DNA of 64,000 nucleotides, taken from NCBI GenBank assembly GCA_963665095.1, contig OY762069.1, forward strand, positions 3,424,001 through 3,488,000, in the 5' to 3' direction. This stretch comes from an uncultured Desulfobacter sp. Lineage in GTDB: Bacteria > Desulfobacterota > Desulfobacteria > Desulfobacterales > Desulfobacteraceae. Both the position numbers and the translations under genes were made by a program. Every line of letters begins with the position of its first letter. Within the stretch, counting starts at the first letter, position 1. The notes beneath the pieces were generated by a model. That model had not been told where the DNA came from. It saw nothing but the letters and a program-made list of their open reading frames with translations, and ran no database searches. Of this stretch, positions 1-64,000 are shown one piece after another.

Positions 1-1282
1 AATGCTGTTCCACTGGGAAATCATCGCAATACCCGTACCCGCCAAAGCACTGGATGGCAGCGGACGTGGACAGAATGGCCATCTCGGAGGGGAAGGTTTT
101 GGCCACAGGAGTTAAAAGTTCCAGCAGCAGGTGGCAGTCTTTGTCATCAGTGCCGGTTTTCAAAATATCCTCGTACATGCCGCAGTGCAGTATCAGACAC
201 AGGGAGCCTTCGGTAATGGCCCGCTGGAAAAGCAGCATGCGCTTGACATCCGCGTGCTGGATAATGGGTACCTGATCAGACCCTTTGGGTGCTGTCACAG
301 ACCGTCCCTGACAGCGCTGCCGGCAATAATCCAGGGCACTGTGGTAGGCGGCCGTGGCGATGGAAGTCGCACCCATGCCCACGTCCAGCCGGGCGCCGTT
401 CATCATCTGGAACATATAGGCAAGCCCTCTATGAGGCTCACCCACCAGATACCCCAGGCACCCGTCTTTCTGACCGATGCTTAAACCGGTAATGGGGGCT
501 CCCCGGTATCCCAGCTTGTGAAAAACCTGGGCAACCACCACATCATTGGGCACAAGCTCACCGTTTTCCGGCCGGAACTTGGGCACCACAAAAAGAGAGA
601 TACCCTTGACGCCGGGCTTGGCCCCTTTGATCCTGGCCAGCATCAGGTGTACCACATTGTCCACCCCGTTATGGTCACCGGCAGAGATAAAAATCTTCTC
701 ACCGCTGATTTTATAGATGCCTTTTTCCTCATCCACGGGGTCGGCCGCAGTGACCAGATCCCCAAGTGAAGTGCCGGACTCAGGCTCGGTCAGGGCCATG
801 GTGCCCTGCCACTCTCCGGCCAGCATTTTAGGCAGATACTGCTCCTTAAGTTCATCTGAACCAAAGCTTAAAATCAGTCTGGCGGCCCCCATGGTTAGCC
901 CTGCATACACAGAAGCCGAGTAGTTGGATGATGCAAAAATGTAGTTGATACTATGGAGCAGGATGTCCGGCATATCCTCACCACCCCATTTCTCGGGAAA
1001 TCCGGCCGATATCCAGCCGTCCTCGCCCAGAGTCTTAAGCATGGGCCGCACGCCTGGATGCACCTTGACCTGGCCATCCTCAAGTTCCGGCGGGTTGTGG
1101 TCCATCTCCTGAAACATGGGCCGCATCTCTTTATCAGCAATGTCAAACGCCGCTTTAAACACCATATCCAGGGTTTTTGCATTCCGTCCGTCCAAAATAT
1201 CCCCGGCCTTCTCCCGATAGCGGCTGGCCCGGGTTTCCAGAGTAAACTTCAGGTTCTGCATGCTTAAAAATTTTTCAGCCAT
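1..1282 (-). CDS. acyl-CoA dehydrogenase (partial, runs off window start)
   Basis: Manual translation from ATG at 1282 (MAEKFLSMQNLKF...) includes GTMALTEPESGTSLG, typical of the ACAD family. Absent from the ORF track because the stop lies outside the window. Confidence 0.85.
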   Translation of the reverse strand, partial: MAEKFLSMQNLKFTLETRASRYREKAGDILDGRNAKTLDMVFKAAFDIADKEMRPMFQEMDHNPPELEDGQVKVHPGVRPMLKTLGEDGWISAGFPEKWGGEDMPDILLHSINYIFASSNYSASVYAGLTMGAARLILSFGSDELKEQYLPKMLAGEWQGTMALTEPESGTSLGDLVTAADPVDEEKGIYKISGEKIFISAGDHNGVDNVVHLMLARIKGAKPGVKGISLFVVPKFRPENGELVPNDVVVAQVFHKLGYRGAPITGLSIGQKDGCLGYLVGEPHRGLAYMFQMMNGARLDVGMGATSIATAAYHSALDYCRQRCQGRSVTAPKGSDQVPIIQHADVKRMLLFQRAITEGSLCLILHCGMYEDILKTGTDDKDCHLLLELLTPVAKTFPSEMAILSTSAAIQCFGGYGYCDDFPVEQH

Positions 1283-1367
1283 GATTGATCTCCAAATAAA
1301 GGCCGTAATCCGGCCATACAGATTGTTTCAGGTTGCTTTATACCTTCATCTAATTTGATCCTTTAAG

Positions 1368-1396
1368 ATCAGGACCGGTAAAAACCGGTCCCTGAT
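1368..1396. terminator. intergenic hairpin (ATCAGGACCGGT-AAAA-ACCGGTCCCTGAT)
   Basis: Near-perfect inverted repeat just downstream of the 3-hydroxyacyl-CoA dehydrogenase stop; no clear U-tract. Confidence 0.45.
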
Positions 1397-1401
1397 ATGG
1401 T

Positions 1402-2301
1402 CTATCGAATCCCCTTTAAGAAATCCGGGCCAAGAAAGGCGGGATTGGGGTAGGAGTAGAACCCCTTGCCGGTCTTGACGCCCAGTTCGCCGCGGTCCAC
1501 ATAGGTTTTCAGAAATGCGGCATTTTTTGTTTTCTGGGGATCCTTTGTGATGTTGGCCCAGTAATCGGTTACCTTGTGTACGGTCCCGATCCCGACGGAA
1601 TCCATAATGCAGAAAGGTCCCAGGTGTGTATGTGTAATACCCATCCAGGCCCGGTCAATGTCCTCTACAGACGCCACTTCATTGGCTGCCAGCTTCAGGG
1701 CCGCATCCATCCAGTCCGCAAGCATGGTATTAAACACATACCCGTGCTGTTCTTTTTGCAGTTCAATAGGGAACTGGCCAATGGCGGCACAGAATTCCCG
1801 CACGGATTCAAGTGTTTCCGGAGAGGTACCGGGGTGGGGCATGATGTCCACCACATTGGTCACCCTGACATCATGAAAATGAAAGGCACAGAACCTGTCT
1901 GGCCGGCCCGTATCTTCGGCAATCATGGAAGGCACCAGGGTGGAGGTATTGGTGGTGAAGATGGTGTGTTCAGGGCAGATGTCGTTAAACTGGCTGAACA
2001 CTTTCTTTTTTAACGCCGGATCTTCGGGAACGGATTCACTGATGAAATCGGCATTGCTGCCGGCCGTTTCCGGATCACTGGTATAGGAAACCCGCGCCAG
2101 GCTTGTGTCAGCCTGTTCTTCAGTGATCCGCTTTGCATTGACCATCCATGCGGGCAGTTTGGCAAGACGCTTCCGGGCCGTTTCCAGAGCCGCTTCAAAG
2201 GGGTCATAGATTGTTACGTTAAAACCGGACGCTGCGCACTGAAATCCGATCTGGCTGCCCATGCTGCCGGCACCCAGAATCAGCACATTTTTGATATCCA
2301 T
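1402..2301 (-). CDS. 3-hydroxyacyl-CoA dehydrogenase
   Basis: GAGSMG Rossmann motif, TTNTSTL, C-terminal LGVKTGKGFYSY. Confidence 0.9.
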   Translation of the reverse strand: MDIKNVLILGAGSMGSQIGFQCAASGFNVTIYDPFEAALETARKRLAKLPAWMVNAKRITEEQADTSLARVSYTSDPETAGSNADFISESVPEDPALKKKVFSQFNDICPEHTIFTTNTSTLVPSMIAEDTGRPDRFCAFHFHDVRVTNVVDIMPHPGTSPETLESVREFCAAIGQFPIELQKEQHGYVFNTMLADWMDAALKLAANEVASVEDIDRAWMGITHTHLGPFCIMDSVGIGTVHKVTDYWANITKDPQKTKNAAFLKTYVDRGELGVKTGKGFYSYPNPAFLGPDFLKGIR

Positions 2302-2310
2302 ATTGTTTTC

Positions 2311-3063
2311 CTAAATTAAAAGGCCGCCGTCCACTACCAGACATGTACCGGTGGTGTAAGAGGCGGCATCAGACACCAGATAAAGAACCGCCCCGGCCAT
2401 CTCCTCGGGCTGGGCATACCTGCCCATGGGAATCTGGGGAAGGATATAATCTGAGATCTCTTTGGAGGAAGTCAGGGCTGAGGCAAATTTTGTATCGGTC
2501 AGTCCGGGCAGAAGGGCGTTCACCCGGATACCTTTGGGTGCCAGCTCCCTGGCCAGGGATTTGGTCATATTGATCAGGGCCTCTTTGGTGGATGAGTAAA
2601 CACCCTGGAAAAGCCCGGGACGCATGGCATTAACAGAGGAAACATTCACAATGGCCCCGCCCTCTTTCATCAGAGGTACGGCATACTTGATCATGAAGAA
2701 CGGACCTTTAACATTGACATCCAGGGTTTTGTCCCAGATCCCTGCATCGGCTGTCAGCATCTCACCGAAATGGGGGTTGGTGGCAGCATTGTTCATAAGG
2801 ATGTCCAGACGGCCGTACTTTTCCATGACTTTATTGAACATGGCTTCAATCTGGTCCGGGTAACCCGTATGGCAGGCCATGGGTTCAGCATCTCCACCGG
2901 CTTCTTTGATCTCGGCAGCCGCAGCCTCAAGGCCTTCGATCTTACGGCTCACCAGAACCACTTTTGCCCCGTACTGGGCCATTTTTTTTGCACAGGCAAA
3001 GCCGATGCCGCGGCTGGCACCGGTGATGACGGCAACTTTTGAACTCAGATCAAAATCTTTCAT
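2311..3063 (-). CDS. SDR family oxidoreductase
   Basis: TGASRGIG, NNAA, YSSTK catalytic motif. Confidence 0.9.
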   Translation of the reverse strand: MKDFDLSSKVAVITGASRGIGFACAKKMAQYGAKVVLVSRKIEGLEAAAAEIKEAGGDAEPMACHTGYPDQIEAMFNKVMEKYGRLDILMNNAATNPHFGEMLTADAGIWDKTLDVNVKGPFFMIKYAVPLMKEGGAIVNVSSVNAMRPGLFQGVYSSTKEALINMTKSLARELAPKGIRVNALLPGLTDTKFASALTSSKEISDYILPQIPMGRYAQPEEMAGAVLYLVSDAASYTTGTCLVVDGGLLI

Positions 3064-3134
3064 GATGGTCTCCTAAAAATTGGGGCGTATTCTGCCCGGT
3101 TAGTTATCCATTAACCAATTTCTCAAGGGGGTCT

Positions 3135-4196
3135 TCAAGATTTTTCCACTATATCCATGGTTGTCTTCTCCAGGGCATTCACCCCGTGAATCAGCATGGC
3201 AAACCGCTTGTTTTTTGTCAGTCCGTGGTAAAACCGGTTGTAAATCTGCTGGGCAATCACGGCCAGACGGAACATTCCAAAACACAGATAATAGTCAAAC
3301 CCGGACACATCCCGGCCGGTTTTCTCCCCATAGCGTTCAATGACCTGCTGCCGGGTCATGGCGCCCGGCAGATGGGAGGGGATGGTGCGCATGGCATGCA
3401 GATAAGGCGGGTCATCGGCCTGAATCCAGTAGGCAAGTCCGTTACCAAGATCCATGAACGGATCACCGTAAGTGGCCATCTCCCAGTCAAGAATGCCGGT
3501 GATGGTTTCAGGCGAAGCAGGATCCAGCACCAGATTGTCCATTTTATAATCATTATGGACCATAACCGGCCGGTCTGTATCTGCCGGCATGTTGTCCGCC
3601 AGCCATGTCATGACCGTTTCAAAATTCGGGGCGTCGGGCGTAATCGCTTTTTTGTACCGGGCTGACCAGCCCTCCACCTGCCGTTTCACATAGCCTTTGG
3701 GTTTGCCAATATGATCCAGCCCGGCAGCCTTCATGTCTATATTGTGGATCTCCACCAGGGTATCTGTCAGATTTTCACACAATTTTCGCATCTGGTCTTC
3801 CGACAGGGTCAGCCCTTCAGGAAGGTCTTTTCTTAAGATGATGCCGGACAATTTTTCCATGACAAAAAACGGGGCACCGATCACGCTTTCGTCGTCACAA
3901 TAGACCAGGGGTTTGGGGCACCGGGGAAATACCGGATAAACCGCGGAAAGCACTTTGAATTCGCGTTCCATGTCATGGCCCTTATCCACCTTTGCTCCGA
4001 TGGGCGGGCATCTGAGTACCATCTCCATATTGTCTGCCCGGATTTGATAGGTCAGATTTGAAAACCCGCTGGGGAACTGACTTACTTCAACATCCCCGGA
4101 CAGGCCTTCAATATGTGCCTTCAGATATTCGCCCACGGCCTTGGCATTGATCTCCTCTCCCGGCCGTATATTTGTTGCCTTATCCATCATATCCAT
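3135..4196 (-). CDS. APH-like phosphotransferase (ACAD10/11 kinase-domain or LvaA-like)
   Basis: QFPSGFSNLTY, HNDYKMDN and ILDWEMAT kinase motifs; clustered with an acyl-CoA dehydrogenase. Confidence 0.85.
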   Translation of the reverse strand: MDMMDKATNIRPGEEINAKAVGEYLKAHIEGLSGDVEVSQFPSGFSNLTYQIRADNMEMVLRCPPIGAKVDKGHDMEREFKVLSAVYPVFPRCPKPLVYCDDESVIGAPFFVMEKLSGIILRKDLPEGLTLSEDQMRKLCENLTDTLVEIHNIDMKAAGLDHIGKPKGYVKRQVEGWSARYKKAITPDAPNFETVMTWLADNMPADTDRPVMVHNDYKMDNLVLDPASPETITGILDWEMATYGDPFMDLGNGLAYWIQADDPPYLHAMRTIPSHLPGAMTRQQVIERYGEKTGRDVSGFDYYLCFGMFRLAVIAQQIYNRFYHGLTKNKRFAMLIHGVNALEKTTMDIVEKS

Positions 4197-4208
4197 AAAA
4201 TCTACCCC

Positions 4209-4904
4209 TCATGTTAATAATTGAAGATTACAGCAAAATCCTTCCACCATCTCAAGGACATGATTTGCAAACTGATCCACGGTGACTTTCTGGCGGGTGT
4301 ATTTCCACCGCTTCAGATACCACTCCTGCTGCAGCGCCTTGATCAGGCACGCGGTGAGATGATGATCGGCCGGTTTGAACACCCCGTCATCCTCACCCTG
4401 CTGCAGAATCCCGGTTAAAAGATCCGTGGTATACTCCTCCATTGTGCGCACCGCCTCAAACCCTTTGGGAGTCAGGTCCCTTGCCTCCATAAAGGTGAAG
4501 TAGAACCAGGGCCTGAACAGTTCGGACATAAAAATATGCGCCTTGATCACGGCCCGGAGCCGGACCAGAGGAACGGACTTCTCTTCAGCAAACTGATCCA
4601 GGGTCTCTTTCACCAGAATGCGGCCCTGGGACTGAATAATATCCTGCAGCTGTTCCTTGCCGGGGAAATAGGCATAAAGGGCACCTAAACTCATGCCGGT
4701 CTTGGCACTAAGGTCCCGCATGCTCATGCCCTGAAACCCCTTTTTATAGGTGATGCTGAACACGGCACTCAGGATTTTCTCCAGGTTGACCACGGCTGTT
4801 TTTTCTTTCTTGATACGCATGATATCCTGGTTATCCAGAAACACCTGCCGGGCAATGTCACTTGCCCGGCAGGCATACTGCTTTTTGAACTCTGCATAAT
4901 CCAT
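4209..4904 (-). CDS. TetR/AcrR family transcriptional regulator
   Basis: GFQGMSMRDLSAKTGMSLGALYAYFPGKE HTH. Start moved to the ATG at 4904, just after the ACAD stop. Confidence 0.85.
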   Translation of the reverse strand: MDYAEFKKQYACRASDIARQVFLDNQDIMRIKKEKTAVVNLEKILSAVFSITYKKGFQGMSMRDLSAKTGMSLGALYAYFPGKEQLQDIIQSQGRILVKETLDQFAEEKSVPLVRLRAVIKAHIFMSELFRPWFYFTFMEARDLTPKGFEAVRTMEEYTTDLLTGILQQGEDDGVFKPADHHLTACLIKALQQEWYLKRWKYTRQKVTVDQFANHVLEMVEGFCCNLQLLT

Positions 4905-4905
4905 T

Positions 4906-6108
4906 TCAGCGTTTGGGGTCATATTTGCGAAGAATCCGTTTGGCCAGGGAGGTTTTATGGACTTCATCGGCCCCGTCGTAAATCCGGGCGGCCCGTTCAT
5001 GGCGATAGAACCATGCCAGAATGGTGTCATCGGTCATGCCAAGGCCGCCGTGCACCTGCAGGGCCCGGTCCACAATGCGGCCCATGGTGTTGGCCACCAC
5101 AAATTTAATCATGGAGATGGAATCCCGGGCAGCGGCGGCACCCACGCTGTCGATCTGCCAGGCAGAGTTCAGGGTTAAAAGCCGTGCCTGTTCCAGTTCC
5201 GCCGTCGATTCCGCCACCCAGTTCTGTATGGTCTGGCGGGTGGCAAGGGTTTTTCCGGAAGGGTGGATCACCCGGGTAGAGGCTCTGTGACACATCAGGT
5301 CCAGGGAGCGGCGGCAGATGCCCAGCCAGCGCATGCAGTGGTGAATCCGGCCCGGTCCTAAACGGTCCTGGGCCATGACAAAGCCCTGACCCTCTTTGCC
5401 CAGGATATTTTCCTGGGGTACCCGGCAGTTTTCCATGATGATTTCGCCGTGGCTGAAGTACCCGTCGCCTTCGTGGCCCATCACCGGAATATTCCTGATC
5501 CGGTTAAAGCCAGGGGTGTCTGTAGGCACGATGATCATACTGGCCTGAAGATAGGTGGAGGCTTCCGGATTGGTCACGGCCATGACAATGCAGAAATCCG
5601 CCCCGTCTGCAGCTGTGGTGTACCATTTATGTCCGTTGATGACGTAATCGCCTCCATCCTTCACTGCCGTGGTCTCCAGCATCACCGGGTTGGAGCCGGG
5701 CATGTCCACTTCAGTCATGCCGAAGCAGGAGCGGATATCCCCCTTGACCAGGGGAACCAGCCAGCGCTCTTTCTGGGCTTCGGTGCCGTGTTCGTGCAGA
5801 ATTTCCACGTTGCCGGCATCAGGTGCCTGACACCAGAACACATAATGGCCTAAAGGGGACCGGCCCAAGGCTTCGGACACAAGGCCGTGCTCAACCAGAG
5901 AGAGGCCCATGCCGCCGCATTCCACCGGGAAATTGGGCGCCCACAGCTCCATTTTCCGGACCATGTCCTGTTTTTCTTTCAGCACCGGCAGCATTGATTC
6001 AAATGAATGGGTCATGAATTCCGGTTCCAGGGGGATCAGTTCCTTGTCCACAAACTCATTGATCATGGAAACGATGGTCTGGATACGGTCTGAAATCTGA
6101 AAATCCAC
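4906..6108 (-). CDS. acyl-CoA dehydrogenase (ACAD11/LvaC-like)
   Basis: APDAGNVE, SCFGMTE, RLGPGRIHHCMR, RIYDGADEVH. Confidence 0.9.
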   Translation of the reverse strand: MDFQISDRIQTIVSMINEFVDKELIPLEPEFMTHSFESMLPVLKEKQDMVRKMELWAPNFPVECGGMGLSLVEHGLVSEALGRSPLGHYVFWCQAPDAGNVEILHEHGTEAQKERWLVPLVKGDIRSCFGMTEVDMPGSNPVMLETTAVKDGGDYVINGHKWYTTAADGADFCIVMAVTNPEASTYLQASMIIVPTDTPGFNRIRNIPVMGHEGDGYFSHGEIIMENCRVPQENILGKEGQGFVMAQDRLGPGRIHHCMRWLGICRRSLDLMCHRASTRVIHPSGKTLATRQTIQNWVAESTAELEQARLLTLNSAWQIDSVGAAAARDSISMIKFVVANTMGRIVDRALQVHGGLGMTDDTILAWFYRHERAARIYDGADEVHKTSLAKRILRKYDPKR

Positions 6109-6140
6109 CGCAGATCTCCTTTCTTTAAAATGGTTAGGGT

Positions 6141-6193
6141 ATATTAATCCTGTCCTTCAAACGAAGTCAAGCAAAGTTACGAACAAACGTTCG
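6141..6193 (-). promoter_or_regulatory. sigma70-like promoter (TTGACT -35) with palindromic operator CGAACAAACGTTCG
   Basis: -35 at 6165-6170, TAATAT at 6141-6146 (18-nt spacing), palindrome at 6180-6193. Confidence 0.5.
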
Positions 6194-6200
6194 AAAGCTT

Positions 6201-7217
6201 TTACTGGTCTTTCTTTGGCTCTGCATCCAGGAAAGCATCTATAAATTCAACCACATCTGCCTGGATGGTTAAATCCGCGTGCCGTGCCATGGGTGCGTCT
6301 TTATTTTTGTTGATACTGACTACCCACCGGGATCCTGCCATACCGGCCAGGTGCTGTGACGAGCCGGATATACCGCAGGCAATATATAGCTCCGGTGCCA
6401 CCGTGGCACCGGTGATCCCCACCTGATACCGGTACGGCAGCCAGCCCTGGTCGATCAGGGGCCGGGAGGCCCCCACACTGGATTTGGAAAATACCTTTGA
6501 AAATTCAACTATTTTGTCCAGATTTTCCTTCTCTTCAATTCCCCTGCCAGCCGAGACAAGGACCCGGGCATCGGCCAGCCCTGAGCTGCCCTCGTCCCGG
6601 AAGGTTATGGCTTTTCGCTCTATGCGCGAATCAATGTTTTCCAACGACAGGCTTAGCTGTGTCAGCCGGCCGTCGTTCTTCCCATCCTGCGTCCGGGAAG
6701 CCTTGTGGGTAAAGGCACCCGGGGCCAGGGTAAGAAAAAGCCTGCTACCTGCACCCGGATATACTGCCACCTGTTTTTCATTGTCCATCACCGACCGGAT
6801 AAATCCGAGATGGCCGTCATCGGCACGGCACACCCCCCGGACACCGGACACGGCACACCCCTCAAGGGACACTGCCAGCCGGGGCACCACCTCACGGCCA
6901 AGGGTGGTATGGGCCATTAACAAAGCAGAAAAAGAGAGATCTTTAACCACCTGTAACAGTCCCCGGATCAGGGAACCCGGGGTCAAGTCCCCGGACCAGG
7001 TCACGGCAGTGGTATCATATCCGGTGGTGTCAAAAAAATATTTCGCCGCAGTTTCAGGCAAACGTCCCGGCACCAGAATGTGAACCGGACTCACGTTCAT
7101 TCCGGATGCAGTCAGCCCCTGCTGCTCCAGAATCTTTTCCGCGCCCCGGACAAGTTCCAGAGTATGGGCACAGGCCTGGTCTTCTTTAAGCTCTGCCACC
7201 ACCAGAATTGGATTCAC
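6201..7217 (-). CDS. etfA: electron transfer flavoprotein alpha subunit
   Basis: SAGRGI, QVGITGATVAPELYIACGISGSSQHLAGM. Confidence 0.9.
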   Translation of the reverse strand: MNPILVVAELKEDQACAHTLELVRGAEKILEQQGLTASGMNVSPVHILVPGRLPETAAKYFFDTTGYDTTAVTWSGDLTPGSLIRGLLQVVKDLSFSALLMAHTTLGREVVPRLAVSLEGCAVSGVRGVCRADDGHLGFIRSVMDNEKQVAVYPGAGSRLFLTLAPGAFTHKASRTQDGKNDGRLTQLSLSLENIDSRIERKAITFRDEGSSGLADARVLVSAGRGIEEKENLDKIVEFSKVFSKSSVGASRPLIDQGWLPYRYQVGITGATVAPELYIACGISGSSQHLAGMAGSRWVVSINKNKDAPMARHADLTIQADVVEFIDAFLDAEPKKDQ

Positions 7218-8002
7218 AACAGATTCCTCTCTTTTAAAAAAGCCAGGAACTCATTCACCTGGAAATCCAGACTGCCGGACACCACGCGTCCCTGTCTGGT
7301 CTTGTCCGGTTCCGTCATCCCGGCGTAGGATTCACCGGGCAACTTTTTCAGCTCCCGGCCTGCCTGGCCGTCTATATCAATTTCTGTAACAGGCTTGTTC
7401 TTTGCCTTGAGCATATGGGACAGGGATGGATACCGGGGCCGGTAAAATCCGGACTGCACCGCTGCTATGGCCGGCAAAGGCATTCTGATCTCTTCAAGCA
7501 CCCCGCCTTCCCACTCCCGCAGGGCTTCCAGGAAAGGCTGGCCTGCATCATCCGGCGGATCCGCATCCCGGGGGCCCAACCGGACCACCGATGTGGCACA
7601 GGGCAGGTCCAGCAGCTGGGCCAGCATGGGACCGGTGTGGCCGGCCATGAGATCCTGTGACATGATGCCGGTTAAAACCAGATCGTAATCGGGCACAAGC
7701 CCGGTGGACGACAAGGCAAACGCAAGCCGGGCAGCTGTTGTCGAAGGCGGCACCAGGGCCCCGCTTCCTTCATCATCCCCCGTTATCAGATGAATGCCTG
7801 CATCAGCCCCCATGCCCAGTGCCCGTACCAGGCTGTCGCGCCAGTCCGCAGGCCCTGATGTAATGACATCCACCTGCCACCCGGTCTCTCCACAAGCTTG
7901 CGCCTGCTCCCTGAGATGAAGACCTGCTTCCAGGGCAAGCGTTTCAAAAGGGCCGATCTCGTTGCCCTGCATATCCGGTTTTATGCATATCAAAATTTTC
8001 AT
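7214..8002 (-). CDS. etfB: electron transfer flavoprotein beta subunit
   Basis: MKILICIK, ALGMGAD, PRYPSL; overlaps the etfA start. Confidence 0.85.
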   Translation of the reverse strand: MKILICIKPDMQGNEIGPFETLALEAGLHLREQAQACGETGWQVDVITSGPADWRDSLVRALGMGADAGIHLITGDDEGSGALVPPSTTAARLAFALSSTGLVPDYDLVLTGIMSQDLMAGHTGPMLAQLLDLPCATSVVRLGPRDADPPDDAGQPFLEALREWEGGVLEEIRMPLPAIAAVQSGFYRPRYPSLSHMLKAKNKPVTEIDIDGQAGRELKKLPGESYAGMTEPDKTRQGRVVSGSLDFQVNEFLAFLKERNLL

Positions 8003-8008
8003 GGTGCC

Positions 8009-8058
8009 ATCATACCGGCCTAAAAAGTAAAAATCAAGATAAATCTAAACGAACGTTC
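8009..8058 (-). promoter_or_regulatory. sigma70 promoter TTGATT-N17-TATGAT with operator-like AAACGAACGTTC
   Basis: -35 at 8032-8037, -10 at 8009-8014, motif at 8047-8058. Confidence 0.55.
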
Positions 8059-8450
8059 ACTTTTTATAAATCAACTAACCGTTTATATTTCCAACTATTC
8101 TTTCAAAATCATGATACCATCTACTGAGTCAAACTTTTTTACTGCTTCCCATTCTGATGCCCTAAAATGAGCAAGTTCACGCCCGCCTGACACTGCTAAT
8201 AAATCTTTCATCAGTTCTTGATATCACGTTGAAAAAGGTGTTATTCCAGTATCGTTATTAAGTGACCTCCAGGTAATACATTTTTTGCTCAATTACCGGA
8301 CAGTCATTGTTCAGGCAGATGATTTATGCAGACCCGGGCAAAACCTGCCAATTCAAAGAGTCCCGGCAAACGGATATCTTTAAAAGGCGGCCAAAAGGGC
8401 TGCACTTTTTAATAAGTTATAACCTTTCAGTCAGCATCAGGTGGTGCCTT

Positions 8451-9542
8451 ATGATCCCTGTCCGGCTTATCAGGAAAATAGAACTCGGTCCCAGACAGAT
8501 GACCTTTGGTTTTGATGACGGGGCATCCGGCCATATGGATTTTATGTATGCGCTTATTGAAAAGAAGTACCAGGCCGCCGGCCCTGTGCCGCTGGACTGC
8601 CTGATTGATCCGGAAAAAATTCCTCAGGTTCCCGATCCTTTTGACCTCCTGCAAACGATTTTCTGGCTGGCTGAAGCGTTGAAAATCCATTTTTTTATCT
8701 CAGATCAGACCATGCCGCCTTTTCAGGCCAAACAGATGCTGTTGGAAAATCCGGACTGCACCATGGCTGTCGTAATCAACAAACCTGTTGATTCATACCG
8801 TTTTGATCAGGCCCGGGACTCCGTGGTCCCCATTCTCCCCTCGTTACCCGGGGATTTGGACCAGTACGCATTTTCCCGTGCCGTTGTAAATGAACTGGGG
8901 TCATGGCAGACCCGGCTAAACTCTTTTCAGCCCCATGCTGAGAAACCCGGATTTCCGGGCATTGCTCTGATAAAAAACAGTTTAGTACTCATTGACCGGC
9001 TGCTGGAAAATAAAGATTCCCATTCCATCATTCACGCCTGCCTCAAATACCGGTCCAAAATACCGGAACTTGCCCGGAACCTGCATACGCTTACAGATTT
9101 TTATACCTGCAGGCTGGCGTTCTGGACAACTTTCACCGAGCAGATGAACGACTTTCAGGAAAATATGGAGATGATCCGGGATAACGGTTCCATGAATTTA
9201 ATTTACCGCCAGCTCAGCAACATATTAAATTCATCCCAGCCCTTTGACCTGGTTAAAAAAGCAGAAGAGCTGCTGCCGGAGCTCAACAGCTTCCACAACC
9301 AGATTGAACAGGAAAAAACCCAGCGCCTGCGCAACAGCTGTCTTGAAAAAACAGACAAGATGATACACAAGCTAAGCACCTTGTTTGATACCTTTGACAC
9401 TGAAGATGCATACAGGAATGACACCCTGCACACCATCAGGAATCTGAATAAAAAAATCGGTCTGGCTGACAGCATGGACGAGATCACCGCCTTGTTTAAT
9501 GATGCCCAGGATCTGTTTGTGGATATCATAGAGACCCTGTAA
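8451..9542 (+). CDS. hypothetical helical protein resembling the C-terminal region of BREX ATPase BrxC
   Basis: Long ORF (track start 8307; ATG at 8451 preferred). Resemblance to BrxC C-termini is by recollection (FPG, DFY..., ILNSSQPF, RND.L..I). No ATPase motifs. Confidence 0.45.
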   Translation: MIPVRLIRKIELGPRQMTFGFDDGASGHMDFMYALIEKKYQAAGPVPLDCLIDPEKIPQVPDPFDLLQTIFWLAEALKIHFFISDQTMPPFQAKQMLLENPDCTMAVVINKPVDSYRFDQARDSVVPILPSLPGDLDQYAFSRAVVNELGSWQTRLNSFQPHAEKPGFPGIALIKNSLVLIDRLLENKDSHSIIHACLKYRSKIPELARNLHTLTDFYTCRLAFWTTFTEQMNDFQENMEMIRDNGSMNLIYRQLSNILNSSQPFDLVKKAEELLPELNSFHNQIEQEKTQRLRNSCLEKTDKMIHKLSTLFDTFDTEDAYRNDTLHTIRNLNKKIGLADSMDEITALFNDAQDLFVDIIETL

Positions 9543-9550
9543 CGAGCCCT

Positions 9551-10189
9551 TTACCGTTTTCTGAATGCCAGCCGGTATTTTTTTGAGGCGCTGTCCGAAA
9601 GGATAATCTCATCCTTATTTATGTTAAGAATTTCATATCCGTCAATCCACTCTTTCTCACCGAGAACCCGGTCATTAATGACGGCAATCCGCTGTGCCGG
9701 ATTTTTGGACCAGGAGATGGCCTGCAGTTTCATGACATCTGAATCCAGGGTCTGAATGGACACCGCTTCCGGATGCTTTTCCGGAGCAGACACCCGGGCA
9801 GGCTTTTTCCGGACTTTTTGCACCGGGACAGAAGCCGTTTTCGGATCAAAGGGCTGAGAGGAAAGAACCGGGGCGGGTGGCGGCCCTGGTATTTTTTGGG
9901 GCTCCGGCCGCTTTTCTACAGTCAACGTGGCAGCTGGGTCTAAGGGTGTCACAACGGGCGTGGAAACGGGCCCGGGCCAGATAAAATAAACGCCTGCTGC
10001 CGCCAGGCAAACGCCGATAATGCCCGCAGCAATCAGTCTATGTAAAACTTTGGCCGGGGTTTCCCCCTGCGAACTGGCCCCGGCACGGCCCCGGGATCCA
10101 CCCATCACCTGCGGATTCGGCTCACTGGCATTGCGGTCAGCGCCGGATGCCTGTTCCGCTTTTTTTAATGCCTGCAGAATCGTACTCAT
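9551..10189 (-). CDS. general secretion pathway protein GspB/ExeB
   Basis: MSTILQALKKAEQ N-terminus, one TM segment, LQAISWS...RIAVIND C-terminal domain; follows ExeA. Confidence 0.8.
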   Translation of the reverse strand: MSTILQALKKAEQASGADRNASEPNPQVMGGSRGRAGASSQGETPAKVLHRLIAAGIIGVCLAAAGVYFIWPGPVSTPVVTPLDPAATLTVEKRPEPQKIPGPPPAPVLSSQPFDPKTASVPVQKVRKKPARVSAPEKHPEAVSIQTLDSDVMKLQAISWSKNPAQRIAVINDRVLGEKEWIDGYEILNINKDEIILSDSASKKYRLAFRKR

Positions 10190-12117
10190 TTCGGCGCCTT
10201 TGTCCCGGAAAGTGCGTCAAAGGTTTCCACAGGTGTTGTCTCTTCTCGTTTTTTCGCCTCAAGTTCATGAAAAAAAGCGATTTTGGTCATGGGACCTGCC
10301 AGGCCGTCAGACACCAGCCCGTACCGGGCCTGGATAGTTTTAACCGCATTGACAAGGGGGATGTCATATTGCGGACGCATCCCGATGCCCTGGAACCCAA
10401 GCTGCCTGACGGCAAGCTTCAGGGATATAATGGCTGCCGGCGGTGCTGACGGTGAAATCACCCCGGAATACCCGAAAGGATCCCTCCATACAATAAAAAT
10501 ATCCTGACCAAGAAAGGGGGTGAGTTCCCCAAGCCCCACCGTTGCGCCCTGCCCGGCACTCTCACAGGCAATGGTGCACAGGTTCTGCTCTGCCAGCCGA
10601 ATCACTGCCAGATATCCGGTTTGCCCGCGCACCGAAAAGGTCAGAATTGCAGGTAGGTTAAAAATTTTAATCTGGTCTTTATCCCCGGTGAGATGCAGAA
10701 CTTCCAGATGGCGCTGCCATGCCTGAACTTCAAAAAACCGGGCATCGCCGATCTCCTGGCCGGCATTATGAAAATATCGTTGTAATTTTTCCCCATCTGT
10801 ACGCCACAAAGAGAGCACAATGGAAAAGGCTTTTTCCCGGGTGGCTTTCGGCAAGGCGTTAACAAAGAAAGAACGGATTTCTTCGATTCCTGATATCACA
10901 GGAAAGGGATCTGACAAGGGTTGCGGCACTGGAAGTACTTCAGGGGCAGGAGGAGCGGCCGTATCTTCATGACGATCCAAAAAACCCGGAGTCGCAGCCC
11001 CGCCTTTTTCCAAAGATGCCACCGTCGCGGTATGGGCATCTGAATGTACTTTTTCTGGAGAAGGATTTTTCAGGACCAGGGAATCAGCCGCTGCCGCCGA
11101 GGTCTCCGTCAGCCCCGGGGACGGCACCGATTCCGGTGTTTTTATCTGCCCGGGGGGATTATCTGCCAGAGGCGTATTCAGATGCTTTAACGGCCATCCG
11201 CCGGAAAATAAAAAAACAAGAGACAAACAGGCAACCATGACGGTGCAGATCAATACCCAGAACCTTCCTGACCCGATAATGGGGGGAAACATCCCCATGG
11301 ACCGCCTGTTGTGACCGGCATTTACCTCTTTGCAGGCCGCTTTGACCATATCCGGAAAGACCAGATCTTTCCCCTGCCCGAAAGCCGCCACCAGGGAACG
11401 GTCGCAAAGGATATTAATCAGCCGTGGAATACCTCCGGAATAACGGTATATAAGATCCACGGCCCGATGTGTAAACAACTCCCGGCCGTTAAGGGACACC
11501 CGGCTTACCCGGTGGGTGATATAAGCAAAAGTTTCCGGACGGCTTAAAGGCATGATACGGCAACTCAGACTGATTCTTTGCCGCAGCTGCCGCATCTCAT
11601 GGGAATTGAGCAACTCTGACAGCTCCGGCTGCCCCACCAGAATAATCTGAAGCAGTTTGCTCCGGGTGGTCTCAAGGTTGGACAACAGCCGCAGCTGCTC
11701 CAGGGTTTCACGACTCAGGTTCTGGGCCTCGTCAATGAGAAGGATGACAGACTTGCCCTGGATCTTTTTCTCCAGAAGAACCTCATACAGGGCATGGGTC
11801 ATATCCGCAGCATCGCCGGCAGGACACGCAATATCCAGTTCAGCCAGAATGGCCTTTAACAGCTGGTCTGCATCCAGTTTGGGATTGAATATAAAGGCGG
11901 ATTCAACGGTCTGGTCCAGATTTTCAAGAAAACTGCGGCACAGGGTGGTTTTCCCGGTGCCCACCTCCCCTGTAACCTCCACAAACCCCTCCTGCTGGGA
12001 CACGGCATAGGTCAGGTGGGCCAGGGCCTCTTCATGGCTGGTACTTAAAAACAGGAATTCAGGATCAGGCACCAGCCTGAAGGGTTTTTCCTTTAGTCCG
12101 AAATGGGTGGTGTACAT
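10186..12117 (-). CDS. ExeA/GspA family AAA ATPase with C-terminal peptidoglycan-binding domain
   Basis: MYTTHFGLKEKPF, GEVGTGKTT, LLIDEAQ, GLVSDGLAGPMT. Confidence 0.9.
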   Translation of the reverse strand: MYTTHFGLKEKPFRLVPDPEFLFLSTSHEEALAHLTYAVSQQEGFVEVTGEVGTGKTTLCRSFLENLDQTVESAFIFNPKLDADQLLKAILAELDIACPAGDAADMTHALYEVLLEKKIQGKSVILLIDEAQNLSRETLEQLRLLSNLETTRSKLLQIILVGQPELSELLNSHEMRQLRQRISLSCRIMPLSRPETFAYITHRVSRVSLNGRELFTHRAVDLIYRYSGGIPRLINILCDRSLVAAFGQGKDLVFPDMVKAACKEVNAGHNRRSMGMFPPIIGSGRFWVLICTVMVACLSLVFLFSGGWPLKHLNTPLADNPPGQIKTPESVPSPGLTETSAAAADSLVLKNPSPEKVHSDAHTATVASLEKGGAATPGFLDRHEDTAAPPAPEVLPVPQPLSDPFPVISGIEEIRSFFVNALPKATREKAFSIVLSLWRTDGEKLQRYFHNAGQEIGDARFFEVQAWQRHLEVLHLTGDKDQIKIFNLPAILTFSVRGQTGYLAVIRLAEQNLCTIACESAGQGATVGLGELTPFLGQDIFIVWRDPFGYSGVISPSAPPAAIISLKLAVRQLGFQGIGMRPQYDIPLVNAVKTIQARYGLVSDGLAGPMTKIAFFHELEAKKREETTPVETFDALSGTKAPK

Positions 12118-12573
12118 TATTCTGCAGCACTTTCATTGACTTAACTTCCCGTTTCCTGCCCTTTCTCAAAAATCTTTATTTACAAACTAATCCGTATAAA
12201 TACAACTCTTTTCCAGATGAACGTCTCAGCTATCCGTACACCTTTGATTAAGAGCTCCGTTTAGCGCCTGTCACCAGATCGCAGGACTGAAAGGCAGATC
12301 GTTCCCGCTGCCCCAGTCATCCTGGAAATGAAATAGATCCACGTCATAATATTTTTTTTGGTACGTCAACGACTCAATTTTGAAATCGCACAGGCGCTCA
12401 CAAAGGGAGCGGGCAGCATATTAAAATCAAAACAATTATTGGGCTTGACAAGATCAAGCCAATATATACTGAGGCGTTGCGGATTTTATTTGAAGGCCGC
12501 CTGCCGGATTTTCTACATGAGTGATTCCGAGGTACCTCAAGATAGTATAATCTTGTTCAGGGGAGCTGAATAG

Positions 12574-12768
12574 TTACACATCTTTCTTGTATCATCAGGA
12601 GGCAGAGTCAATGTATTATCAAAACCTGACTCGATGGCAAATGTTATCGGCATGTTACCATTTGGAGCAACGATTAGCTTTCAGGAATTAGTAGGCAATT
12701 TCTACCGCATTGATTATCAGGGTAAAATTGGATATATCCATAACAGTTTCGGCAGAAGCAATAAATGA
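12574..12768 (+). pseudogene. SH3b-domain gene remnant (no start codon)
   Basis: Frame reads ...RVNVLSKPDSMANVIGMLPFGATISFQELVGNFYRIDYQGKIGYIHNSF..., preceded by an in-frame TAG at 12571. Confidence 0.55.
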
Positions 12769-12842
12769 TCCAAAAGTCAACAGCTAAAAATGTTGATCAC
12801 AATACTGATATGAAATCTGATAACGTAAAATCTATATCAAGT

Positions 12843-13733
12843 CTACAGCCCCCGCATCCACTCAGGTTTAAGGGGGATATCCCCGGAAAGTGCCTGGTCC
12901 AGCACATCCAGCACGTCCTGTTTGTCCTGGGGAAACCGGGCATCAATGGAGAGATAATTACTGGCGTGGACTGATCTGAACGATGCCCTGGACAGCTCGG
13001 TGTGCCGGACCAGCTCCCTAAGTTCGGCAATCATTCCCATCTCATCCGGAATAATGAATTCTCCCTTCTGGTACGCCTCGCCCAAAGGGGTGTTGGCCAG
13101 CGGCATCAGGGAAAGCACACTGACCGCTTCAGGATCAATGGCTGTAAGGGCCCGGCCGGTTTCACGGGCATGGTCAAGGCTCAGCGCCTCCTGGCCAAGT
13201 CCGAGGAGCACAATGGTCACCAGCTTGATTCCGGCCTTTCGCAGCCGCTGACAATGGGTGATCAGCTCTTCAGGGGTGCCGCCTTTGCGGATGTTTTCAC
13301 GCACCTGGGCATGGCCGGACTCCAGGCCTAAAAATACCGCTTTAATCCCCATTTCATGAAGGGTTTTCAGCTCCTCATCGGATTTCAGCATAATGGATTT
13401 CAGGTTGGCATAGCAGGTTACCCGCCGTACCCAGGGCAGCTGTTCCTTAATCTGTTCCAACAGCCAGGTCCAGTGTTTCATGGGCATGATAAAGGCATCC
13501 CCGTCCATGACAAAGACCCGGTCCTGGTGCCGGCAATAGCGGCTGGCAAAGGCCAGGTCCCCTTCCAGGAACTTTCGCTCTTTGATGGCAAACCGCTTGT
13601 CTTTGTAAGCCCCGCAGAAGGTGCATTTTGAATGGGAACACCCCAGGGTGGCCTGGAGAAGGATGGCATTATACTCGCTGGGGGGGCGGATACACTGGCC
13701 TACATGGTGAAGTCCGTTGGGAATCTGGGTCAT
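12843..13733 (-). CDS. radical SAM protein
   Basis: IRPPSE and CSHSKCTFC (CxxxCxxC). Confidence 0.9.
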   Translation of the reverse strand: MTQIPNGLHHVGQCIRPPSEYNAILLQATLGCSHSKCTFCGAYKDKRFAIKERKFLEGDLAFASRYCRHQDRVFVMDGDAFIMPMKHWTWLLEQIKEQLPWVRRVTCYANLKSIMLKSDEELKTLHEMGIKAVFLGLESGHAQVRENIRKGGTPEELITHCQRLRKAGIKLVTIVLLGLGQEALSLDHARETGRALTAIDPEAVSVLSLMPLANTPLGEAYQKGEFIIPDEMGMIAELRELVRHTELSRASFRSVHASNYLSIDARFPQDKQDVLDVLDQALSGDIPLKPEWMRGL

Positions 13734-13779
13734 ATCAGCAACTCTCCTTTAATACAGGTGCAGCAGTGCTTTCACCCCG

Positions 13780-14574
13780 CTAATGGGCTAAAAGCACCTC
13801 ATCGGTTTCAAACTCTTCTTTTTTTATCTCCGTAAACATCCGGATCAGCCGGTCCTTGGTCAGCTGCTTTTTTTCTTCACCCCTGACATCAATAATGATG
13901 TTTCCCCCATCCATCATGACCAGGCGGTTGCCAAATGCAATGGCATGGCTCATGTTGTGGGTGATCATCAGGCTGGTCAGCGCACCCTCCTCAATGAACC
14001 GGGTGGTCAGATCCATCACCATGGCTGCATTCCTGGGATCAAGGGCTGCCGTATGTTCGTCCAGCAGCAGGATGTCCGGTTTGGACATGACCGTCATTAA
14101 AAGCGTCAGGGCCTGGCGCTGCCCTCCGGACAACGAGGAGACATTCTCCTTCATCCGGTTTTCAAGCCCCATGTTCAGACAGGTCACCTGGTCCCTGAAC
14201 TTTTCCCGCATGGTCTTATTCAGGCTGATCCATGGCCATTTAAACCCTTTTCTGGCCGTGATCGTCATATTATCTTCCAGGGTCATGTTGGAGGCAGTAC
14301 CAGCCAGCGGATCCTGGAAAATCCGTCCGATATAGTGGGCCCGCTGGTATTCAGGCAGACGGGTCACCTCTTTCTCCCGGATAAAAATCCGGCCGGAGGT
14401 GGGCATCATCGCCCCGGAAATCAGGTTGAGCAGGGTGGTTTTGCCGGCACCGTTGCTGCCGATGATCGTTAAAAAATCCCCGGGCTCAAGGGTGAGATTG
14501 AGATCCCGGATTACGTTTTTTTCATCAGGCGTACCCTGGTAAAACGTCTTATTCAGGTGTTCCAGCCGGATCAT
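13780..14574 (-). CDS. ABC transporter ATP-binding protein
   Basis: GSNGAGKT, LSGGQRQ, LLLDEHTAALDP. Confidence 0.9.
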   Translation of the reverse strand: MIRLEHLNKTFYQGTPDEKNVIRDLNLTLEPGDFLTIIGSNGAGKTTLLNLISGAMMPTSGRIFIREKEVTRLPEYQRAHYIGRIFQDPLAGTASNMTLEDNMTITARKGFKWPWISLNKTMREKFRDQVTCLNMGLENRMKENVSSLSGGQRQALTLLMTVMSKPDILLLDEHTAALDPRNAAMVMDLTTRFIEEGALTSLMITHNMSHAIAFGNRLVMMDGGNIIIDVRGEEKKQLTKDRLIRMFTEIKKEEFETDEVLLAH

Positions 14575-14635
14575 AGCTCTTGTCTGCCTTGTCTTTTATC
14601 CATGTTTTCCCAGTTTCTGCTGTCTGCCGGAAGTA

Positions 14636-15526
14636 TCATGATGACTCTTTTCCCCTGATGCGCTTGAAGTTGGCAACGCCCAGGGAAACAATGATCAAAA
14701 GCCCTGTAATCAGCTTCAAATCATTGGGGGTCATGTGGATATAATATCCATAATACCTTCCCAGGTACATGATGGCCTTGAACAGGATGGCACCCAGGAT
14801 AACCCTGAGGGTCAGAATGGATATCCGGTTGGATTTGAGCAGGAACTCCCCGAGCATCACCGAAGCAAGCCCGGATACCACAATGCCCTGGCCCAGATTC
14901 ACGTCGGCAAATCCCTGGTACTGGGCGGCAAATGCGCCGGACAGCGCCACAAGACCGTTGGAGATGCCCACGCCGATGAGCTTGAGGGTGGCAGGATTGA
15001 CGCCCTGTACCCGGACCATCTGCTCATTATTGCCCAGAGCCCCGAACACCAGGCCCATGTCTGTGAGAAAAAACAGATCCAGGGCCAGTTTAATGGCCAG
15101 CACCACCAGAATAAAAAAAATCAGGGAGGCAGATTCCGGTGCCATGATACCCTGTGTGGCACTGTGTACCCGGGTCAACAGAGTATCCATGCGGATCAGG
15201 GGCAGGTTGGCCCGGTTGGACAGAATCCGGATGTTCACAGAATAAAGCATGGTCATGGTCAGAATACCTGCCAGCAGATGGGGTACCTTAAGCTTGTTGT
15301 GAATGGCGGCGGTCACAAACCCGGCCCCAAGTCCGCCGGCAAAAGAGAAAAACAGGCCTGTAACCGGGTGAATCCCTTTGTGGATACAGGCGGCCATGAT
15401 CACGGCCCCCATGGGAAAGGAGCCGTCAACGGTGAGGTCGGGGAAATCCAGTATCCTGAAGGTGAAAAACACCCCCAGTGCCATAATGGCGTAGATCAGC
15501 CCCTCTACAAAAATTCCTTCTATCAT
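14636..15526 (-). CDS. ABC transporter permease
   Basis: Hydrophobic; DFPDLTVDGSF motif. Confidence 0.9.
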   Translation of the reverse strand: MIEGIFVEGLIYAIMALGVFFTFRILDFPDLTVDGSFPMGAVIMAACIHKGIHPVTGLFFSFAGGLGAGFVTAAIHNKLKVPHLLAGILTMTMLYSVNIRILSNRANLPLIRMDTLLTRVHSATQGIMAPESASLIFFILVVLAIKLALDLFFLTDMGLVFGALGNNEQMVRVQGVNPATLKLIGVGISNGLVALSGAFAAQYQGFADVNLGQGIVVSGLASVMLGEFLLKSNRISILTLRVILGAILFKAIMYLGRYYGYYIHMTPNDLKLITGLLIIVSLGVANFKRIRGKESS

Positions 15527-15574
15527 ATCAGTAATATCTGCCGCAGTGTGTGCCGGCAGCTCAGGTCAAACAGG

Positions 15575-16558
15575 TTATTTGGAAACCAGTTTGCCGTTTT
15601 CAATAATCTTGTTAGCTTTCTGTACAATATCAGCCGGAAAGGTCAGGCCCAGTTTTACGGCCACATCCTTGTTGATGAGCAAATCCACATCAGATGGATC
15701 CGTCATATATACGGTGGGGATATCTACAGGTTTGGCACCGTTGATAATATCCGCAGCCAGACGGCCTGTGACCCGGCCCATCTTGTAGTAATCAAATCCC
15801 CAGGCTGCCAGAACATCGGCGTTTTCTGCAGAGCTGGGATCAGCTGACATGACAGGAATTTTATATTTCATGGCCACAGAGGTCACGGCAGACAGGGCAC
15901 TGAAAATGGTATTGTCATTGCCCAGGTAAAGACCGTCCACCCGGGGGGCAATGGTCTGAACCGCCTGCTTCACCTCGGAGGAGTTGGTCACGGTAGTTTC
16001 AATAAACTCAATCCCCAGACCCTTGCATACGGCGCCGGCAATGGCAGCCAGGCTGACGGAATTGGCTTCACCCGCGCAATAGACATGGCCCAGCTTTTTT
16101 AAAGGTTTGATACGGTTGAGCAGCTCAATCTGTTCTTTGACCGGGGTCATGTCTGAGGTGCCTGTAACGCCCTTTTCCCCCTTTTGCACAGATTTAACAA
16201 GACCTGCCCCTTCAGGGTCGGTAACCGCACAGAACAGCACAGGCCGGTCCTTGATGGCATTAACCAGGGCCTGGGCCGTAGGCGTGGCAATCCCCACGGC
16301 AATATCCACGTTTTCGGCCTTGAATTTCTGAGCAATGGAGGCTGCTGTGGACATTTCACCATTGGCATTCTGAAGATCAAACCGGGCATCGGGAAAACTT
16401 TCCTTTACCCCGTCCTGAACCCCTTTCTCCAGAGCATCCAGGGCCGGATGGGCCACAATTTTAGAAATGCCGATATAGACATCTTTTGCCTGAACGCCTG
16501 ATAAAACCACCAGAGAGATGGTCACGGCAATAGTGACCAGAGTTGCAACTTTTTTCAT
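15575..16558 (-). CDS. ABC transporter substrate-binding protein (Trp/Tyr-binding-like family)
   Basis: Signal peptide from ATG 16558; IVAHPALD, IATPTAQA, AVTDP. Confidence 0.85.
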   Translation of the reverse strand: MKKVATLVTIAVTISLVVLSGVQAKDVYIGISKIVAHPALDALEKGVQDGVKESFPDARFDLQNANGEMSTAASIAQKFKAENVDIAVGIATPTAQALVNAIKDRPVLFCAVTDPEGAGLVKSVQKGEKGVTGTSDMTPVKEQIELLNRIKPLKKLGHVYCAGEANSVSLAAIAGAVCKGLGIEFIETTVTNSSEVKQAVQTIAPRVDGLYLGNDNTIFSALSAVTSVAMKYKIPVMSADPSSAENADVLAAWGFDYYKMGRVTGRLAADIINGAKPVDIPTVYMTDPSDVDLLINKDVAVKLGLTFPADIVQKANKIIENGKLVSK

Positions 16559-16697
16559 AACAATACCCACCTTTTTTAAACTGTCAGTTGTCTGAATTCT
16601 GTGCTTGTTCTGTTCCGCCCAAACCAGTCGCAAGGCCCTAAAACGAACGGCAGACAGCCAATTTCTGAGATTTCAGGCTGCCTGCCAGCCAGTTGTG

Positions 16698-17537
16698 TTA
16701 TTCTGACTTTTCCTGAAACAGATGAACATCCTGCTGAGGGAAGGGGATGCTGATGCCGTTGGCATCAAAGGCCAGCTTGATGTTTTCCTGCAGGGCAAAA
16801 TAAACGCTCCAGTAATCAACTGTTTTTACCCAGGGACGAACCACAAAATTGACGCTGGAGTCGCCCAATTCCGAAACTGCCACAAGAGGGGCCGGATTTT
16901 CAAGCAGGCGTTTTTCCTCTGCCAGAACACTGTGAATCACCTCTTTGGCTTTTTTGATGTCATCACCGTAGCCAATGCCGATGACAAGATCCACCCGGCG
17001 GGTGGGGTTGGCCGTCACATTGGTAATCACGTTGGCGGTGATGCTGGCATTGGGTACAATGACCTTCTGATTGTCTACGGTGTTCAGCTCTGTGGTGAAC
17101 AGGGAGATGCTGACAACGTTGCCGGACACGCCGCCGATGTTCACATAGTCATGAACCCGGTAGGGGCGAAACAGGACCAGCATGACGCCAGAGGCAAAGT
17201 TGGACAGGGAGTCCTTCAATGCAAGACCAATGGCCAGGCCGGCAGCACCCACAACAGTCAGAAAGGAGGTGGTGTTGATGCCCAGCTGACCGGCTGCCGC
17301 GATAACCACCATGACCATGAGGGAGTAATACATAATACTGTCAAGAAACCGGACCAGGGTAATGTCCACCTTGTTTCTTTCCATCAGCTTGGCAATCAGG
17401 GAGGTGATCTTTCTTGCGACCCATTTACCAATAAACAGAATCAGCAGGGCTGCGATAATTTTTACCGAGTAGGTGGTCACCCAGTAAGTGACCATCTCCA
17501 CGTACTTATCGATGTTAAACTGATTTAACCACTCCAT
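16698..17537 (-). CDS. mscS: small-conductance mechanosensitive channel
   Basis: GLAIGLALKDSLSNFASG, ISIPFPQQDVH. Confidence 0.9.
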   Translation of the reverse strand: MEWLNQFNIDKYVEMVTYWVTTYSVKIIAALLILFIGKWVARKITSLIAKLMERNKVDITLVRFLDSIMYYSLMVMVVIAAAGQLGINTTSFLTVVGAAGLAIGLALKDSLSNFASGVMLVLFRPYRVHDYVNIGGVSGNVVSISLFTTELNTVDNQKVIVPNASITANVITNVTANPTRRVDLVIGIGYGDDIKKAKEVIHSVLAEEKRLLENPAPLVAVSELGDSSVNFVVRPWVKTVDYWSVYFALQENIKLAFDANGISIPFPQQDVHLFQEKSE

Positions 17538-18003
17538 GTTCTCTCCTTTTAAATTTTTTTAAATTTGTATCAAACTGCCGGGCATATACCAGGCCCGGCT
17601 TTGTTAAATTCATTGTTTCTGACACATCCCCGGGTCTTGAAACACCCAACACCGGAAAGCTGTACCGTCAATCGTCATCTGTTTCTGGGACCGGGGAACG
17701 GATACGTCAGGACTCAAGAGATTGTCCCTTTCCGGCTCCGGTCTTTTTACCGGTAAAGGCAAAACTATACGTATGAAAGAAAATTGTCAAATAAAACGGC
17801 AGGGTATGAAGCATATAACCGGTTTTAAAACATTCATTTTGAAATCAGATTCAAAGTTATGTATAGTTATCGGAAAATTTACGCACTCAATATACTATTT
17901 TTTACTTCAATTAACGCTCAGAAAAAATACGAAAATTAATTCGGGCATAGAGCTGTTTCTTAAAAGGAGTCATCTTTAAATCATATAAAATAAAGAGGGT
18001 AAT

Positions 18004-18765
18004 ATGGTCAAATCCCGCTGCAACATAATGGTTCTGGTCCTAACTGTTTTGTTTTTCAATGCGTTCTACTGTATGGCCCAGGATAAGGTTCTCAAGCTGG
18101 CAACAGATCCCTGGCCTCCCTACGCCTTTGGGAAAGAGGGAGGAAAACTGGAACATGGATATGCCCTTGAGATAGGCACAGCCCTGTGCGAACACCTTGG
18201 CTGCAGCCTGAAGGCAGATCTGTTTCCCTGGGAACGGGTGTTGATCTATATGAAAAACGGTGCATACGATATTACCTTTCCGATTCAAAGGAAGCCGGAA
18301 AGGGAGGCCTTTTTAATTTTTTCCGATGTGATCCTGGAAGACCGTGTTTTTGTGTGGCACCTCAAAGGGAGAAAAGACGCCCTCCCGGACTGGCAGACCA
18401 TCGAAGACCTGACACCTTTCACCATCGGTATCGTCTCCGGGTATACCTATCAGGCACAGATGGATGAAGCCATTGAAAAGAATATCATAAAAACAGATAA
18501 AGTCAGTTCGGCTGAATTTAACTTTAAAAAACTCTTAGGAAACCGGTTTGATGCCTTTCTTGAAAGCGAATCCGTTGTGATGAGTTATTTTCAGAAAAAC
18601 CCCGGATGGCGGGAGCAGATCACCCACGCCCGAAAAATCGTTTCCAAAGATGTTTTCAGAATCGGCATTTCAAAAAAATCAGAATATGCCCAAATGCTTG
18701 AGCAGATCAACAATGCTGTCCAGGCGATGAAAACCGACGGGACCATTGATCGAATTATGAATTGA
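18004..18765 (+). CDS. periplasmic substrate-binding protein (family 3-like)
   Basis: Signal peptide, WPPY, FPWER, MKTDGTIDRI. Confidence 0.8.
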   Translation: MVKSRCNIMVLVLTVLFFNAFYCMAQDKVLKLATDPWPPYAFGKEGGKLEHGYALEIGTALCEHLGCSLKADLFPWERVLIYMKNGAYDITFPIQRKPEREAFLIFSDVILEDRVFVWHLKGRKDALPDWQTIEDLTPFTIGIVSGYTYQAQMDEAIEKNIIKTDKVSSAEFNFKKLLGNRFDAFLESESVVMSYFQKNPGWREQITHARKIVSKDVFRIGISKKSEYAQMLEQINNAVQAMKTDGTIDRIMN

Positions 18766-18780
18766 TCGAATTATGACACG

Positions 18781-20154
18781 ATGAACCAAAACAAATATGG
18801 GGTGACTACGCAAAACGATATTATTAAAAATCTGAGAAAAGACTGGCTGTTCCAGGAATGTGCCGTTAATGCAATCCCGTTGCCACCGGTTGTATATTTT
18901 GTATGGATCTGCTTTCCCTTTGCGAAAGAGAATCTTTCCCAGTTTTTGGCTTTTGTTGTTTTCGCGGTAGCCGCGAATTTCTCCATCGGCTTTGTGGTCC
19001 GCAAACTTACCTCAGGCAAAATGGCTGCCATTGTAACAAAAGAAGAAACGCCCCGCCCTGAGGCACTCATCTCAGCCAAGGCCCAGGCATTCAGCTTCCC
19101 ATACATCAGCGGCCTGATGATCTTTTTGAGGTGGTCTATGATGGGATGGGGGTTTGTATTCCTGCCTTTGTACCTCCTGGGAAAACTGACCGGATCTGAA
19201 TTAATTTTAACAGGGATGCTGTTGTTTTTCATTGCACTGAGTGCCCTGCCCTTCAGTTTTCTGTGTTCCGAGCGTGCTGTGTCCACATTTTTCAGCATTC
19301 CTGAAATTGATGCCTGCACCATTCAGGGTGAAAGCATTTTCCAGCTCAGCATCACAGGAAAAATTTTATTGTTAAGCCTGTTTTCCATTGTTCCTCTGGC
19401 AGGCAACTTCTGTTCCGCTCTGGTCATTGCCCAGTCTGTGGAAACAGCAGCAGAGCATGTAAATGCCGTGGCAGCATCCACTGAACAGATGAGTATCACG
19501 GTAAATGAAATCGCGGATAATTCTGCCAAAGCCAGGGACATTACCCAGACCGCGGTGGAAAGCGTCAACGCCGCCAAGGAACAGGTGGATGAACTTGGGG
19601 TAAATGCCCATGAAATCGGCCAGGTAATCGAAGTGATTTCTGATATTTCTGAGCAGACCAACCTGCTGGCGTTAAACGCCACCATTGAAGCGGCCAGGGC
19701 CGGGGAAGCCGGTAAAGGATTTAACGTGGTGGCCAATGAGATCAAGGAACTGGCCAGACAGACATCCGATGCAACCGCGAAAATAAAACAGATGGTGACA
19801 GCCATTCAAAGCTCCAGTGCCGGCACCACGGAACAGATCAACAACATTTCCGGGGTCATAAAAGATGTGAATGATTTTGTGGCATCAATTGCCGCGGCAG
19901 TGGAAGAACAATCCAATGCCAATCGCGAGATTGCCTCCAAGGTGACCGAGGTCTCACAAAAAAACAACCATATCACCGAAAATGTTTCCCGGGTATCAGG
20001 TACTGCCGGCAACATCGTAAATGACATGGCCGAAGTAAACCAGTCCATTGCGGGGATTTCAGAAGACAGCAGGGAGATCAGCCAGTTTGGCAATGATCTG
20101 TCCACACTTTCTGCCGGCCTTCAGCAGATGGTGGCCCGATTCAACCTGGCCTGA
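18781..20154 (+). CDS. methyl-accepting chemotaxis protein (apparently lacking HAMP)
   Basis: Several TM helices; [23 protein letters not shown] signalling hairpin. Confidence 0.85.
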
Positions 20155-20257
20155 TAGTGCCTTGATTCCAAAGCATAAATGTGATTAAATCGGGACGCTA
20201 TGAAGCATGGGGCTTTCAAGCCGAACAGGGTAATGACTTTATGAACAAGGGTTTATT

Positions 20258-21376
20258 TTGCCGAAACTGACGCTGGAAACCAGGGACCGGATGCAGGTGC
20301 TGAAATTTTCAGGGAAGCTGGATGCCCTGGGCGTGGCTGACGTGTGGGACAAGGCAGTTAAATCGACAACAAAAGCGGGTCCTGGAAATGTTCAGTTTGA
20401 TCTTGAGTCCATTGAGTACATGGATATGGCCGGCGCCACTTTTATCTCCCGCCTGAAGGGCCTGGCACAGGAGAGCACCCCGGGGCTAACAGCAGACTGT
20501 CTAACAGGACTGAAAGAGGAGTTCCGGCCCCTTCTTGAGCTGGCCGAACAATCCAAATCAGCTACCCAATCCCAGCCACCCACTGCCTCCTATGTTGAGA
20601 AAACCGGGGAAAGCCTGGCCTTGGCCCTGGCTGATGCAAAGATGTTTATCTCCATGATCGGTGAAATCACCTGGGCACTTGTCTCCTGCATTAAAAATCC
20701 AGGGCGTATCCGCTGGGCCGACACCTGGATGGTGGCGGAACGTTCCGGTGTGAACGCGCTCCCCATTGTGGCTCTGATCTCTTTTATCGTGGGCCTGGTC
20801 ATGGCGTTTCAGGCTGCCATTCCCATGAGAATGTTCGGTGCTGAAATTTATGTGGCCAACCTTATCGGCATTGCCATGGTCAGAGAGCTTGGCCCCCTGA
20901 TGACGGCCATAGTTCTGGCCGGCCGGTCTGCCTCGGCCTTTGCCGCAGAGATCGGCACCATGAAAATCAATGAAGAGATTGATGCCCTCACCGTTATGGG
21001 GCTGGAGCCTGTTCGGTTTCTGATCATCCCCCGGGTCATTGCCGCCACCCTGCTTACCCCGCTTTTAACAGTGTTTTCCAATTTTGTGGGTATTCTCGGC
21101 GGTGCCGTTGTGATTCTCTCCTTTGGGTATCCGCCCATCACCTACTATAATCAGGTGGTGGGGTTCGTCACCTGGCAGGATCTGACCGGCGGTCTTGTCA
21201 AATGTTTTGTGTTTGGTCTGCTCATTGCCGCCACCGGATGCATCCGGGGCTATCAGACACTGAGGGGCCCGTCTGCCGTAGGGGATGCCACCACAAAAGC
21301 AGTGGTCTCCTCCATTATTTTAATTGCCGTTTTTGACGGTGTTTTCAGCGTGGTTTATTTCTACCTGGGCATATGA
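20258..21376 (+). CDS. MlaE family ABC permease with N-terminal STAS domain
   Basis: RELGPLMTAIVLAGRSASAFAAEIGTM. Confidence 0.9.
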   Translation: MPKLTLETRDRMQVLKFSGKLDALGVADVWDKAVKSTTKAGPGNVQFDLESIEYMDMAGATFISRLKGLAQESTPGLTADCLTGLKEEFRPLLELAEQSKSATQSQPPTASYVEKTGESLALALADAKMFISMIGEITWALVSCIKNPGRIRWADTWMVAERSGVNALPIVALISFIVGLVMAFQAAIPMRMFGAEIYVANLIGIAMVRELGPLMTAIVLAGRSASAFAAEIGTMKINEEIDALTVMGLEPVRFLIIPRVIAATLLTPLLTVFSNFVGILGGAVVILSFGYPPITYYNQVVGFVTWQDLTGGLVKCFVFGLLIAATGCIRGYQTLRGPSAVGDATTKAVVSSIILIAVFDGVFSVVYFYLGI

Positions 21377-22119
21377 ACGACACAGTTATCAAGGTCCGGC
21401 ACCTCTATGCCGGATATAACAACAACGCCATCATGGAAGATTTGAATTTTGATATTCAAAGCGGTGAGGTGTTTGTTATCCTTGGCGGATCCGGCTGCGG
21501 CAAGAGTACGGTGCTCAAGCATATGATCGGCCTGGTACCGCCGGTGTCCGGTGAAATCTTCATCCATGGCAAAGAGATGGTGACAGCCCGGGGAAAAGAC
21601 CGAAACCGGCTTTTACGTTCCATCGGGGTGGCCTTCCAGAACGGGGCGTTGTTTGGTTCCATGACCGTGCTGGAAAATGTCATGCTGCCGCTCATGGAAT
21701 TTACCGCTCTGCCCCGGGATGCCATTGAAGCTGTGGCCCGGGTAAAACTGAACCTGGTTGATATGGGGCACGCGCTTTATCTGCTTCCTGACGAGCTGAG
21801 CGGGGGCATGAAAAAAAGGGCGGCCATTGCCCGGGCCATGGCCCTGGACCCGTCTGTCCTCTTTCTGGACGAACCGTCTGCCGGACTTGACCCCTTAACC
21901 TCTGCAGAACTTGACCGGCTTATTCTGAAGCTGGCAGGATCCCTTAAAATCACCTTTATCATTGTGACCCATGAACTGGAAAGCATTCTCACCATTGCCG
22001 ACCGGGTCATTATGCTGGGCAAACAGGAAAAGGGGATCATCGCCCAGGGCGACCCCAGGGTGCTTAAAGAGGACACGACCAAACCCTATGTGCACCGATT
22101 TTTTAACCGAAACCCATAG
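21373..22119 (+). CDS. MlaF family ABC ATPase
   Basis: GGSGCGKST, LSGGMKKR, DEPSAGLDP. Confidence 0.9.
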   Translation: MNDTVIKVRHLYAGYNNNAIMEDLNFDIQSGEVFVILGGSGCGKSTVLKHMIGLVPPVSGEIFIHGKEMVTARGKDRNRLLRSIGVAFQNGALFGSMTVLENVMLPLMEFTALPRDAIEAVARVKLNLVDMGHALYLLPDELSGGMKKRAAIARAMALDPSVLFLDEPSAGLDPLTSAELDRLILKLAGSLKITFIIVTHELESILTIADRVIMLGKQEKGIIAQGDPRVLKEDTTKPYVHRFFNRNP

Positions 22120-22137
22120 AATCCGGAATGTGGACAC

Positions 22138-23205
22138 ATGACCCAGAATACAAATTACTTTAAACTCGGCCTTTTTATTATCCTGGCGTTTGGATTAACG
22201 GCTGCCATGCTTATAGCTTTTGGCGCCGGCCAGTTTCTAAAAACCGAAATTCTTGCCGAAACCTATTTCAACGAAACCGTTCAGGGGCTGGATGTCGGGG
22301 CAAGTGTCAAATACAAAGGGGTCAAAATCGGCACGGTTAAATCCATTACCACCCCCACAAAAACCTATGATGTGGCCTCCAATTATGTGCTGGTTACCTT
22401 TTCCCTGGCAGATGACTGTTATGTGGGACAAACCGGTGCTGACGCAGGTGATCGTATGCAAAAAGCAGTCAAGGAAGGGCTTTGTGTATTTTTATCCTTT
22501 AACGGGCTTACCGGATCCGCATACCTTGAAACCGATTACCAGAAAAATGGCCCCGATCCTCTGGAAATCCCCTGGACCCCGCAGAACCTGTATGTGCCGT
22601 CCCGGCCCAGCACCATTAAACGGGCATCAGATGCCATCAACGAAATCGTGGATACCTTCACCAGCCTGGATCTCCAGCAGGTGAAGCAGGATCTGACCGC
22701 CATTGTTAAAAGTCTTGATATTACAGATGTTTCCTTACAGGCGGAAAACCTGCTCAAGGAACTTCGCCAGACCAATGACTCACTGGCCCGGTTTCTTGCC
22801 TCGGATCGCATGAAGCAGATCGTTACCGATGCCGGGGACTCCATATCTGATTTGAAACAGATGGTTCACAATGCCAACCCTCCCATCAAAGAGGCCCTGG
22901 CCAATATAAAAACAGCCTCTGGCAGTTTTAAGCGCATGGCCACCGGCCTGGAAGCCGGATACGGGACAAAACTTTCCGAAATGTCTGAAAAAATGGATTC
23001 TGTACTGGCCAGCCTTGAAAAGACCTCTCAGCTTTTGGAAAATATGGTCTGGACAAACTCGGATACCATTGAAAAGATGGTCGATAATATTGAAAATACC
23101 GCTGAGAATTTAAATCAACTGACCCGGGAACTGCGCAAATATCCGGGCCGCATCCTCATGGAAGCACCGCCCGAGACCCAGTCTCTTGAATCCAGAAAGG
23201 AGTGA
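22138..23205 (+). CDS. MCE/MlaD family protein
   Basis: N-terminal TM, VQGLDVGASVKYKGVKIG, coiled-coil tail. Confidence 0.9.
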   Translation: MTQNTNYFKLGLFIILAFGLTAAMLIAFGAGQFLKTEILAETYFNETVQGLDVGASVKYKGVKIGTVKSITTPTKTYDVASNYVLVTFSLADDCYVGQTGADAGDRMQKAVKEGLCVFLSFNGLTGSAYLETDYQKNGPDPLEIPWTPQNLYVPSRPSTIKRASDAINEIVDTFTSLDLQQVKQDLTAIVKSLDITDVSLQAENLLKELRQTNDSLARFLASDRMKQIVTDAGDSISDLKQMVHNANPPIKEALANIKTASGSFKRMATGLEAGYGTKLSEMSEKMDSVLASLEKTSQLLENMVWTNSDTIEKMVDNIENTAENLNQLTRELRKYPGRILMEAPPETQSLESRKE

Positions 23206-23215
23206 TAGAATCACC

Positions 23216-23866
23216 ATGAATGACTTCAATGTATATAGATTGACGGGAAACAGATTTGGCTGGACACTGCTGGCGGCTTTTGTGCTCACCTTTATCATTT
23301 CCGGGTGCGGCGGTATTAAAAACGACTACATTGAAAAAAAGATGTTCAGGCTCGCCCCCGGGCCCGGCACAACAGATTCCACATCAAGAGAACAGGGTAT
23401 TCCCCTGATGGTCAAGCGCCTGGATATATCTCCGGAGTTCAGTGATGATGAGTTTGTTTATCGCATTGATCAGGATCAGTATACCCAGGATTATTACAAT
23501 CAGTATATGACCTCTCCCGGACGGATGATCTCCGATTATGTCATGGAATTTCTGGCCGCCTCGGACCAGTTTGCACCGATTCCCAAATCCCATATCCCGG
23601 ACAATACCTGCCAGATCTGGGGAAAAGTCATTAACCTTTATTGTGACCGCCGGGACCCGGCAGCCCTTTCTACGGTCGTCACCCTTCGGCTGAACCTGGG
23701 CAGACAGACAGATGAGGGTTTTGAGCAGGTCTTCGGCCAGACATATACCCAGACCGTTCCCCTGACGGAGTTCAATCCCCAGGCTTATATTGACGGGATT
23801 GGCCAGGCCCTTACAAAAATTTTAAACAACTTTCTGTCAGAGGTCCGGGATATTCCCCTTGAATAA
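23216..23866 (+). CDS. ABC-type transport auxiliary lipoprotein (PqiC-like)
   Basis: Lipobox ISGC; last gene of the MCE operon. Confidence 0.7.
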   Translation: MNDFNVYRLTGNRFGWTLLAAFVLTFIISGCGGIKNDYIEKKMFRLAPGPGTTDSTSREQGIPLMVKRLDISPEFSDDEFVYRIDQDQYTQDYYNQYMTSPGRMISDYVMEFLAASDQFAPIPKSHIPDNTCQIWGKVINLYCDRRDPAALSTVVTLRLNLGRQTDEGFEQVFGQTYTQTVPLTEFNPQAYIDGIGQALTKILNNFLSEVRDIPLE

Positions 23867-23946
23867 TCCCTGTAGCAAAACCAGCCGAATTAGAATTAAC
23901 GTGTCCGGAAATTTTGGACCATACTCCTTTATAAGGGTCAGCTTTC

Positions 23947-24711
23947 ATGAAATTTCGCCCCTGCATTGACCTGCGCAATGGAAAAGTCGTCCAGATTGTT
24001 GGCGGCACCCTGACAGACAGTGAACAGAACACCCCTGTAACCAATTTTGAAAGCATGACTGCACCGGCACAGTTTGCAGAGATGTACCGGGCAGACCAGA
24101 TTTTCGGCGGACATGTCATCGCCCTGGGACCCGGCAATACCGATGCGGCCCTGTCAGCCCTGAATGCCTTTCCCGGCGGGCTGCAGATGGGCGGCGGGGT
24201 GACGCCGGACAATGCAGCCAGATTCCTGGACGCAGGGGCCTCCCATGTCATTGTCACCTCCTTTGTATTTTCAAAGGGCCGCATGGACATGGGCAAACTT
24301 GAGACTCTGGTCCGGGCCGTGGGCAAGGAGAGGCTGGTACTGGATTTAAGCTGTCGCAGCCGGGACGGCCTGTTCTGGATTGTGACAGACCGGTGGCAGA
24401 ATTTCACTGAAGTGGCCGTTACCCCGGACACCCTGGAACAGCTGGCAGATTTCTGCGATGAGTTCCTGGTCCACGGGGTGGATGTGGAGGGCAAAATGCA
24501 GGGCATCCAGGAAGAGCTGGTGGTTCTTTTAGGGGACCACAGCCCCCTCCCGGTTACCTATGCCGGCGGTGCCGGCCGGTTTTCCGATCTGGACCGGGTG
24601 AACAGCCTTGGCAGAGGACGTGTGGATCTGACCATTGGATCGGCCCTGGATATCTTTGGCGGTGCCATTCCCTACCGGCAGGTGGTGGAATGGCACCGGA
24701 ATATAAATTAA
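23947..24711 (+). CDS. hisA: phosphoribosylformimino-5-aminoimidazole carboxamide ribotide isomerase (eukaryotic His6-like type)
   Basis: MKFRPCIDL.NGKVVQIVGG, GASHVIVTS, LVHGVDVEG, DLTIGSALDIFGG. Confidence 0.9.
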   Translation: MKFRPCIDLRNGKVVQIVGGTLTDSEQNTPVTNFESMTAPAQFAEMYRADQIFGGHVIALGPGNTDAALSALNAFPGGLQMGGGVTPDNAARFLDAGASHVIVTSFVFSKGRMDMGKLETLVRAVGKERLVLDLSCRSRDGLFWIVTDRWQNFTEVAVTPDTLEQLADFCDEFLVHGVDVEGKMQGIQEELVVLLGDHSPLPVTYAGGAGRFSDLDRVNSLGRGRVDLTIGSALDIFGGAIPYRQVVEWHRNIN

Positions 24712-25647
24712 CTATCTGACAAAACCTGTTATAGTTTCAACCAGCTCAGGCATTACCGGCAGATCCGGCTGATTATAGGTTGCAAGATTTTTCATTCTGT
24801 CGGACTCAGCTTTTTTAAAAATATGGTTCATTCCCCGGATAATTTTTAATTGGGCCGACGGGTTTGCTCTGGCAAGCATTCGGGCATCCTTTTCACTCAC
24901 CTGAATATCGCAGGAACCCTGGATAATAAGGACAGGAACCTTCAGACCTGCGATGATGCCGGCCGGATCATATTTAAACCAGGAGATAAGATATGGCTGC
25001 ACACTGGGCCGGAACAGGGAATACAGCATTGGATGAACATCATTGACTGTTTTCCCCTGCCTGAGTGCATCAATAATCGGCAATGCCATATTCAGGACTT
25101 CAGGTGGCTGTGATCCAAGCTGCGTCTCAATCATCTTATCCGCAGGCCAGCCAGGTCCGGCTATGGAGACAAACTTACCAATATCGCACGCCTGAGCAGC
25201 AGCCATTCCGATTAATGAGCCCTCACTATGCCCGATTATAATGATCTCGTTAAACCGCTTATCCCTCTTAAGGGATTGCGCCCAGGCAACAGCATCCGAG
25301 ACATAGTGCCCGAATCGTAAATCTTCTTCTTTTTGGCCGGCATCCCGGCTTTCCCCGATACCCCGCTTGTCATACCTCAATACCGCAATTTTATTTTTTG
25401 CCAACGCCTGTGCCAGCAACTTCAAGCAATCATTTTTCATTGCCGGGTTATTGCCGTCTCTGTCCGTTGGACCGGACCCCGCGATGAGCAGTGCCACCGG
25501 CACTGGTGTATCCGTGTTGGGAACGGTGAATAAGCCTTCCAAAGTACCGGTCTTTGTTTTAAGGGTAACAATGGTCTCTATGGGGTTGGCTGATACACCA
25601 CTTTCAACAGACAGCAAAAGCAATGCAGCCAAAAAATATTTTGCCAT
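24712..25647 (-). CDS. secreted alpha/beta hydrolase
   Basis: GSGPTDRDGN, GHSEG nucleophile, MNH. Confidence 0.85.
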   Translation of the reverse strand: MAKYFLAALLLLSVESGVSANPIETIVTLKTKTGTLEGLFTVPNTDTPVPVALLIAGSGPTDRDGNNPAMKNDCLKLLAQALAKNKIAVLRYDKRGIGESRDAGQKEEDLRFGHYVSDAVAWAQSLKRDKRFNEIIIIGHSEGSLIGMAAAQACDIGKFVSIAGPGWPADKMIETQLGSQPPEVLNMALPIIDALRQGKTVNDVHPMLYSLFRPSVQPYLISWFKYDPAGIIAGLKVPVLIIQGSCDIQVSEKDARMLARANPSAQLKIIRGMNHIFKKAESDRMKNLATYNQPDLPVMPELVETITGFVR

Positions 25648-25735
25648 ACTCCTTCCCTTTCAGGTCTGATGTAAAACCTTTTTCAGGTCTGCCGTAAAAT
25701 TACCGGTTCGCTCTTAAAACCAGACAAAACCAGAC

Positions 25736-26182
25736 TCAAAGAAACGACTTAATCCTGCTTTCCAGAGCCTCTTTGGGCAGTGCCCCTGTGACCTGGTCAA
25801 CGACCTGCCCGTTTTTCACAAAAAGCATGGTGGGAATACTTTGGATGCGGTATCTTGACCCGATTCCAGTGTTTTCATCCACATTCACCTTGGCGATTTT
25901 AAGCTGGCCCCGGTAGGCCATTGCCAATTCATCCAGGACCGGAGCCACAGCCCGGCAGGGTCCGCACCAGGGCGCCCAGCAATCCACCAGCACGGGAACG
26001 GCAGACTGCATGACCTCCAGATCAAAGGTGGCATCGGTCACATTCACAGGCTTATCATGAACTTCAACTCTCAAAATCGTCCCGCATTTACCACATTTTG
26101 GCCCTTCAGAAATCCTGTTTTCCGGCACACGGTTTTTAGCCCCGCATCCTGTACACCGAATTATCAGCGAATTCGTACTCAT
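25736..26182 (-). CDS. trxC: thioredoxin 2 (zinc-finger thioredoxin)
   Basis: CxxC...CxxC N-terminus and WCGPC. Confidence 0.9.
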   Translation of the reverse strand: MSTNSLIIRCTGCGAKNRVPENRISEGPKCGKCGTILRVEVHDKPVNVTDATFDLEVMQSAVPVLVDCWAPWCGPCRAVAPVLDELAMAYRGQLKIAKVNVDENTGIGSRYRIQSIPTMLFVKNGQVVDQVTGALPKEALESRIKSFL

Positions 26183-26215
26183 AAATATTCTCCTCAATCA
26201 AAATGTTGTCTGCTC

Positions 26216-27598
26216 TCACTTTTCCATTATCTGCCAGTACCCGCCCCTGTCCGGTCCCACCCGTCTCAGTCGGCCCTCATCTTTAAGCCCCTTGATCTGC
26301 TTTTTCACTGCCCGGTCCGAAACGCCAAGCTCCGCAGCCATCTTTTTAATAGTTATGTGGCTGTTCCCGGCCAGCATTTCAAGAATTTTCTGGGAACTTT
26401 TCTGGGAACTTTTCTGGGAACTTTTCTGGGAACTTTTTACTGCAGATTCACTATAAATAATCACCTTAAAAAACAGACCGCTTTCAATGAAATCGGGCGC
26501 TTTCAGATGACGTTCCCGACAAAGCGACAAAATTTTTCCAATGCCGGTGCCCCATTGTTCAATAAAATTGATCTGCCTGAAAAATCTGGCTATCACTCTG
26601 TTTCTGATTTCCGACCGACCACTGACAATATCTTCAATCACCAACGATTTAGGTAACGCCCCCGGAGAGGTGATCTCAATCCGGTTATCAAATACGGCAA
26701 ACTTGATATCTGACCCGGAAATACTGTAGTCCCGATGTACCACAGCATTAACTACTGCCTCCCTGACCGCTTCAAGGGGCACGGCATCAGTATCAATGCG
26801 CTGAACCCCCTCTACTTTTCCGGCCCTGGGGATATACACCCTGGCAAAGGCCAAAGTATTTTCCACCTGAGTGTATAAAGGGCCACTGAACTCTTTCCGG
26901 TCTATAAACTCTTTTGCATCCATGCCCTTAAACCGGGCACATTTGATACGGGCATATTCCAGGGGGTTCACTGTTCCTGCGATGAGCAACCCGCCTAACG
27001 TAGGGACAGGATTATCCCGATCACCGGATAACAGCTTCAGGCCCAGCATTTTTTGTTCCGTCAGTTCTTCACCGGTAAATTTAAAAAAATCCTTTCGGAG
27101 CCGGTCCAGATCAAGGGATGTTACGGACGCCGCATGATCAGGTTCTTCATCAAGAGATACATTAATGCGCTGCCGGGCAAGTTCCCGGATCATTTCGCCA
27201 TCTGCGGGTTTGTTTGTCGCTCCCACCGGGATATAGGTACCGGCCCTCTCGCCCAGGCGTTTCAGATGGTAGGGCTTTAGAGGACCTGGATGAATTCTTA
27301 TCCCCAGAACCATTTTCCCATTCACATGTTCAGTAAATATTTCAGGAACAATAGTTGGAATGCAGGAGTCAAACAAAATATTTGCAATGCGGTCGGGATA
27401 ATCAAAAATCTGTTCATCCGTTAATCCGATCACTTGTCCGGATTCATCCTCCACCCCGATCAGAATCAGCCCGCCAGCCATGTTGGAAAAAGCAACAGCA
27501 GATTTGGCAAGGTTGCTTCCGGCCGGCAGGTCGGATTTAAATTCAAGGGTTTTGCTTTCTCCCTTTTTGATCAACTCAATTATTTTGGTCATTACCAT
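26216..27598 (-). CDS. AlbA_2/Schlafen-domain ATP-binding protein with HATPase_c_4 and C-terminal HTH
   Basis: GESKTLEFK, AFSNMAGG, REAVVNAVVHRDY, SEIRN, IEQWGTG, C-terminal wHTH. Confidence 0.85.
   Translation of the reverse strand: MVMTKIIELIKKGESKTLEFKSDLPAGSNLAKSAVAFSNMAGGLILIGVEDESGQVIGLTDEQIFDYPDRIANILFDSCIPTIVPEIFTEHVNGKMVLGIRIHPGPLKPYHLKRLGERAGTYIPVGATNKPADGEMIRELARQRINVSLDEEPDHAASVTSLDLDRLRKDFFKFTGEELTEQKMLGLKLLSGDRDNPVPTLGGLLIAGTVNPLEYARIKCARFKGMDAKEFIDRKEFSGPLYTQVENTLAFARVYIPRAGKVEGVQRIDTDAVPLEAVREAVVNAVVHRDYSISGSDIKFAVFDNRIEITSPGALPKSLVIEDIVSGRSEIRNRVIARFFRQINFIEQWGTGIGKILSLCRERHLKAPDFIESGLFFKVIIYSESAVKSSQKSSQKSSQKSSQKILEMLAGNSHITIKKMAAELGVSDRAVKKQIKGLKDEGRLRRVGPDRGGYWQIMEK
26386..26437. 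repeat. in-frame 12-bp tandem repeat (TTTTCTGGGAAC) x4.3, encoding (KSSQ)n
   Basis: Directly visible in the sequence. Confidence 0.95.
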
Positions 27599-27732
27599 TC
27601 ATCCCGAATCCCAGAGCCTTTTGTTCTTTTTTTTAAAGCTTAAAGCGTCAATACCGCCTGTATTCAAAATTATTATAAATTACAAAGACGTTGTTTGGTC
27701 TGCCTCCGAATCGCCAACCGAATAACAGAATC

Positions 27733-28130
27733 TTAATCTGATATGTCCCTATGTCCAATCAAACGAAATCCATTGGAGCCAAAGGTGTCAGGCAGACCAG
27801 GCCCCCTCCCGGATCTATAAGAACAACGCAAATAACTCCGTACGCAATTCCAAGAACCGCCTCGCATAGCCTTAGTTTGTTCATCAATACGTTTACCATT
27901 ATTATAATAAAGTTTATACTGGTCCTCACACCACGCCTCCACATTGCCGGACATATCAAACAATCCAAGGCTGTTAGCAGGAAAGCTACCCACTTCCACC
28001 GTTTTTTTCCGGAAAGCAATGATGCCCGAAGCGTTTGCCTTTTTGGGGAGCTTAGCTTTAAAATTGGCCGCCTCCGGGCCTATTGTATCCTTACCAGTAC
28101 CAAACCGGACCTTTTTCCCGTTCATCAGCT
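27733..28130 (-). pseudogene. C-terminal half of an FGE-sulfatase (SUMF1) domain, out of frame with the upstream caspase gene
   Basis: VGSFPANSLGLFDMSGNV.AWC, RGGSW, NGFRL. The N-terminal half (LPTEAEWE region) is missing. Confidence 0.7.
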
Positions 28131-29128
28131 CCAAGCTCAACCCACTGGGCAGCAGTAATGTAACCAGGATGGGAAACCTCAATGTGATATTGCCCGGGAG
28201 CAAGTTTGATACCGTCCTGATATACCGGTTTGATATTTAGTATTCGCACACGGCTGTTGGATGGCACGGGCGTAACAATTAAATACCCGGGGGGAATTTT
28301 CGGTTCCGATCCTTCAGGGGCAGGTGTTGAAGGTGCAACAACCAAGGCCGGAGATTGTGGTCGGAGCCGAATATCTTCAGGCTTGCCGCCAGCCAGAAAA
28401 TAATCAGGAAAAGGCGTGGTAGACAACCAGGGCACCTGCTGATTTTGGGTGATAGTCATTACATCCAGCCCGGTACGATTAAACATTTTATGGACATCCA
28501 GGCCCGGGCTGACCATATTTTTGAGCAAAGCCTCCGTATAAGTACCGTTGCGGCCACTGCCGTCAGCCGCCACTGATCCCGGGGAGGTGGCATAGGCAAT
28601 AATGGTGCCGGGCGGGGCATCCATGCGGGCAAGTCCTTGGGCTGCGGTGCGAAAATTGCGTTTAAACGGATTGTCCCGGCAGGCATCCAAAATCACGATG
28701 TTCATGGGATTGCCCGCACTTTCCATTTTGGCCATAATCCTTGCCGCATTCATTGCCTCAAATTCCACTTCGGCCTCGTTCCGGATACTGTTGTTTATCG
28801 GAATCAGGTAATTGACTCCCTTGATCTGCATACCGTGGCCGGCAAAATAGAACAGGCCGATCTCTGCTTTGGACAGCTTTTGTCCAAACTGCCTGACCGC
28901 ATCTATTATTTGCCGGCGGTCAGCATTTTTGCACAAAATCACCTCAAAATTGAGTTGTCTCAGTGCCGCTGCCATATCTTCGGCATCATTTACCGGATTG
29001 GTCAGGGGAGAAGCACCATAGGCACTGTTACCGATGACAAGGGCGACCCTTTGAGTGGCTGAAACCGGCAAAACAAGCAATAAACAAATAAGAGCAAGCA
29101 GATGGATGATAATTGACTTTTTAATCAT
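28091..29128 (-). CDS. secreted caspase-family (peptidase C14) protein with PEGA-like domain
   Basis: RVALVIGNSAY, FAGHG, ILDACR dyad, signal peptide. Confidence 0.85.
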   Translation of the reverse strand: MIKKSIIIHLLALICLLLVLPVSATQRVALVIGNSAYGASPLTNPVNDAEDMAAALRQLNFEVILCKNADRRQIIDAVRQFGQKLSKAEIGLFYFAGHGMQIKGVNYLIPINNSIRNEAEVEFEAMNAARIMAKMESAGNPMNIVILDACRDNPFKRNFRTAAQGLARMDAPPGTIIAYATSPGSVAADGSGRNGTYTEALLKNMVSPGLDVHKMFNRTGLDVMTITQNQQVPWLSTTPFPDYFLAGGKPEDIRLRPQSPALVVAPSTPAPEGSEPKIPPGYLIVTPVPSNSRVRILNIKPVYQDGIKLAPGQYHIEVSHPGYITAAQWVELGADEREKGPVWYW

Positions 29129-29141
29129 GAAAGCACTTGTT

Positions 29142-29774
29142 TTAATTATCGACTAAAGTAACTTCAACCCTGCGGTTCATCTGTTTATAGGAAGAAGTAG
29201 AATTAGATTTCAAAGGCAACGCCTCACCATATCCCCGAACCTTAAGTCGTGGTTCAGGGATCTCAAACATGGATACCAGAAACTGACGAACCGCATCAGC
29301 CCGGTCCAGACTCAGTCGCAGGTTATAATCGTCACTGCCGTCCGAATCTGTGTGCCCGGACACCAGAATGCCGGCCCCTGACAGCGCCTGGGCACTCAAT
29401 GCCGTACCCAGCTCTTTTAGCAGAGGATAGGCTGACGGACGAAGGGTTGTGCTGTTCCTGTCAAACTCCACTTTGAGCTTGAGACCAGGTGTTGTCTGGT
29501 TATCAGCCACCTCAATGATTTTGGTCTCGTATGCCTGGTCAGGCCCATTTGTGCCGGCAGCCTGGTCCTGATTTTTCTCCATAACCATAATACTGCGCTT
29601 TTTCACAGCAGGATTAAAACTTCTGTACCTGACCGGCTTTCGGGTCAGTGCCTCAATCATCTCCTGGCTGTTTTCCTGAAATACCGGTTCCCGGGCAAAA
29701 CATGCACCTGCTATGAAAATACAAGCCATTCCAACGGCCAGGTTACGGACAGACCAGGGTATTAAAGACTGCAT
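29142..29774 (-). CDS. OmpA family protein
   Basis: GHTDSDG...NLRLS..RA..V, NRRVE. Confidence 0.9.
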   Translation of the reverse strand: MQSLIPWSVRNLAVGMACIFIAGACFAREPVFQENSQEMIEALTRKPVRYRSFNPAVKKRSIMVMEKNQDQAAGTNGPDQAYETKIIEVADNQTTPGLKLKVEFDRNSTTLRPSAYPLLKELGTALSAQALSGAGILVSGHTDSDGSDDYNLRLSLDRADAVRQFLVSMFEIPEPRLKVRGYGEALPLKSNSTSSYKQMNRRVEVTLVDN

Positions 29775-30058
29775 CTAATCCTCCTTTTTGAACAGAAAAC
29801 AATCATATGGGTTCCATATCAGGATGCGGTTTATTTTTCAATGTTTTGGCCCAAGTGTCTTACGGTGTTTGCCCATATATGCATAGCCCCAATTGGCATT
29901 TTTATATCACAGCATCTGAAGTGAAAAGCGGTCCAAAACCAATGCAGCACAGGGTATCCGAATGATGGGTCATGATGGAAAATAACCGATTGAATTTATA
30001 GACACATGCATGTATTATGGAAAGTTGATACATGTTATTTTAAGAACAAGGAGGTTCT

Positions 30059-30859
30059 ATGACACTATCCATTAACAACAACACCTCGGCATTGATCGCC
30101 GCGAAAATGCTGGAGAGGGCCAATTCGGAATTAACCGACTCCATCGAGCGCATGGCAACAGGTCAGAAGATCAACTCTGCTGCAGATGACGCATCTGCCA
30201 TGACCATTGCTGACAGCCTGAAAAGCCAGAGCCTGGCTGCAGGCCAGGAAATCCGCAATGCCAGCGACAGTGTCTCCATTGCCCAGACCGCAGACGGGGC
30301 ATTGAGCGGAATTACGGACATGCTTCAGGAGATGCGGACCCAGGCGGTTCAGGCAGCCGGCGGGACCCAGTCCCAGGAGAGCGTGGCTGCCATCCAGTCC
30401 GATATGGAAGGTTCCCTGGATGCCATCAGTGATATTGCAGCCAACACATCCTATAATGGACAGACACTGCTGGACGGCACGTTTTCCAATGCCTCGCTCT
30501 CCATTGCTTCGGCAAATCCGTCCACCTTGGGATCAAGCGACACCGGTTTTCTCTCCGACATTGATGTCACCACCCAGGAAGGCGCCCAGCAGGCCATTGA
30601 GACCATCGACCAGGCCCTGGACCAGATCAGCCAGAGCCGGGCCACCATCGGAGCCAGCCAGAACCAGTACGAATCAGACATCTCCACCTTATCCACCACC
30701 CAGATAAACCTGATTGCTGCGGAATCTGAAATCAGAGATACGGATCTTGCCGAAGAGGCCATGGTACTCAACCAGATGAAGCTGCTTGAAGGCGCATCCA
30801 CCTACGCCCTGAACAAGGCCAACGATTCCCGGGATACACTGGTGAATCTGCTGGGCTGA
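30059..30859 (+). CDS. short flagellin-like protein
   Basis: RMATGQKINSAADDAS, AQTADGAL, RATIGASQN, SEIRDTDLA. Confidence 0.85.
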   Translation: MTLSINNNTSALIAAKMLERANSELTDSIERMATGQKINSAADDASAMTIADSLKSQSLAAGQEIRNASDSVSIAQTADGALSGITDMLQEMRTQAVQAAGGTQSQESVAAIQSDMEGSLDAISDIAANTSYNGQTLLDGTFSNASLSIASANPSTLGSSDTGFLSDIDVTTQEGAQQAIETIDQALDQISQSRATIGASQNQYESDISTLSTTQINLIAAESEIRDTDLAEEAMVLNQMKLLEGASTYALNKANDSRDTLVNLLG

Positions 30860-30906
30860 TTGCCAGCAAAAACCAATAAACCAACCCGTCAGGATTGGGA
30901 CAATAT

Positions 30907-30940
30907 AAACGCGCAGAAATACTTTTCTGCGCGTTTTTTT
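30907..30940 (+). terminator. rho-independent terminator
   Basis: AAACGCGCAGAAA-loop-TTTCTGCGCGTTTTTTT after the flagellin. Confidence 0.85.
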
Positions 30941-30979
30941 ATTTATCGTCTTTATTTAAAAATGGAAACACCAGGTTGA

Positions 30980-31150
30980 TCATACCAAGGCATCAGGCAC
31001 CGGGGTCACGTCCACGGCCACCTGCAACCGGTGGTTGCCGCCGCCCAGCACTGTTCCTTTGACCGGGGTCACATCCCCATAATCCCGGCCCCAGGCAAGG
31101 GTAATATGCTGGCCAGAAGGAATCACATCATTGGTGGGGTCCATATCCAC
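30980..31150 (-). pseudogene. C-terminal remnant of a transglutaminase-family gene
   Basis: Manual translation VDMDPTNDVIPSGQHITLAWGRDYGDVTPVKGTVLGGGNHRLQVAVDV; the rest of the gene is absent. Confidence 0.75.
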
Positions 31151-31290
31151 ATGAATAAATCCGTGCTTATCGATCGGCTTTAGGGTTTAAAATGTACGCT
31201 TTATACGATTTTCAGGATGATATCTTGAGCACCGGTAACGGCATGGCCTGCCCCCTGGTCATGCCGTCAAACATAATTTTAATATAAGGC

Positions 31291-31321
31291 TTGACTTGGA
31301 ATATATACTTGTATAGACAAC
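31291..31321 (+). promoter_or_regulatory. TTGACT -35 with GntR/HutC-type operator CTTGTATAGACAAC
   Basis: Imperfect palindrome TTGT-ATAG-ACAA at 31309-31320 upstream of the Liv-type operon. Confidence 0.5.
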
Positions 31322-31388
31322 TCTATAAGGTTAAGTGCATCATAACCGAAAGCATAGACCATCTTATATTTTAGTTAAGGAGTGAGCC

Positions 31389-32534
31389 ATGAAAAAGGTA
31401 ATCGCGGCGTTGTCCGCACTTGTTCTGGGCGTGTGTGCCACTGCAGCCCTTGCATCAGATACCATTAAAATCGGGTTTAACGCCCCCTTGACCGGGTTTG
31501 CCGCCTCAGACGGCGAGTCTGCAAAATTCGGTGCTGAACTGGCTGTCAAACAGATCAACGAAGCCGGCGGCGTGCTGGGCAAACAGCTGGAACTAGTGGT
31601 TTACGATGACCAGGCCAATGCGGCCCAGGCCATCCCCATTGCCAATAAACTCATCGGCCAGGATAAAGTGACCGTGGGCGTATCCGGCAGCTACTCCGCC
31701 CCCACCCGCTCTGCCGCCGGCATTTACCAGGAAGCAAAAATCCCCTACATCTCAGCTTACGGCATCCATCCCGACATCACCCGGGCAGGCGATTATGTTT
31801 TCAGAACCTCCTTTTTAGGTGAAATCCAGGGCAAGGCCGGGGCCAAACTCATCGGCGACACCCTGGGCAGGAAAAAAGTGGTGATGATCACCCTGAAAAA
31901 CGATTTCGGTAAATCCCTGGCAGCCGGCTTCAAAGAGAAAGCTGCTGATTTCGGTATCACCATTGTCAATGAATATGAATATGCCATAAAGGACCGCCAG
32001 TTCGGCGCCATTGTGGCCAAGGTCAAGGCAGATGCCCCGGATGCCATTTACGCCTCCGGTTACTATTTCACAGCAGGCCCCCTGGTCACCCAGCTTCGGG
32101 CGGCCGGCGTTGATGTCCCTGTCATCGGCCAGGAAGGCTACGACTCCCAGAAATTCATCGAAATCGCCGGCAAAGCAGCAGAAGGTGTCATTATCACCAC
32201 CTCCCTGGACCGGGATTCCGACGTACCTGAAACCAAAGATTTCATCAAGGCCTTTGAAGCCCTGGCCGGGTACCCGGCAGATATGGTGGCAGCCTCTGCC
32301 CATACTGCAGTCAGGGCCGCAGTCCTGGCCATTAAAAATGCCGGTTCAACAGATCCCGCCAAAATCAGGGACGCCCTGGCTGACATCCACATGAAAGCCT
32401 CCACCGGCACCATCCACTTCAATGCCCTGGGCGAGGTCATGAAAGCGGTCCAGAACCAGGTGGTCAGAGACGGACAGTGGCATCACCACTCCGTCATTGA
32501 CGATCCGGCTCTGCTGGCGCCGCCTGAAAAATAG
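31389..32534 (+). CDS. branched-chain amino acid ABC transporter substrate-binding protein (LivK-like)
   Basis: IKIGFNAPLTG, INEAGGVLGKQLELV. Confidence 0.9.
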   Translation: MKKVIAALSALVLGVCATAALASDTIKIGFNAPLTGFAASDGESAKFGAELAVKQINEAGGVLGKQLELVVYDDQANAAQAIPIANKLIGQDKVTVGVSGSYSAPTRSAAGIYQEAKIPYISAYGIHPDITRAGDYVFRTSFLGEIQGKAGAKLIGDTLGRKKVVMITLKNDFGKSLAAGFKEKAADFGITIVNEYEYAIKDRQFGAIVAKVKADAPDAIYASGYYFTAGPLVTQLRAAGVDVPVIGQEGYDSQKFIEIAGKAAEGVIITTSLDRDSDVPETKDFIKAFEALAGYPADMVAASAHTAVRAAVLAIKNAGSTDPAKIRDALADIHMKASTGTIHFNALGEVMKAVQNQVVRDGQWHHHSVIDDPALLAPPEK

Positions 32535-32545
32535 GGGCATCCCAG

Positions 32546-33406
32546 GTGCTGTTTTTTGAACTCATTGTCCAGGGACTGATCCAGGGGTCGACCTACGCCA
32601 TTATTGCCGTGGGTCTGACCCTGGTCTACGGGCTGTTACGCATCCTGCATGTGGCCCATGCCGGCCTGTTCACCCTGGGGGCCTATCTCGGGGTGATCGT
32701 GGCCAACCACACCGGCAGCCTGGGTCTTGGCATGGCTGCGGCCGCCACAGGCTCGGCCCTGGTGGGCATGGCCATTTACCGGCTGGTGTATGAACCCATT
32801 CTATCCCGGCCCCCCTATGTGGCGCTCATTGCCTCCATCGGGCTTTACATCGGCATGGAAGAGCTCTTCCGCCTGATCTTCGGCCCCTTTGGCATGAGCT
32901 TTACCGTCCCGCCCCTCCAGGATGTGGTCCAGGTGGCAGGCATCCATCTGCGCACCTGCCAGATCGCCACAGTTGTGATCAACCTGGTGCTCCTGGGCAT
33001 CCTTGCCTGGGTCTCCCAGGGCACAAGGGTGGGGACCGGCTGGCGGGCCACGGTGGATGATCCCAAGATGGCCGCCTGTTTCGGCATTGACCCCATAAAG
33101 GTCCGCTACCTGGTATTTGGCATGGGATCTGCCCTGGCCGCTGTGGCAGGGGTGATGGTGGCCCTGCTGAGCAACCTGGTGGAGCCCACCATGGGAGCGG
33201 TTCCCTCCTACAAATCCCTGGCCATTATCGTGTTAGGCGGCCTTGGCAATGTGGGCGGCACCCTGATAGCATCCCTGGTATTAGGCGTGGTGGAGGCATT
33301 CGGCACCATCTATCTGGGCAGTATTCTGGACCGGGATGCCATTGCCTTTGCCTTTTTAATTCTGGTGCTCATGATCCGGCCCAAGGGCCTGTTTACCTCG
33401 AGGTGA
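32546..33406 (+). CDS. branched-chain amino acid ABC permease (LivH-like)
   Basis: AVGLTLVYG, IVLGGLG, RPKGLF. Confidence 0.9.
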   Translation: MLFFELIVQGLIQGSTYAIIAVGLTLVYGLLRILHVAHAGLFTLGAYLGVIVANHTGSLGLGMAAAATGSALVGMAIYRLVYEPILSRPPYVALIASIGLYIGMEELFRLIFGPFGMSFTVPPLQDVVQVAGIHLRTCQIATVVINLVLLGILAWVSQGTRVGTGWRATVDDPKMAACFGIDPIKVRYLVFGMGSALAAVAGVMVALLSNLVEPTMGAVPSYKSLAIIVLGGLGNVGGTLIASLVLGVVEAFGTIYLGSILDRDAIAFAFLILVLMIRPKGLFTSR

Positions 33407-33409
33407 GAT

Positions 33410-34264
33410 ATGGGACTTTATGAAATCAGCCTGGCGGTAAATGTCGGCATCAATATCATCCTGGCCATCGGCCTGAACCTGATCACGGGATACTGCGGCC
33501 AGATATCCCTGGGCCATGCCGCCTTTTTCGGCATCGGCGCTTACACTGCCGCCCTTCTGGCCAAGGCAGGCTTTCCCCTGGCAGCCACCCTTGGGGCCGG
33601 CTGCGTGCTGGCGGGGATGGTGGGCGCGCTCATCGGGCTGACCAGCCTGAGGGTCCGGGAGGACTTTCTGGCTATTGTCACCATGGGCGTGGCGTTTCTG
33701 TTTGTGGGGATTGTCCGGCAGCAGGATGTGCTGGGCGGTGAAATGGGGATCTCAGGCATTCCCTCCCACGGCCTTGGGCAGTGGGGATTTTTAGGTCTTG
33801 TCTGGGCCCTTGTGCTGGTCTGCATCCTCTACGCCTGGCATGTGAAGCGCTCCTGGATGGGGTTTGCCTTTGATGCCGTGGCAGACGATGAGGAGACCGC
33901 AAAGGTACTGGGCCTGGATGTAAAGGCCTATAAAATTGCCGCCTTTGCCATGGGCACGGCTATGGCAGGAATCGCCGGTGTGCTGTACACCTATTTCACC
34001 CGGTTCATTGTGCCGGATACCTTCGGGTTTATCCAGTCCATCACCATCTTATCCATTGTGGCGGTGGGGGGGATCGGGTCCATTGCCGGCTGTGTGGTAT
34101 CCGCCATTATCCTGGTGCTCATGCCGGAGTTCTTCCGGTTCATCAACGACTACAAACTGCTGCTCTACGGGGTGCTGCTCTTTTCCGTGATGCGCTTTGC
34201 TCCTGAAGGCCTGGCCGGTATTTTCAGGCAGATATTCAGCCGGAAGGAGGGGCAGAAGGCATGA
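33410..34264 (+). CDS. branched-chain amino acid ABC permease (LivM-like)
   Basis: GLNLITGYCGQISLGHAAFFGIGAY. Confidence 0.9.
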   Translation: MGLYEISLAVNVGINIILAIGLNLITGYCGQISLGHAAFFGIGAYTAALLAKAGFPLAATLGAGCVLAGMVGALIGLTSLRVREDFLAIVTMGVAFLFVGIVRQQDVLGGEMGISGIPSHGLGQWGFLGLVWALVLVCILYAWHVKRSWMGFAFDAVADDEETAKVLGLDVKAYKIAAFAMGTAMAGIAGVLYTYFTRFIVPDTFGFIQSITILSIVAVGGIGSIAGCVVSAIILVLMPEFFRFINDYKLLLYGVLLFSVMRFAPEGLAGIFRQIFSRKEGQKA

Positions 34265-35004
34265 CAGATATACTATCCGTCTCCAATGTCACGGTACGGT
34301 TCGGCGGCCTTTTGGCCCTGGATGAGGTCAGTCTTGAGGTGGGCAGGGGAGAGCTGCTCAGTCTCATCGGTCCCAACGGCGCCGGCAAAACCACCCTGCT
34401 CAAGGCCATTACCGGCACAGTGGCCCCGGTATCCGCCCGGATCTGCCTGGCAGATACAGACATCACCACCCTGCCCACACATAAACGAGCCCGGCTGGGC
34501 CTGGCCATGACCCACCAGATTGTCCGGCCCTTCTCCTGCATGAATGTGCTGGAGAATGTCATGTTTGCAGCAGGCCACAAAAAAACAGGCAAAACCTTTA
34601 AAGCCCTGATGACCCTGGATCGCAAACCGGAGAAAGAGCTGGCCATGGCCTGCCTTGACCGGGTGGGCATTGGCTCTTTTTCCCGGCAGCAGGTAGTCAG
34701 CCAGCCCCTGGGCGTGCTGAAACGCCTGGAAGTGGCCAGGGCGCTGGCGCTCTCCCCCCGGGTGCTGCTGCTGGACGAACCCCTGGCAGGGCTCAACAGC
34801 AGGGAGGCAGCCATGCTGGCCGACACCATCCGGGATATTGCCGGCCAGGGCATGACCATCGTCATGATTGAACATAATTTAAGCGAGGTGCTTCGCATCA
34901 GCGACCGGCTCCACGTCCTGGACAACGGCAGAAACCTGGCCCGGGGCAACCCGGTGGCGGTTATGCAGCAGCCTGCCGTCCGGGCCGCCTATCTTGGAGG
35001 ATAA
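34261..35004 (+). CDS. branched-chain amino acid ABC ATPase (LivG-like)
   Basis: GPNGAGKTT, LLLDEP, AAYLG. Confidence 0.9.
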   Translation: MTDILSVSNVTVRFGGLLALDEVSLEVGRGELLSLIGPNGAGKTTLLKAITGTVAPVSARICLADTDITTLPTHKRARLGLAMTHQIVRPFSCMNVLENVMFAAGHKKTGKTFKALMTLDRKPEKELAMACLDRVGIGSFSRQQVVSQPLGVLKRLEVARALALSPRVLLLDEPLAGLNSREAAMLADTIRDIAGQGMTIVMIEHNLSEVLRISDRLHVLDNGRNLARGNPVAVMQQPAVRAAYLGG

Positions 35005-35007
35005 ACC

Positions 35008-35730
35008 ATGTTATTAACCCTTGAAGAGGTCAGCTGCGGCTACGGAAATATGCAGGTGGTCACTGAGGTGAACCTGGCCGTGGAAAAAGGATCTGTCACC
35101 GCCATCCTCGGTGCCAACGGCGCCGGAAAATCCTCTTTGATCATGGCGCTGGCAGGCCATGTTACTGTGACTTCCGGCCACATGATCTACGACAAAACGC
35201 CCATCAATCACCTCTCCCCCATGGAACGGGTCAAACAGGGCATAGCCTTAAGCCCTGAAGGCCGCAGACTTTTCAAGGATTTAAGTGTTAAGGAAAATCT
35301 CGTGGTGGGCGGGTATACCACGGCAAAGGAGCGCTTTGAAAAAAACATGGACAAGGTTATGGCCATGTTTCCCCGGCTGGGCGAACGCCTGCCCCAGAAA
35401 GCCGGCTCTCTTTCCGGGGGCGAACAGCAGATGCTGGCCATTGGCCGGGCGCTTATGGCAGATCCCCGGCTGCTCATGGTGGATGAACTCTCTTTGGGGC
35501 TCATGCCCAAGGCCATCGACATCTGCTATGAGGCGATCCAGGACCTGAACAAAGCGGGTATGACCATTCTTCTGGTGGAACAGAGCACCCAGCGGGCAAT
35601 TGAGGCGTCAGATGCCGTTCTTGTCCTTGAATCCGGCAATACCGTGTGGCAGGGCACCGCGGAAGAGGCAGCCCAAAGCACGGAGATGATTGATTCCATT
35701 TTAGGGCTTCACAGCAGGGAAACTGCCTGA
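35008..35730 (+). CDS. branched-chain amino acid ABC ATPase (LivF-like)
   Basis: GANGAGKS, LSGGEQQMLA. Confidence 0.9.
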   Translation: MLLTLEEVSCGYGNMQVVTEVNLAVEKGSVTAILGANGAGKSSLIMALAGHVTVTSGHMIYDKTPINHLSPMERVKQGIALSPEGRRLFKDLSVKENLVVGGYTTAKERFEKNMDKVMAMFPRLGERLPQKAGSLSGGEQQMLAIGRALMADPRLLMVDELSLGLMPKAIDICYEAIQDLNKAGMTILLVEQSTQRAIEASDAVLVLESGNTVWQGTAEEAAQSTEMIDSILGLHSRETA

Positions 35731-35743
35731 CCCCATGTGAACA

Positions 35744-36214
35744 TCAGTTTCTCAGGGTGGCGATCAGCCGTTTGGGATCATCAAAAAAGGAAAATACATC
35801 CAGGATATGCCGGACCATAAGATCCGCAGAGGTGAGCGCAGCCATTGCCATGCCCTCCTCTCCCAGCACCGCGATTCCCAGGCCTGCGTGCTTGAGCATT
35901 AAAGAATCATTGACACCGTTACCCACCGCCATGGTGTTGTCCGCCCCAATGCGGTTCAGTACATCCAGCTTTTTCTGATCCTGATTCTGGTTTGAAATAA
36001 GGACAACATCTGCCTGAATGTCCTCAAGCTGGGCCTTGACCGAGCCAAAGGTATCTGCCGTCACCACATGAAAATCAAGACGGTCGGCCAACCGGTTCAT
36101 GGCCGCCCCCACCCCGTCAATAAGGCGCCCGTCAGTGGCAATGGTGCCGTTGTAGTCAAACATGACATCCGTGATAACGACAGGGCCGTTACCGGGAATA
36201 TCAATACGAATCAT
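35744..36214 (-). CDS. HAD-family hydrolase (soluble P-type ATPase-like)
   Basis: DYNGT, TADTFG, AVGNGVND; start at ATG 36214 after AGGAGG. Confidence 0.85.
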   Translation of the reverse strand: MIRIDIPGNGPVVITDVMFDYNGTIATDGRLIDGVGAAMNRLADRLDFHVVTADTFGSVKAQLEDIQADVVLISNQNQDQKKLDVLNRIGADNTMAVGNGVNDSLMLKHAGLGIAVLGEEGMAMAALTSADLMVRHILDVFSFFDDPKRLIATLRN

Positions 36215-36337
36215 GTCGCCTCCTTTTTTGTAATGCGTTTTGCATGAACGCCGCCATCTGCAAAGCCTTCTTTTTAATACGTCTGCCATGCAGGTGTGGA
36301 CACATAACACAGCCCCCGGGAAATAACCAGAACAGAT

Positions 36338-37024
36338 TTGCTGTACCGGAACGGGCCTGAATCAAGATGGATGTTATTGTTTGAAATCCGGTTTTTTATT
36401 GTCCTCCCCCTTTCGATAACAGCATATGGATTATCGCATACGAAATATAATGAAAAATACGGACGGCACCTTATCTGCGGCACAGCAGCCAGATCACAGC
36501 CCGCGATTTGTGGACCAATGCCTGATAAAATGTCCTATGTTATATGCTTAATTGACATTGACCATTTCAAACAAATAAATGACACATACGGCCATGAATA
36601 CGGCGACTCAGTCCTCAAGGAGATGTGCGCCCGGATTAAAAAAACAGTCAGAAAACAGGATATCTGTATCCGCTGGGGAGGCGAAGAGTTCCTTATTATA
36701 CTAAGGAACATCAACGCCCTATCTATCCGGGAAGCCACTCAACGTATTCAGACAGCTGTCTCATCAACTTCATTCTCCATTGGAAACCATGATCTCAGGG
36801 TAACGATCTCAGGCGGCATCTATCCGATCCTGCCCTGCTCTGTCGCCAACTTCACCGAAGTTGACACCCTTATAAACATTGCCGACAAAGCCCTTTATTA
36901 TGCCAAAACCAACGGACGGGATCAGTTTATCATGGCCGAGTGTGCGGACGATCTGCCTTGTACCAAAGTTGAGCGGTTTCAATCCACGCCCCCGCATGGA
37001 GGGCGACAATACACAACAATTTAA
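36338..37024 (+). pseudogene. GGDEF diguanylate cyclase fragment; reading frame ends inside the CRISPR array
   Basis: DIDHFKQINDTYGH, RWGGEEF, ADKALY.AK..GRD. No DxLTG N-terminus; the stop lies in the first spacer. Confidence 0.7.
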
Positions 37025-40000
37025 CTATTGGCAGCTTCCGTGTTTCAATCCACGCCCCCGCATGGAGGGCGACAATCGAATCAAGACTGTCTTTACAAAT
37101 AGGAGATGTTTCAATCCACGCCCCCGCATGGAGGGCGACAACTGTTCGCGATTATATCAGGGCGCATTTACTAGTTTCAATCCACGCCCCCGCATGGAGG
37201 GCGACACATCGTATTGTCTCCGTTTGCCGGGATCGGTTCCGTTTCAATCCACGCCCCCGCATGGAGGGCGACCATAAGGCCGGAAAAAATGTAAGTTTCC
37301 AAGCCGGTTTCAATCCACGCCCCCGCATGGAGGGCGACGTACATCTTTTATTCAGCATTCAGTCAGAATGCTGTTTCAATCCACACCCCCGCATGGAGGG
37401 CGACGCCCCACTTCAACCAATTTTTAAGGAGCAAAAATGTTTCAATCCACGCCCCCGCATGGAGGGCGACCTTTGAGATCACCAAAATCGCACCACTCAC
37501 TGTGTTTCAATCCACGCCCCCGCATGGAGGGCGACCTGTCGTCTGCCGCTGCCTGGCCTGATAATCATTGTTTCAATCCACGCCCCCGCATGGAGGGCGA
37601 CCTGTCCGGGTTTGGTTATTTGGCAAAAAAACCGGTTTCAATCCACGCCCCCGCATGGAGGGCGACTGAAAATAGTACATTTTGCAGATGTCCATTATGA
37701 TGTTTCAATCCACGCCCCCGCATGGAGGGCGACAAATCTCACTGTACACAAGGACCGCAGCATAATGGTTTCAATCCACGCCCCCGCATGGAGGGCGACC
37801 CAGCACGTCTGCCCCATCCAAATTGATATCGTCGTTTCAATCCACGCCCCCGCATGGAGGGCGACACTGATCTTTCTCCCGTCACAACACACCTAACAGG
37901 TTTCAATCCACGCCCCCGCATGGAGGGCGACGCGCCTATGGATCAAAACCAAACACTTCGCCAGGTTTCAATCCACGCCCCCGCATGGAGGGCGACCACG
38001 GAGAAAACCCCAAAGCCAAACTGCGGGTTGTTTCAATCCACGCCCCCGCATGGAGGGCGACAACAGTTCTGGCGATTTCCTTGACACGATAAACGTTTCA
38101 ATCCACGCCCCCGCATGGAGGGCGACAGCAGGTGATGTGGTGGCTGGAAAAACAATTGTGTGTTTCAATCCACGCCCCCGCATGGAGGGCGACGACCACC
38201 ATGAAGGTCCCTTCCAGCGGTGCCCAGTTTCAATCCACGCCCCCGCATGGAGGGCGACGTCAGAGTCCCACACCCGCCAGATCATCAAAGAAGTTTCAAT
38301 CCACGCCCCCGCATGGAGGGCGACATGATTTGGAGTATGCGCTTGACTGGGGGGCAGGTGTTTCAATCCACGCCCCCGCATGGAGGGCGACCAGCGTACC
38401 CACTACCATAATCTGATGAAAGTTGATGTTTCAATCCACGCCCCCGCATGGAGGGCGACATTTACTCATTGTCGTCTCTCCTTGTAAAAAATCGTTTCAA
38501 TCCACGCCCCCGCATGGAGGGCGACAAAGCTGCATAAAATGTGTTATATTTAGAGGCTTGTTTCAATCCACGCCCCCGCATGGAGGGCGACTTACTACCA
38601 AGCAACAAAAAATGTAGTAAATATTGTTTCAATCCACGCCCCCGCATGGAGGGCGACAGGCACTTGGAGTAGGATTGCCTGTTTTTCGACGTGTTTCAAT
38701 CCACGCCCCCGCATGGAGGGCGACTTATTTCCCGGCCCGTGTATGTTCCAACGGATTCGTTTCAATCCACGCCCCCGCATGGAGGGCGACAAGGACACAA
38801 ATTTTGACCGGTTAGCTTTTAGCCGTTTCAATCCACGCCCCCGCATGGAGGGCGACATAATTTTATGTTTATTTAGCCCTATCAATTCCCCGTTTCAATC
38901 CACGCCCCCGCATGGAGGGCGACTTTCGAAATATAGATGTGTTGCAAGCCAGTGACGGTTTCAATCCACGCCCCCGCATGGAGGGCGACCAGATGTTAAA
39001 AAAGGCCTGTTCTAATCCGCTTTCGTTTCAATCCACGCCCCCGCATGGAGGGCGACGTCCGGATCACTGACCGGCCCGCAGTCCGCTTTTGTTTCAATCC
39101 ACGCCCCCGCATGGAGGGCGACAAGCACCGCCGTCGTTACTATGTCTTTTGTCGATGTTTCAATCCACGCCCCCGCATGGAGGGCGACTTTGCCGAAGTC
39201 CAGCAAAAAGGCCCGCAGGTTTGTTTCAATCCACGCCCCCGCATGGAGGGCGACTTCGTTTTGCCATATCCTGTGTTACCCTGGTTCGTTTCAATCCACG
39301 CCCCCGCATGGAGGGCGACCGGCAATGCTGCCATCGGAATTACGGATATTCATCCGTTTCAATCCACGCCCCCGCATGGAGGGCGACGCCCCTGACTTTC
39401 GTGCTTCCGTCGAATTTGTTCTGTTTCAATCCACGCCCCCGCATGGAGGGCGACCTTTTTCAAGGTCCGGATGCAGTGGGACATTGCGGTTTCAATCCAC
39501 GCCCCCGCATGGAGGGCGACCCTCCATGATGGCCATGTTCGTCACTCCCACAGACGTTTCAATCCACGCCCCCGCATGGAGGGCGACAGTCAACAGAGTC
39601 CGACGGCCCGGCCACATGGATGTTTCAATCCACGCCCCCGCATGGAGGGCGACCGATACCGGTAATTTTCTTTCAACGGTCCACCTGTTTCAATCCACGC
39701 CCCCGCATGGAGGGCGACGCGTCACCAGACGGGGTAATTCCCGCGCCAGCCAGTTTCAATCCACGCCCCCGCATGGAGGGCGACAACTTCATACATGTCT
39801 CCGTTCAAAAGGAACGAGTTTCAATCCACGCCCCCGCATGGAGGGCGACCTGCTGGTGCGCGTGCCGGCCCCTTCATATTTACGTTTCAATCCACGCCCC
39901 CGCATGGAGGGCGACCTGCCCTCGGGCAATTCGTGCCGGTTCTGAAGGGTTTCAATCCACGCCCCCGCATGGAGGGCGACACCATCTGCCGATTAGATGT

Positions 40001-40841
40001 GATTAATACCAGTAGTTTCAATCCACGCCCCCGCATGGAGGGCGACTTGAGTTGAGGATATGGCAGAATAAATAGCAAAGGTTTCAATCCACGCCCCCGC
40101 ATGGAGGGCGACTAGGGGTTTTAACCGGTCTTGAGATCGCTTTTTTTGTTTCAATCCACGCCCCCGCATGGAGGGCGACTCCGGCAAGGGCCCGGGCATG
40201 ATCAAGTTTATTTGTTTCAATCCACGCCCCCGCATGGAGGGCGACGTGAAATTTTGGTTCGGCTGATTTCCCCCTGGTCTGTTTCAATCCACGCCCCCGC
40301 ATGGAGGGCGACCTACCGCCTCAAAAAACCAGGCCTCCTCTTCAGGTTTCAATCCACGCCCCCGCATGGAGGGCGACTCTGGCTAAAACAGGCTTTTTAG
40401 CCAGATCAGCCTGTTTCAATCCACGCCCCCGCATGGAGGGCGACATCCGGCACTGCGTTTGTGGGCCGGTTTTTTCCGTTTCAATCCACGCCCCCGCATG
40501 GAGGGCGACTTGTCATCCGTTGTTGGCCGTTGTTGTCATTGACGTTTCAATCCACGCCCCCGCATGGAGGGCGACGCATGTGACCGGCACAAACTGGTTG
40601 GCGTCGTCGGTTTCAATCCACGCCCCCGCATGGAGGGCGACCTGCCTAAAAGTGATGCCATGTTAATGGCATTCACTGTTTCAATCCACGCCCCCGCATG
40701 GAGGGCGACATCGTTAGAGCAAGACAGCGCATACTGGGTAGACGTTTCAATCCACGCCCCCGCATGGAGGGCGACACTGTTCCGGTTGTGACAGTTACAG
40801 AGCGAATCCGTTTCAATCCACGCCCCCGCATGGAGGGCGAC
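36976..40841 (-). CRISPR. type I-C CRISPR array, leader-distal half (59 repeats by my count)
   Basis: 32-bp repeat GTCGCCCTCCATGCGGGGGCGTGGATTGAAAC (minus strand), about 66-bp period, spacers 33-36 bp; one variant repeat at 37373. Confidence 0.98.
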
Positions 40842-40998
40842 CTGGGTAAAAGCCCGTTTTTGAGAATGATCACAAAAAATCATGGAAAAATTAAAGATAA
40901 TTTGCAAGATATGCCAGGGATGAGGCAGAAGCTCCCCCGTTTATCTCGCAAATAATCAATGGAACTTCTGCCCCTATTACCCTAACAGGGCAGGAGAT

Positions 40999-41574
40999 AT
41001 GCTATCAGAACTTATTAAAAACAAAAATCTTTTTTTCCATCTTTACGAAATCGATAAAAATACAGCAAAACAGTACAGACAGTTGCCTTGTCCGCATTGT
41101 GGAGGCCCCTTATATTTCAGCAATTACATGCGCAAGCCCCGGGGAGAGCCTGAGGGCGTGCCGGAGGAATTCTTTATTCAGTTCAGCCTATGTTGTGGAA
41201 CCGAAGGGTGTCGCAAAAGATTGATGCCGCCGTCCTGCCGTTTTCTGGGGAGAAAAGTCTACTGGTTTGCAGTTATTCTGTGTGTTTTAACAGACTGGCA
41301 AAATACCAATGAAAAAATCACCGTTTATGATTTGTCCATACGAACTGGCATTAGCCGGAACACAATAAACCGCTGGCTTGCCTTTTTTCAGGATACATTT
41401 CCAGTGAGCCGAACCTGGCGAAGGCTTCGGGGGCAGATATCCGCTGGTGTCAGTAACAGCCGTCTGCCGTCAAGTTTCATCAATTATTGCCGGGCGGTGA
41501 AATCCAACGCCGAAAACGCACTTGTATCAAGCCTGATAATCTTATCAGGCGGGTCCAAAATCAGGGCCGGATAA
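40999..41574 (+). CDS. transposon accessory protein, Cys-rich zinc finger plus HTH
   Basis: CPHCGG...CCGTEGCRKR; LSIRTGISRNTINRW. Confidence 0.7.
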   Translation: MLSELIKNKNLFFHLYEIDKNTAKQYRQLPCPHCGGPLYFSNYMRKPRGEPEGVPEEFFIQFSLCCGTEGCRKRLMPPSCRFLGRKVYWFAVILCVLTDWQNTNEKITVYDLSIRTGISRNTINRWLAFFQDTFPVSRTWRRLRGQISAGVSNSRLPSSFINYCRAVKSNAENALVSSLIILSGGSKIRAG

Positions 41575-41680
41575 TCTCGCGCAGAGGATGAACATAGACA
41601 AATATATGCAGGCTGTTTTACCACCTGATTTCAGACGTTGATCCGAAATTTTAACCTGAAATTAAAAAGGAGCCTGATTT

Positions 41681-43126
41681 ATGAGTGGTAAAACACAGCA
41701 CCCGGCAGACCTGTGGGCATTATTTCGCTTTTCGGTTATCGGCGGTTTACTGGCACGCCCTCCGGCAAAGGGAGAGTTGCAAAATGAACTGACCCGGCTC
41801 GCAGGTCAAATCTATTCTCATCCTGTGACGAACAAACCGACCTGTTTTCATTTTTCCACAATTGAGGCCTGGTATTACAGGGCAAAAAATTGCCAGGACC
41901 CAATTCTGGCTCTGGGCCGTAAAGTTCGTTCAGATATGGGCAAATCCACAGCATTGAATGCTGAATTGATCCGCCTTCTTGGTGTCCAGTACAACACTTA
42001 TCCGCAATGGAGCTATCAGCTTCATTGCGACAACCTGGCAGCTGAAATCGCTGAACAGGGCCTGTGTGAGAATCCGCCGTCCTATGCAAGTGTGAGAAGG
42101 CGTATGGTTGAACGGGGTTGGAGAAAAAAGGCTTCCAAGAACAAAAATCAAACATCCGGACAGAAATCAGCTTTTAAGCGATTAGAAACGTATGAAGTCC
42201 GTAGTTATGAAACCGAAAACATCCATGAATTATGGCATCTGGACTTTCACGAATGCAGCAGGCGCGTGGTGGACGAAAAAGGTCAGTGGCATACGCCCAA
42301 GGCATTGTGCATTCTTGATGATCGCTCCCGTCTGTGTTGTCATATTCAATGGTATTTGAATGAAACGGCAGAGGTTTTGATCCACGGCTTGTCCCAGGCG
42401 TTTTACAAAAGAGGGCTTCCCAGAGCCTTGATGACAGATAATGGTTCTGCCATGATTGCTCATGAAACCGGCAACGGACTTAAACGATTGGGCGTCAGTC
42501 ATGAGACCACGTTGCCATACTCGCCCTATCAAAATGGGAAGCAGGAAGCCTTTTGGGGTACACTTGAAGGCCGTTTGATCGCCATGCTGAGCCGGATGGA
42601 TTCTTTGACCCTGGTATATTTAAATCAGGTCTCCCAGGCCTGGATCGAGATGGAATACAACAAGTCAACCCATGATGAAATTCATATGTCGCCATTGCAA
42701 TGCGCCCTTGACGGCAAGGATGTGTCACGTCCTGCACCGGAACCTGAACAGCTTCAATTTTCGTTTACAGCCTGTGAATCCAGAAAACAGCGTCTGTCCG
42801 ATGGTACCATCTCTTTGATGGGCATCCGGTTTGAAATCCCTTCACGGTTTAATCATATCCAGCGTCTTCATGTCTGTTTTTGCTCCTGGGATAAATCGGT
42901 TGCCTGGCTGATAGATAAACGAACCGGAAATAAGCTTGCCGCAATTTATCCCCAGGACAAGACAAAGAATGCTTCAGCAATCCGTCGTATCAAATCCACT
43001 CCGGATGAAATTAACCCTGGCCATGAAACCCTGTCCGGATCAGAACCGGCCCTGCTTAAAAAGCTCTTGTCCGATTATGCAGCAACCGGAATGCCTTGTG
43101 CCTACTTGCCAATGGAGGAAAAGTGA
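41681..43126 (+). CDS. DDE transposase (rve core; IS481/Mu-like)
   Basis: WHLDF, ILDDRSR, TDNGS, PYQNGKQE; Mu-like C-terminal DGTISL.G.RFEIP. Confidence 0.9.
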   Translation: MSGKTQHPADLWALFRFSVIGGLLARPPAKGELQNELTRLAGQIYSHPVTNKPTCFHFSTIEAWYYRAKNCQDPILALGRKVRSDMGKSTALNAELIRLLGVQYNTYPQWSYQLHCDNLAAEIAEQGLCENPPSYASVRRRMVERGWRKKASKNKNQTSGQKSAFKRLETYEVRSYETENIHELWHLDFHECSRRVVDEKGQWHTPKALCILDDRSRLCCHIQWYLNETAEVLIHGLSQAFYKRGLPRALMTDNGSAMIAHETGNGLKRLGVSHETTLPYSPYQNGKQEAFWGTLEGRLIAMLSRMDSLTLVYLNQVSQAWIEMEYNKSTHDEIHMSPLQCALDGKDVSRPAPEPEQLQFSFTACESRKQRLSDGTISLMGIRFEIPSRFNHIQRLHVCFCSWDKSVAWLIDKRTGNKLAAIYPQDKTKNASAIRRIKSTPDEINPGHETLSGSEPALLKKLLSDYAATGMPCAYLPMEEK

Positions 43127-43950
43127 TGAACAGCAAACGATTATTGGCTTATTATGGATTGAAGTACAATCCTTTTTTACCAAATATTCCTGTGGACTCA
43201 TTATGGCATCCACCCCGGATGGAGGCATTTATTACACGCCTTGAAAATATGACCATGAACGGTGGATTTGCATTAATCGCCGGTGAACCCGGTCTTGGCA
43301 AATCCAAGACACTACAGGCGATTGCCCATCAGCTTGGCAAGCTTGATGAAGTCGTTGTCGGCGTTATGGAGCGCCCCCAAAGCAGCGTGGCCGATTTCTA
43401 TCGGGAAATGGGGACACTGTTTGGTGTCAATTTGAGTCCGGCCAACCGTTACGGAGGGTTCAAAGATCTGCGGCAACGATGGAAAAATCATATTAAAACA
43501 ACCCTGTTCAGACCCGTCCTGCTCATTGATGAGGCTCAGGAAATGCTTACCGGATGCCTGAATGAGCTTCGGTTGCTCAACAGTATGGATTTTGACTCCC
43601 AGAATTTATTGACCACCATTATCTGTGGTGATACCCGGCTGCCGGAACGGTTCAGAACCAGTGCATTGGTAGCCCTGGGGAGTCGACTCCGGTTCCGGTT
43701 AAAATTGGATCCTTATACCCGGGAAGAATTGTTGGATTATATAGCGCATTGCCTAAATCAGGCCGGAGCTCCTCAACTCATGACAAAACCTTTAATCACC
43801 GCTTTGGTAGAGCACTGTACAGGAAACTTACGGGTCCTCAATAATATGTCGGCAGAACTGCTTGAAGTGGGCGTTCAAAGAGAGCTGCCGCAACTGGATG
43901 AGAAACTTTTCATAGAGCTTTTTTCACTGAAACCGTCGCCAACCAGATAA
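43126..43950 (+). CDS. transposon AAA ATPase (ExeA/TnsC/MuB-like)
   Basis: GEPGLGKS, LLIDEAQ; ATG overlaps the transposase stop. Confidence 0.85.
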   Translation: MNSKRLLAYYGLKYNPFLPNIPVDSLWHPPRMEAFITRLENMTMNGGFALIAGEPGLGKSKTLQAIAHQLGKLDEVVVGVMERPQSSVADFYREMGTLFGVNLSPANRYGGFKDLRQRWKNHIKTTLFRPVLLIDEAQEMLTGCLNELRLLNSMDFDSQNLLTTIICGDTRLPERFRTSALVALGSRLRFRLKLDPYTREELLDYIAHCLNQAGAPQLMTKPLITALVEHCTGNLRVLNNMSAELLEVGVQRELPQLDEKLFIELFSLKPSPTR

Positions 43951-43961
43951 GAGGTATAAAA

Positions 43962-44204
43962 ATGACAATCAATGAAACACAACTTGAAAAAACAATGGCT
44001 GAAATTGTCGACGAGCTGGGCAATCTGGTCATGGAGTTGATCCTTGTCAGTTTAAAAAAAATAAACTCGGAAAATCATCTTTTGACAGAATTGCTGGAGA
44101 TCAAACAAGAGGAACAAAGAGAAAATGAATTTTATGGTTTTGGTGAAACGGAGCCGGGACATCCTGGGGAGGAAACCCGGCAAGGGATAGCCAAAAGCAG
44201 GTAG
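43962..44204 (+). CDS. small acidic hypothetical protein of the transposon
   Basis: GAGG RBS, 80 aa, followed by a terminator. Confidence 0.55.
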   Translation: MTINETQLEKTMAEIVDELGNLVMELILVSLKKINSENHLLTELLEIKQEEQRENEFYGFGETEPGHPGEETRQGIAKSR

Positions 44205-44221
44205 CATTGAATAATGCGCCG

Positions 44222-44253
44222 GGGGAAGCGGGGTTGACCTGCTTCCCCTTTCT
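44222..44253 (+). terminator. rho-independent terminator inside the transposon
   Basis: GGGGAAGCGGG-GTTGA-CCTGCTTCCCC-TTTCT. Confidence 0.7.
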
Positions 44254-44419
44254 GTATTATTCAAGCTTTCCTGCTCATGCCTTAAAAAACCCAATAAAAT
44301 CAGTCGGAGCGCAGCGACATCTGCTAATCATTGAAAATACAGTTATGCCTTTCCCTGATTTATCCTGATTGTCGCTCCATTGATTATCGTGCTTCCTCTC
44401 ATTTTACCCAGATCGACCT

Positions 44420-47400
44420 GTTTCAATCCACGCCCCCGCATGGAGGGCGACACATTTGGACAGTCAACGGTGTAGAGATGGTTTTTGTTTCAATCCACGC
44501 CCCCGCATGGAGGGCGACCTTAGCTTTTAAATACGTAGCGCAGTTGAACAAGTTTCAATCCACGCCCCCGCATGGAGGGCGACCGAGTTTTTGATACCAT
44601 AATCGTTTACAAGGAGTGTTTCAATCCACGCCCCCGCATAGAGGGCGACTGCCTAAAAGTGATGCCATGTTAATGGCATTCACTGTTTCAATCCACGCCC
44701 CCGCATGGAGGGCGACCAGCAGGGCATAGTCAAACGGCACGTTCAAGGGCTTGTTTCAATCCACGCCCCCGCATGGAGGGCGACTCTGTGGATGTTTTAA
44801 GGGTTTGTTGTCAGAGTTTGTTTCAATCCACGCCCCCGCATGGAGGGCGACCGTAAAGAGCGAATTGCAGTTGATGAACGGCAGCGTTTCAATCCACGCC
44901 CCCGCATGGAGGGCGACACGGTGACCTTGATGCCGCTGATGATGTATGTGCCGTTTCAATCCACGCCCCCGCATGGAGGGCGACAAGTAACAACCGCTGG
45001 GACAAGAGTTGTTACACTGTTTCAATCCACGCCCCCGCATGGAGGGCGACCATTGTGCCCAACTTTAGGGCCAACGTGTCCCGTGTTTCAATCCACGCCC
45101 CCGCATGGAGGGCGACTATTTTCCCTGCCGGTGTGGGGCAAAAGGTTGATGTTTCAATCCACGCCCCCGCATGGAGGGCGACCATTGTGCCAAATTTTAG
45201 GGCTAACGTGTCCCGTGTTTCAATCCACGCCCCCGCATGGAGGGCGACATTATTTTTCAATCAATTCAATGTTTGTGGCGGTGTTTCAATCCACGCCCCC
45301 GCATGGAGGGCGACCAGAGTCACCAAGGGAGACTTGTTTAAGGGCTTGTTTCAATCCACGCCCCCGCATGGAGGGCGACACAAAAATTGTTACACTGCAG
45401 AGGAGGCAATAACGTTTCAATCCACGCCCCCGCATGGAGGGCGACCATCTGCAGCTCTTTTTTACCAGGGTCCATATACGTTTCAATCCACGCCCCCGCA
45501 TGGAGGGCGACCGTCAGGCGTGTCTGTGGGACATTAAGTATCACATGTTTCAATCCACGCCCCCGCATGGAGGGCGACCCAGACCCAGACCCAGACCCAG
45601 ACCAATGCTAAGTTTCAATCCACGCCCCCGCATGGAGGGCGACCACAAACCAGACCAAATCTGAGACCAATGCTAAGTTTCAATCCACGCCCCCGCATGG
45701 AGGGCGACCGTCGAAAAACAGACAATCCCGCTCCAAGTGCCTGTTTCAATCCACGCCCCCGCATGGAGGGCGACCAAGAGCTGTTACACTGCAGAGGAGG
45801 CAGCAACGTTTCAATCCACGCCCCCGCATGGAGGGCGACCCCAATGTTTTCAGTGACTTAGGAGCAATACTGCGTTTCAATCCACGCCCCCGCATGGAGG
45901 GCGACGCAAGCACTTTAGGGGTTTGTTGGCGGAGTTTGAGTTTCAATCCACGCCCCCGCATGGAGGGCGACGCGCGAAGAGAGGCGCTGGATTCGTTTCC
46001 TTCCCGTTTCAATCCACGCCCCCGCATGGAGGGCGACCTGCAGCCTTTTCTTTGGGGGAAGTAGAGTCATTGTTTCAATCCACGCCCCCGCATGGAGGGC
46101 GACTCCCGTTTGGCGCTGAATTCAGCGCTGAGGTGTACGTTTCAATCCACGCCCCCGCATGGAGGGCGACGCCTAAAAGTGATGCCACGTTAATGGCATT
46201 CACTGTTTCAATCCACGCCCCCGCATGGAGGGCGACACTACTGGCCATTGTGCCAAATTTTAGGGCCAACGTTTCAATCCACGCCCCCGCATGGAGGGCG
46301 ACACCTTTTGCTGCTGGCGTTCCTGTCATAGTTATTCGTTTCAATCCACGCCCCCGCATGGAGGGCGACCCGCATGGCTTTCACTGCTTCCCATGTTCCA
46401 GGCGTTTCAATCCACGCCCCCGCATGGAGGGCGACCGCATGGCTTTCACTGCTTCCCATGTTCTATGCGTTTCAATCCACGCCCCCGCATGGAGGGCGAC
46501 ATAGGTGATCCCGATTTTCCAGACCTGCAATATGTTTCAATCCACGCCCCCGCATGGAGGGCGACACCCAACCAAACCGGGTTAAAAGCGGACAAAACCG
46601 TTTCAATCCACGCCCCCGCATGGAGGGCGACGACTATAGGCCGCTTAAATCAGGCGGGATCAGCTGTTTCAATCCACGCCCCCGCATGGAGGGCGACCCA
46701 AATGTTCCAGCTGTTCCGGCTGTTACAACGTGTTTCAATCCACGCCCCCGCATGGAGGGCGACGCGACTTTGATGCCGCCGAGGACGTATGTGCTGTTTC
46801 AATCCACGCCCCCGCATGGAGGGCGACCCCAATGTTTTCAGGGACTTAGGAGCAATACTGCGTTTCAATCCACGCCCCCGCATGGAGGGCGACTTTCTCT
46901 TTCAGCTACTCCGATGTCCCAGTCCACGTTTCAATCCACGCCCCCGCATGGAGGGCGACATTATTCAGCCTCCCCCATCACCCGGTACCGGCCGTTTCAA
47001 TCCACGCCCCCGCATGGAGGGCGACAGGGCGGGATTTGAACCCGCGATGTGCTGAGGGGTTTCAATCCACGCCCCCGCATGGAGGGCGACCTGGTTGTGA
47101 GCTGGTAAGCAAGCGCCAGCTCACGTTTCAATCCACGCCCCCGCATGGAGGGCGACAACTTGCTCCCATGCCCTACTACTCCAAGCCCGTGTTTCAATCC
47201 ACGCCCCCGCATGGAGGGCGACTCGCGGCAGCGGCCGTGATACCGCCCCTGTCACCGTTTCAATCCACGCCCCCGCATGGAGGGCGACCCAATGTTTTCA
47301 GGGACTTAGGAGCAATACTGCGTTTCAATCCACGCCCCCGCATGGAGGGCGACGCTCTAATTTGCAGTATAGATAACTATACCGCCGGTTTCAATCCACG

Positions 47401-48276
47401 CCCCCGCATGGAGGGCGACTTGTCATGAAGATAGACGCGCTTATAGACAAAATGTTTCAATCCACGCCCCCGCATGGAGGGCGACAAGACCCACGCCCCG
47501 CCTTTTGTCTCCACATCCTGTTTCAATCCACGCCCCCGCATGGAGGGCGACCGCCGGACTTGCGGAAATATTACCGGGTGGTCAGGTTTCAATCCACGCC
47601 CCCGCATGGAGGGCGACTGGGCGCGTTCAAAAAAGACAAACCACTTTTCAGGTTTCAATCCACGCCCCCGCATGGAGGGCGACTCGCGATTGCTATTTGA
47701 GGCTTTATATCGCGGTTGTTTCAATCCACGCCCCCGCATGGAGGGCGACCAGCCCGGTTAGTTGGTGCACCTACCTGCGTGGTCGTTTCAATCCACGCCC
47801 CCGCATGGAGGGCGACTCTTCAATCCCGTTCATAATGAGATTGTTTTAAGCGTTTCAATCCACGCCCCCGCATGGAGGGCGACGTAGAGCATAGTCAAAC
47901 GACCTGTTCAAAGCTTTGTTTCAATCCACGCCCCCGCATGGAGGGCGACCGCCAGGCATATGAAACGGATGAACAGTATGAAGTTTCAATCCACGCCCCC
48001 GCATGGAGGGCGACCAAGATTTTTTTCAAACAACTGTGCCTTCTCCCGTTTCAATCCACGCCCCCGCATGGAGGGCGACTGTCAGGCACCACAACATCCT
48101 CTGCAGGTGTCGTGTTTCAATCCACGCCCCCGCATGGAGGGCGACCCCAAAATACGCTATACAGATGGAAAAGCACTTGTTTCAATCCACGCCCCCGCAT
48201 GGAGGGCGACACCCGCAACCGGTCTATGGATGTTTTAAAGGCCCGTTTCAATCCACGCCCCCGCATGGAGGGCGAC
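44420..48276 (-). CRISPR. type I-C CRISPR array, leader-proximal half (59 repeats by my count)
   Basis: Same 32-bp repeat; one variant at 44618; ends at the AT-rich leader next to cas2. Confidence 0.98.
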
Positions 48277-48499
48277 AGTTACTATGTTAACCTGCTATAA
48301 TTTAACAAAAACAAATTGTCAAAGAGCGATCCTTCCCAAAGCTTTGGTTTTAAAAAGCATACGACCGGCCAAGGAGAAAAAAATGACATGATTTCAGATA
48401 GTTTTATAAATGCGAACCAATAAGTACCTACTCCCGTGATATCAATCTACAGCAACCTGATTTGACCTTTTAAGACAATTCGAACTTAGGGTTCGCAAG
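48277..48499 (-). promoter_or_regulatory. CRISPR leader
   Basis: AT-rich non-coding region between cas2 and the first repeat; inverted pair TGCGAACC (48411-48418) / GGTTCGCA (48490-48497). Confidence 0.85.
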
Positions 48500-48787
48500 C
48501 TACAAGATCAATGGCTCATCAAAGTCAATGGACTTTTTGGCACCGATATGCTCAACCCGCCTTTTCCAGTTTGACCCGAGAAAATAGAATCTTAAACTAT
48601 CTATATCAGGATTTATTTCATCAATCAGCTTTTGTCTTAAAACCGTCCATTGAGCAGGATCGACCACACACTCAAAAACAGAATACTGAACTCTTTGGCC
48701 ATAATTCTGACATGCTTTTGCAACGCGCCGCAGACGCTTTGCCCCTTTTTTTTCTATGGAAACATCATAGCTTATCAATACCAGCAC
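48500..48787 (-). CDS. cas2: CRISPR-associated endonuclease Cas2
   Basis: MLVLISYDV, YGQRVQYSVFEC, DSLRFY. Confidence 0.97.
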   Translation of the reverse strand: MLVLISYDVSIEKKGAKRLRRVAKACQNYGQRVQYSVFECVVDPAQWTVLRQKLIDEINPDIDSLRFYFLGSNWKRRVEHIGAKKSIDFDEPLIL

Positions 48788-48801
48788 AATAACTCCTTGG
48801 T

Positions 48802-49833
48802 CTATTTCCAGATAAAAGGGGGATATCCATCCAGATCCCCGCGGATAAACCTTGCCAAAAGCAGAGCCTGAATAAAAAACAAGGTTCCGATCTGAATTTT
48901 TTCATTGAGAAATGGATGGAACAGGCTCTCCTGCTTTCTTTTCTGATAAGTGGTAAGAACTGTTTTCCGGGTGTCATCATCCATATGAACGGCTCCGGAC
49001 TCTTTGACGACAAACCCGTCAGGTCTGACCTGACCTCTGTTAATCATTGACAGTACAAGTCTGTCGGCAAGAAACGGTCTGAACTCCTCCATCATGTCCA
49101 GGGCGAGGCCGGGCCGACCTGGCCGATCCCTGTGAAGAAAACCTACTGAAGTATCCAGTCCCACCGATTCCAGGGCAGACCGGACATCATGAACCAGCAG
49201 TGTATAAACAAAAGATAGCAGGCAATTCACTCTGTCCGTAGGAGGCCGTCTGTTCCTTCCTGAAAAAGAGAAATCGTCCTTTTGCTGAAAAATCAACTCA
49301 TCAAAAACACTGAAGTATTGATGGGCCGCGTCGCCCTCAATGCCGCGAAGGATGTCCAGGTCCTCCTTCTGCAGTTCCTTGCGAATGTAAATTGACAGCC
49401 GGTTGGATACTTTTTTGACTAAGGCCTGGTCTACTTTTTCGGAATGATCCCGCAGGCATCGTTCAAGCACGGTCCGGCAGTTGGCCAGTTTCCCGGTTAG
49501 GACAAAGCCTGCCACCTGTGCGGAAACATCCGGCTTGTCCGCCATCCGGAACTGCTTTCTTCGCAATAAAACATTGCCGGATACCGGTCCTTTGACCATG
49601 GCCAGAAACTTTCCGTATTCAGTCAAAAAGCTTATTGCCACATCATTTTCCGCACAAAATCCCATCAGGTAGGGGCTGCACCCCACAGAACCAAAACAGA
49701 CAATGCCGTCAAGGGTGTGAATGGGAATCCGCAATACGGTTTTCTGTTCAATTTTTACCGCAACGGTTTCCCCGTCTTTAGACAGGTACGCCCCTTGGGT
49801 GGTGACAAACAATGTATTCAGATGCTTTTTCAT
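48802..49833 (-). CDS. cas1: type I-C CRISPR-associated endonuclease Cas1
   Basis: MKKHLNTLFVTTQGAYL, RGIEG, LALDMMEEFR, YPPFIWK. Confidence 0.97.
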   Translation of the reverse strand: MKKHLNTLFVTTQGAYLSKDGETVAVKIEQKTVLRIPIHTLDGIVCFGSVGCSPYLMGFCAENDVAISFLTEYGKFLAMVKGPVSGNVLLRRKQFRMADKPDVSAQVAGFVLTGKLANCRTVLERCLRDHSEKVDQALVKKVSNRLSIYIRKELQKEDLDILRGIEGDAAHQYFSVFDELIFQQKDDFSFSGRNRRPPTDRVNCLLSFVYTLLVHDVRSALESVGLDTSVGFLHRDRPGRPGLALDMMEEFRPFLADRLVLSMINRGQVRPDGFVVKESGAVHMDDDTRKTVLTTYQKRKQESLFHPFLNEKIQIGTLFFIQALLLARFIRGDLDGYPPFIWK

Positions 49834-50481
49834 TTAATCTACATCTTCCTGAACCATTCGTTTCAACCAGGATGAAACGGTTCTTTTTTTTCCAATGGTT
49901 TTTGGCATACACAATGAATAGAATGAACAGGTATCGCATTTTTTAGCGTACCTGGGCGGCGGAGTAATCCCGGATTCAACCATCTTATGGAGTTGGTCTG
50001 CGGCGTCTATGGTCTTTTGTCTTAATTCCTCATCAAAAGCGACCTCCAGCCGACGCCTTGTTTTACCATAAAAAAGGGCGCCGGCCGAAATGCCAACATC
50101 CAGCATCTCCTCAAGGCACAGGGCCTGGGCGCAAAGCTGCACTTTGTCGGACAGGTCCTTTTTGGGCTTTCCCCGCTTGTATTCAACCGGAAAGGGAGAC
50201 CATTTATTAACACCGTCCTCTGTCCGGTGAAATTCAACCACATCCGCTTTTCCTGTTAACCCTAAGCGGGCAGATTTCAGGAGCAGCCCGTATTCAATCC
50301 TGACTTTCCCTTTGTCTGCCTGATCCCCTCTATCCACTCTTTCGTGCATAACCCTGCCCTGTGCTGTGAACAGATTCTCCTCCCACAACTGCTCCACATG
50401 AATCAAGGCGCACTGCCGTTCACAGAAAAGAATGTGCTGTAGTGCGGATAACTGCAGAAACTGCTTTTCCTGATACGCCAT
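49834..50481 (-). CDS. cas4: CRISPR-associated exonuclease Cas4
   Basis: SALQH..FCERQCAL, PVEYKRG, QLCAQ, C..CS...LC. Confidence 0.95.
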   Translation of the reverse strand: MAYQEKQFLQLSALQHILFCERQCALIHVEQLWEENLFTAQGRVMHERVDRGDQADKGKVRIEYGLLLKSARLGLTGKADVVEFHRTEDGVNKWSPFPVEYKRGKPKKDLSDKVQLCAQALCLEEMLDVGISAGALFYGKTRRRLEVAFDEELRQKTIDAADQLHKMVESGITPPPRYAKKCDTCSFYSLCMPKTIGKKRTVSSWLKRMVQEDVD

Positions 50482-50544
50482 ATTGCCCTTTCCCGACCAA
50501 AACCGTTTATATTCCCGCCGGTAGAATAAATATCAGCTGACATT

Positions 50545-51822
50545 TTAAAATCCGACCTCCCCAATATAAGGAAGGGCACCGTATCGTCCCTGAAGATACC
50601 CCTTTTCCAGCGCATCCCTTTTACAAGGATGAAAATCGGATAGCGAATAAAGCTGTGTGGCAGACGCGTTATCCTTTTCCACAAACCAGATCTGATCCCA
50701 TCTTAAAATTTTTAAATCCAGGATGGATGTATCATGGGTGGAAAAGACAAGCTGTCCATTGGCCTTATTAGAGACACGATTATGGATCATCCGAAGCAAA
50801 AACCGAATCATATGAGGATGAAAACTATTATTTAATTCATCAACAATCAATACCCGTCCATTTGTCAAAAGATCCAGCCAGGGACCGGCATAGGCAAAAA
50901 TTTTCTGCGTCCCAGCCGACTCATCCTCCAGTTTGAACGAGGTGGTCTGCTCCGAATCATTCATTTTATGGATGAATTCAACCTGCTTGAAACCTGTCCC
51001 GTTCAAATCCGTTGCTATTTTTTTCTTCAGCTCTCCGGGAACATTATCAGGCATTTTAATTTTATCTGTACTCAATTTGTCTGTTTTAATCCGGATGCCA
51101 TCCAGATTAACATCCGCACCTTTCATAAATGCCAGCACAGTGTTTCTGACAGTTTCTTCCTCACATTGTTCAATGGTAAACCCGGGATCAACATTCACCC
51201 CATGTCCGATAATCATCAATTTTTTAAACCAGGCAAACACTGGTTTTAACTGTTCACTGTTCAATTGCACAGCAACCGACAGGAAAAGGGCATTGGGGCG
51301 TGTATTCTCTTTCCATGTTTTTTTATTTCCGGCGAGTTTATTGCCCAAAGACCAGGCTTCTTCACCGGTTTTAGAATCAAATGAACGCTCAAACCATCGT
51401 TGAGGCCGGCTTTCCGGGTATGCCAGAAGCCACTCCCCGGTAACCCGTGCCTCATTACATGCAAATCCGTATTGGTACCGTACCTCGTCCTGGATAAAAA
51501 AAATCTCAAGTTCTGTTGACTCTGAAAGTCCCTGAGAATTCAGTCTGAATGGGAAACGATTGATAGTGTCTCCATCCTGTCCATGTCTGGAAGAGTCCAG
51601 GACAAAGCGCTGCATAAAGCCAAGCGCAGAAATCAAATTGCTTTTGCCCGCCCCATTGGGTCCCCAAATAACAGCAGACTTTAACAGTTTCAATAATCCC
51701 TTTATGGGGGTATCAAACACATTGCTGTCCTGCAGATCCTTAATGGCATTGCCTGCCGTCATGCTAAGGGTCTGCTGTTCCCACACAGATTTATAATTTT
51801 TTACACTGAATTCAATAAGCAT
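50545..51822 (-). CDS. ABC-type AAA ATPase (AAA_21/RloA/AbiEii-associated type)
   Basis: FSVKNYKS, GPNGAGKSN, ESAGT, LIVDE, FSTHD, YLQGRYGALP. Confidence 0.85.
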   Translation of the reverse strand: MLIEFSVKNYKSVWEQQTLSMTAGNAIKDLQDSNVFDTPIKGLLKLLKSAVIWGPNGAGKSNLISALGFMQRFVLDSSRHGQDGDTINRFPFRLNSQGLSESTELEIFFIQDEVRYQYGFACNEARVTGEWLLAYPESRPQRWFERSFDSKTGEEAWSLGNKLAGNKKTWKENTRPNALFLSVAVQLNSEQLKPVFAWFKKLMIIGHGVNVDPGFTIEQCEEETVRNTVLAFMKGADVNLDGIRIKTDKLSTDKIKMPDNVPGELKKKIATDLNGTGFKQVEFIHKMNDSEQTTSFKLEDESAGTQKIFAYAGPWLDLLTNGRVLIVDELNNSFHPHMIRFLLRMIHNRVSNKANGQLVFSTHDTSILDLKILRWDQIWFVEKDNASATQLYSLSDFHPCKRDALEKGYLQGRYGALPYIGEVGF

Positions 51823-51886
51823 GATGCATTTTCCAAATTTGGAAAAAAACAAAAAAACTGCATTTTTTGCAATGAAAATATAATTT

Positions 51887-52702
51887 CTATTGTTTTAGGC
51901 TCCGGTTTCTTTGTTTTTCATGGACCTCATCCACAAGATCCATGGACACTTTCCAGACCTGTTCACAAAAGGCTGAAAACGCGTTTAACGCCTCCGGTTC
52001 CGGCAACAGTTCACCACCACCTTGAATCTGTCCGACAGCGTAATGATACTGGGACAGTGCATCAATATAGGTTTTGCGCGCTTCCTTTGGCACAATGACG
52101 GGCGGCAGGCCCGCCTTTAAGACCGGCAGGTTGGCAACAAGTCTTGCCATCCTGCCGTTACCATCAAAAAAGGGATGAATGTGAACAAAGGAGACATGAA
52201 GAGCAACATAAGCCTGCAATGCCGTTTCTCTATCCCCGGGCACAGTTGATGACATAAGCTTATGATAGAGCGTAAACCACTTTTCCATAAGTTGGGGGAC
52301 ATCTTCGGGCAATGCATACTCAAAGACCACCTGTTTCTCATCCACCACGCCCACAGTGGAGTTGGGCTCTTTTTTCCAGCCCCCCACAGGTTTGTATATA
52401 TCAACAACCACATGGGTCTGAACCGCTTTGTGAAGATTGAACAGCGCCTCTTCATCAAAAGATCCCCCCTGGTCCAGCAATCCATAAACCAGATCAATGG
52501 CCCTGGCATGACCCACCACCTCCTCATGGTCCTTGAGGGGCTTGCCCGAAACGGTCAAGCCCTCTTCAAGAACAAAGGCGGTTTCACCCAAAGTCAGGGA
52601 GTTGCCCTCAATGGCTGTGGAGGTGTGGGTCCACAGGTTGCGCAGCTGGGTTATCAGGGCTTTTTGGAGGTCTTTGTCAAGATCCTGTAAAAAATAAAGC
52701 AT
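51887..52702 (-). CDS. Fic family protein
   Basis: HPFFDGNGRMAR catalytic motif; N-terminal inhibitory STAIEGN. Confidence 0.9.
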   Translation of the reverse strand: MLYFLQDLDKDLQKALITQLRNLWTHTSTAIEGNSLTLGETAFVLEEGLTVSGKPLKDHEEVVGHARAIDLVYGLLDQGGSFDEEALFNLHKAVQTHVVVDIYKPVGGWKKEPNSTVGVVDEKQVVFEYALPEDVPQLMEKWFTLYHKLMSSTVPGDRETALQAYVALHVSFVHIHPFFDGNGRMARLVANLPVLKAGLPPVIVPKEARKTYIDALSQYHYAVGQIQGGGELLPEPEALNAFSAFCEQVWKVSMDLVDEVHEKQRNRSLKQ

Positions 52703-52732
52703 TTTTGCCTTCTTGATTTTATCTTCCTTTGT

Positions 52733-53596
52733 TTACATCAATTCCTGAAAGGTGACACCGCTGGGGATCTTGTCTTTATCTATAGAGACAGAATAATCAC
52801 TAAATTGACGAGCAGGTCTGGAAGAGTCTTCCCGTTCGATTTTTATCGTATCAAAAAGTGTATGCGCGTGGGCATTGCCCAGCTCGCTATCATGCTTGAA
52901 GACAATCAACTTACGGCTGCTCATAAATCCACGGGCGGCGGAGCGGTCATGTTCAAACATGTTGCTCAAAGCATTCCAAAGTAGCTCCAGGTCTTCACCG
53001 CTAAAACCTGTTTTAGAAGCTAAAGGAGCTGAGATAAATCCTTTTGACATATACAAACCATAGGGGACGATATGTTTCCGCCCCATGGTCCTTTCTTTTT
53101 CCAGATCTCTTAAATTTGTGACTGCCATGCGAGTAATACTGATTTCCTGGGAAAAAATCGGCTCTACGCTTTTAGCAAAAGCGAATTGGACAGGCCCCCT
53201 GACTTGACCACAATTAACTTCGGTGGTCATTACTGCCCCAAAGGCTCTCACATCGAAAAAATTACTGCACATCCAGCCGGTAACTTTTTTAGCATCTTCT
53301 TCTTTTTTAGGAAGCTTTTTTTTCTGAGGTTCAAGATCATATTCTTTATAGGCCAATTTGTTGGTTTCATTGAGTACAGCTTTTTCTTGAATATAAATAT
53401 TATATCCCGGTTTGCCGTCCATAAGAATTGAAACATGATTTCTTATTTTACGTTTGAGGCAGACATCGGTTACCAGGCCGTACCCGGTTTCAGGATCAAA
53501 CCGGGGCAAATTCCCTGCATCAGGGTCACCATTGGGGTTCCCGTTTTCAACATCAAACAGCAGCACAAATTCGTACCGGTTAGCAATCGCAGTCAT
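52733..53596 (-). CDS. cas7: type I-C Cas7/Csd2
   Basis: [40 protein letters not shown]. Confidence 0.97.
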
Positions 53597-53599
53597 GAT

Positions 53600-55366
53600 T
53601 TAAACCTCCTCATTTTTTTTAGTAAAAAAGCTTTTACGCTGATGATAGTATCCAATCATAAAAAGCCCTTGCGCCTCTGCAGGAAGTGTTGCCGGGAAAG
53701 CGTCAAACTTATCCACGATTTCCTGAACCAGTCTTTCAAAATAGGTTGCCCGTCCCGTTTTTTCAGGATCTTTTCTAAGCTTAGCAATATGATTGGTTGA
53801 ATTCTTTAAAATCATGTGGAAAACAAGTCCCGGTGTAGCCGAAGCAGATGAAAGATAACGGTCTTTCATGGTTGCATTGGCACCGGGAATCGCCTCTTCC
53901 TGTGCTTTTTCCAAAACTGAAAAAAGACGACCCAATAGATACGATCCATCGGTTCTCTCAATGTCCAGCGTCATGGTTACCTCCTTTAAATTAGTCGCGG
54001 TTGAATTGCGCATAAGAAAAGCTTTAAGCATAGCAGCTCGAAAATAGGTTATATTGTGTTCACTGCGAATACGTTGAAGAACAAGCGGTAACAAATTCTG
54101 CGGAAAAGCAGAACCTGTTAAAATTGCGCGGGCCATGTTGCCTGCCAATACCGGTGAAACATTCTCACTTTTCCCTTGAGAAGCTGTTTGACAGAGCAGA
54201 CGCCAAAGCGGCGGGTATTCAGGCTCATTTTCGAACTGCCTTGCAATGGAAAGCTGGTCAAAGTAATTACTTATTCTTTTTAACAGGTTGCCGAAACTGT
54301 CCACTTCCCAAAAACGAATGGAAAGTCGGGCTGCATTGGGCGATAATCCTAAAATAAAAAACCGAATCGAATCATCCAGGTCCGGCATTATATCTGTTAC
54401 TCTACGGCCGTCTTTGACCGCACGTAAAAGCCCACGTATCTTTTCGGCTGTTTCCTGGTCATCCTGGTTCTTTTTCGAGGGATCTGTTTCTATTTCAGGA
54501 GGATCAAAAAGATCCGCAAAAAGGTCTTCAGCCGGACTGGGTTTTTCAGCCCAGAAAACCAGCGTCATGTCGCCGATGGTAATATGCTGGCGGCTATTAG
54601 ACGATAACAGTGAGTTTAAGGCTGTGGTATAGGCAAAGGCTGACATTTCACTTACAGCAGCTTTATCTTGCCCATAGGAGACAAATGCCGTTGCATTGTA
54701 TGAAACGATATACCCCCCTGATGTTTGCCCTCCCCTGACTCCTTTTATCGGGGTATGAACTCTGGCTTGGGGGACATCTTTTTCACCATTGACCATACAT
54801 TGGATACTGGGAGCGCTGTTTGACTGCTCAACGTATTTCAACCAGGCGTTGCGGACAAGGCTTCGCTCATGAATATAACCGGTGGTTCCATCCAGCCGAA
54901 ATACAAAATTAGCGTTACACAGGTCATCCCAGGAATGATATTCTATAAGCACAGATTCAGTTTCCTGGCTATTCCATTGCTGGAGAAAGGCTAACACGGC
55001 GTGAATAGCGTTATCTTCTATGCCTTGGCACACTTCGCTGATTAATCCTTGAAAAGCTTCAAACCGCGATCTATTATCATCTGTAGGCCCATCGGAATCA
55101 GCCCCCAGCACATAGGCCGCCTTATCCCACAAAAAATTGGCTTTTACACCAGATGTCCTGGTAACTGCGGCTGGCACAGGGATCATTCTGGGGATTAATT
55201 TCCTTCCACTTTGTTCCCTTAAATCATCCACGCCCTTGAGTGATCCTTTATCATCAATAATCAAGGCAAATGAGATCTTCTCAATACTTGTGCCAAACGG
55301 CGGCATCCCGGAGTCTGAGTCTGCAGCCACTCTTTCATAGTAACTGTTTAAGGCCTGGAGAATCAT
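53600..55366 (-). CDS. cas8c: type I-C Cas8c/Csd1
   Basis: [36 protein letters not shown]. Confidence 0.95.
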
Positions 55367-56028
55367 GATTTTACCTCCGAAGATAAAGGAGAGGGCGGTC
55401 TGATAATTCCGTTTTCCATAACAGCTTTAAAAAAAAGAGGGGTTTGATTGTTATTAAAATCTATGTCCAGCAACATATACCCCAAATCCTTAGAGTATCC
55501 GTTATAGCAAGAGACCGGAATTTCATCTTCCAGCAGTTCGAAAGCGGCGGGGAACTCCCGGCATCCTAAGCACGGCTGATGAAAAAACTGCCCATTTTGT
55601 GCCCGTCTGTTAAAGATACTCAGATGCTTGCCTTCGTTATCATCACTACCGGCCTTATCCGTCATTTCAAAATGCGCCTCAATGATATAAGCGACGTCCC
55701 TGAGCAGGGTAGTCGCACGCTGCTGTCTGTTTTTACCGTCATCGACAAGATAATAAAGACGTTTTTCCTTGCTCATAACCGTGGAGGGATTAGGTTTAGG
55801 AATCTTAGACGCCACTTCATTGCGGCGGACATTATCGAATTTAATAGGATTTAAAACGTGTATTTTATCAATGACCCAACGAATAGCCGGCTTCCAATGA
55901 ATTGCTTCCAGAATACCTCGAGCGGCCGAGGGCGTCATAACATCATAAGATACACGTTCCACTTTCATCTCCGGGCGGGTAAAGCAGGCATAATCGCCCC
56001 AGACCTTCAACTTGATTCCAAATGCCAT
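55363..56028 (-). CDS. cas5: type I-C Cas5 (Cas5d)
   Basis: [28 protein letters not shown]. True start is ATG 56028 after AAGGAG, not the track start 56091. Confidence 0.95.
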
Positions 56029-56050
56029 AAATTGTCTCCTTTTTAGAGAT

Positions 56051-56146
56051 TGCAGGCCATAAATATCATCTGTTTTATAAATGGCCTGCATGCCCTAGCT
56101 GCTTCTACCTAATGTTTCAATCCACATTCCCGTATTCGGAAACGAC
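56051..56146 (-). ncRNA. crRNA-like regulatory RNA: degenerate repeat (56114-56146), 23-nt guide (56091-56113), 3' hairpin (56051-56090)
   Basis: GTCGTTTCCGAATACGGGAATGTGGATTGAAAC keeps the 11-nt handle and an 8-bp stem; the guide matches the PAM-flanked site 56305-56324. Confidence 0.8.
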
Positions 56147-56154
56147 ATATCCTT

Positions 56155-56229
56155 TTATGGGGACTCCAAAACGAGTTCAACATCAAACAGTTCTTTTCCC
56201 CAAATGGCTATTTTAAGCTTTATCCGCAT
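56155..56229 (-). CDS. 24-aa small ORF MRIKLKIAIWGKELFDVELVLESP (candidate CRISPR-repressed toxin or leader peptide)
   Basis: Strong SD GAGGGGGG, ATG 56229, TAA 56155; first ORF after the promoter. Confidence 0.55.
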   Translation of the reverse strand: MRIKLKIAIWGKELFDVELVLESP

Positions 56230-56262
56230 ATGATCCCCCCTCTTTAAATTAATTGCATATTA

Positions 56263-56324
56263 AAAATAGAAGGGAAAAAGTTAATAGTCAAGAATAAATT
56301 ATTCATTAGTTAGAATAAGCTTGG
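56263..56324 (-). promoter_or_regulatory. cascade-operon promoter (TTGACT-N17-TATTTT) with upstream TTC-PAM protospacer
   Basis: -35 at 56286-56291, -10 at 56263-56268; + strand TTC 56302-56304 then ATTAGTTAGAATAAGCTTGG. Confidence 0.7.
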
Positions 56325-56331
56325 TAACTAA

Positions 56332-58521
56332 TCATTGAATTAAACTTCCAACGTCCCAAACATCTGCACGGTCAATCATCAAGCCCACATCACCGCTATA
56401 CGCCCCCTTATTTTGTAATATCGGGATCTCGTCATGAATTAGTTCAATTGCTCCTACAGTATACAACTTGGTGTATTCTCCGGCCCTAACAGCAACCAGA
56501 TAGGGTTGAAGTTTTCTAAGCAGAATCCCTGGAAATTCTGTGTACCTAAGCTGTTCAACCAATTGCTCTGCTTCTGGTTCCCCGGGCACCACAACGCCAA
56601 TCGTATCGTCTTCAATAAACCGAAAATCCCGGGCAACCTCCTTGAAAGGGAACAAAAGATCTTTATCAAGTATCTTGGGATTTAAACGGCGCATGATCTG
56701 TTTCTTATCCAGATCTTCGATGTCATAAAGCAGTTCAAAATAACGCCGCATCACCTGAGTACTCATAGGATCATATTCCGGCATACAGCGTATTGCCTCA
56801 GCGGTTTTCGAAATACACCTGTTAAGCCAGGGCATCCGAGGCTTTTTTTCCGGTTCAAAAATAAAAACCTGCCCAAGCCCTTTCATCTTGCCCTCTCGAT
56901 TACAACGACCGGCAGCCTGAGCAATGGAATCCAAACCAGAGATGGCCCTGAAAACAACCGGAAAATCCAAATCAACCCCAGCCTCCACAAGAGAAGTGGC
57001 AACCACCACACATTTTTTATTTTCACGCAAACGCCGCCTTATTCTCTTAAATATCTGCCTCCGATGCTGTGGATACATATTTGTGGATAAATGAAAAATC
57101 CCGACATTTTTTTTATTTAACAACTCGAATATTTTCCGGGCTTGTGATTTTGTGGCGGCAATACACAACGCCTGGTTCTCAAAATTCATAAGCTGCGCAA
57201 TTTCTTCATCCGTTTTTTTCCCGATAAAAGAGACATTGGTGCGCTTTAATTTTGAAAAAATTAGGTCTGGCTCATCAATTATTTCTTTAATTTGCGGCAA
57301 AGCTGACCGTAAACGACTGGTATCATCAAAGGCCGGTTGAGTTGCTGTGCATAAGACGACGGTACAACCGTAGTGAGCCACCAATTCCCGAAGGGCGGCA
57401 AGGCAAGGTTCTAGATAATCAGCCGGGACGGCCTGTGCTTCGTCTATCACAATAACACTTCGAGCAATATTGTGAAGTTTACGGCAACGGGAAGATTTAT
57501 TATTAAAAAGGGATTCAAAGAATTGTACATTGGTGGTGACTATAATCGGGCAATCCCAATTTTCTGTGGCCAATCCCCGTCGCCGGTTATAAGCAGCCTC
57601 TTCGGGTTCATCAGATTCTTTATAATTGCAATGATGTTCGAGAACTGAATTTCTCCCAAAAATATTTTGGAAAACTCCTGCATTCTGTTCAATGATTGAG
57701 GTGAAAGGAATCGTATAAATTATTCTGTCCATACCATTTTCGACCGCATGATCTAAAGCGAAACTCATGGAAGACAACGTTTTTCCGCCACCTGTCGGCA
57801 CTGTGAAAGAAAAAAACTGTGGCGGTAATTGGGCTTTTCCTTTGCATTGGCCGAATATAATCCTTCGAAGCTTGTTCACATGGGTCGGCTGAGCGCTTGC
57901 AAGAATATCATTCATGTAAATTTCCATCTTGCGTTGAAGCTCAGATATGTTTTTTTCTTGCTGGAATCGCCCCCTTTCTTTTGCAATTTCGGGGGCACAA
58001 AATTTTTCAGTATCTAAAAAGTCAGCGTCAACAAGGCAGGAAAAAATCATTCGAGTAAAAAATGACAAAGAAAAGCCCCCAGTTTCTCTTTCCAGTTTAA
58101 ATGGGAAGTCTAATTTTTTAAGATACGGGTTTATTAAATCAAGTTTTTCAGTTTCATGAGAATTGTTATGCTTTAACCGAAAATGCAACTGTGTCTCCTG
58201 CTCTCCACCGTCAGGAATCCCACCATGATGGCCCGCAATTGCATAAGATAAGAGCAGGCCAAGATTACCACTGCTTTCCTTTGCCAGGCAAGCACCAAAG
58301 GAGGAATGGTCCACTCGTTCTGGACTACCCTCCAATCTTCGTTGAAAAGCTAAAGTTGCTTTTCCGGCATCATGCAGTAATCCAGCCAAATTCCCCCATT
58401 TTTTTGCCTCGAAAGTTCCCGAAAAACAACCCGCCATATTGGCAACATTCGTCAGATGAGTTTCCAGAAGCTGCCATTCTTTTTTTGGTCTCTCTTGTAA
58501 ACTGTGTGCGTAGTATTTCAT
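56332..58521 (-). CDS. cas3: CRISPR-associated helicase/nuclease Cas3
   Basis: YYAHS, LHDAGK (HD), PTGGGKT, DEAQ, QAAGRCNRE; start ATG 58521 after GGAGAGG. Confidence 0.97.
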   Translation of the reverse strand: MKYYAHSLQERPKKEWQLLETHLTNVANMAGCFSGTFEAKKWGNLAGLLHDAGKATLAFQRRLEGSPERVDHSSFGACLAKESSGNLGLLLSYAIAGHHGGIPDGGEQETQLHFRLKHNNSHETEKLDLINPYLKKLDFPFKLERETGGFSLSFFTRMIFSCLVDADFLDTEKFCAPEIAKERGRFQQEKNISELQRKMEIYMNDILASAQPTHVNKLRRIIFGQCKGKAQLPPQFFSFTVPTGGGKTLSSMSFALDHAVENGMDRIIYTIPFTSIIEQNAGVFQNIFGRNSVLEHHCNYKESDEPEEAAYNRRRGLATENWDCPIIVTTNVQFFESLFNNKSSRCRKLHNIARSVIVIDEAQAVPADYLEPCLAALRELVAHYGCTVVLCTATQPAFDDTSRLRSALPQIKEIIDEPDLIFSKLKRTNVSFIGKKTDEEIAQLMNFENQALCIAATKSQARKIFELLNKKNVGIFHLSTNMYPQHRRQIFKRIRRRLRENKKCVVVATSLVEAGVDLDFPVVFRAISGLDSIAQAAGRCNREGKMKGLGQVFIFEPEKKPRMPWLNRCISKTAEAIRCMPEYDPMSTQVMRRYFELLYDIEDLDKKQIMRRLNPKILDKDLLFPFKEVARDFRFIEDDTIGVVVPGEPEAEQLVEQLRYTEFPGILLRKLQPYLVAVRAGEYTKLYTVGAIELIHDEIPILQNKGAYSGDVGLMIDRADVWDVGSLIQ

Positions 58522-58869
58522 TCCTCTCCACAGACATTCCCTTTGTGGTAAGCAAACTGAGTTCAAGCCATTGGTAAATTAAATCATTTTAACTTACTGA
58601 AAGGGACATTTTTTATAACGTTAAAAAACAACCAGTTCAAAATTTCCAATAGACAATGCTGCACCTGCTTCTAAAATCCCTGCTCGTCTATCCGTTCCAT
58701 TTGACCTTCCAGAAACTTGCTCAACACAGGATCACGAGGCAAGCCCAAGTTTATCAACGGCAACTTTTCTTGTCAGAAAAGGTTTGATTGAGTTTAGCAG
58801 AGCCGGGGCTGTGACTACTCCCTCATCAAATTTTTAAAATGTGCTGGCTCATAAGGTTCCTTTAATGCA

Positions 58870-60018
58870 TTATATTTTTACAAGCTTTATCTCCTCGATC
58901 ATTGTGTTAATCTCTTTGATCTCCTGCTGGGCGGATTCGACCCCGGCGGCGGTGGTCAACAGGTCGAAAAACCGCCCATTGGCATTGAGTATCCGGCGGG
59001 AAGCGTCAGGTTCGCTATAATCGGTCCGGCTGTAGTGGGTTTCTATTTTCTGTTCAAAGTCATTGCGTAAATTTATTGTGATCAGGTCCAGCTCCACAAG
59101 CCGGTAAAGAAAGGCCTGGGTTGAAATACCGAATCTGTGTTTGATACGCAGCAGAAGCTCCCAGGTCCAGGTGGAAGGGCTTACGCCCAGCTGGGCCACG
59201 GTGGCTTTTACTGCGGTGTCAGGCATGAGAAAGGTGGCAGCGAAATGTTTGGCCGCCCGCATGGACTTAATGGGGCGCGGGTCGTCCGGTGTTGGGGCTT
59301 TTTCCGGGAAAAGCGTGTCTTTGCGATGGGTCATCTGGTTGAAAATCAGGATCTTTCCCAGTTCGGCAGCCAGGCTGAACAGCTGCTTTTCCGGGTTCTT
59401 GCGCGTGTTGATGAAAAAGAAGGCGTTTTGATGGGTGGGTTCATAAAAGGAAACCGACTCAAGATCCTGGGCGGACCGCATAAAAGGAAATAAAAGAACC
59501 CGCAATCCGAAATTTTCAAACAGCTCAAGGTAATCAAATACCACAGCATCGCCTGTGCCCATGGCGGTTCTGATCCGGGCGGCCAGGGCCTCCATGCCGG
59601 TGTATTCCGGGTCAAAGGGAAGAGATAAGGGAATGGTGGCGTGTTTCTGGACCCCGAGAATATCCTCCAGGGAATGGAATGCGGCCATGAGATCCCGGCA
59701 GGCAGACAACAGGGCTTTGGGTGGCACCGCCGCATCCGGTTCAATGGTTACCAGGGCGGCACTGGTATCCTGGGCGGCAGCTCCGGCACGGGACGTATCC
59801 GGGGCAAACAAAGCATTGGCAGGGACATCCAGTGCCTGGGTCAGGTTGAATATCACTGTGGCCGAAGGCAAATTCTCACCGCGTTCGATGCGGCCCAGGG
59901 GACCTTCCTGGATACCGATTTTGGAAGCTAACTGAGCCAGAGTCCAGTTGCGTGAGCAGCGGAAAAACCGGATATTTTTTCCAATGAATGTTAAGTCCTG
60001 TGACATGACGCCATACAA
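58870..60018 (-). CDS. XRE-HTH / ImmA-IrrE (M78)-like regulator with degenerate metallopeptidase motif
   Basis: N-terminal XRE HTH; FSLAAELGK where HExxH is expected; FAATFLMP. Confidence 0.8.
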   Translation of the reverse strand: MYGVMSQDLTFIGKNIRFFRCSRNWTLAQLASKIGIQEGPLGRIERGENLPSATVIFNLTQALDVPANALFAPDTSRAGAAAQDTSAALVTIEPDAAVPPKALLSACRDLMAAFHSLEDILGVQKHATIPLSLPFDPEYTGMEALAARIRTAMGTGDAVVFDYLELFENFGLRVLLFPFMRSAQDLESVSFYEPTHQNAFFFINTRKNPEKQLFSLAAELGKILIFNQMTHRKDTLFPEKAPTPDDPRPIKSMRAAKHFAATFLMPDTAVKATVAQLGVSPSTWTWELLLRIKHRFGISTQAFLYRLVELDLITINLRNDFEQKIETHYSRTDYSEPDASRRILNANGRFFDLLTTAAGVESAQQEIKEINTMIEEIKLVKI

Positions 60019-60117
60019 TCATAGCATTACTTCTATGTCAATAATTAATGATATTATTCATAAAAGTGATACTTATGTAAGATTTTATAGGAATTTCATA
60101 CCCGGCCTGATAACCGG

Positions 60118-62839
60118 TCAGCGTTGCCCTACCATGGGGGACGGCTCGGGCTTACCGTGATAATAGCCCTGCTGGTAGTCGATGCCCAGCTCCCTGGCCC
60201 TGGCGGACAGACTTTCATCTGAAATAAACTCGCCAATTGTCTTCATCTTGAGTTTATTGGCGTAGGAGACAATGGAATTCACCACATCAACGGCACGGTC
60301 GTCCTTTGTGATGAGCTTAATGATGCTGCCGTCTATCTTAATGAAGTCCGCCTTGATCTTAAGCAGATAGTCAAAGTTGGAATATCCGGTTCCAAAGTCA
60401 TCTATGGCGATCCTGGCCCCGGCTTTTTTAAATTTGGAAATAATTGACATGGCAGAGGAAGACGAAGAGAGCTGTTCTGACTCCACGATCTCCAGAATCA
60501 TGCGCGACATTGTTTCCGTTTCAAGGGCATATTCATAGATAAATGCCATGGTCTCTTCGTTTAGAATATCTTCAGTGGAGATATTGATGCTGAACTCCGT
60601 GTCACTGCCGGCAAAGGTGTCCATGGACTTTTGGGCAATAATCTTTGTCAGGGTCGGATAAAACCGGGTCTGTTTGCTGATATCAAGAAACTCTGCCGGA
60701 GAGATAATGCCGCCATCTGTATCCAGGATGCGCATAAGGCACTCATACTTTGGTTTTCCGGCGCCCATGATCAGCTGGAAAAACGGTGCAACCCGGTCTT
60801 CATCAATGGCACTGCTGATTATTTTAACAACCCGGGTATTCTGCTCATAGATTTTGCTGTTATCCAGTTCAAGGGGATCATAGGCATAATGACCGATATT
60901 GTTTGCCTTTGCAAATTGCAGGGCCGCATCGGCATGGGACAGGATGTTGTCTGATCCATGGGCATAGCCTGTGATGGTGCTGATCATCAGCTCCTTATCC
61001 CCGATGATGAACGTCTTCCTTGTGATATCCTTAACCGCTGTTTCGACATTGATTATAAACAGATTTTTATCGCTGTGGGTTGAAAATACGGCAAATACAT
61101 CGGAATGCAGCCGGTAAACAAAGTATCTGAACAGCCGAACAGTTTCGGCCAGCCTTAGGGCAAACACCTTCAGCAGCTCATCACCGAGCTTCATGCCGTA
61201 GGTTTCATTAATTTTATGAAAGTCGTCAATGTCAATGATCGCAAGGTCTGCTGAAGCGCAATTTTTTATCTCCATGATCAGGCTGTTTCGGTTATTCAGC
61301 TCCGTCAGATGGTCGAAATTCAAGTATTTCTGGAGTTGTGATTGATTTTCAAACACTTCGGTTACATCATGGCTGATGGAAAAATATTTAATCACCTCAC
61401 CGTCTTTATTCTTAAACGGTACAATGGTGGACTTCTGGAAATAGTATCCCCCGTCTTTTTTAAAATTTTTAATAATTCCCCGCCAGGTTTCGCCTCTGGT
61501 AATGGTTTCCCACAGTTCCTGGAAAGTAGCGGCAGGGTTGTCCGGGTGGCTCAGCTTACTGTATGTTGACGCCAGCAGTTCTTCTTTTCGGAACCCGGTG
61601 ACTTCACACATTTCATCATTCACATGGGTGACTTTCCCCCCCCAGATCTGTGATGCTGACGATGGCGCTTGTGTCAATTACAGTTCTGTACTGCAACAGA
61701 TCATTAACAAAAATTTCCTGCTCATACTCAATTTTCCGGATTCGTTTATAAATCATCAGAGATACCGCCAGAGTAGAGATAAAAAGAAGGAGAATAATCA
61801 GAATATTTTTTATGATCTCGTGTTTAAGAAGCTTACTGCCTATCTCCTCCTCAGCCTGCACAAGCTCATGAAAATTTTCAAAATAAAAGCCGGCCCCCAC
61901 GATCCAGTCCCAATCAGGAATATAGAGAAGATAAGATATCTTTTCAGCTGATTGTGCCTGCCCCGGGATGTTCCAGTAGTATGAACTGAACCCACTGCCT
62001 TTTGTTTTTGCGATATCAACGAAATCCTTGAAGACAAATTTATCCTTCGCGTCTTTATAGGTTCTTAAATCGATATTGTACAAAGAGGGGTCTATATGAA
62101 AAATCATTTTGTAGGAGGTTGTAACTACCCAGAAATAGCCGTAGTTCTGATAGCCGAACCGTTCATCCGTTATAAATCCCAAGACTTCCTGTTTAACCTT
62201 ATCTACCAGGGATTCCAGATAATATCCGGTGCCGATAATCATATCAAAGGTTTTATTGTATCTGGCATAGCCAAGCTTTTGGTAATGGTTATCCCCCCTG
62301 CCGGGTCTGTAGAAATCGTATTGCCCCGTGGCAGAACCATTGGCTTTGGTATTTTCAAGAAATTTAATCAAATCGGGAAACTGGGTTTCCAGGGAGTAGA
62401 TGTTTTTATCCACAAGTTCCGGGCGGGCCCCATGATATCTAATGGTGCCGTCACCTGACATGATGTAGAAATAGCCGGCCTTCCTGTTCCAGTTAAAGGA
62501 GTTGATCATATTCCTGATATGGTCTCCATACTGGGCTCCTTTATGGTTTACATGCACATTTTGAATAAAATCCTCCGCCGACCTTACCTGATCCTTCAGA
62601 CTCTCCATGGCGGATTTGGTCACGCTTGTTCTTATGGCGTATATGCGTTTGACCATTCTTTCAACTTCATTTTTAATCAGCTCCTTTTGCTGGTCAGTGT
62701 AGAATGCTCTGAGTGCGGCTTTATTTTTTTCGCTGAATTTCGTGAAGATACTTTGCATATTCCACAAAATAATCCCTGAAAATACGCATGCTATCGTAAG
62801 GGCTGTAAACAGGGTGATACTGGATATTTTTTGTTTCAT
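60118..62839 (-). pseudogene. Cache-sensor PAS-GGDEF-EAL protein split by a +1 frameshift in a G8 tract
   Basis: ORF 61616-62839 (TM, Cache) and ORF 60118-61677 (PAS, degenerate GGDEF, ECL/DDFGTGYS) join in frame if C8 at 61636-61643 were C7. Confidence 0.8.
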
Positions 62840-63183
62840 ATTGACAGCTCCTCCGTTTGAATGAAAACAATTGTTTCCCCCTGAAGTGACGATGAAAAAG
62901 TGAACTATTGATAAAAACCATGTTCAAGGGGAGCGGGAACCTCTTTATTGTTTAAGATGAGAGGTTGCTTTAAGTCAAGAAAAACAAAGACGTCTCCAAA
63001 GAGGTGATGATCGAAGCGGTGAATTTTAAACCAGAGGTTAAAGCCTGGTCTGCTTATTAACAGAAAAATTTAAATTTTCAGGCCCACTTCGCCCCGGACC
63101 GATGCCTGGCCTGAATCAGACATCCATGCAGGGATAGGCGGGCCGTGTTCTGGAAACGACCGTATTACCCAGAGGAGACGGAT

Positions 63184-63861
63184 TTATATCCCGCGCCAGG
63201 TCACCACGTTCTCAATGTCCTCCCTCTGGCTGGTCACCTGGTTGGCAGGAAAATTCCAGTCCGGGTACCCGATGGCAATGGCGGCCAGCAGGCGTTTGCT
63301 GTCAGGGATTTCGGCAATTTCTCTGACTGCATCGGAATAGGTGATCCCCTGGTTTTCGATACAGGTGCAAAGGCCGAAATCAAGGGCCGCCAGGCAGATA
63401 TTCTGCATGACAGCGCCGGCATCGAGAAAGGAACCCTCAATGGGAAGGGATTTATCGCCCACAATGATGATGGCTGCGGGCGCGTCAAAGTATCGAAACC
63501 CCCTTTCCATCCATTCTGCACGTTTGACTTTATCGTCTCTTTCGATCTCCATGCTGGCAAAAAGACGTTTTGCGATGTCTATCTGGCGCTGTCGGTAAAT
63601 ACTTCCTTTTTCCCGTTTTGCCATGACATGCGCCATCTCTTCGGGGGGTACTTTAAAATTGCGGATTTTTTCCACATTGGCGGCTCTAAGCCGGTCCAGG
63701 GTGTCGCCGGCAACAACGACAAACTCCCATGGCTGGGCATTTTCAGCGGAAGGCGCCCTGACAGCGATGGTAAGGATTTTGGCCAGAGTCTCTTTGGAAA
63801 CGGGCTTGTCTAAAAACTTACGAATACTTTTTCTTTGTTTAATGGCTATCTGTAGTTCCAT
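63184..63861 (-). CDS. nitroreductase family protein
   Basis: RKSIRKF, APSAENAQPW, AIGYPD. Confidence 0.9.
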   Translation of the reverse strand: MELQIAIKQRKSIRKFLDKPVSKETLAKILTIAVRAPSAENAQPWEFVVVAGDTLDRLRAANVEKIRNFKVPPEEMAHVMAKREKGSIYRQRQIDIAKRLFASMEIERDDKVKRAEWMERGFRYFDAPAAIIIVGDKSLPIEGSFLDAGAVMQNICLAALDFGLCTCIENQGITYSDAVREIAEIPDSKRLLAAIAIGYPDWNFPANQVTSQREDIENVVTWRGI

Positions 63862-64000
63862 GGTCCTCTCCTCCCCGAATCTGCTTGAAAGATCAAAACT
63901 TTTTAAAATTTGACGACAGCTGGTATTCTAAATTTAATTACCATCAATGTTCAACACTTTTTAGAAGGTCCGGTTTTAATACCGCAGATGGGATACATGA

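Follow-up and report, generated by a model that had tools for sequence, protein, structure and literature searches.

A multi-copy Tn6049-type transposon interrupts a hairpin spacer of a type I-C CRISPR array

Introduction

In Tn7 and Mu the target duplication is fixed at 5 bp. For the IS21 family, 5-bp repeats were reported in ten of ten sequenced events of IS5376, and work on IS21 suggests that the stagger is set by the ATPase (PMC10122671). In IS481, IS1202 and IS481EU the length of the duplication is known to vary (PMC10045372). The transposon Tn6049 is present in 12 copies in Cupriavidus metallidurans CH34, among them three on the chromid and one each on pMOL28 and pMOL30, a pattern which, like the size, agrees with a published table; it also occurs on the Pseudomonas aeruginosa plasmid pHS87a, and its module "could not be categorized" (PMC6210171). 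For CRISPR loci, both the presence of mobile elements and inactivation by insertion sequences have already been described.

Here we describe E1, a transposon located in a window of 64,000 nucleotides (the whole stretch of DNA analyzed) from an uncultured Desulfobacter sp. Judged by its genes and ends E1 is a relative of Tn6049, and thereby a new member of a family that is known but whose mechanism has not been studied. Tn6048, considered as a related name, proved wrong, being a 10.4-kb Tn5053-family element, and ISChy3 and related IS481 names were unproductive as leads.

Results

As outlined in Table 1, E1 lies within a long CRISPR array, whose leader is probably located at the right (cas) end, so that the array would be transcribed on the minus strand. 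In a preliminary description of this DNA the array had been proposed to be bisected 59/59 by an element with TGAGA…TCTCA ends and TTTT on either side. Both statements were borne out: the insertion is situated in spacer 59 of the 118-repeat array, TTTT flanks E1 on both sides, and 12 other full-length copies in the genome part from their flanks exactly at the termini corresponding to 40861/44401. In total the genome carries 12 identical copies and one at 96.7% identity (13 full-length copies), together with one left-end fragment. With 12 identical copies carrying distinct target duplications E1 is presumably capable of transposition. A repeated motif is found at element positions 11, 45 and 88 of the left end, and these copies are predicted transposase-binding sites. 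Their arrangement is less regular than that of the right end, where the spacing of 24 bp is conserved in most relatives. Furthermore, a segment of about 200 bp around the terminator-like hairpin shows an 80% match to a second element, E2.

Table 1. Coordinates of the CRISPR array, E1 and their parts within the window.
Feature	Position	Strand	Description
Type I-C CRISPR array	36976..48276	-	118 repeats of 32 nt, split 59/59
Spacer 52	40378..40412		intact hairpin spacer, homologue of the interrupted spacer
Left half of spacer 59	40842..40860		ends in T run with left target-duplication copy
Tn6049-type transposon E1	40861..44401	+	3541 bp, 46% GC
E1 left end	40861..40962	+	TGAGA terminus, imperfect terminal inverted repeat, 17/26 identical to right end
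ORF1	40999..41574	+	191 aa, four invariant cysteines (C31, C34, C66, C71) plus HTH
ORF2	41681..43126	+	481 aa, rve/DDE transposase, invariant D188, D253, E289, TnsB-like
ORF3	43096..43950	+	AAA_22/ExeA-type ATPase, 274 aa from ATG at 43126
ORF4	43962..44204	+	80 aa, without family match, passenger slot
Terminator-like hairpin and T tail	44221..44259	+	3' of ORF4
E1 right end	44353..44401	-	motif at positions 11 and 35 (two copies, counted from the terminus), then terminus
Right target-duplication copy and right half of spacer 59	44402..44419		duplication copy of 3 or 4 T

The gene order given in the preliminary description (Zn-finger/HTH, DDE transposase, ExeA-like ATPase, 80-aa ORF) was confirmed, as was its view of a TnsB/TnsC-like element rather than a simple IS. 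The best match of the transposase profile in the PDB was TnsB (E=4e-12, profile positions 43-408), and the AAA_22/ExeA-like ATPase exhibits the Walker A sequence GEPGLGKS and the Walker B sequence LLIDE. With regard to the Mu-like tail, no Mu-transposase C-terminal Pfam match was obtained for ORF2, whereas one is present in 9 of 45 aligned relatives. Neither TnsA, TniQ/TnsD, TnsE, a Cas effector or other cas gene nor a resolvase was found inside E1. The core of the element consists of the zinc-finger/HTH gene, the TnsB-like DDE transposase gene and the ExeA/AAA_22 ATPase gene: among loci that could be scored, 72 of 75 have ORF1 upstream and 73 of 74 have the ATPase downstream. ORF4 is a passenger with a homologue in 2 of 79 related loci, and as the slot varies across relatives the fourth gene does not define the family, which comprises 2,560 ORF1 clusters at 50% identity.

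The cysteines of ORF1 are predicted to form a zinc ribbon. Its predicted structure (pLDDT 84.7), considered with respect to a TniQ fold, gave no Foldseek match at E<=0.001 and a best VIA Z of 4.5, and fold searches returned generic HTH and zinc-ribbon matches only. The TniQ family was not among the Pfam matches listed for 68 and 30 ORF1 homologues. With respect to language-model features, ORF1 is similar (0.95-0.97) to DUF6431-bearing clusters; the PF20020 (DUF6431) HMM did not match ORF1 or its homologues, the control being unmatched as well in one of the searches. Comparison with the zinc-finger protein of E2 resulted in a probability of 13%.

The target duplication at the CRISPR site falls into a T run. 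A 4-bp duplication and a 33-nt spacer had been suggested originally, with the caveat that 3 bp could apply, and the data lean towards the caveat. A 3-bp duplication restores a spacer of 34 nt, which is the most frequent length among the intact spacers (66 of 116). Ungapped alignment with spacer 52 gives 25/34 identical positions for 3 bp versus 16/33 for 4 bp; by these comparisons 3 bp is more likely than 4 bp, though not proven. Matching duplications on both sides were found for 12 of the 13 E1 copies. Copies of E1 alone exhibit duplications of 3-7 bp, and 44 pooled sites of E1 and its relatives are spread almost evenly over 3-7 bp; Tn6049 itself varies between 4 and 7 bp. This spread is the unusual trait of E1. 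Two of the lengths were set by hand, namely 3 for the CRISPR site and 7 for genome copy 2570829 (6/7 match). The tally of 44 sites left out 18 loci with an uncertain end or no duplication of at least 3 bp (L031, L032, L034, L047, L048, L052, L055, L070, L075, L082-L085, L087, L094, L097, L123, L129), of which three (L083, L084 and L087) have 5-bp duplications that were exchanged between copies. L036, being a duplicate of L035, was excluded, and no score was given to loci without an end.

The perfect 10-bp hairpin noted earlier in the empty site is real: its inverted repeat was matched by 1 of 5000 random genome sites, the folding energy of the site is in the lowest 0.1%, and the interrupted spacer ranks 5th of 117 spacers by fold energy. 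Moreover, none of the 44 pooled sites forms a stronger hairpin than the CRISPR site. From this the preliminary description had deduced that the element may prefer hairpin or REP-like targets, or may have recognized in the spacer a copy of the site where it naturally lands in a phage or plasmid, and spacer 52 indicates that some invader carries this hairpin as a conserved feature. Of the 12 other full-length E1 sites, however, none contains a perfect inverted repeat of at least 6 bp, and folding energies at the 43 non-CRISPR pooled sites are those of the background (P=0.57, mean percentile 0.53). An inverted repeat of at least 7 bp occurs in 1 of 43, and no clear target consensus exists across them; among 12 distinct Tn6049 sites one has an inverted repeat of 7 bp. 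Random, non-palindromic targets of other insertions are the outcome that the preliminary description itself had named as refuting its idea, and this outcome was obtained. A 9-nt word common to the left flanks of this copy and copy 947471 is attributed to chance, as words of at least 9 nt were shared in 259 of 2000 random sets. Likewise, no hairpin protospacer was found in viral contigs or in metagenome contigs, and the single occurrence of the motif in 160 other family genomes lies inside an unrelated coding gene. The motif of spacers 56/63/86 was absent from viral contigs and from all 160 genomes, and a comparison of the array's right half with annotated phages yielded nothing beyond weak or repeat-driven matches. 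A preference for hairpin or REP-like targets and the recognition of a natural landing site are both most improbable. A milder version, in which insertion is mostly random with a slight preference for extruded hairpins or open transcribed DNA that is not strong enough to emerge from 43 sites, is quite unlikely, if less so. It could draw on genome copy 1466127, whose imperfect hairpin is in the 1st percentile of fold energy, so that 2 of 13 copies are at or below this percentile, and on the IS21 ATPase paper, which describes structure-based site selectivity through DNA deformation; against it, 3 of 43 sites fall into the lowest 5% of fold energy where about 2 are expected, and the present site was selected for being odd.

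Other readings concern the region rather than the site. The surroundings of the copies are low in GC at the scale of 1-5 kb (P=0.005 and 0.001), 5 of 13 copies have an E2 copy at a distance of no more than 20 kb (P=0.005 with 1.2 expected and a threshold chosen post hoc), Tn6049 was described as frequently linked to genomic islands, and ORF1 is conserved across phyla, all of which could speak for active steering of insertions by ORF1 and the ATPase to low-GC, horizontally acquired regions. We nevertheless consider such steering unlikely, because no GC bias exists at 25-100 bp (P=0.66 and 0.23), the CRISPR site lies in DNA of 54% GC, ORF1 and its homologues have no TniQ family among their listed Pfam matches, and the pattern is accounted for just as well if insertions survive in dispensable genes. 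Since 8 of the 12 other copies are situated inside stop-free frames of at least 287 codons, there is no safe-site targeting, and copy orientation relative to the replichores (inferred from GC skew) is 5 to 8, without bias. As the targets are dispersed, there is no support for ORF1 as a target selector that recognizes a particular sequence or structure; ORF1 may have a role in a loose bias to low-GC accessory DNA. Retention of the insertion for having silenced old spacers, for example a self-targeting one, is very unlikely as well: spacer 51, which belongs to the leader-distal half, has a chromosomal match of 27/29 nt and IS inactivation of CRISPR loci has precedent, yet this self match is only partial and the cas genes look intact.

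Discussion

The observations are best explained by a multi-copy Tn6049-type transposon which inserts at unrelated, non-hairpin sites with duplications of 3-7 bp and which very probably landed in the hairpin spacer by chance. For any one of 113 multi-copy loci to fall into the array the probability is 12%, which is in line with chance. Against it stands the small a priori probability of 1.5% that the array is hit by one of 13 copies, together with the rank of the site as strongest hairpin of 44 and the uneven distribution of copies over the genome (low-GC surroundings, vicinity of E2); the coincidence is tempered by the fact that the site was picked for being striking. As a consequence of the insertion half of a large array could be silenced: the 59 leader-distal repeats, now 3.5 kb further from the leader, may be poorly expressed.

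For the process itself, the TnsB-like DDE enzyme would bind the repeated end motifs and nick at the terminal CA, while the AAA+ ATPase would load on target DNA and bring in the transposase, as TnsC, MuB and IstB do. Within this explanation the pathway that we consider likeliest, with modest confidence, is copy-out/paste-in by way of an end-joined circle; it is proposed because E1 has neither a TnsA nuclease nor a resolvase and 12 of 13 copies have matching duplications. The target-cut spacing would be set loosely, resulting in 3-7 bp duplications, and ORF1 probably acts as an accessory protein that binds DNA, for end binding or for regulation. Contigs of four sequencing runs (of 20 listed), which may include the source sample, show E1 with end-flanks matching other genomic copies, and no joint across E1 and no circle junction, bearing in mind that contigs cannot show absence; an empty-site array was not found in 40 relatives.

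A broader proposal, which we regard as tentative and somewhat doubtful, is that Tn6049-type elements form a widespread, unclassified branch of ATPase-assisted DDE transposons which leave the target-cut spacing unfixed, one enzyme producing duplications of 3, 4, 5, 6 and 7 bp at similar rates, and which need the zinc-finger/HTH protein ORF1 as a third conserved factor; ORF1 may direct them, without TniQ, to horizontally acquired DNA of low GC. The flat 3-7 bp spectrum runs counter to the common notion that the stagger is dictated by the geometry of the transposase (PMC10045372). With 3.5 kb and three proteins the system can easily be reconstituted, and it would therefore offer a direct test of how the cut spacing is determined by an AAA+ ATPase together with an accessory protein that binds DNA.

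In comparison with known systems, E1 resembles the IS21 family in its DDE transposase and AAA+ ATPase, its terminal CA and the lack of a strong target sequence, and the right-end motifs 24 bp apart recall IS21, each end of which has two direct repeats with a spacing of about 23 bp (PMC10122671). IS21, however, has two genes whereas the E1 family has a third core gene (72/75 loci), the IstA profile scores ORF2 at 37.4 bits against a cut-off of 160, and IstB has no Pfam match in E1, whose ATPase is of the AAA_22/ExeA type. The best PDB match, the AAA_22 ATPase and the Mu C-terminal domain in some relatives connect E1 to TnsB/TnsC of Tn7-like elements and MuA/MuB, from which it differs in the absence of the Tn7-type accessory genes, a Cas effector and a resolvase and in having no att site. 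A fixed att site or guide-directed site with a single duplication length, as expected of Tn7-like elements and CASTs, is at odds with the 13 unrelated sites and their 3-7 bp duplications, and the duplication is not fixed as in Tn7 and Mu. IS481 is the best NCBIfam match of ORF2, the RefSeq label of the Tn6049 transposase and a family with TG…CA-type ends, but ORF2 reaches 89.9 bits versus a cut-off of 224 and has 481 aa versus a model of 284 positions; furthermore, IS481 elements encode a single transposase in contrast to the multi-gene E1 with its extra ATPase and ORF1, and their duplications vary in discrete steps about 10 bp apart rather than continuously over 3-7 bp.

The DUF6431-DDE-AAA cassette of Clostridium sp. 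JS66 (15 copies) follows the same three-gene plan and is multi-copy (bioRxiv 10.64898/2026.08.16.744336); it is likened to E1 by its description and the features of ORF1, without a Pfam DUF6431 match. Closest is Tn6049 with the same ORF1-DDE-AAA-small ORF order (34%, 48.6% and 50% identity for ORF1/2/3), a length of 3517 bp compared to 3541 bp, multiple copies, TG…CA ends and the same right-end motif, the right ends being identical at 31 of 50 bases. It differs in an unrelated ORF4 (no tblastn match), in TGTG instead of TGAGA termini and in the 3-bp duplications, seen in E1 and in none of 12 Tn6049 sites. Since the family is large and its type element was left uncategorised, the family matters more than the CRISPR insertion that drew attention to E1.

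CRISPR array and interrupted spacer

The array comprises 118 repeats with a gap of 3,578 bp after repeat 59, and this gap harbours E1, a 3,541-bp transposon with the ends TGAGA…TCTCA and four ORFs on the plus strand. Its empty site contains a perfect 10-bp inverted repeat, equalled by only 1 of 5000 random sites. The insertion into a hairpin spacer and the 59/59 division of the array, as stated in the preliminary description, were thereby borne out, the division itself having no meaning beyond position. Spacer 52 was found to be an intact homologue of the interrupted spacer 59. Rebuilt with a 3-bp duplication, the spacer measures 34 nt and shares 25/34 ungapped positions with spacer 52, compared with 16/33 for a 4-bp duplication; because of the modal 34-nt length and the better ungapped match, 3 bp is favoured over 4 bp.

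The system is of type I-C, and we infer that the leader lies at the right. In addition to the cas genes tabulated below, a cas2-like frame was seen in translation. Many spacers, several of the strongest hairpin spacers among them, fall in near-duplicate families; these families suggest that a single small and varying invader was sampled repeatedly. A source was looked for and not found. Spacer 51 matches the host chromosome (27/29 nt, near genome position 2275802).

Positions of the features in the window, the host genome (G000:C1) and fetched loci (L)
Feature	Position	Strand	Remarks
CRISPR array	window 36976-48276
E1 in spacer 59	window 40861-44401	plus
Cas3, Cas5, Cas8c/Csd1, Cas7, Cas4, Cas1	right of array	minus
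Spacer 51	window 40313-40345
Near-duplicate spacer families	window 40642-48244		56/63/86, 69/71/87, 81/96/103, 89/90, 74/80, 67/95, 26/79
Fic-domain gene and AAA_21 ATPase gene	window 50545-52702		within cas operon, cas7-cas4 interval
Segment common to E1 and E2	window 44127-44323		~200 bp, non-coding, near right end
E2	G000:C1:962693-965790 (L112:194-3291) and 13 other places		3098 bp, 14 copies, ends TGT…ACA
E1 copy with 7-bp repeat, one mismatch	G000:C1:2570829-2574369
RepB primase	L035:6500-7288		fourth-gene slot in relative
AAA_25 (RepA-like) protein and CHC2 zinc finger	L071:6309-7708		fourth-gene slot in relative

Copies and target duplications

Besides 12 identical E1 copies, the 6.9-Mb genome carries a full copy at 96.7% identity and a left-end fragment of 349 nt; 8 of the 12 full copies outside the array lie within stop-free frames of at least 287 codons. 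Contigs from public runs end at 40860 and 44401 with flanks matching other genomic copies; the source sample may be among these runs, which are not independent. Across the 13 full-length copies, exact duplications reached 5, 3, 4, 7, 6, 6, 3, 0, 3, 6, 4 (CRISPR site), 6 and 6 bp, the copy scored 0 having a 7-bp repeat with one mismatch adjoining its left end. This copy can also be read as a 6-bp duplication plus one extra left-end base, which could be the remnant of a circle junction.

A similar spread was obtained for 44 pooled sites (3 bp at 11, 4, 5 and 6 bp at 10 each, 7 bp at 3), a tally which left out sites without duplication and of which chance 3-bp matches (1 in 64) explain less than one site. 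The 12 distinct Tn6049 sites gave 4 bp four times, 5 bp three times, 6 bp twice and 7 bp once, with two lacking a duplication. The spread varies by clade, planctomycete copies having mostly 5 bp (6/8), and E2, a second multi-copy element of the same genome, shows 4 or 5 bp only. At L083, L084 and L087, three copies of one planctomycete assembly, 5-bp duplications are exchanged in a cycle, a sign of inter-copy recombination or misassembly. The literature searched, with Tn6049 by name outside the search, held no description of the 3-7 bp spread, which may be in print. Interest attaches to this spread and to ORF1, the third core gene, which is as yet unstudied.

Target sites

The preliminary description had proposed that E1 may prefer hairpin or REP-like targets. 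Perfect inverted repeats of at least 6 bp are absent from all 12 other E1 sites, one of which lies at the 1st percentile of fold energy. Sites of relatives were added from 79 loci, located by means of the transposase, and from 20 fetched regions. The pooled set comprised 43 non-CRISPR sites at which both element ends and a duplication were present; same-genome copies are separate events, yet the genomes are related. These sites fold like their local flanks (mean percentile 0.53, Wilcoxon P = 0.57), with 3/43 in the lowest 5% and 1/43 carrying an inverted repeat of at least 7 bp. Hairpin targeting is thus refuted. Base counts at the cuts revealed at most a mild C/T lean in the first two bases of longer duplications.

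With 13 copies, the probability of one falling within the array (7.8 kb) is 1.5%; with 113 multi-copy loci it is 12%. Against pure randomness count the low-GC surroundings of E1 at 1 kb (P = 0.005) and 5 kb (P = 0.001), with no bias at 25 or 100 bp, and the proximity to E2, 5/13 E1 copies lying within 20 kb of an E2 copy (P = 0.005, threshold set post hoc). Selection for harmless sites accounts for this pattern as well as targeting does.

Genes, ends and proposed mechanism

The DDE transposase ORF2 has an rve core whose D188, D253 and E289 are invariant in 45 sequences, 9 of which match the Mu C-terminal domain; TnsB is the best solved-structure relative of the transposase profile (E = 4e-12). 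ORF3 is an AAA_22/ExeA-like ATPase. ORF1 combines four invariant cysteines with an HTH; at the 50% cluster level its relatives number 2,560. Its predicted model is confident (pLDDT 84.7) but gave no specific match in a fold search, and its resemblance to DUF6431-bearing clusters is confined to features. ORF1 lies ahead of the transposase gene in 72/75 loci and the ATPase follows in 73/74, while the 80-aa ORF4 occurs in 2/79. Most of 16 elements compared have two motif copies with 24-bp spacing at the right end; at the left end a single clear copy is accompanied by weaker ones.

E2 encodes a zinc-finger protein (148 aa), a DDE transposase (418 aa, 28% to ORF2) and an AAA_22 ATPase. The segment it has in common with E1 (80% identity) includes a terminator-like hairpin, the proteins being less than 30% alike, and is possibly a swapped module.

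By analogy with related systems, the transposase would bind the end motifs and nick at the terminal CA, and the ATPase would aid target capture. Intramolecular replicative transposition leads to deletions or inversions with unmatched flanks. Since E1 has no TnsA or resolvase and 12/13 copies show matched flanks, copy-out/paste-in via an end-joined circle is favoured, a plasmid shuttle or cut-and-repair route being possible as well. In the favoured copy-out/paste-in route, the variable duplication would arise if the strand transfers were sequential or their spacing loose.

Relation to known elements

The closest named carriers of E1 relatives are Desulfobacula, Desulfobacter and Desulfospira, which makes a sulfate reducer related to them the likely host. 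The best annotated relative, from Cupriavidus metallidurans CH34, has 3,517 bp and the same gene order (transposase 48.6% over 95%, ORF1 34%, ATPase 50%); it occupies three chromid sites and a single site on each of the plasmids pMOL28 and pMOL30. It is probably Tn6049, judging from the agreement of places and size, the sequence records being without the name. According to PMC6210171, the Tn6049 module 'could not be categorized'. E1 scored below the family cut-offs of both IS21 and IS481.

In contrast to the 3-7 bp spread of the E1 group, IS5376 produced 5-bp duplications in all ten sequenced events, its ATPase being described as necessary for correct duplications (PMC10122671), and duplication lengths of IS481-type elements differ by steps of ~10 bp (PMC10045372). 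Unlike Tn7-like systems, E1 lacks TniQ and TnsA, and it contains no resolvase. It would work in a like manner to the TnsB/TnsC, MuA/MuB and IstA/IstB pairs, but belongs to the Tn6049 group only and not to these systems.

Follow-up and report, generated by a model that had tools for sequence, protein, structure and literature searches.

The closest described systems are CRISPR-Cas loci of type I-C, mostly of Neisseria, in which solitary repeats and CRISIS cassettes have been characterised by experiment (Shu et al., bioRxiv 10.1101/2024.12.27.630466). According to the available part of that report, the cassette lies between cas3 and cas5c and has a repeat-like unit just before cas5c, an 11-nt handle, a hairpin instead of a second repeat, a TTC PAM, guide mismatches at positions 6 and 12 and a transcription start 37-46 bp from the target. 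The cargo, located between target and repeat, consists of enzymes or membrane proteins of normal size, among them Nezha, Gabija, Sir2 and TIR. CreR is a degenerate mini-CRISPR autoregulator with type I-C examples listed by prediction (Liu et al., bioRxiv 10.1101/2023.03.10.532045). In the accessible portion of that text, its guide is directed at a site with a flanking PAM next to the effector cas promoter, and it is defined as having no linked toxin gene.

In CreTA-type modules, a crRNA-like antitoxin represses a small toxin gene. Going by the parts of the sources available, haloarchaeal CreT toxins are tRNA-sequestering RNAs (PMC8501985), Acinetobacter CreP is a protein toxin (review PMC12737573), and the type I-F CreTA of P. 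aeruginosa encodes a 'proline-codon toxin' made of a Shine-Dalgarno sequence (SD), a mini-ORF ending Pro-Pro-stop and a hairpin (Wang et al., bioRxiv 10.64898/2026.06.02.729485). The accessible sections of the last paper describe two repeats and a 15-nt ORF in which the codons alone matter, two consecutive proline codons being required and synonymous ones tolerated; how proline-stop toxins arrest translation is left open there. A Pro-Pro-stop end stalls termination strongly and is avoided across bacteria. TnaC and PepNL are short metabolic leaders with no tie to CRISPR that arrest at the stop codon, according to the available part of PMC11890864. There, over-expression of TnaC, which has Pro24, blocks growth by holding or depleting tRNA-Pro, and PepNL folds into a mini-hairpin in the tunnel.

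Here we analyse a window of 64,000 nucleotides from an uncultured Desulfobacter sp. (contig OY762069.1, positions 3,424,001 to 3,488,000). Its features are the following.

56332..58518, minus strand: cas3 (HD and helicase), the upstream gene; TIGR01587 and TIGR01596 over cut-off
56302..56304, plus strand: TTC PAM of the guide target, from the sequence and a genome scan
56305..56324, plus strand: partial protospacer that agrees with the guide at 16/20 positions (not at 6, 12, 13 and 18), from the genome scan
56263..56291, minus strand: sigma-70-type promoter TTGACT-17-TATTTT, consensus match 9/12
56235..56242, minus strand: Shine-Dalgarno sequence GAGGGGGG of the 24-codon ORF, 5 nt before the ATG, from the sequence
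56155..56229, minus strand: 24-codon ORF, MRIKLKIAIWGKELFDVELVLESP-stop, encoding a micro-peptide that is a candidate for CRISPR-repressed, CreT-like cargo, with 17 intact homologues and protein-level conservation
56114..56146, minus strand: solitary degenerate repeat, 33 nt, by stem fold and handle match
56091..56113, minus strand: spacer-like guide, 23 nt, from the sequence
56051..56090, minus strand: 3' hairpin, 10-bp stem and 20-nt loop, by fold
55363..56028, minus strand: cas5c, with its SD (AGGAG) at 56040-56036; no other cas5c was found in the genome
53600..55366, minus strand: cas8c
52733..53596, minus strand: cas7c
36976..48276, minus strand: CRISPR array in two blocks, each with 59 repeats, separated by an insertion element; source of competing crRNAs

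The guide circuit is of a known kind, since it matches the Neisseria type I-C solitary-repeat experiments. As in CRISIS, the cassette lies between cas3 and cas5c of a type I-C locus, with the repeat-like unit just before cas5c. This unit has the same final 11 nt, its handle, as the array repeat of 32 nt, and its 8-bp stem closes exactly there (-8.4 kcal/mol; 7 bp in the array repeat), although the stem alone is weak compared with shuffled sequences (z -1.6). Outside the two arrays the handle has ten matches in the 6.9-Mb genome, the solitary repeat among them, and this is the sole site in the window. By the Neisseria experiments, Cas5c is predicted to cut between 56125 and 56124 and leave the 11-nt handle. 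A hairpin instead of a second repeat lies 3' of the guide (arms 56090-56081 and 56060-56051; z -4.3 for 56040-56100), and a guide RNA of 49-50 nt would end 5-6 nt inside its loop.

The target has the partial PAM-proximal match to a TTC site by a promoter, with mismatches every sixth base, of type I-C solitary-repeat crlRNAs. Without positions 6, 12 and 18 it matches the guide at 16 of 17 positions and ranks first among 1,141,511 TTN-flanked genome sites; the runners-up, six sites, reach 13/17. Its TTC lies 11-13 nt from the -35 box of the cas5 promoter, and the distal end of the target is 7 nt from the cas3 stop codon. The promoter match is weak on its own because three sites at the 9/12 level were found versus 1.5 expected. 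A TTG-type -35 box and a TAnnnT -10 box are found near the PAM in 13 of the 17 loci carrying the peptide. From this promoter, transcription would begin at about 56256, which puts 46 bp between start and PAM, within the range of CRISIS.

A first-pass annotation of this DNA had described the repeat variant with its paired stem and intact 11-nt end, the guide followed by a 10-bp hairpin in place of a second repeat, the TTC target with its four mismatches and the promoter toward cas5. Coordinates, sequence and folds agree with all of these, with the target being the best site in the genome. It had also suggested a comparison of cas3-cas5 gaps from related loci, and guide/target covariation is indeed found there. 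We examined 38 regions and left out nine without a canonical handle. Among the remaining 29 loci the guides vary (mean pairwise identity 5.9/20) yet track their own targets: with TTC sites only, cognate targets match at 13.6/17 on average versus 7.7 for the 812 non-cognate pairs, and the cognate target is strictly best in 23/29. The best site found blind to the PAM carries TTC in 25/29 loci and in 18/24 of a second, metagenomic set. Positions 6, 12 and 18 match in 6, 8 and 8 of the 29 loci, versus 22-29 elsewhere in positions 1-17. Two loci, L169 and L175, have targets of 8-10/17 only, compared without gaps. In the peptide clade none of 20000 permutations reaches the cognate mean, a figure inflated by kinship, and a stem of at least 6 bp at the handle is seen in 12/17 peptide loci (mean 5.9 bp versus 3.2 in shuffled sequences). 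Owing to this covariation, the putative core of the circuit, a crRNA-like guide from a Cas5c-processed solitary repeat by which Cascade would bind beside the -35 box without cutting, is well supported, and the guide very probably represses this promoter.

The same annotation had read the stretch as the 5' UTR of the cas5-8c-7 mRNA and the circuit as pure cas autoregulation of the CreR kind. The guide-promoter core holds, but the stretch is more than a simple leader: it contains a conserved 24-codon ORF that had been missed, and this micro-peptide is the first gene under the promoter. The arrangement therefore points to CreA/CreT or CRISIS, with autoregulation as one of two outputs. The ORF, which has a strong ribosome-binding site, sits between the promoter and the solitary repeat, the slot of CRISIS cargo, and its stop codon is about 9 nt before the repeat; a non-cas gene thus lies between target site and repeat unit, as in CreTA and CRISIS. 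In contrast to the CRISIS cargo of the available report, it encodes 24 residues and belongs to Desulfobacterota, and, where CreR by definition has no linked toxin gene, a conserved, possibly toxic ORF shares the repressed promoter. An ORF of this size would normally be missed by gene callers. While the guide-promoter layout is already published for type I-C, we did not find the 24-residue cargo in the literature searched.

We identified 17 intact copies, all of 24 codons and each beside a solitary repeat; they are kin and not independent draws. The repeat and hairpin follow in 17/17, a TTN site with a 5/5 seed match precedes in 16/17, and the homologous ORFs also have an SD-like motif upstream. 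A blind HMM search of 401 genomes gave two new copies; each sits between cas3 and cas5 and is accompanied by a repeat and a target. The frame is open in 17/17, whereas the shifted frames are stopped in 14 and 15 of 17. Across the copies, codon position 2 is invariant at 9/23 sites and position 3 at 1/23, and pooled pN is 0.34 versus a pS of 0.65 in the first seven copies. By these sequence measures the ORF appears to be under purifying selection and is very probably a translated, selected gene.

The C-terminal end is Glu-Pro-Pro-stop in 15/17 copies and Glu-Ser-Pro-stop in two, the window copy, where the first proline of Pro-Pro is absent, and G020. The last codon is CCA in 17/17, whereas the invariant Gly11 uses all four of its codons. 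The stops are TAG in twelve and TAA in five, with no TGA. CCA is the rarest proline codon of the genome (10.6%), with a single tRNA-Pro(TGG) gene. Among 3251 long ORFs of the genome, none ends in Pro-Pro and 143 end in Pro; CCA is already enriched as the final codon genome-wide, in 47 of these 143.

Our preferred reading, tentative and short of an even chance, is a CreTA/CRISIS-like module of type I-C. Here Cascade would repress its own genes together with a proline-stop ribosome-stalling peptide. A single transcript from 56291-56263 would carry the ORF, the degenerate repeat, the guide and the hairpin, followed by cas5c-cas8c-cas7c. Cas5c would cleave at the base of the repeat stem, and the middle piece of about 49-50 nt would load Cascade and bring it to the TTC site, at 11-13 nt from the -35 box. 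Pairing over about 20 bp would, going by published type I-C work, repress without Cas3 cutting, throttling the cas genes by negative feedback together with the micro-ORF. The upstream piece would be an RNA of SD, ORF and hairpin, built like the CreT toxins already described. Without Cascade, or with an anti-CRISPR blocking it, the ORF would be over-translated; ribosomes may then stall at its proline-stop and hold tRNA-Pro(UGG), leading to growth arrest. The arrest proposed here resembles that of TnaC and PepNL, also short ORFs, but the peptide has no demonstrated sequence likeness to either.

In a bolder version, which we hold with less confidence, the CRISPR-repressed toxins would gain a fourth class and type I-C its first micro-peptide cargo. 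A 24-residue beta-hairpin nascent chain would arrest the ribosome at the CCA-proline/RF1-type stop and trap the single tRNA-Pro(UGG), while toxin mRNA, antitoxin guide and cas mRNA would all be cut by Cas5c from one transcript. The cas3-cas5c slot of Desulfobacterota and Proteobacteria would then harbour several families of unannotated small peptides, this one among them.

The stalling model shares with P. aeruginosa CreTA, as far as its available text goes, the CRISPR-repressed promoter in the cas3-effector gap and the order of SD, short ORF and hairpin, a build common to haloarchaeal CreT and Acinetobacter CreP. It differs in being type I-C, with 24 codons, amino-acid conservation and a fixed last CCA, not a minimal 15-nt ORF acting as RNA. 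Two proline codons precede the stop in 15/17 copies but not in the window. Since P. aeruginosa CreT requires two consecutive proline codons, the Ser-Pro ends of the window and G020 copies count against stalling, and the window's Ser-Pro copy may have less effect than those ending Pro-Pro. The amphipathic conservation over 24 residues likewise exceeds what a bare proline-codon toxin needs. The tandem rare Arg/Ile codons after the start of haloarchaeal CreT are not conserved here: codons 2-3 vary freely in the 17 copies, and CGG is the commonest Arg codon of the genome. Unlike Acinetobacter CreP, no protein of KilA-N size is present. On balance, the ORF is somewhat more probably a toxin than not, and if it is one, its toxic act would, with a similarly modest preference, be stalling and not the free peptide.

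It is rather unlikely that the system is CreR-type cas autoregulation in which the ORF encodes a harmless leader or arrest peptide, the ribosome at its stop protecting RNA or gating Cas5c processing or cas5 translation as in TnaC. CreR without a toxin is described, with type I-C among the listed types in the available text. Five loci of the same Cas5 clade (L059, L062, L065, L073, L176) have repeat, guide and target and no such ORF, and in L026 the ORF is frameshifted, the repeat intact and the PAM TTT; the guide is thus selected without the peptide. The distance from stop to handle is also held at 40-46 nt in 13/17 copies. However, in G020 the cassette precedes cas3 with 95 nt to the handle, and the ORF end does not pair locus-specifically with the ribosome-binding site of cas5 (p 0.47). 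An HMM over all loci of the set found the ORF without a repeat in 0/17 cases, which fits something needing repression, although the count is biased as most copies were located via cas5 neighbours.

Slightly less probable still, under the same guide repression, is that the free peptide is itself the toxin or anti-phage effector. It would be an amphipathic beta-hairpin with a cationic first strand, a Phe/Trp-Gly turn and an anionic second strand, and would act either by forming oligomers in the membrane or by strand addition to a protein of host or phage; the proline end would do no more than shape or protect it. The columns alternate strictly between hydrophobic and charged, the N-terminal half has a charge of +3 to +4 and the C-terminal half -2 to -5 in 7/7 copies examined, Gly11 is invariant, Glu18 is present in 16/17 and the length is fixed. 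Other small peptides occupy the same slot in the I-C loci L085, L093, L096, L102, L104, L115, L121, L128 and L131, and further ones were seen; many carry a hydrophobic, membrane-like stretch. Alphaproteobacterial look-alikes retain the strand pattern without the Pro-stop. On the other hand, a free peptide leaves the fixed CCA and the absent TGA stops unexplained, and the hairpin is proposed from the pattern of residues alone; the peptide has no match in Pfam or PHROGs (0/10 members) or in a PDB profile search.

That the family is a CRISPR-repressed toxin whose window copy is attenuated or dying, leaving mainly a cas autoregulator, is improbable. Ser replaces the first Pro, and neighbouring lineages show decay: besides L026, PAM, promoter, ORF and repeat are deleted in L005 and L165, and the four closest Cas5 relatives with intact cas5 (L002-L004 and L164, 89-91%) have no cassette, showing that it can be lost cleanly. 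Yet the window ORF, its SD and the 16/17 target are intact, the invariant last Pro and its CCA are retained, and G020 shares the Glu-Ser-Pro end at 11/23 identical residues with pN 0.29 below pS 0.49. A chance origin, from a decayed repeat and an accidental match in an AT-rich region with a weak promoter motif, can be dismissed given the first rank of the target, the covariation over unrelated guides and the permutation result.

Should the peptide prove toxic, gene callers are overlooking tiny anti-anti-CRISPR switches in type I-C systems, and many of the I-C elements now classed as CreR without a toxin may belong to CreTA. A Pro-Pro-stop gene of 24 codons with a fixed CCA also offers a compact natural series for studying arrest by proline-stop toxins. 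This is relevant when I-C Cascade operons are moved between hosts and for anti-CRISPR use in sulfate and metal reducers.

Several other searches and readings were pursued. In Rfam nothing came near the gathering score, and tblastn of the peptide in phages and plasmids gave no hit, a weak test for 24 residues. A DNA pattern of ORF end plus handle had four near-identical matches in viral contigs; they end a longer phage ORF without the family pattern and were judged by eye to be chance. Descent from a duplicated Cas5 N-terminus was rejected, as the two have only a Trp-Gly in common, and this is Phe-Gly in most members. Another rejected reading explained the fixed CCA by base-pairing between the end of the ORF and the start of cas5: cognate and non-cognate energies are -10.46 and -10.41 kcal/mol (permutation p 0.47), the window has 0.1 expected pairs, and CCT would pair better. 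The search of 116 spacers against the genome for a PAM was uninformative (one partial match, four mismatches, no TTC). In contigs of four sequencing runs the locus is whole in two, with the gap unchanged and no joint; these are possibly the window's own source and are not counted as support.

HMM searches returned only L064, a locus already in the set, from 401 genomes of the phylum, and only the seed from 401 genomes of the alphaproteobacterial order, so both peptide types are rare in the sampled genomes. The look-alikes from Alphaproteobacteria, three in number, have Leu-Glu-Pro-Ile as their last residues, in mixed codons, and hhalign aligns the two types over 13 columns with a probability of 40%.

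On its minus strand the window encodes a complete type I-C system, in the order cas3, 303-nt gap, cas5c, cas8c, cas7c, Fic gene, AAA ATPase, cas4, cas1c, cas2 and the arrays. Its cas5c is the only one found in the genome. Desulfobacter curvatus is a same-genus relative (Cas5 91%). The following genes lie between cas7c and cas4:

51887-52702, minus strand: Fic-domain gene, 30 nt downstream of cas7c
50545-51852, minus strand: AAA_21 (AbiEii-like) ATPase gene, between the Fic gene and cas4

The first-pass annotation proposed that a crRNA-like guide in the cas3-cas5 gap directs Cascade onto the promoter of cas5-8c-7, and a sequence check finds all the features it listed there. In the repeat variant the 11-nt handle is preserved, and an 8-bp stem closes at it. 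Among all 1,141,511 genomic sites flanked by TTN, scored against the guide with positions 6, 12 and 18 left out, the target at 56305 ranks first with 16/17, and the next six sites reach 13. The promoter match is modest when taken alone. We found no minus-strand terminator in the gap; transcription reading through from cas3 may therefore reach the cassette as well.

Neighbours of cas5c were drawn from relatives, from genome contigs (the best 80 of 548) and from metagenome contigs (the best 80 of 540). The first two sets yielded 38 regions of sufficient length, two of them from a DNA search; the canonical handle is present in 29 and absent in 9. Among these 29 loci the guides are unrelated, with a mean identity of 5.9/20, while the cognate guide-region match averages 13.6/17 vs 7.7 for 812 non-cognate pairs, the loci being kin and the counts overstating independence. 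The own region is strictly the best for the guide in 23/29 loci. When the best site is chosen irrespective of PAM, its flanking triplet is TTC in 25 of the loci, TTT in three and a different one in the last. Guide-target matches fall at positions 6, 12 and 18 (6/29, 8/29 and 8/29). In the metagenome set a solitary repeat of this kind is found in 24/80 loci, 18 of them with TTC. These sequence comparisons leave no doubt that guide and target are linked, and the top genome site together with the covariation supports the claim that the guide is aimed at its own promoter region. In the target alignment, the guides of loci L169, L175 and L178 appear by eye to have a one-base bulge near position 6, not a mismatch.

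In Neisseria I-C loci, Shu et al. (bioRxiv 2024.12.27.630466) showed that the solitary repeat preceding cas5c is the source of a 48-50-nt RNA, which carries an 11-nt handle and ends 3' within the hairpin loop. This RNA represses a promoter 5- to 60-fold, the distance between the repressed start and a TTC or TTA target is 37-46 bp (46 bp, as inferred, in the window), and the promoter serves defence genes between target and repeat. Predicted I-C CreR elements are listed by Liu et al. (bioRxiv 10.1101/2023.03.10.532045), phages are reported to mimic I-C guides, and mini-arrays occur in 7% of I-C loci in the count of Shmakov et al. The guide/repeat/promoter circuit is therefore a known kind of regulation. 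By analogy with published I-C work, Cas5c would cut the solitary repeat, the resulting guide RNA would load Cascade, Cascade would repress the promoter without cleavage, and crRNA load or anti-CRISPRs would relieve the repression. The Fic and AAA_21 ATPase genes possibly share the repressed transcript.

Missed by the first-pass annotation, a strong SD and a 24-codon ORF (56229-56155, minus strand) lie between promoter and repeat. We found 17 intact copies, each 24 codons long: the window, a distant locus in genome G020 (DNA search), five genome-contig loci, two from a blind HMM search of 401 genomes and eight metagenome loci. In L175 translation might also begin two codons further upstream. 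All 17 are followed by a solitary repeat and a hairpin; an HMM search across all loci collected found no copy away from a solitary repeat, with a bias in that 13/17 copies were reached via cas5. The frame is open in all copies, and the shifted frames are interrupted by stops in 14/17 and 15/17. Invariant sites at codon positions 1, 2 and 3 number 3/23, 9/23 and 1/23, and pN is 0.34 vs a pS of 0.65 (seven copies). The features read directly from the DNA are the repeat, handle, guide, hairpin, target and PAM, the guide-target covariation, and a selected ORF served by the same promoter.

Hydrophobic and charged residues alternate along the peptide, whose first half is basic and second half acidic, with a Phe-Gly turn between them. 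This pattern suggests a beta-hairpin; the peptide has no match in Pfam, PHROG or PDB. The literature within reach contains no account of a peptide of this kind in I-C loci; subscription papers and bioRxiv supplements beyond it may list these loci. The circuit is known, the peptide cargo apparently undescribed.

The ORF ends in Glu-Pro-Pro-stop in 15/17 copies and in Glu-Ser-Pro-stop in the window and G020. The last codon is CCA in 17/17, and the invariant Gly11 uses all four codons. Stops are TAG or TAA, with TGA in 0/17. CCA, which no tRNA but the UGG one is known to read, is the rarest proline codon in the window's genome (10.6%), which has one tRNA-Pro(TGG) gene. None of its 3251 long ORFs has a Pro-Pro end; however, CCA already accounts for 47/143 terminal proline codons, a counterpoint to the fixed CCA. 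Pairing with the cas5 start fails to explain the codon and was rejected as its cause.

In P. aeruginosa I-F, one report (bioRxiv 10.64898/2026.06.02.729485) describes CreT as an SD, a mini-ORF with two proline codons just before its stop, and a hairpin, with toxicity needing both prolines. The ORF family parallels it in SD, short frame (with the two prolines in 15/17 copies) and hairpin. Published sources place PP-stop among the strongest termination-stalling ends (as cited to Hayes 2002) and state that TnaC over-expression holds tRNA-Pro and halts growth (PMC11890864, citing Gong 2006). We propose candidate toxicity of the ORF and a putative ribosome arrest. Alternatively, the free beta-hairpin peptide would be the toxin, or the window's copy, ending in Ser-Pro, may be attenuated in its strain. 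The ORF could also be a harmless leader peptide; among the loci collected none has the ORF with the repeat lost, which fits a toxin.

On the Cas5 tree (43 rows) the peptide label requires 10 changes, at least six of them forced by well-supported branches. Five loci have repeat and target without the ORF, and in L026 the ORF is frameshifted and the PAM is TTT. In L005 and L165 the PAM, promoter, ORF and repeat are gone as a block and the hairpin remains; in L005 (genome G006) cas5 is broken after its first codons by a ~150-nt insertion, the cassette is deleted as far as the hairpin, and only one handle-pattern match was found in the vicinity. A short gap without cassette is found in 12 loci, the closest relatives among them. 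This pattern shows that the guide is retained for cas control alone and that the whole cassette can be dropped. In G020 (locus L027, ~1300-1700) the peptide-repeat cassette is upstream of cas3 in a distant I-C system, Cas5 ~29% identical; the cassette is therefore mobile between loci.

Other small ORFs, 32-62 residues long, occupy this position in the cas3-cas5 gap ahead of a solitary repeat in L085, L093, L096, L102, L104, L115, L121, L123, L128, L131, L178, L179, L184, L185, L201, L210, L220 and L223. In most, a short alternating strand leads into a hydrophobic stretch; by eye they include at least two recurring families, and the two ORFs tested have no Pfam match. They are candidate membrane toxins. 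Three alphaproteobacterial loci have inverted cassettes:

L090, 5806-5886, minus strand: inverted cassette
L124, 2915-2995, minus strand: inverted cassette
L130, 5794-5874, minus strand: inverted cassette

Their 26-residue beta-hairpin-like peptide ends in Leu-Glu-Pro-Ile, and its promoter would point away from cas5. Longer inserts are found in L095, L113 and L127 (cas3-cas5 gaps of ~860 nt), downstream of the solitary repeat in L095 and L127; a 70-residue ORF in L113 looks HicA-like by eye.

The window's CRISPR array is interrupted by an insertion element, giving two blocks of 59 repeats each:

40924-43950, plus strand: insertion element with three genes (unknown protein, rve integrase-core transposase, AAA_22 ATPase)

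Many spacers at 44400-48300 overlap or are repeated within and between the blocks, a pattern suggestive of primed acquisition from a single element.

Follow-up and report, generated by a model that had tools for sequence, protein, structure and literature searches.

The locus lies on the minus strand of the window, by which is meant the whole 64,000-nucleotide stretch of Desulfobacter DNA analysed here. It is a type I-C CRISPR-Cas locus. The gene for the HD nuclease-helicase, cas3 (56332..58518; Pfam Cas3_HD, DEAD and Cas3-like_C_2), forms the upstream boundary of the module described below. A gap of 303 nt separates it from cas5c (55363..56028; Pfam Cas_Cas5d). Next come cas8c (53600..55366; Pfam Cas_Csd1), cas7c (52733..53596; Pfam Cas_Cas7), a Fic gene, an AAA/AbiEii-like gene, cas4, cas1, cas2 and a long CRISPR array (36976..48276, minus strand) with 116 exact repeat copies. 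The names of cas4, cas1 and cas2 were given by eye from their translations. The named neighbours whose Cas5c is closest are Desulfobacterota.

Two other regions of the locus carry additional genes. Between cas7c and cas4 (50545-52702) are the Fic-domain gene and the AAA_21/AbiEii-like gene, which probably share the guide-repressed transcript. The array is split by about 3.6 kb (40810-44420) containing ORFs for a 482-aa transposase-like, a 192-aa and a 275-aa ATPase-like protein, named by eye, and one spacer (family D3) is present on either side of the split.

The gap between cas3 and cas5c holds a compact series of elements. The first is a TTC PAM (56302-56304, plus strand) with a partial protospacer (56305-56321), followed on the minus strand by a predicted sigma-70-type promoter, TTGACT-17-TATTTT (56263..56291). 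The consensus scan that found this promoter is weak alone, since it returned 3 sites where 1.7 are expected. A purine-rich, Shine-Dalgarno-like run, AGAGGGGGG (56243-56235), precedes an ORF of 24 codons (56229 to 56155) that encodes MRIKLKIAIWGKELFDVELVLESP and ends TCC CCA TAA. The stop codon lies 8 nt before a solitary degenerate repeat of 33 nt (56146-56114), itself followed by a 17-nt guide (spacer-like) segment (56097..56113) and a long 3' hairpin (56044..56097, inverted repeat I15; fold z = -2.7 to -3.6) that closes the crRNA-like RNA directly before the cas5c ribosome-binding site. The preliminary description had picked out the ORF, its ribosome-binding site, the repeat and the 8-nt spacing, and all of these are real. 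When the mononucleotides of the 116-nt stretch were shuffled 20,000 times, 0.65% of the shuffles contained an ORF of at least 20 codons that was closed by a stop and led by a Shine-Dalgarno sequence. Contigs of 4 sequencing runs carry an identical ORF region; they come from at most 3 samples, among which the source of the window may itself be present; no RNA run is listed among the sequencing runs with the ORF region.

The degenerate repeat retains the first 4 and the last 12 nucleotides of the array repeat, and it folds as a hairpin followed by an 11-nt handle, a predicted Cas5c site. With every sixth position skipped, the guide and the TTC-flanked site at 56305-56321 agree at 14 of the 15 positions scored; among about 261,000 TTC sites of the 6.9-Mb genome, the runner-up reaches 11. 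The PAM is 10 nt upstream of the predicted -35 box of the ORF; in most homologues with an opposite-strand target, a -35-like box is found 3-13 nt from the PAM. Regulatory RNAs of the I-C CreA/CreR kind are recognised by two features: the guide matches part of a TTC-flanked site, at its PAM-proximal end and beside a promoter, and the degenerate repeat keeps the hairpin and 11-nt handle. Both are found here, the promoter being a predicted one, and by its sequence the window unit is a candidate regulator of this crRNA-like kind. In Neisseria-derived systems, I-C crRNA-like RNAs of the same layout are reported to lower promoter activity about 20-fold (10.1101/2024.12.27.630466).

The guides differ from locus to locus, and each tends to match its own upstream region. 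A score of at least 12 of 15 is reached in 20 of 22 cognate pairs compared with 16 of 462 non-cognate pairs, and none of 100,000 permutations equals the cognate matching, a comparison in which kin are not independent. In L132 and L139, the two pairs below this score, the guide matches its own promoter only with a one-base bulge. In L043 and L124 it has a mismatch at position 3, within the seed. Bulges and mismatches both count against the reading of the ORF as a toxin, as does the lack of a clear Shine-Dalgarno sequence in L124.

The ORF belongs to a family with 22 distinct members at the DNA level: 18 gap-free cores of 24 codons, one 27-mer (L194) and three Alphaproteobacterial 26-mers. Three of the 18 cores also have an upstream in-frame start that would give 25, 26 or 30 aa. 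The members come from several families and at least two phyla. They were collected, after deduplication, by profile searches combined with locus fetches based on Cas5c, which are blind to the peptide. A search with the peptide in 401 genomes of the order found it in two other genomes of other families, both times in the slot between cas3 and cas5c, and a profile search of 396 genomes returned the same three. Further profile searches gave 2 strong matches in 401 genomes of the phylum and 7 in 301 genomes of one class. All nine strong genome-search matches other than the window adjoin cas3 or cas5c and a degenerate repeat. Among the grounds on which the preliminary description would have abandoned its proposal was that the ORF is not conserved beside degenerate repeats at I-C loci of relatives; it is conserved in just that position, with promoters matched by co-varying guides. 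The count of 22 omits duplicates (L114, L121, L123, L133, L209-L211), weak profile matches, which are outside all counts (L115-L120, L127, L128, L213), and L147 and L208, where no stop follows Pro-AUA.

Protein libraries add little to the family. A profile search of 1.84 billion protein representatives gave 9 matches, of which 4 are new members, all ending in Glu-Pro-Pro and none functionally named. Of the other five, the two that were inspected are repeat-driven. Five exact member sequences were absent from a collection of 15 billion proteins. The peptide had no match in Pfam, PHROGs or the PDB sequences, one in NCBIfam at E 0.2 and two in Rfam at E >0.2. A tblastn search of phages and plasmids gave nothing, and viral contigs held no relative: pattern searches there returned 0 and 11 matches, none of the 11 a member. 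An apparent second genomic copy (L120, E 0.33) runs antisense inside a kinase-like ORF and is attributed to chance. The family is not described in the parts of the literature that were available, including those of the CreR preprint, the mini-array paper, PMC12737573 and the phage crlRNA preprint; it may be listed in the bioRxiv CRISIS/CreR supplements or in the 2021 Science CreTA paper.

Selection acts on the peptide itself. Pairwise identity among the 18 cores is 0.62, 0.80 and 0.44 at codon positions 1, 2 and 3, pN is 0.27 against a pS of 0.74, and there are no indels. Because of these values, the peptide sequence cannot be regarded as irrelevant. The family follows one pattern, in which a basic alternating strand, an invariant glycine and an acidic alternating strand succeed each other. 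The C-terminal register is fixed: the glycine stands 13 residues ahead of the last one in all 22 members, of which 20 end in Glu-Pro-Pro or Glu-Pro-Ile. A conserved C-terminus that keeps its register relative to the stop is a mark of termination-arrest peptides. The Alphaproteobacterial 26-mers are likely, though not certain, to be homologous to the 24-mers, because a comparison of profiles aligns the two groups without gaps over the last 14 columns (probability 59, E 9e-5). A search of 391 genomes for more of this group returned one, the seed itself, and a weak match interrupted by stops.

The predicted fold of the peptide is an amphipathic beta-hairpin, with Gly11 at the turn of the window copy. 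For the 30-aa homologue L126, AlphaFold2 gives two strands, E7-15 and E18-27 (pLDDT 72, pTM 0.21); a four-copy complex of the peptide scored 0.01. A hairpin around a Trp-Gly turn had been suggested from the window sequence. The hairpin is upheld by this prediction, but the tryptophan is not conserved, since 16 of the 18 cores have phenylalanine.

A second kind of conservation concerns the last codon. The last sense codon is CCA in all 18 cores and in L194, and it is followed by TAA or TAG. UGA is the stop in none of these 19 CCA-type members; TGA ends 34% of the long ORFs of the genome. As a baseline, 149 of 1066 proline codons in the cas genes nearby are CCA, and so is the last codon of 49 among the 155 long ORFs of the genome that end in proline. 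The third base of CCA changes 0 times on a Cas5 tree that covers 17 members (L125, which has no close Cas5c, was left out). For each codon from 2 to 23 and for the stop, the third base changes 4-10 times, and each of the 47 invariant four-fold Cas5 columns changes at least once. The protein searches that contributed members could not have selected for a synonymous codon. Two proline codons stand before the stop in 17 of 18 cores and in L194. The exceptions are the window copy, with Ser-Pro, and the three Alphaproteobacterial members, with Pro-Ile. All three of the latter end in AUA, and ATA accounts for 9-15% of local isoleucine codons. To our knowledge, AUA in bacteria is read only by lysidine-modified tRNA-Ile2. 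The genome of the window has one tRNA-Pro gene each for UGG, CGG and GGG. The UGG isoacceptor, which reads CCA, is the essential tRNA-Pro in enterobacteria (PMC8384417).

Stop codons show a further difference between the window and its relatives. The window ORF ends in UAA; UAG is the stop in 13 of 18 relatives. Pyrrolysine tRNA, tRNA-Pyl, reads UAG. For genome G000, ARAGORN lists both tRNA-Pyl(CUA) and tRNA-Sec(UCA).

The preliminary description had sought the codon-level signal at the start of the ORF, where CGG and two ATA codons were taken to be rare. This does not hold. CGG is the commonest arginine codon of the genome (34%), and ATA, with 13% of isoleucine codons, is not conserved there, being present at codon 3 in 1 of 18 cores and at codon 7 in 3 of 18. 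The run of consecutive rare codons after a strong Shine-Dalgarno sequence that characterises rare-codon CreT RNAs is absent from the window ORF. By these comparisons the codon-level signal is at the 3' end and not at the start.

The census of related loci links the ORF to the guide. From 185 loci fetched by Cas5, those without a cas3 end, those with gaps above 900 nt and duplicates were dropped, which left 164 distinct gaps between cas3 and cas5c. ORF and repeat occur together in 17 of them (L208 is counted as ORF-bearing), the repeat alone in 46, neither in 101 and the ORF alone in none; the profile was built from these members. Since the unit exists without the ORF in 46 gaps, the guide unit does not need the ORF. 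A small gene linked to a guide under a predicted repressed promoter is one mark of CreTA, and to that extent the proposed CreT/CreP-like module stands. The CreP half of the comparison falls, as CreP is a 103-aa KilAC protein. That the ORF is never found without the repeat may come from the joint loss of a 200-nt cassette and not from toxicity, and co-deletion alone could explain the census.

Taken together, it is probable that the window ORF is an active repressed toxin of one kind or another. A more specific reading, which is held tentatively but comes first among those considered, is that of a Cascade-silenced toxin that stalls its own ribosome at the Pro-stop end and traps the tRNA of the last codon. 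By analogy with tested I-C loci, Cas5c would cut the degenerate repeat to give an RNA of roughly 50 nt, and Cascade carrying this guide would bind beside the -35 box and repress the ORF, the guide and cas5c-8c-7c together. Once Cascade is lost or inhibited, the ORF would be derepressed and the peptide translated. The nascent beta-hairpin, with Glu-(Pro/Ser)-Pro at its end, would then block release at the stop. Ribosomes would be depleted, together with peptidyl-tRNA-Pro(UGG) or, where the last codon is AUA, tRNA-Ile2. The resulting growth arrest would addict the cell to Cascade and serve as an abortive defence against phages with anti-CRISPRs.

The stalled termination and the trapped last-codon tRNA are proposed because the UGG isoacceptor is essential and because of several precedents. 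Among the ends that stall ribosomes in E. coli, Pro-Pro-stop and Asp-Pro-stop have the strongest effect (10.1101/751305). Overexpression of TnaC, which ends in Pro24, inhibits growth through depletion of tRNA-Pro, and the hairpin-shaped PepNL blocks termination without an inducer (PMC11890864). Toxic minigenes exhaust the tRNA that reads their final sense codon, an effect that declines with length (PMC8708949), so the 24-codon candidate would need an active arrest sequence. Known CreT RNAs act through AUA or Pro-Pro codons (PMC8501985; 10.64898/2026.06.02.729485). Also in favour of this reading are the coding conservation, the fixed last codon in both groups, the cognate guide matching, the census, and the units that are inverted relative to cas5c or lie upstream of cas3.

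Several observations count against this reading. The window copy has Ser23 where 17 of 18 have proline, while the proline-codon toxin of Pseudomonas needs two prolines; the Ser-Pro allele of the window may be weaker than the Pro-Pro of the family. The Pro-AUA of L147 and L208 is not followed by a stop, and the AUA group consists of three loci. The conserved N-terminal strand is as compatible with a peptide that is released and folds as with one that arrests the ribosome. There is a general preference for NNA codons ahead of stops, and in one species that was tested a C-terminal proline left expression unchanged (10.1101/751305).

The ORF might instead be a translated leader that is not toxic and acts in cis. 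A ribosome paused at the stop, or pairing between CCAUA and the handle, would tune the maturation or stability of the guide RNA or the read-through into cas5c, and would thereby couple Cascade autorepression to translation. The arrangement of the locus lends this some weight: the repeat always follows the ORF directly on the same strand, with 26-78 nt from the stop of the ORF to the end of the repeat, and stalled ribosomes can stabilise mRNA (PMC8708949). Pairing of the ORF end with the repeat is slightly better in cognate pairs (p 0.04 for all 22 members, 0.10 for the 18 cores). The fixed CCAUA could itself be an RNA signal, as the co-variation test is powerless against pairing with an invariant repeat handle. 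However, the fixed A pairs downstream with a probability above 0.5 in just 3 of 22 folds and with no consistent partner, the ORF end does not co-vary with the Shine-Dalgarno sequence (p 0.67 for 22; 0.985 for 18), and the repeat occurs without the ORF family in 46 of 164 gaps. In three loci (L070, L104 and L110) the unit points away from cas5c, which weakens the option of a leader for cas5c. The preliminary description had left a leader peptide open as an option. On this evidence a cis-acting leader is unlikely.

Two observations border on the pairing and on the position of the unit. Pairing of the ORF end with its own Shine-Dalgarno sequence was rejected as the cause of Pro-Pro because of the missing co-variation, yet 7 of 18 folds place the end on the 5' leader with a probability above 0.4. 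In genome G914 the unit is found upstream of cas3 in a distant I-C system, and between cas7c and cas4 of this operon (L212) there is a 165-aa ORF that resembles, by eye, the four-helix-bundle/23S rRNA intervening-sequence type.

Another possibility is a repressed toxin that acts in trans. An amphipathic beta-hairpin would self-assemble in or on the membrane, or add a strand to a host protein, and the two prolines would be structural. The strict alternation of hydrophobic and charged residues, kept over the whole length and not just at the C-terminus, is consistent with this, as is the two-strand hairpin predicted for L126. Unrelated ORFs of 32-62 aa, several with a hydrophobic stretch, also occupy the same slot in other I-C loci. 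A toxin of this kind leaves the fixed synonymous last codon and the absence of UGA (19 of 19 CCA-type members) unexplained, and the peptide does not resemble the last hairpin of NusG to a significant degree. It is somewhat less likely again than a leader acting in cis.

The NusG comparison was considered as a case of mimicry and rejected. It arose from two weak profile matches (E 0.018 and 0.044 per genome), which we take to be the last hairpin of NusG, at a cut-off where about 20 chance matches are expected. The NusG of the genome itself ranks 17th of 9,983 ORFs, with an E of 60.

It is also conceivable, if improbable, that the family is toxic and that the Ser-Pro copy of the window is a weakened or dead escape allele, the locus now being one of plain CreR-type autorepression. 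A single transition separates TCC from CCC, the codon in 9 of 18 cores, and Pro23 is present in 17 of 18 DNA members and 4 of 4 library proteins. The module has been lost from G006, a genome of the same genus, where both flanks are kept, the target, promoter, ORF and guide are gone and cas5c is broken. Against this, the Shine-Dalgarno sequence, the frame, Gly11, Glu18, Glu22, the CCA-UAA end and the 14 of 15 guide match of the window are all intact, and its Ile-Trp-Gly-Lys turn is shared by P0005, which has a Pro-Pro end. A broken cas5c occurs in 1 of 22 loci without the ORF and 0 of 16 with it, at most a hint that Cascade genes become undeletable where the ORF is present, since it is a single case and not significant. 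The start of cas5c in G006 (L005) carries an insertion of about 134 nt with inverted ends and a 9-nt duplicated target. Finally, that a chance ORF lies in the leader of an ordinary CreR RNA is barely credible: short ORFs are common and no library names the peptide, but the selection analysis has already refuted this idea, given purifying selection, a fixed length and 22 members over several families and at least two phyla.

The proposed toxin, which would arrest its own ribosome at Pro-stop, can be compared with several known systems. Three classes of CRISPR-repressed toxin have been described so far, and all of them come from types I-B and I-F, according to one report (10.64898/2026.06.02.729485). 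By its sequence, the module resembles CreTA, but it lacks the defining features of both rare-codon CreT RNAs and CreP.

One close parallel is the proline-codon CreTA of P. aeruginosa type I-F (10.64898/2026.06.02.729485). It shares with the family a small ORF led by a Shine-Dalgarno sequence, which in most members of the family likewise closes with two proline codons and a stop, and a promoter matched by a crRNA-like RNA within the cas locus. The Pseudomonas toxin is a 15-nt mini-ORF that acts as RNA, needs a GC-rich hairpin, tolerates synonymous proline codons and is described as specific to I-F. The family of the window is found in type I-C, has 24 codons (75 nt), shows selection on its amino acids and ends in CCA or AUA, with Ser-Pro in the window copy. 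Haloarchaeal CreT RNAs (PMC8501985) depend on translation, are proposed to trap a single tRNA and include AUA among the codons they use. Their ORFs are described as six codons long, with rare codons in tandem and a peptide that plays no part, whereas the present family has no conserved rare-codon pair and a conserved peptide.

CreP of the Acinetobacter I-F CrePA module (10.1101/2024.01.05.574328) is likewise encoded by an ORF between cas genes under CreA repression, which in the window is predicted. It is a division inhibitor of 103 aa with a KilAC domain, in contrast to a 24-aa peptide without a Pfam, NCBIfam or PHROG match. The I-C solitary-repeat RNAs that regulate Nezha, Gabija and CRISIS (10.1101/2024.12.27.630466) share the whole layout: cas3, a TTC target by the -35 box, cargo, a solitary repeat with an 11-nt handle, a short guide, a 3' hairpin and cas5c. 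Their cargo consists of large enzymatic defence genes, while that of the window is a 75-nt ORF. TnaC and PepNL (PMC11890864) are short ORFs that stall at their own stop, as the window ORF is proposed to do; TnaC ends in Pro24, PepNL forms a hairpin, and overexpression traps tRNA or release factor and inhibits growth. They are cis regulators of metabolic genes in which arrest was demonstrated, whereas in the window it is inferred, and no homology to them is claimed.

The slot between cas3 and cas5c holds other small ORFs. Unnamed ORFs of 46-62 aa are found there in L073 (2269-2409), L076 (2229-2399), L084 (2247-2423), L095 (2237-2425), L101 (2236-2415), L111, L152 (968-1117) and L184 (1002-1154), and by eye in L082, L108 and L145. 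They typically encode an alternating strand and then a hydrophobic stretch, and those scanned gave no Pfam match and one weak PHROG match. They are candidates for further repressed toxins. ORFs of 32-35 aa led by a Shine-Dalgarno sequence, of three further sequence types, lie directly before the solitary repeat in L065 (2280-2387), L103 (388-486) and L142 (477-581).

Some loci carry a guide unit in another form and without the peptide family. I-C loci of gut or bioreactor type (L148, L153-L155, L167, L172, L174, L175, L177, L181, L189, L192 and L206) have an inverted solitary-repeat or two-repeat unit, and at the promoter of cas5c there is a site that its guide matches. Two viral contigs from IMG/VR (L214 and L215) have cas3 followed by an inverted solitary repeat, a guide and a hairpin at the contig end.

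A wider proposal, possible but on the whole doubtful, joins these elements. The family would add a fourth class to the CRISPR-repressed toxins and give type I-C its first, an arrest peptide used as a weapon, in which the last codon, CCA or AUA, picks the essential tRNA to be trapped. The cassette would move between divergent I-C systems and re-tune its guide to each promoter, and the slot would hold further unnamed toxins of 30-60 aa. Whether such toxin pairs occur in other CRISPR types and with other targets is a question raised by a 2025 review (PMC12737573). The family offers 22 natural alleles of a 75-nt candidate from type I-C, with built-in contrasts between Pro-Pro, Ser-Pro and Pro-Ile ends and between loci with and without the ORF. 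If the arrest is true, it would be a new family of termination-arrest peptides that links peptide-coded with codon-coded toxicity. Type I-C loci that have been read as plain autoregulation may hide genes of fewer than 30 codons that gene callers miss.
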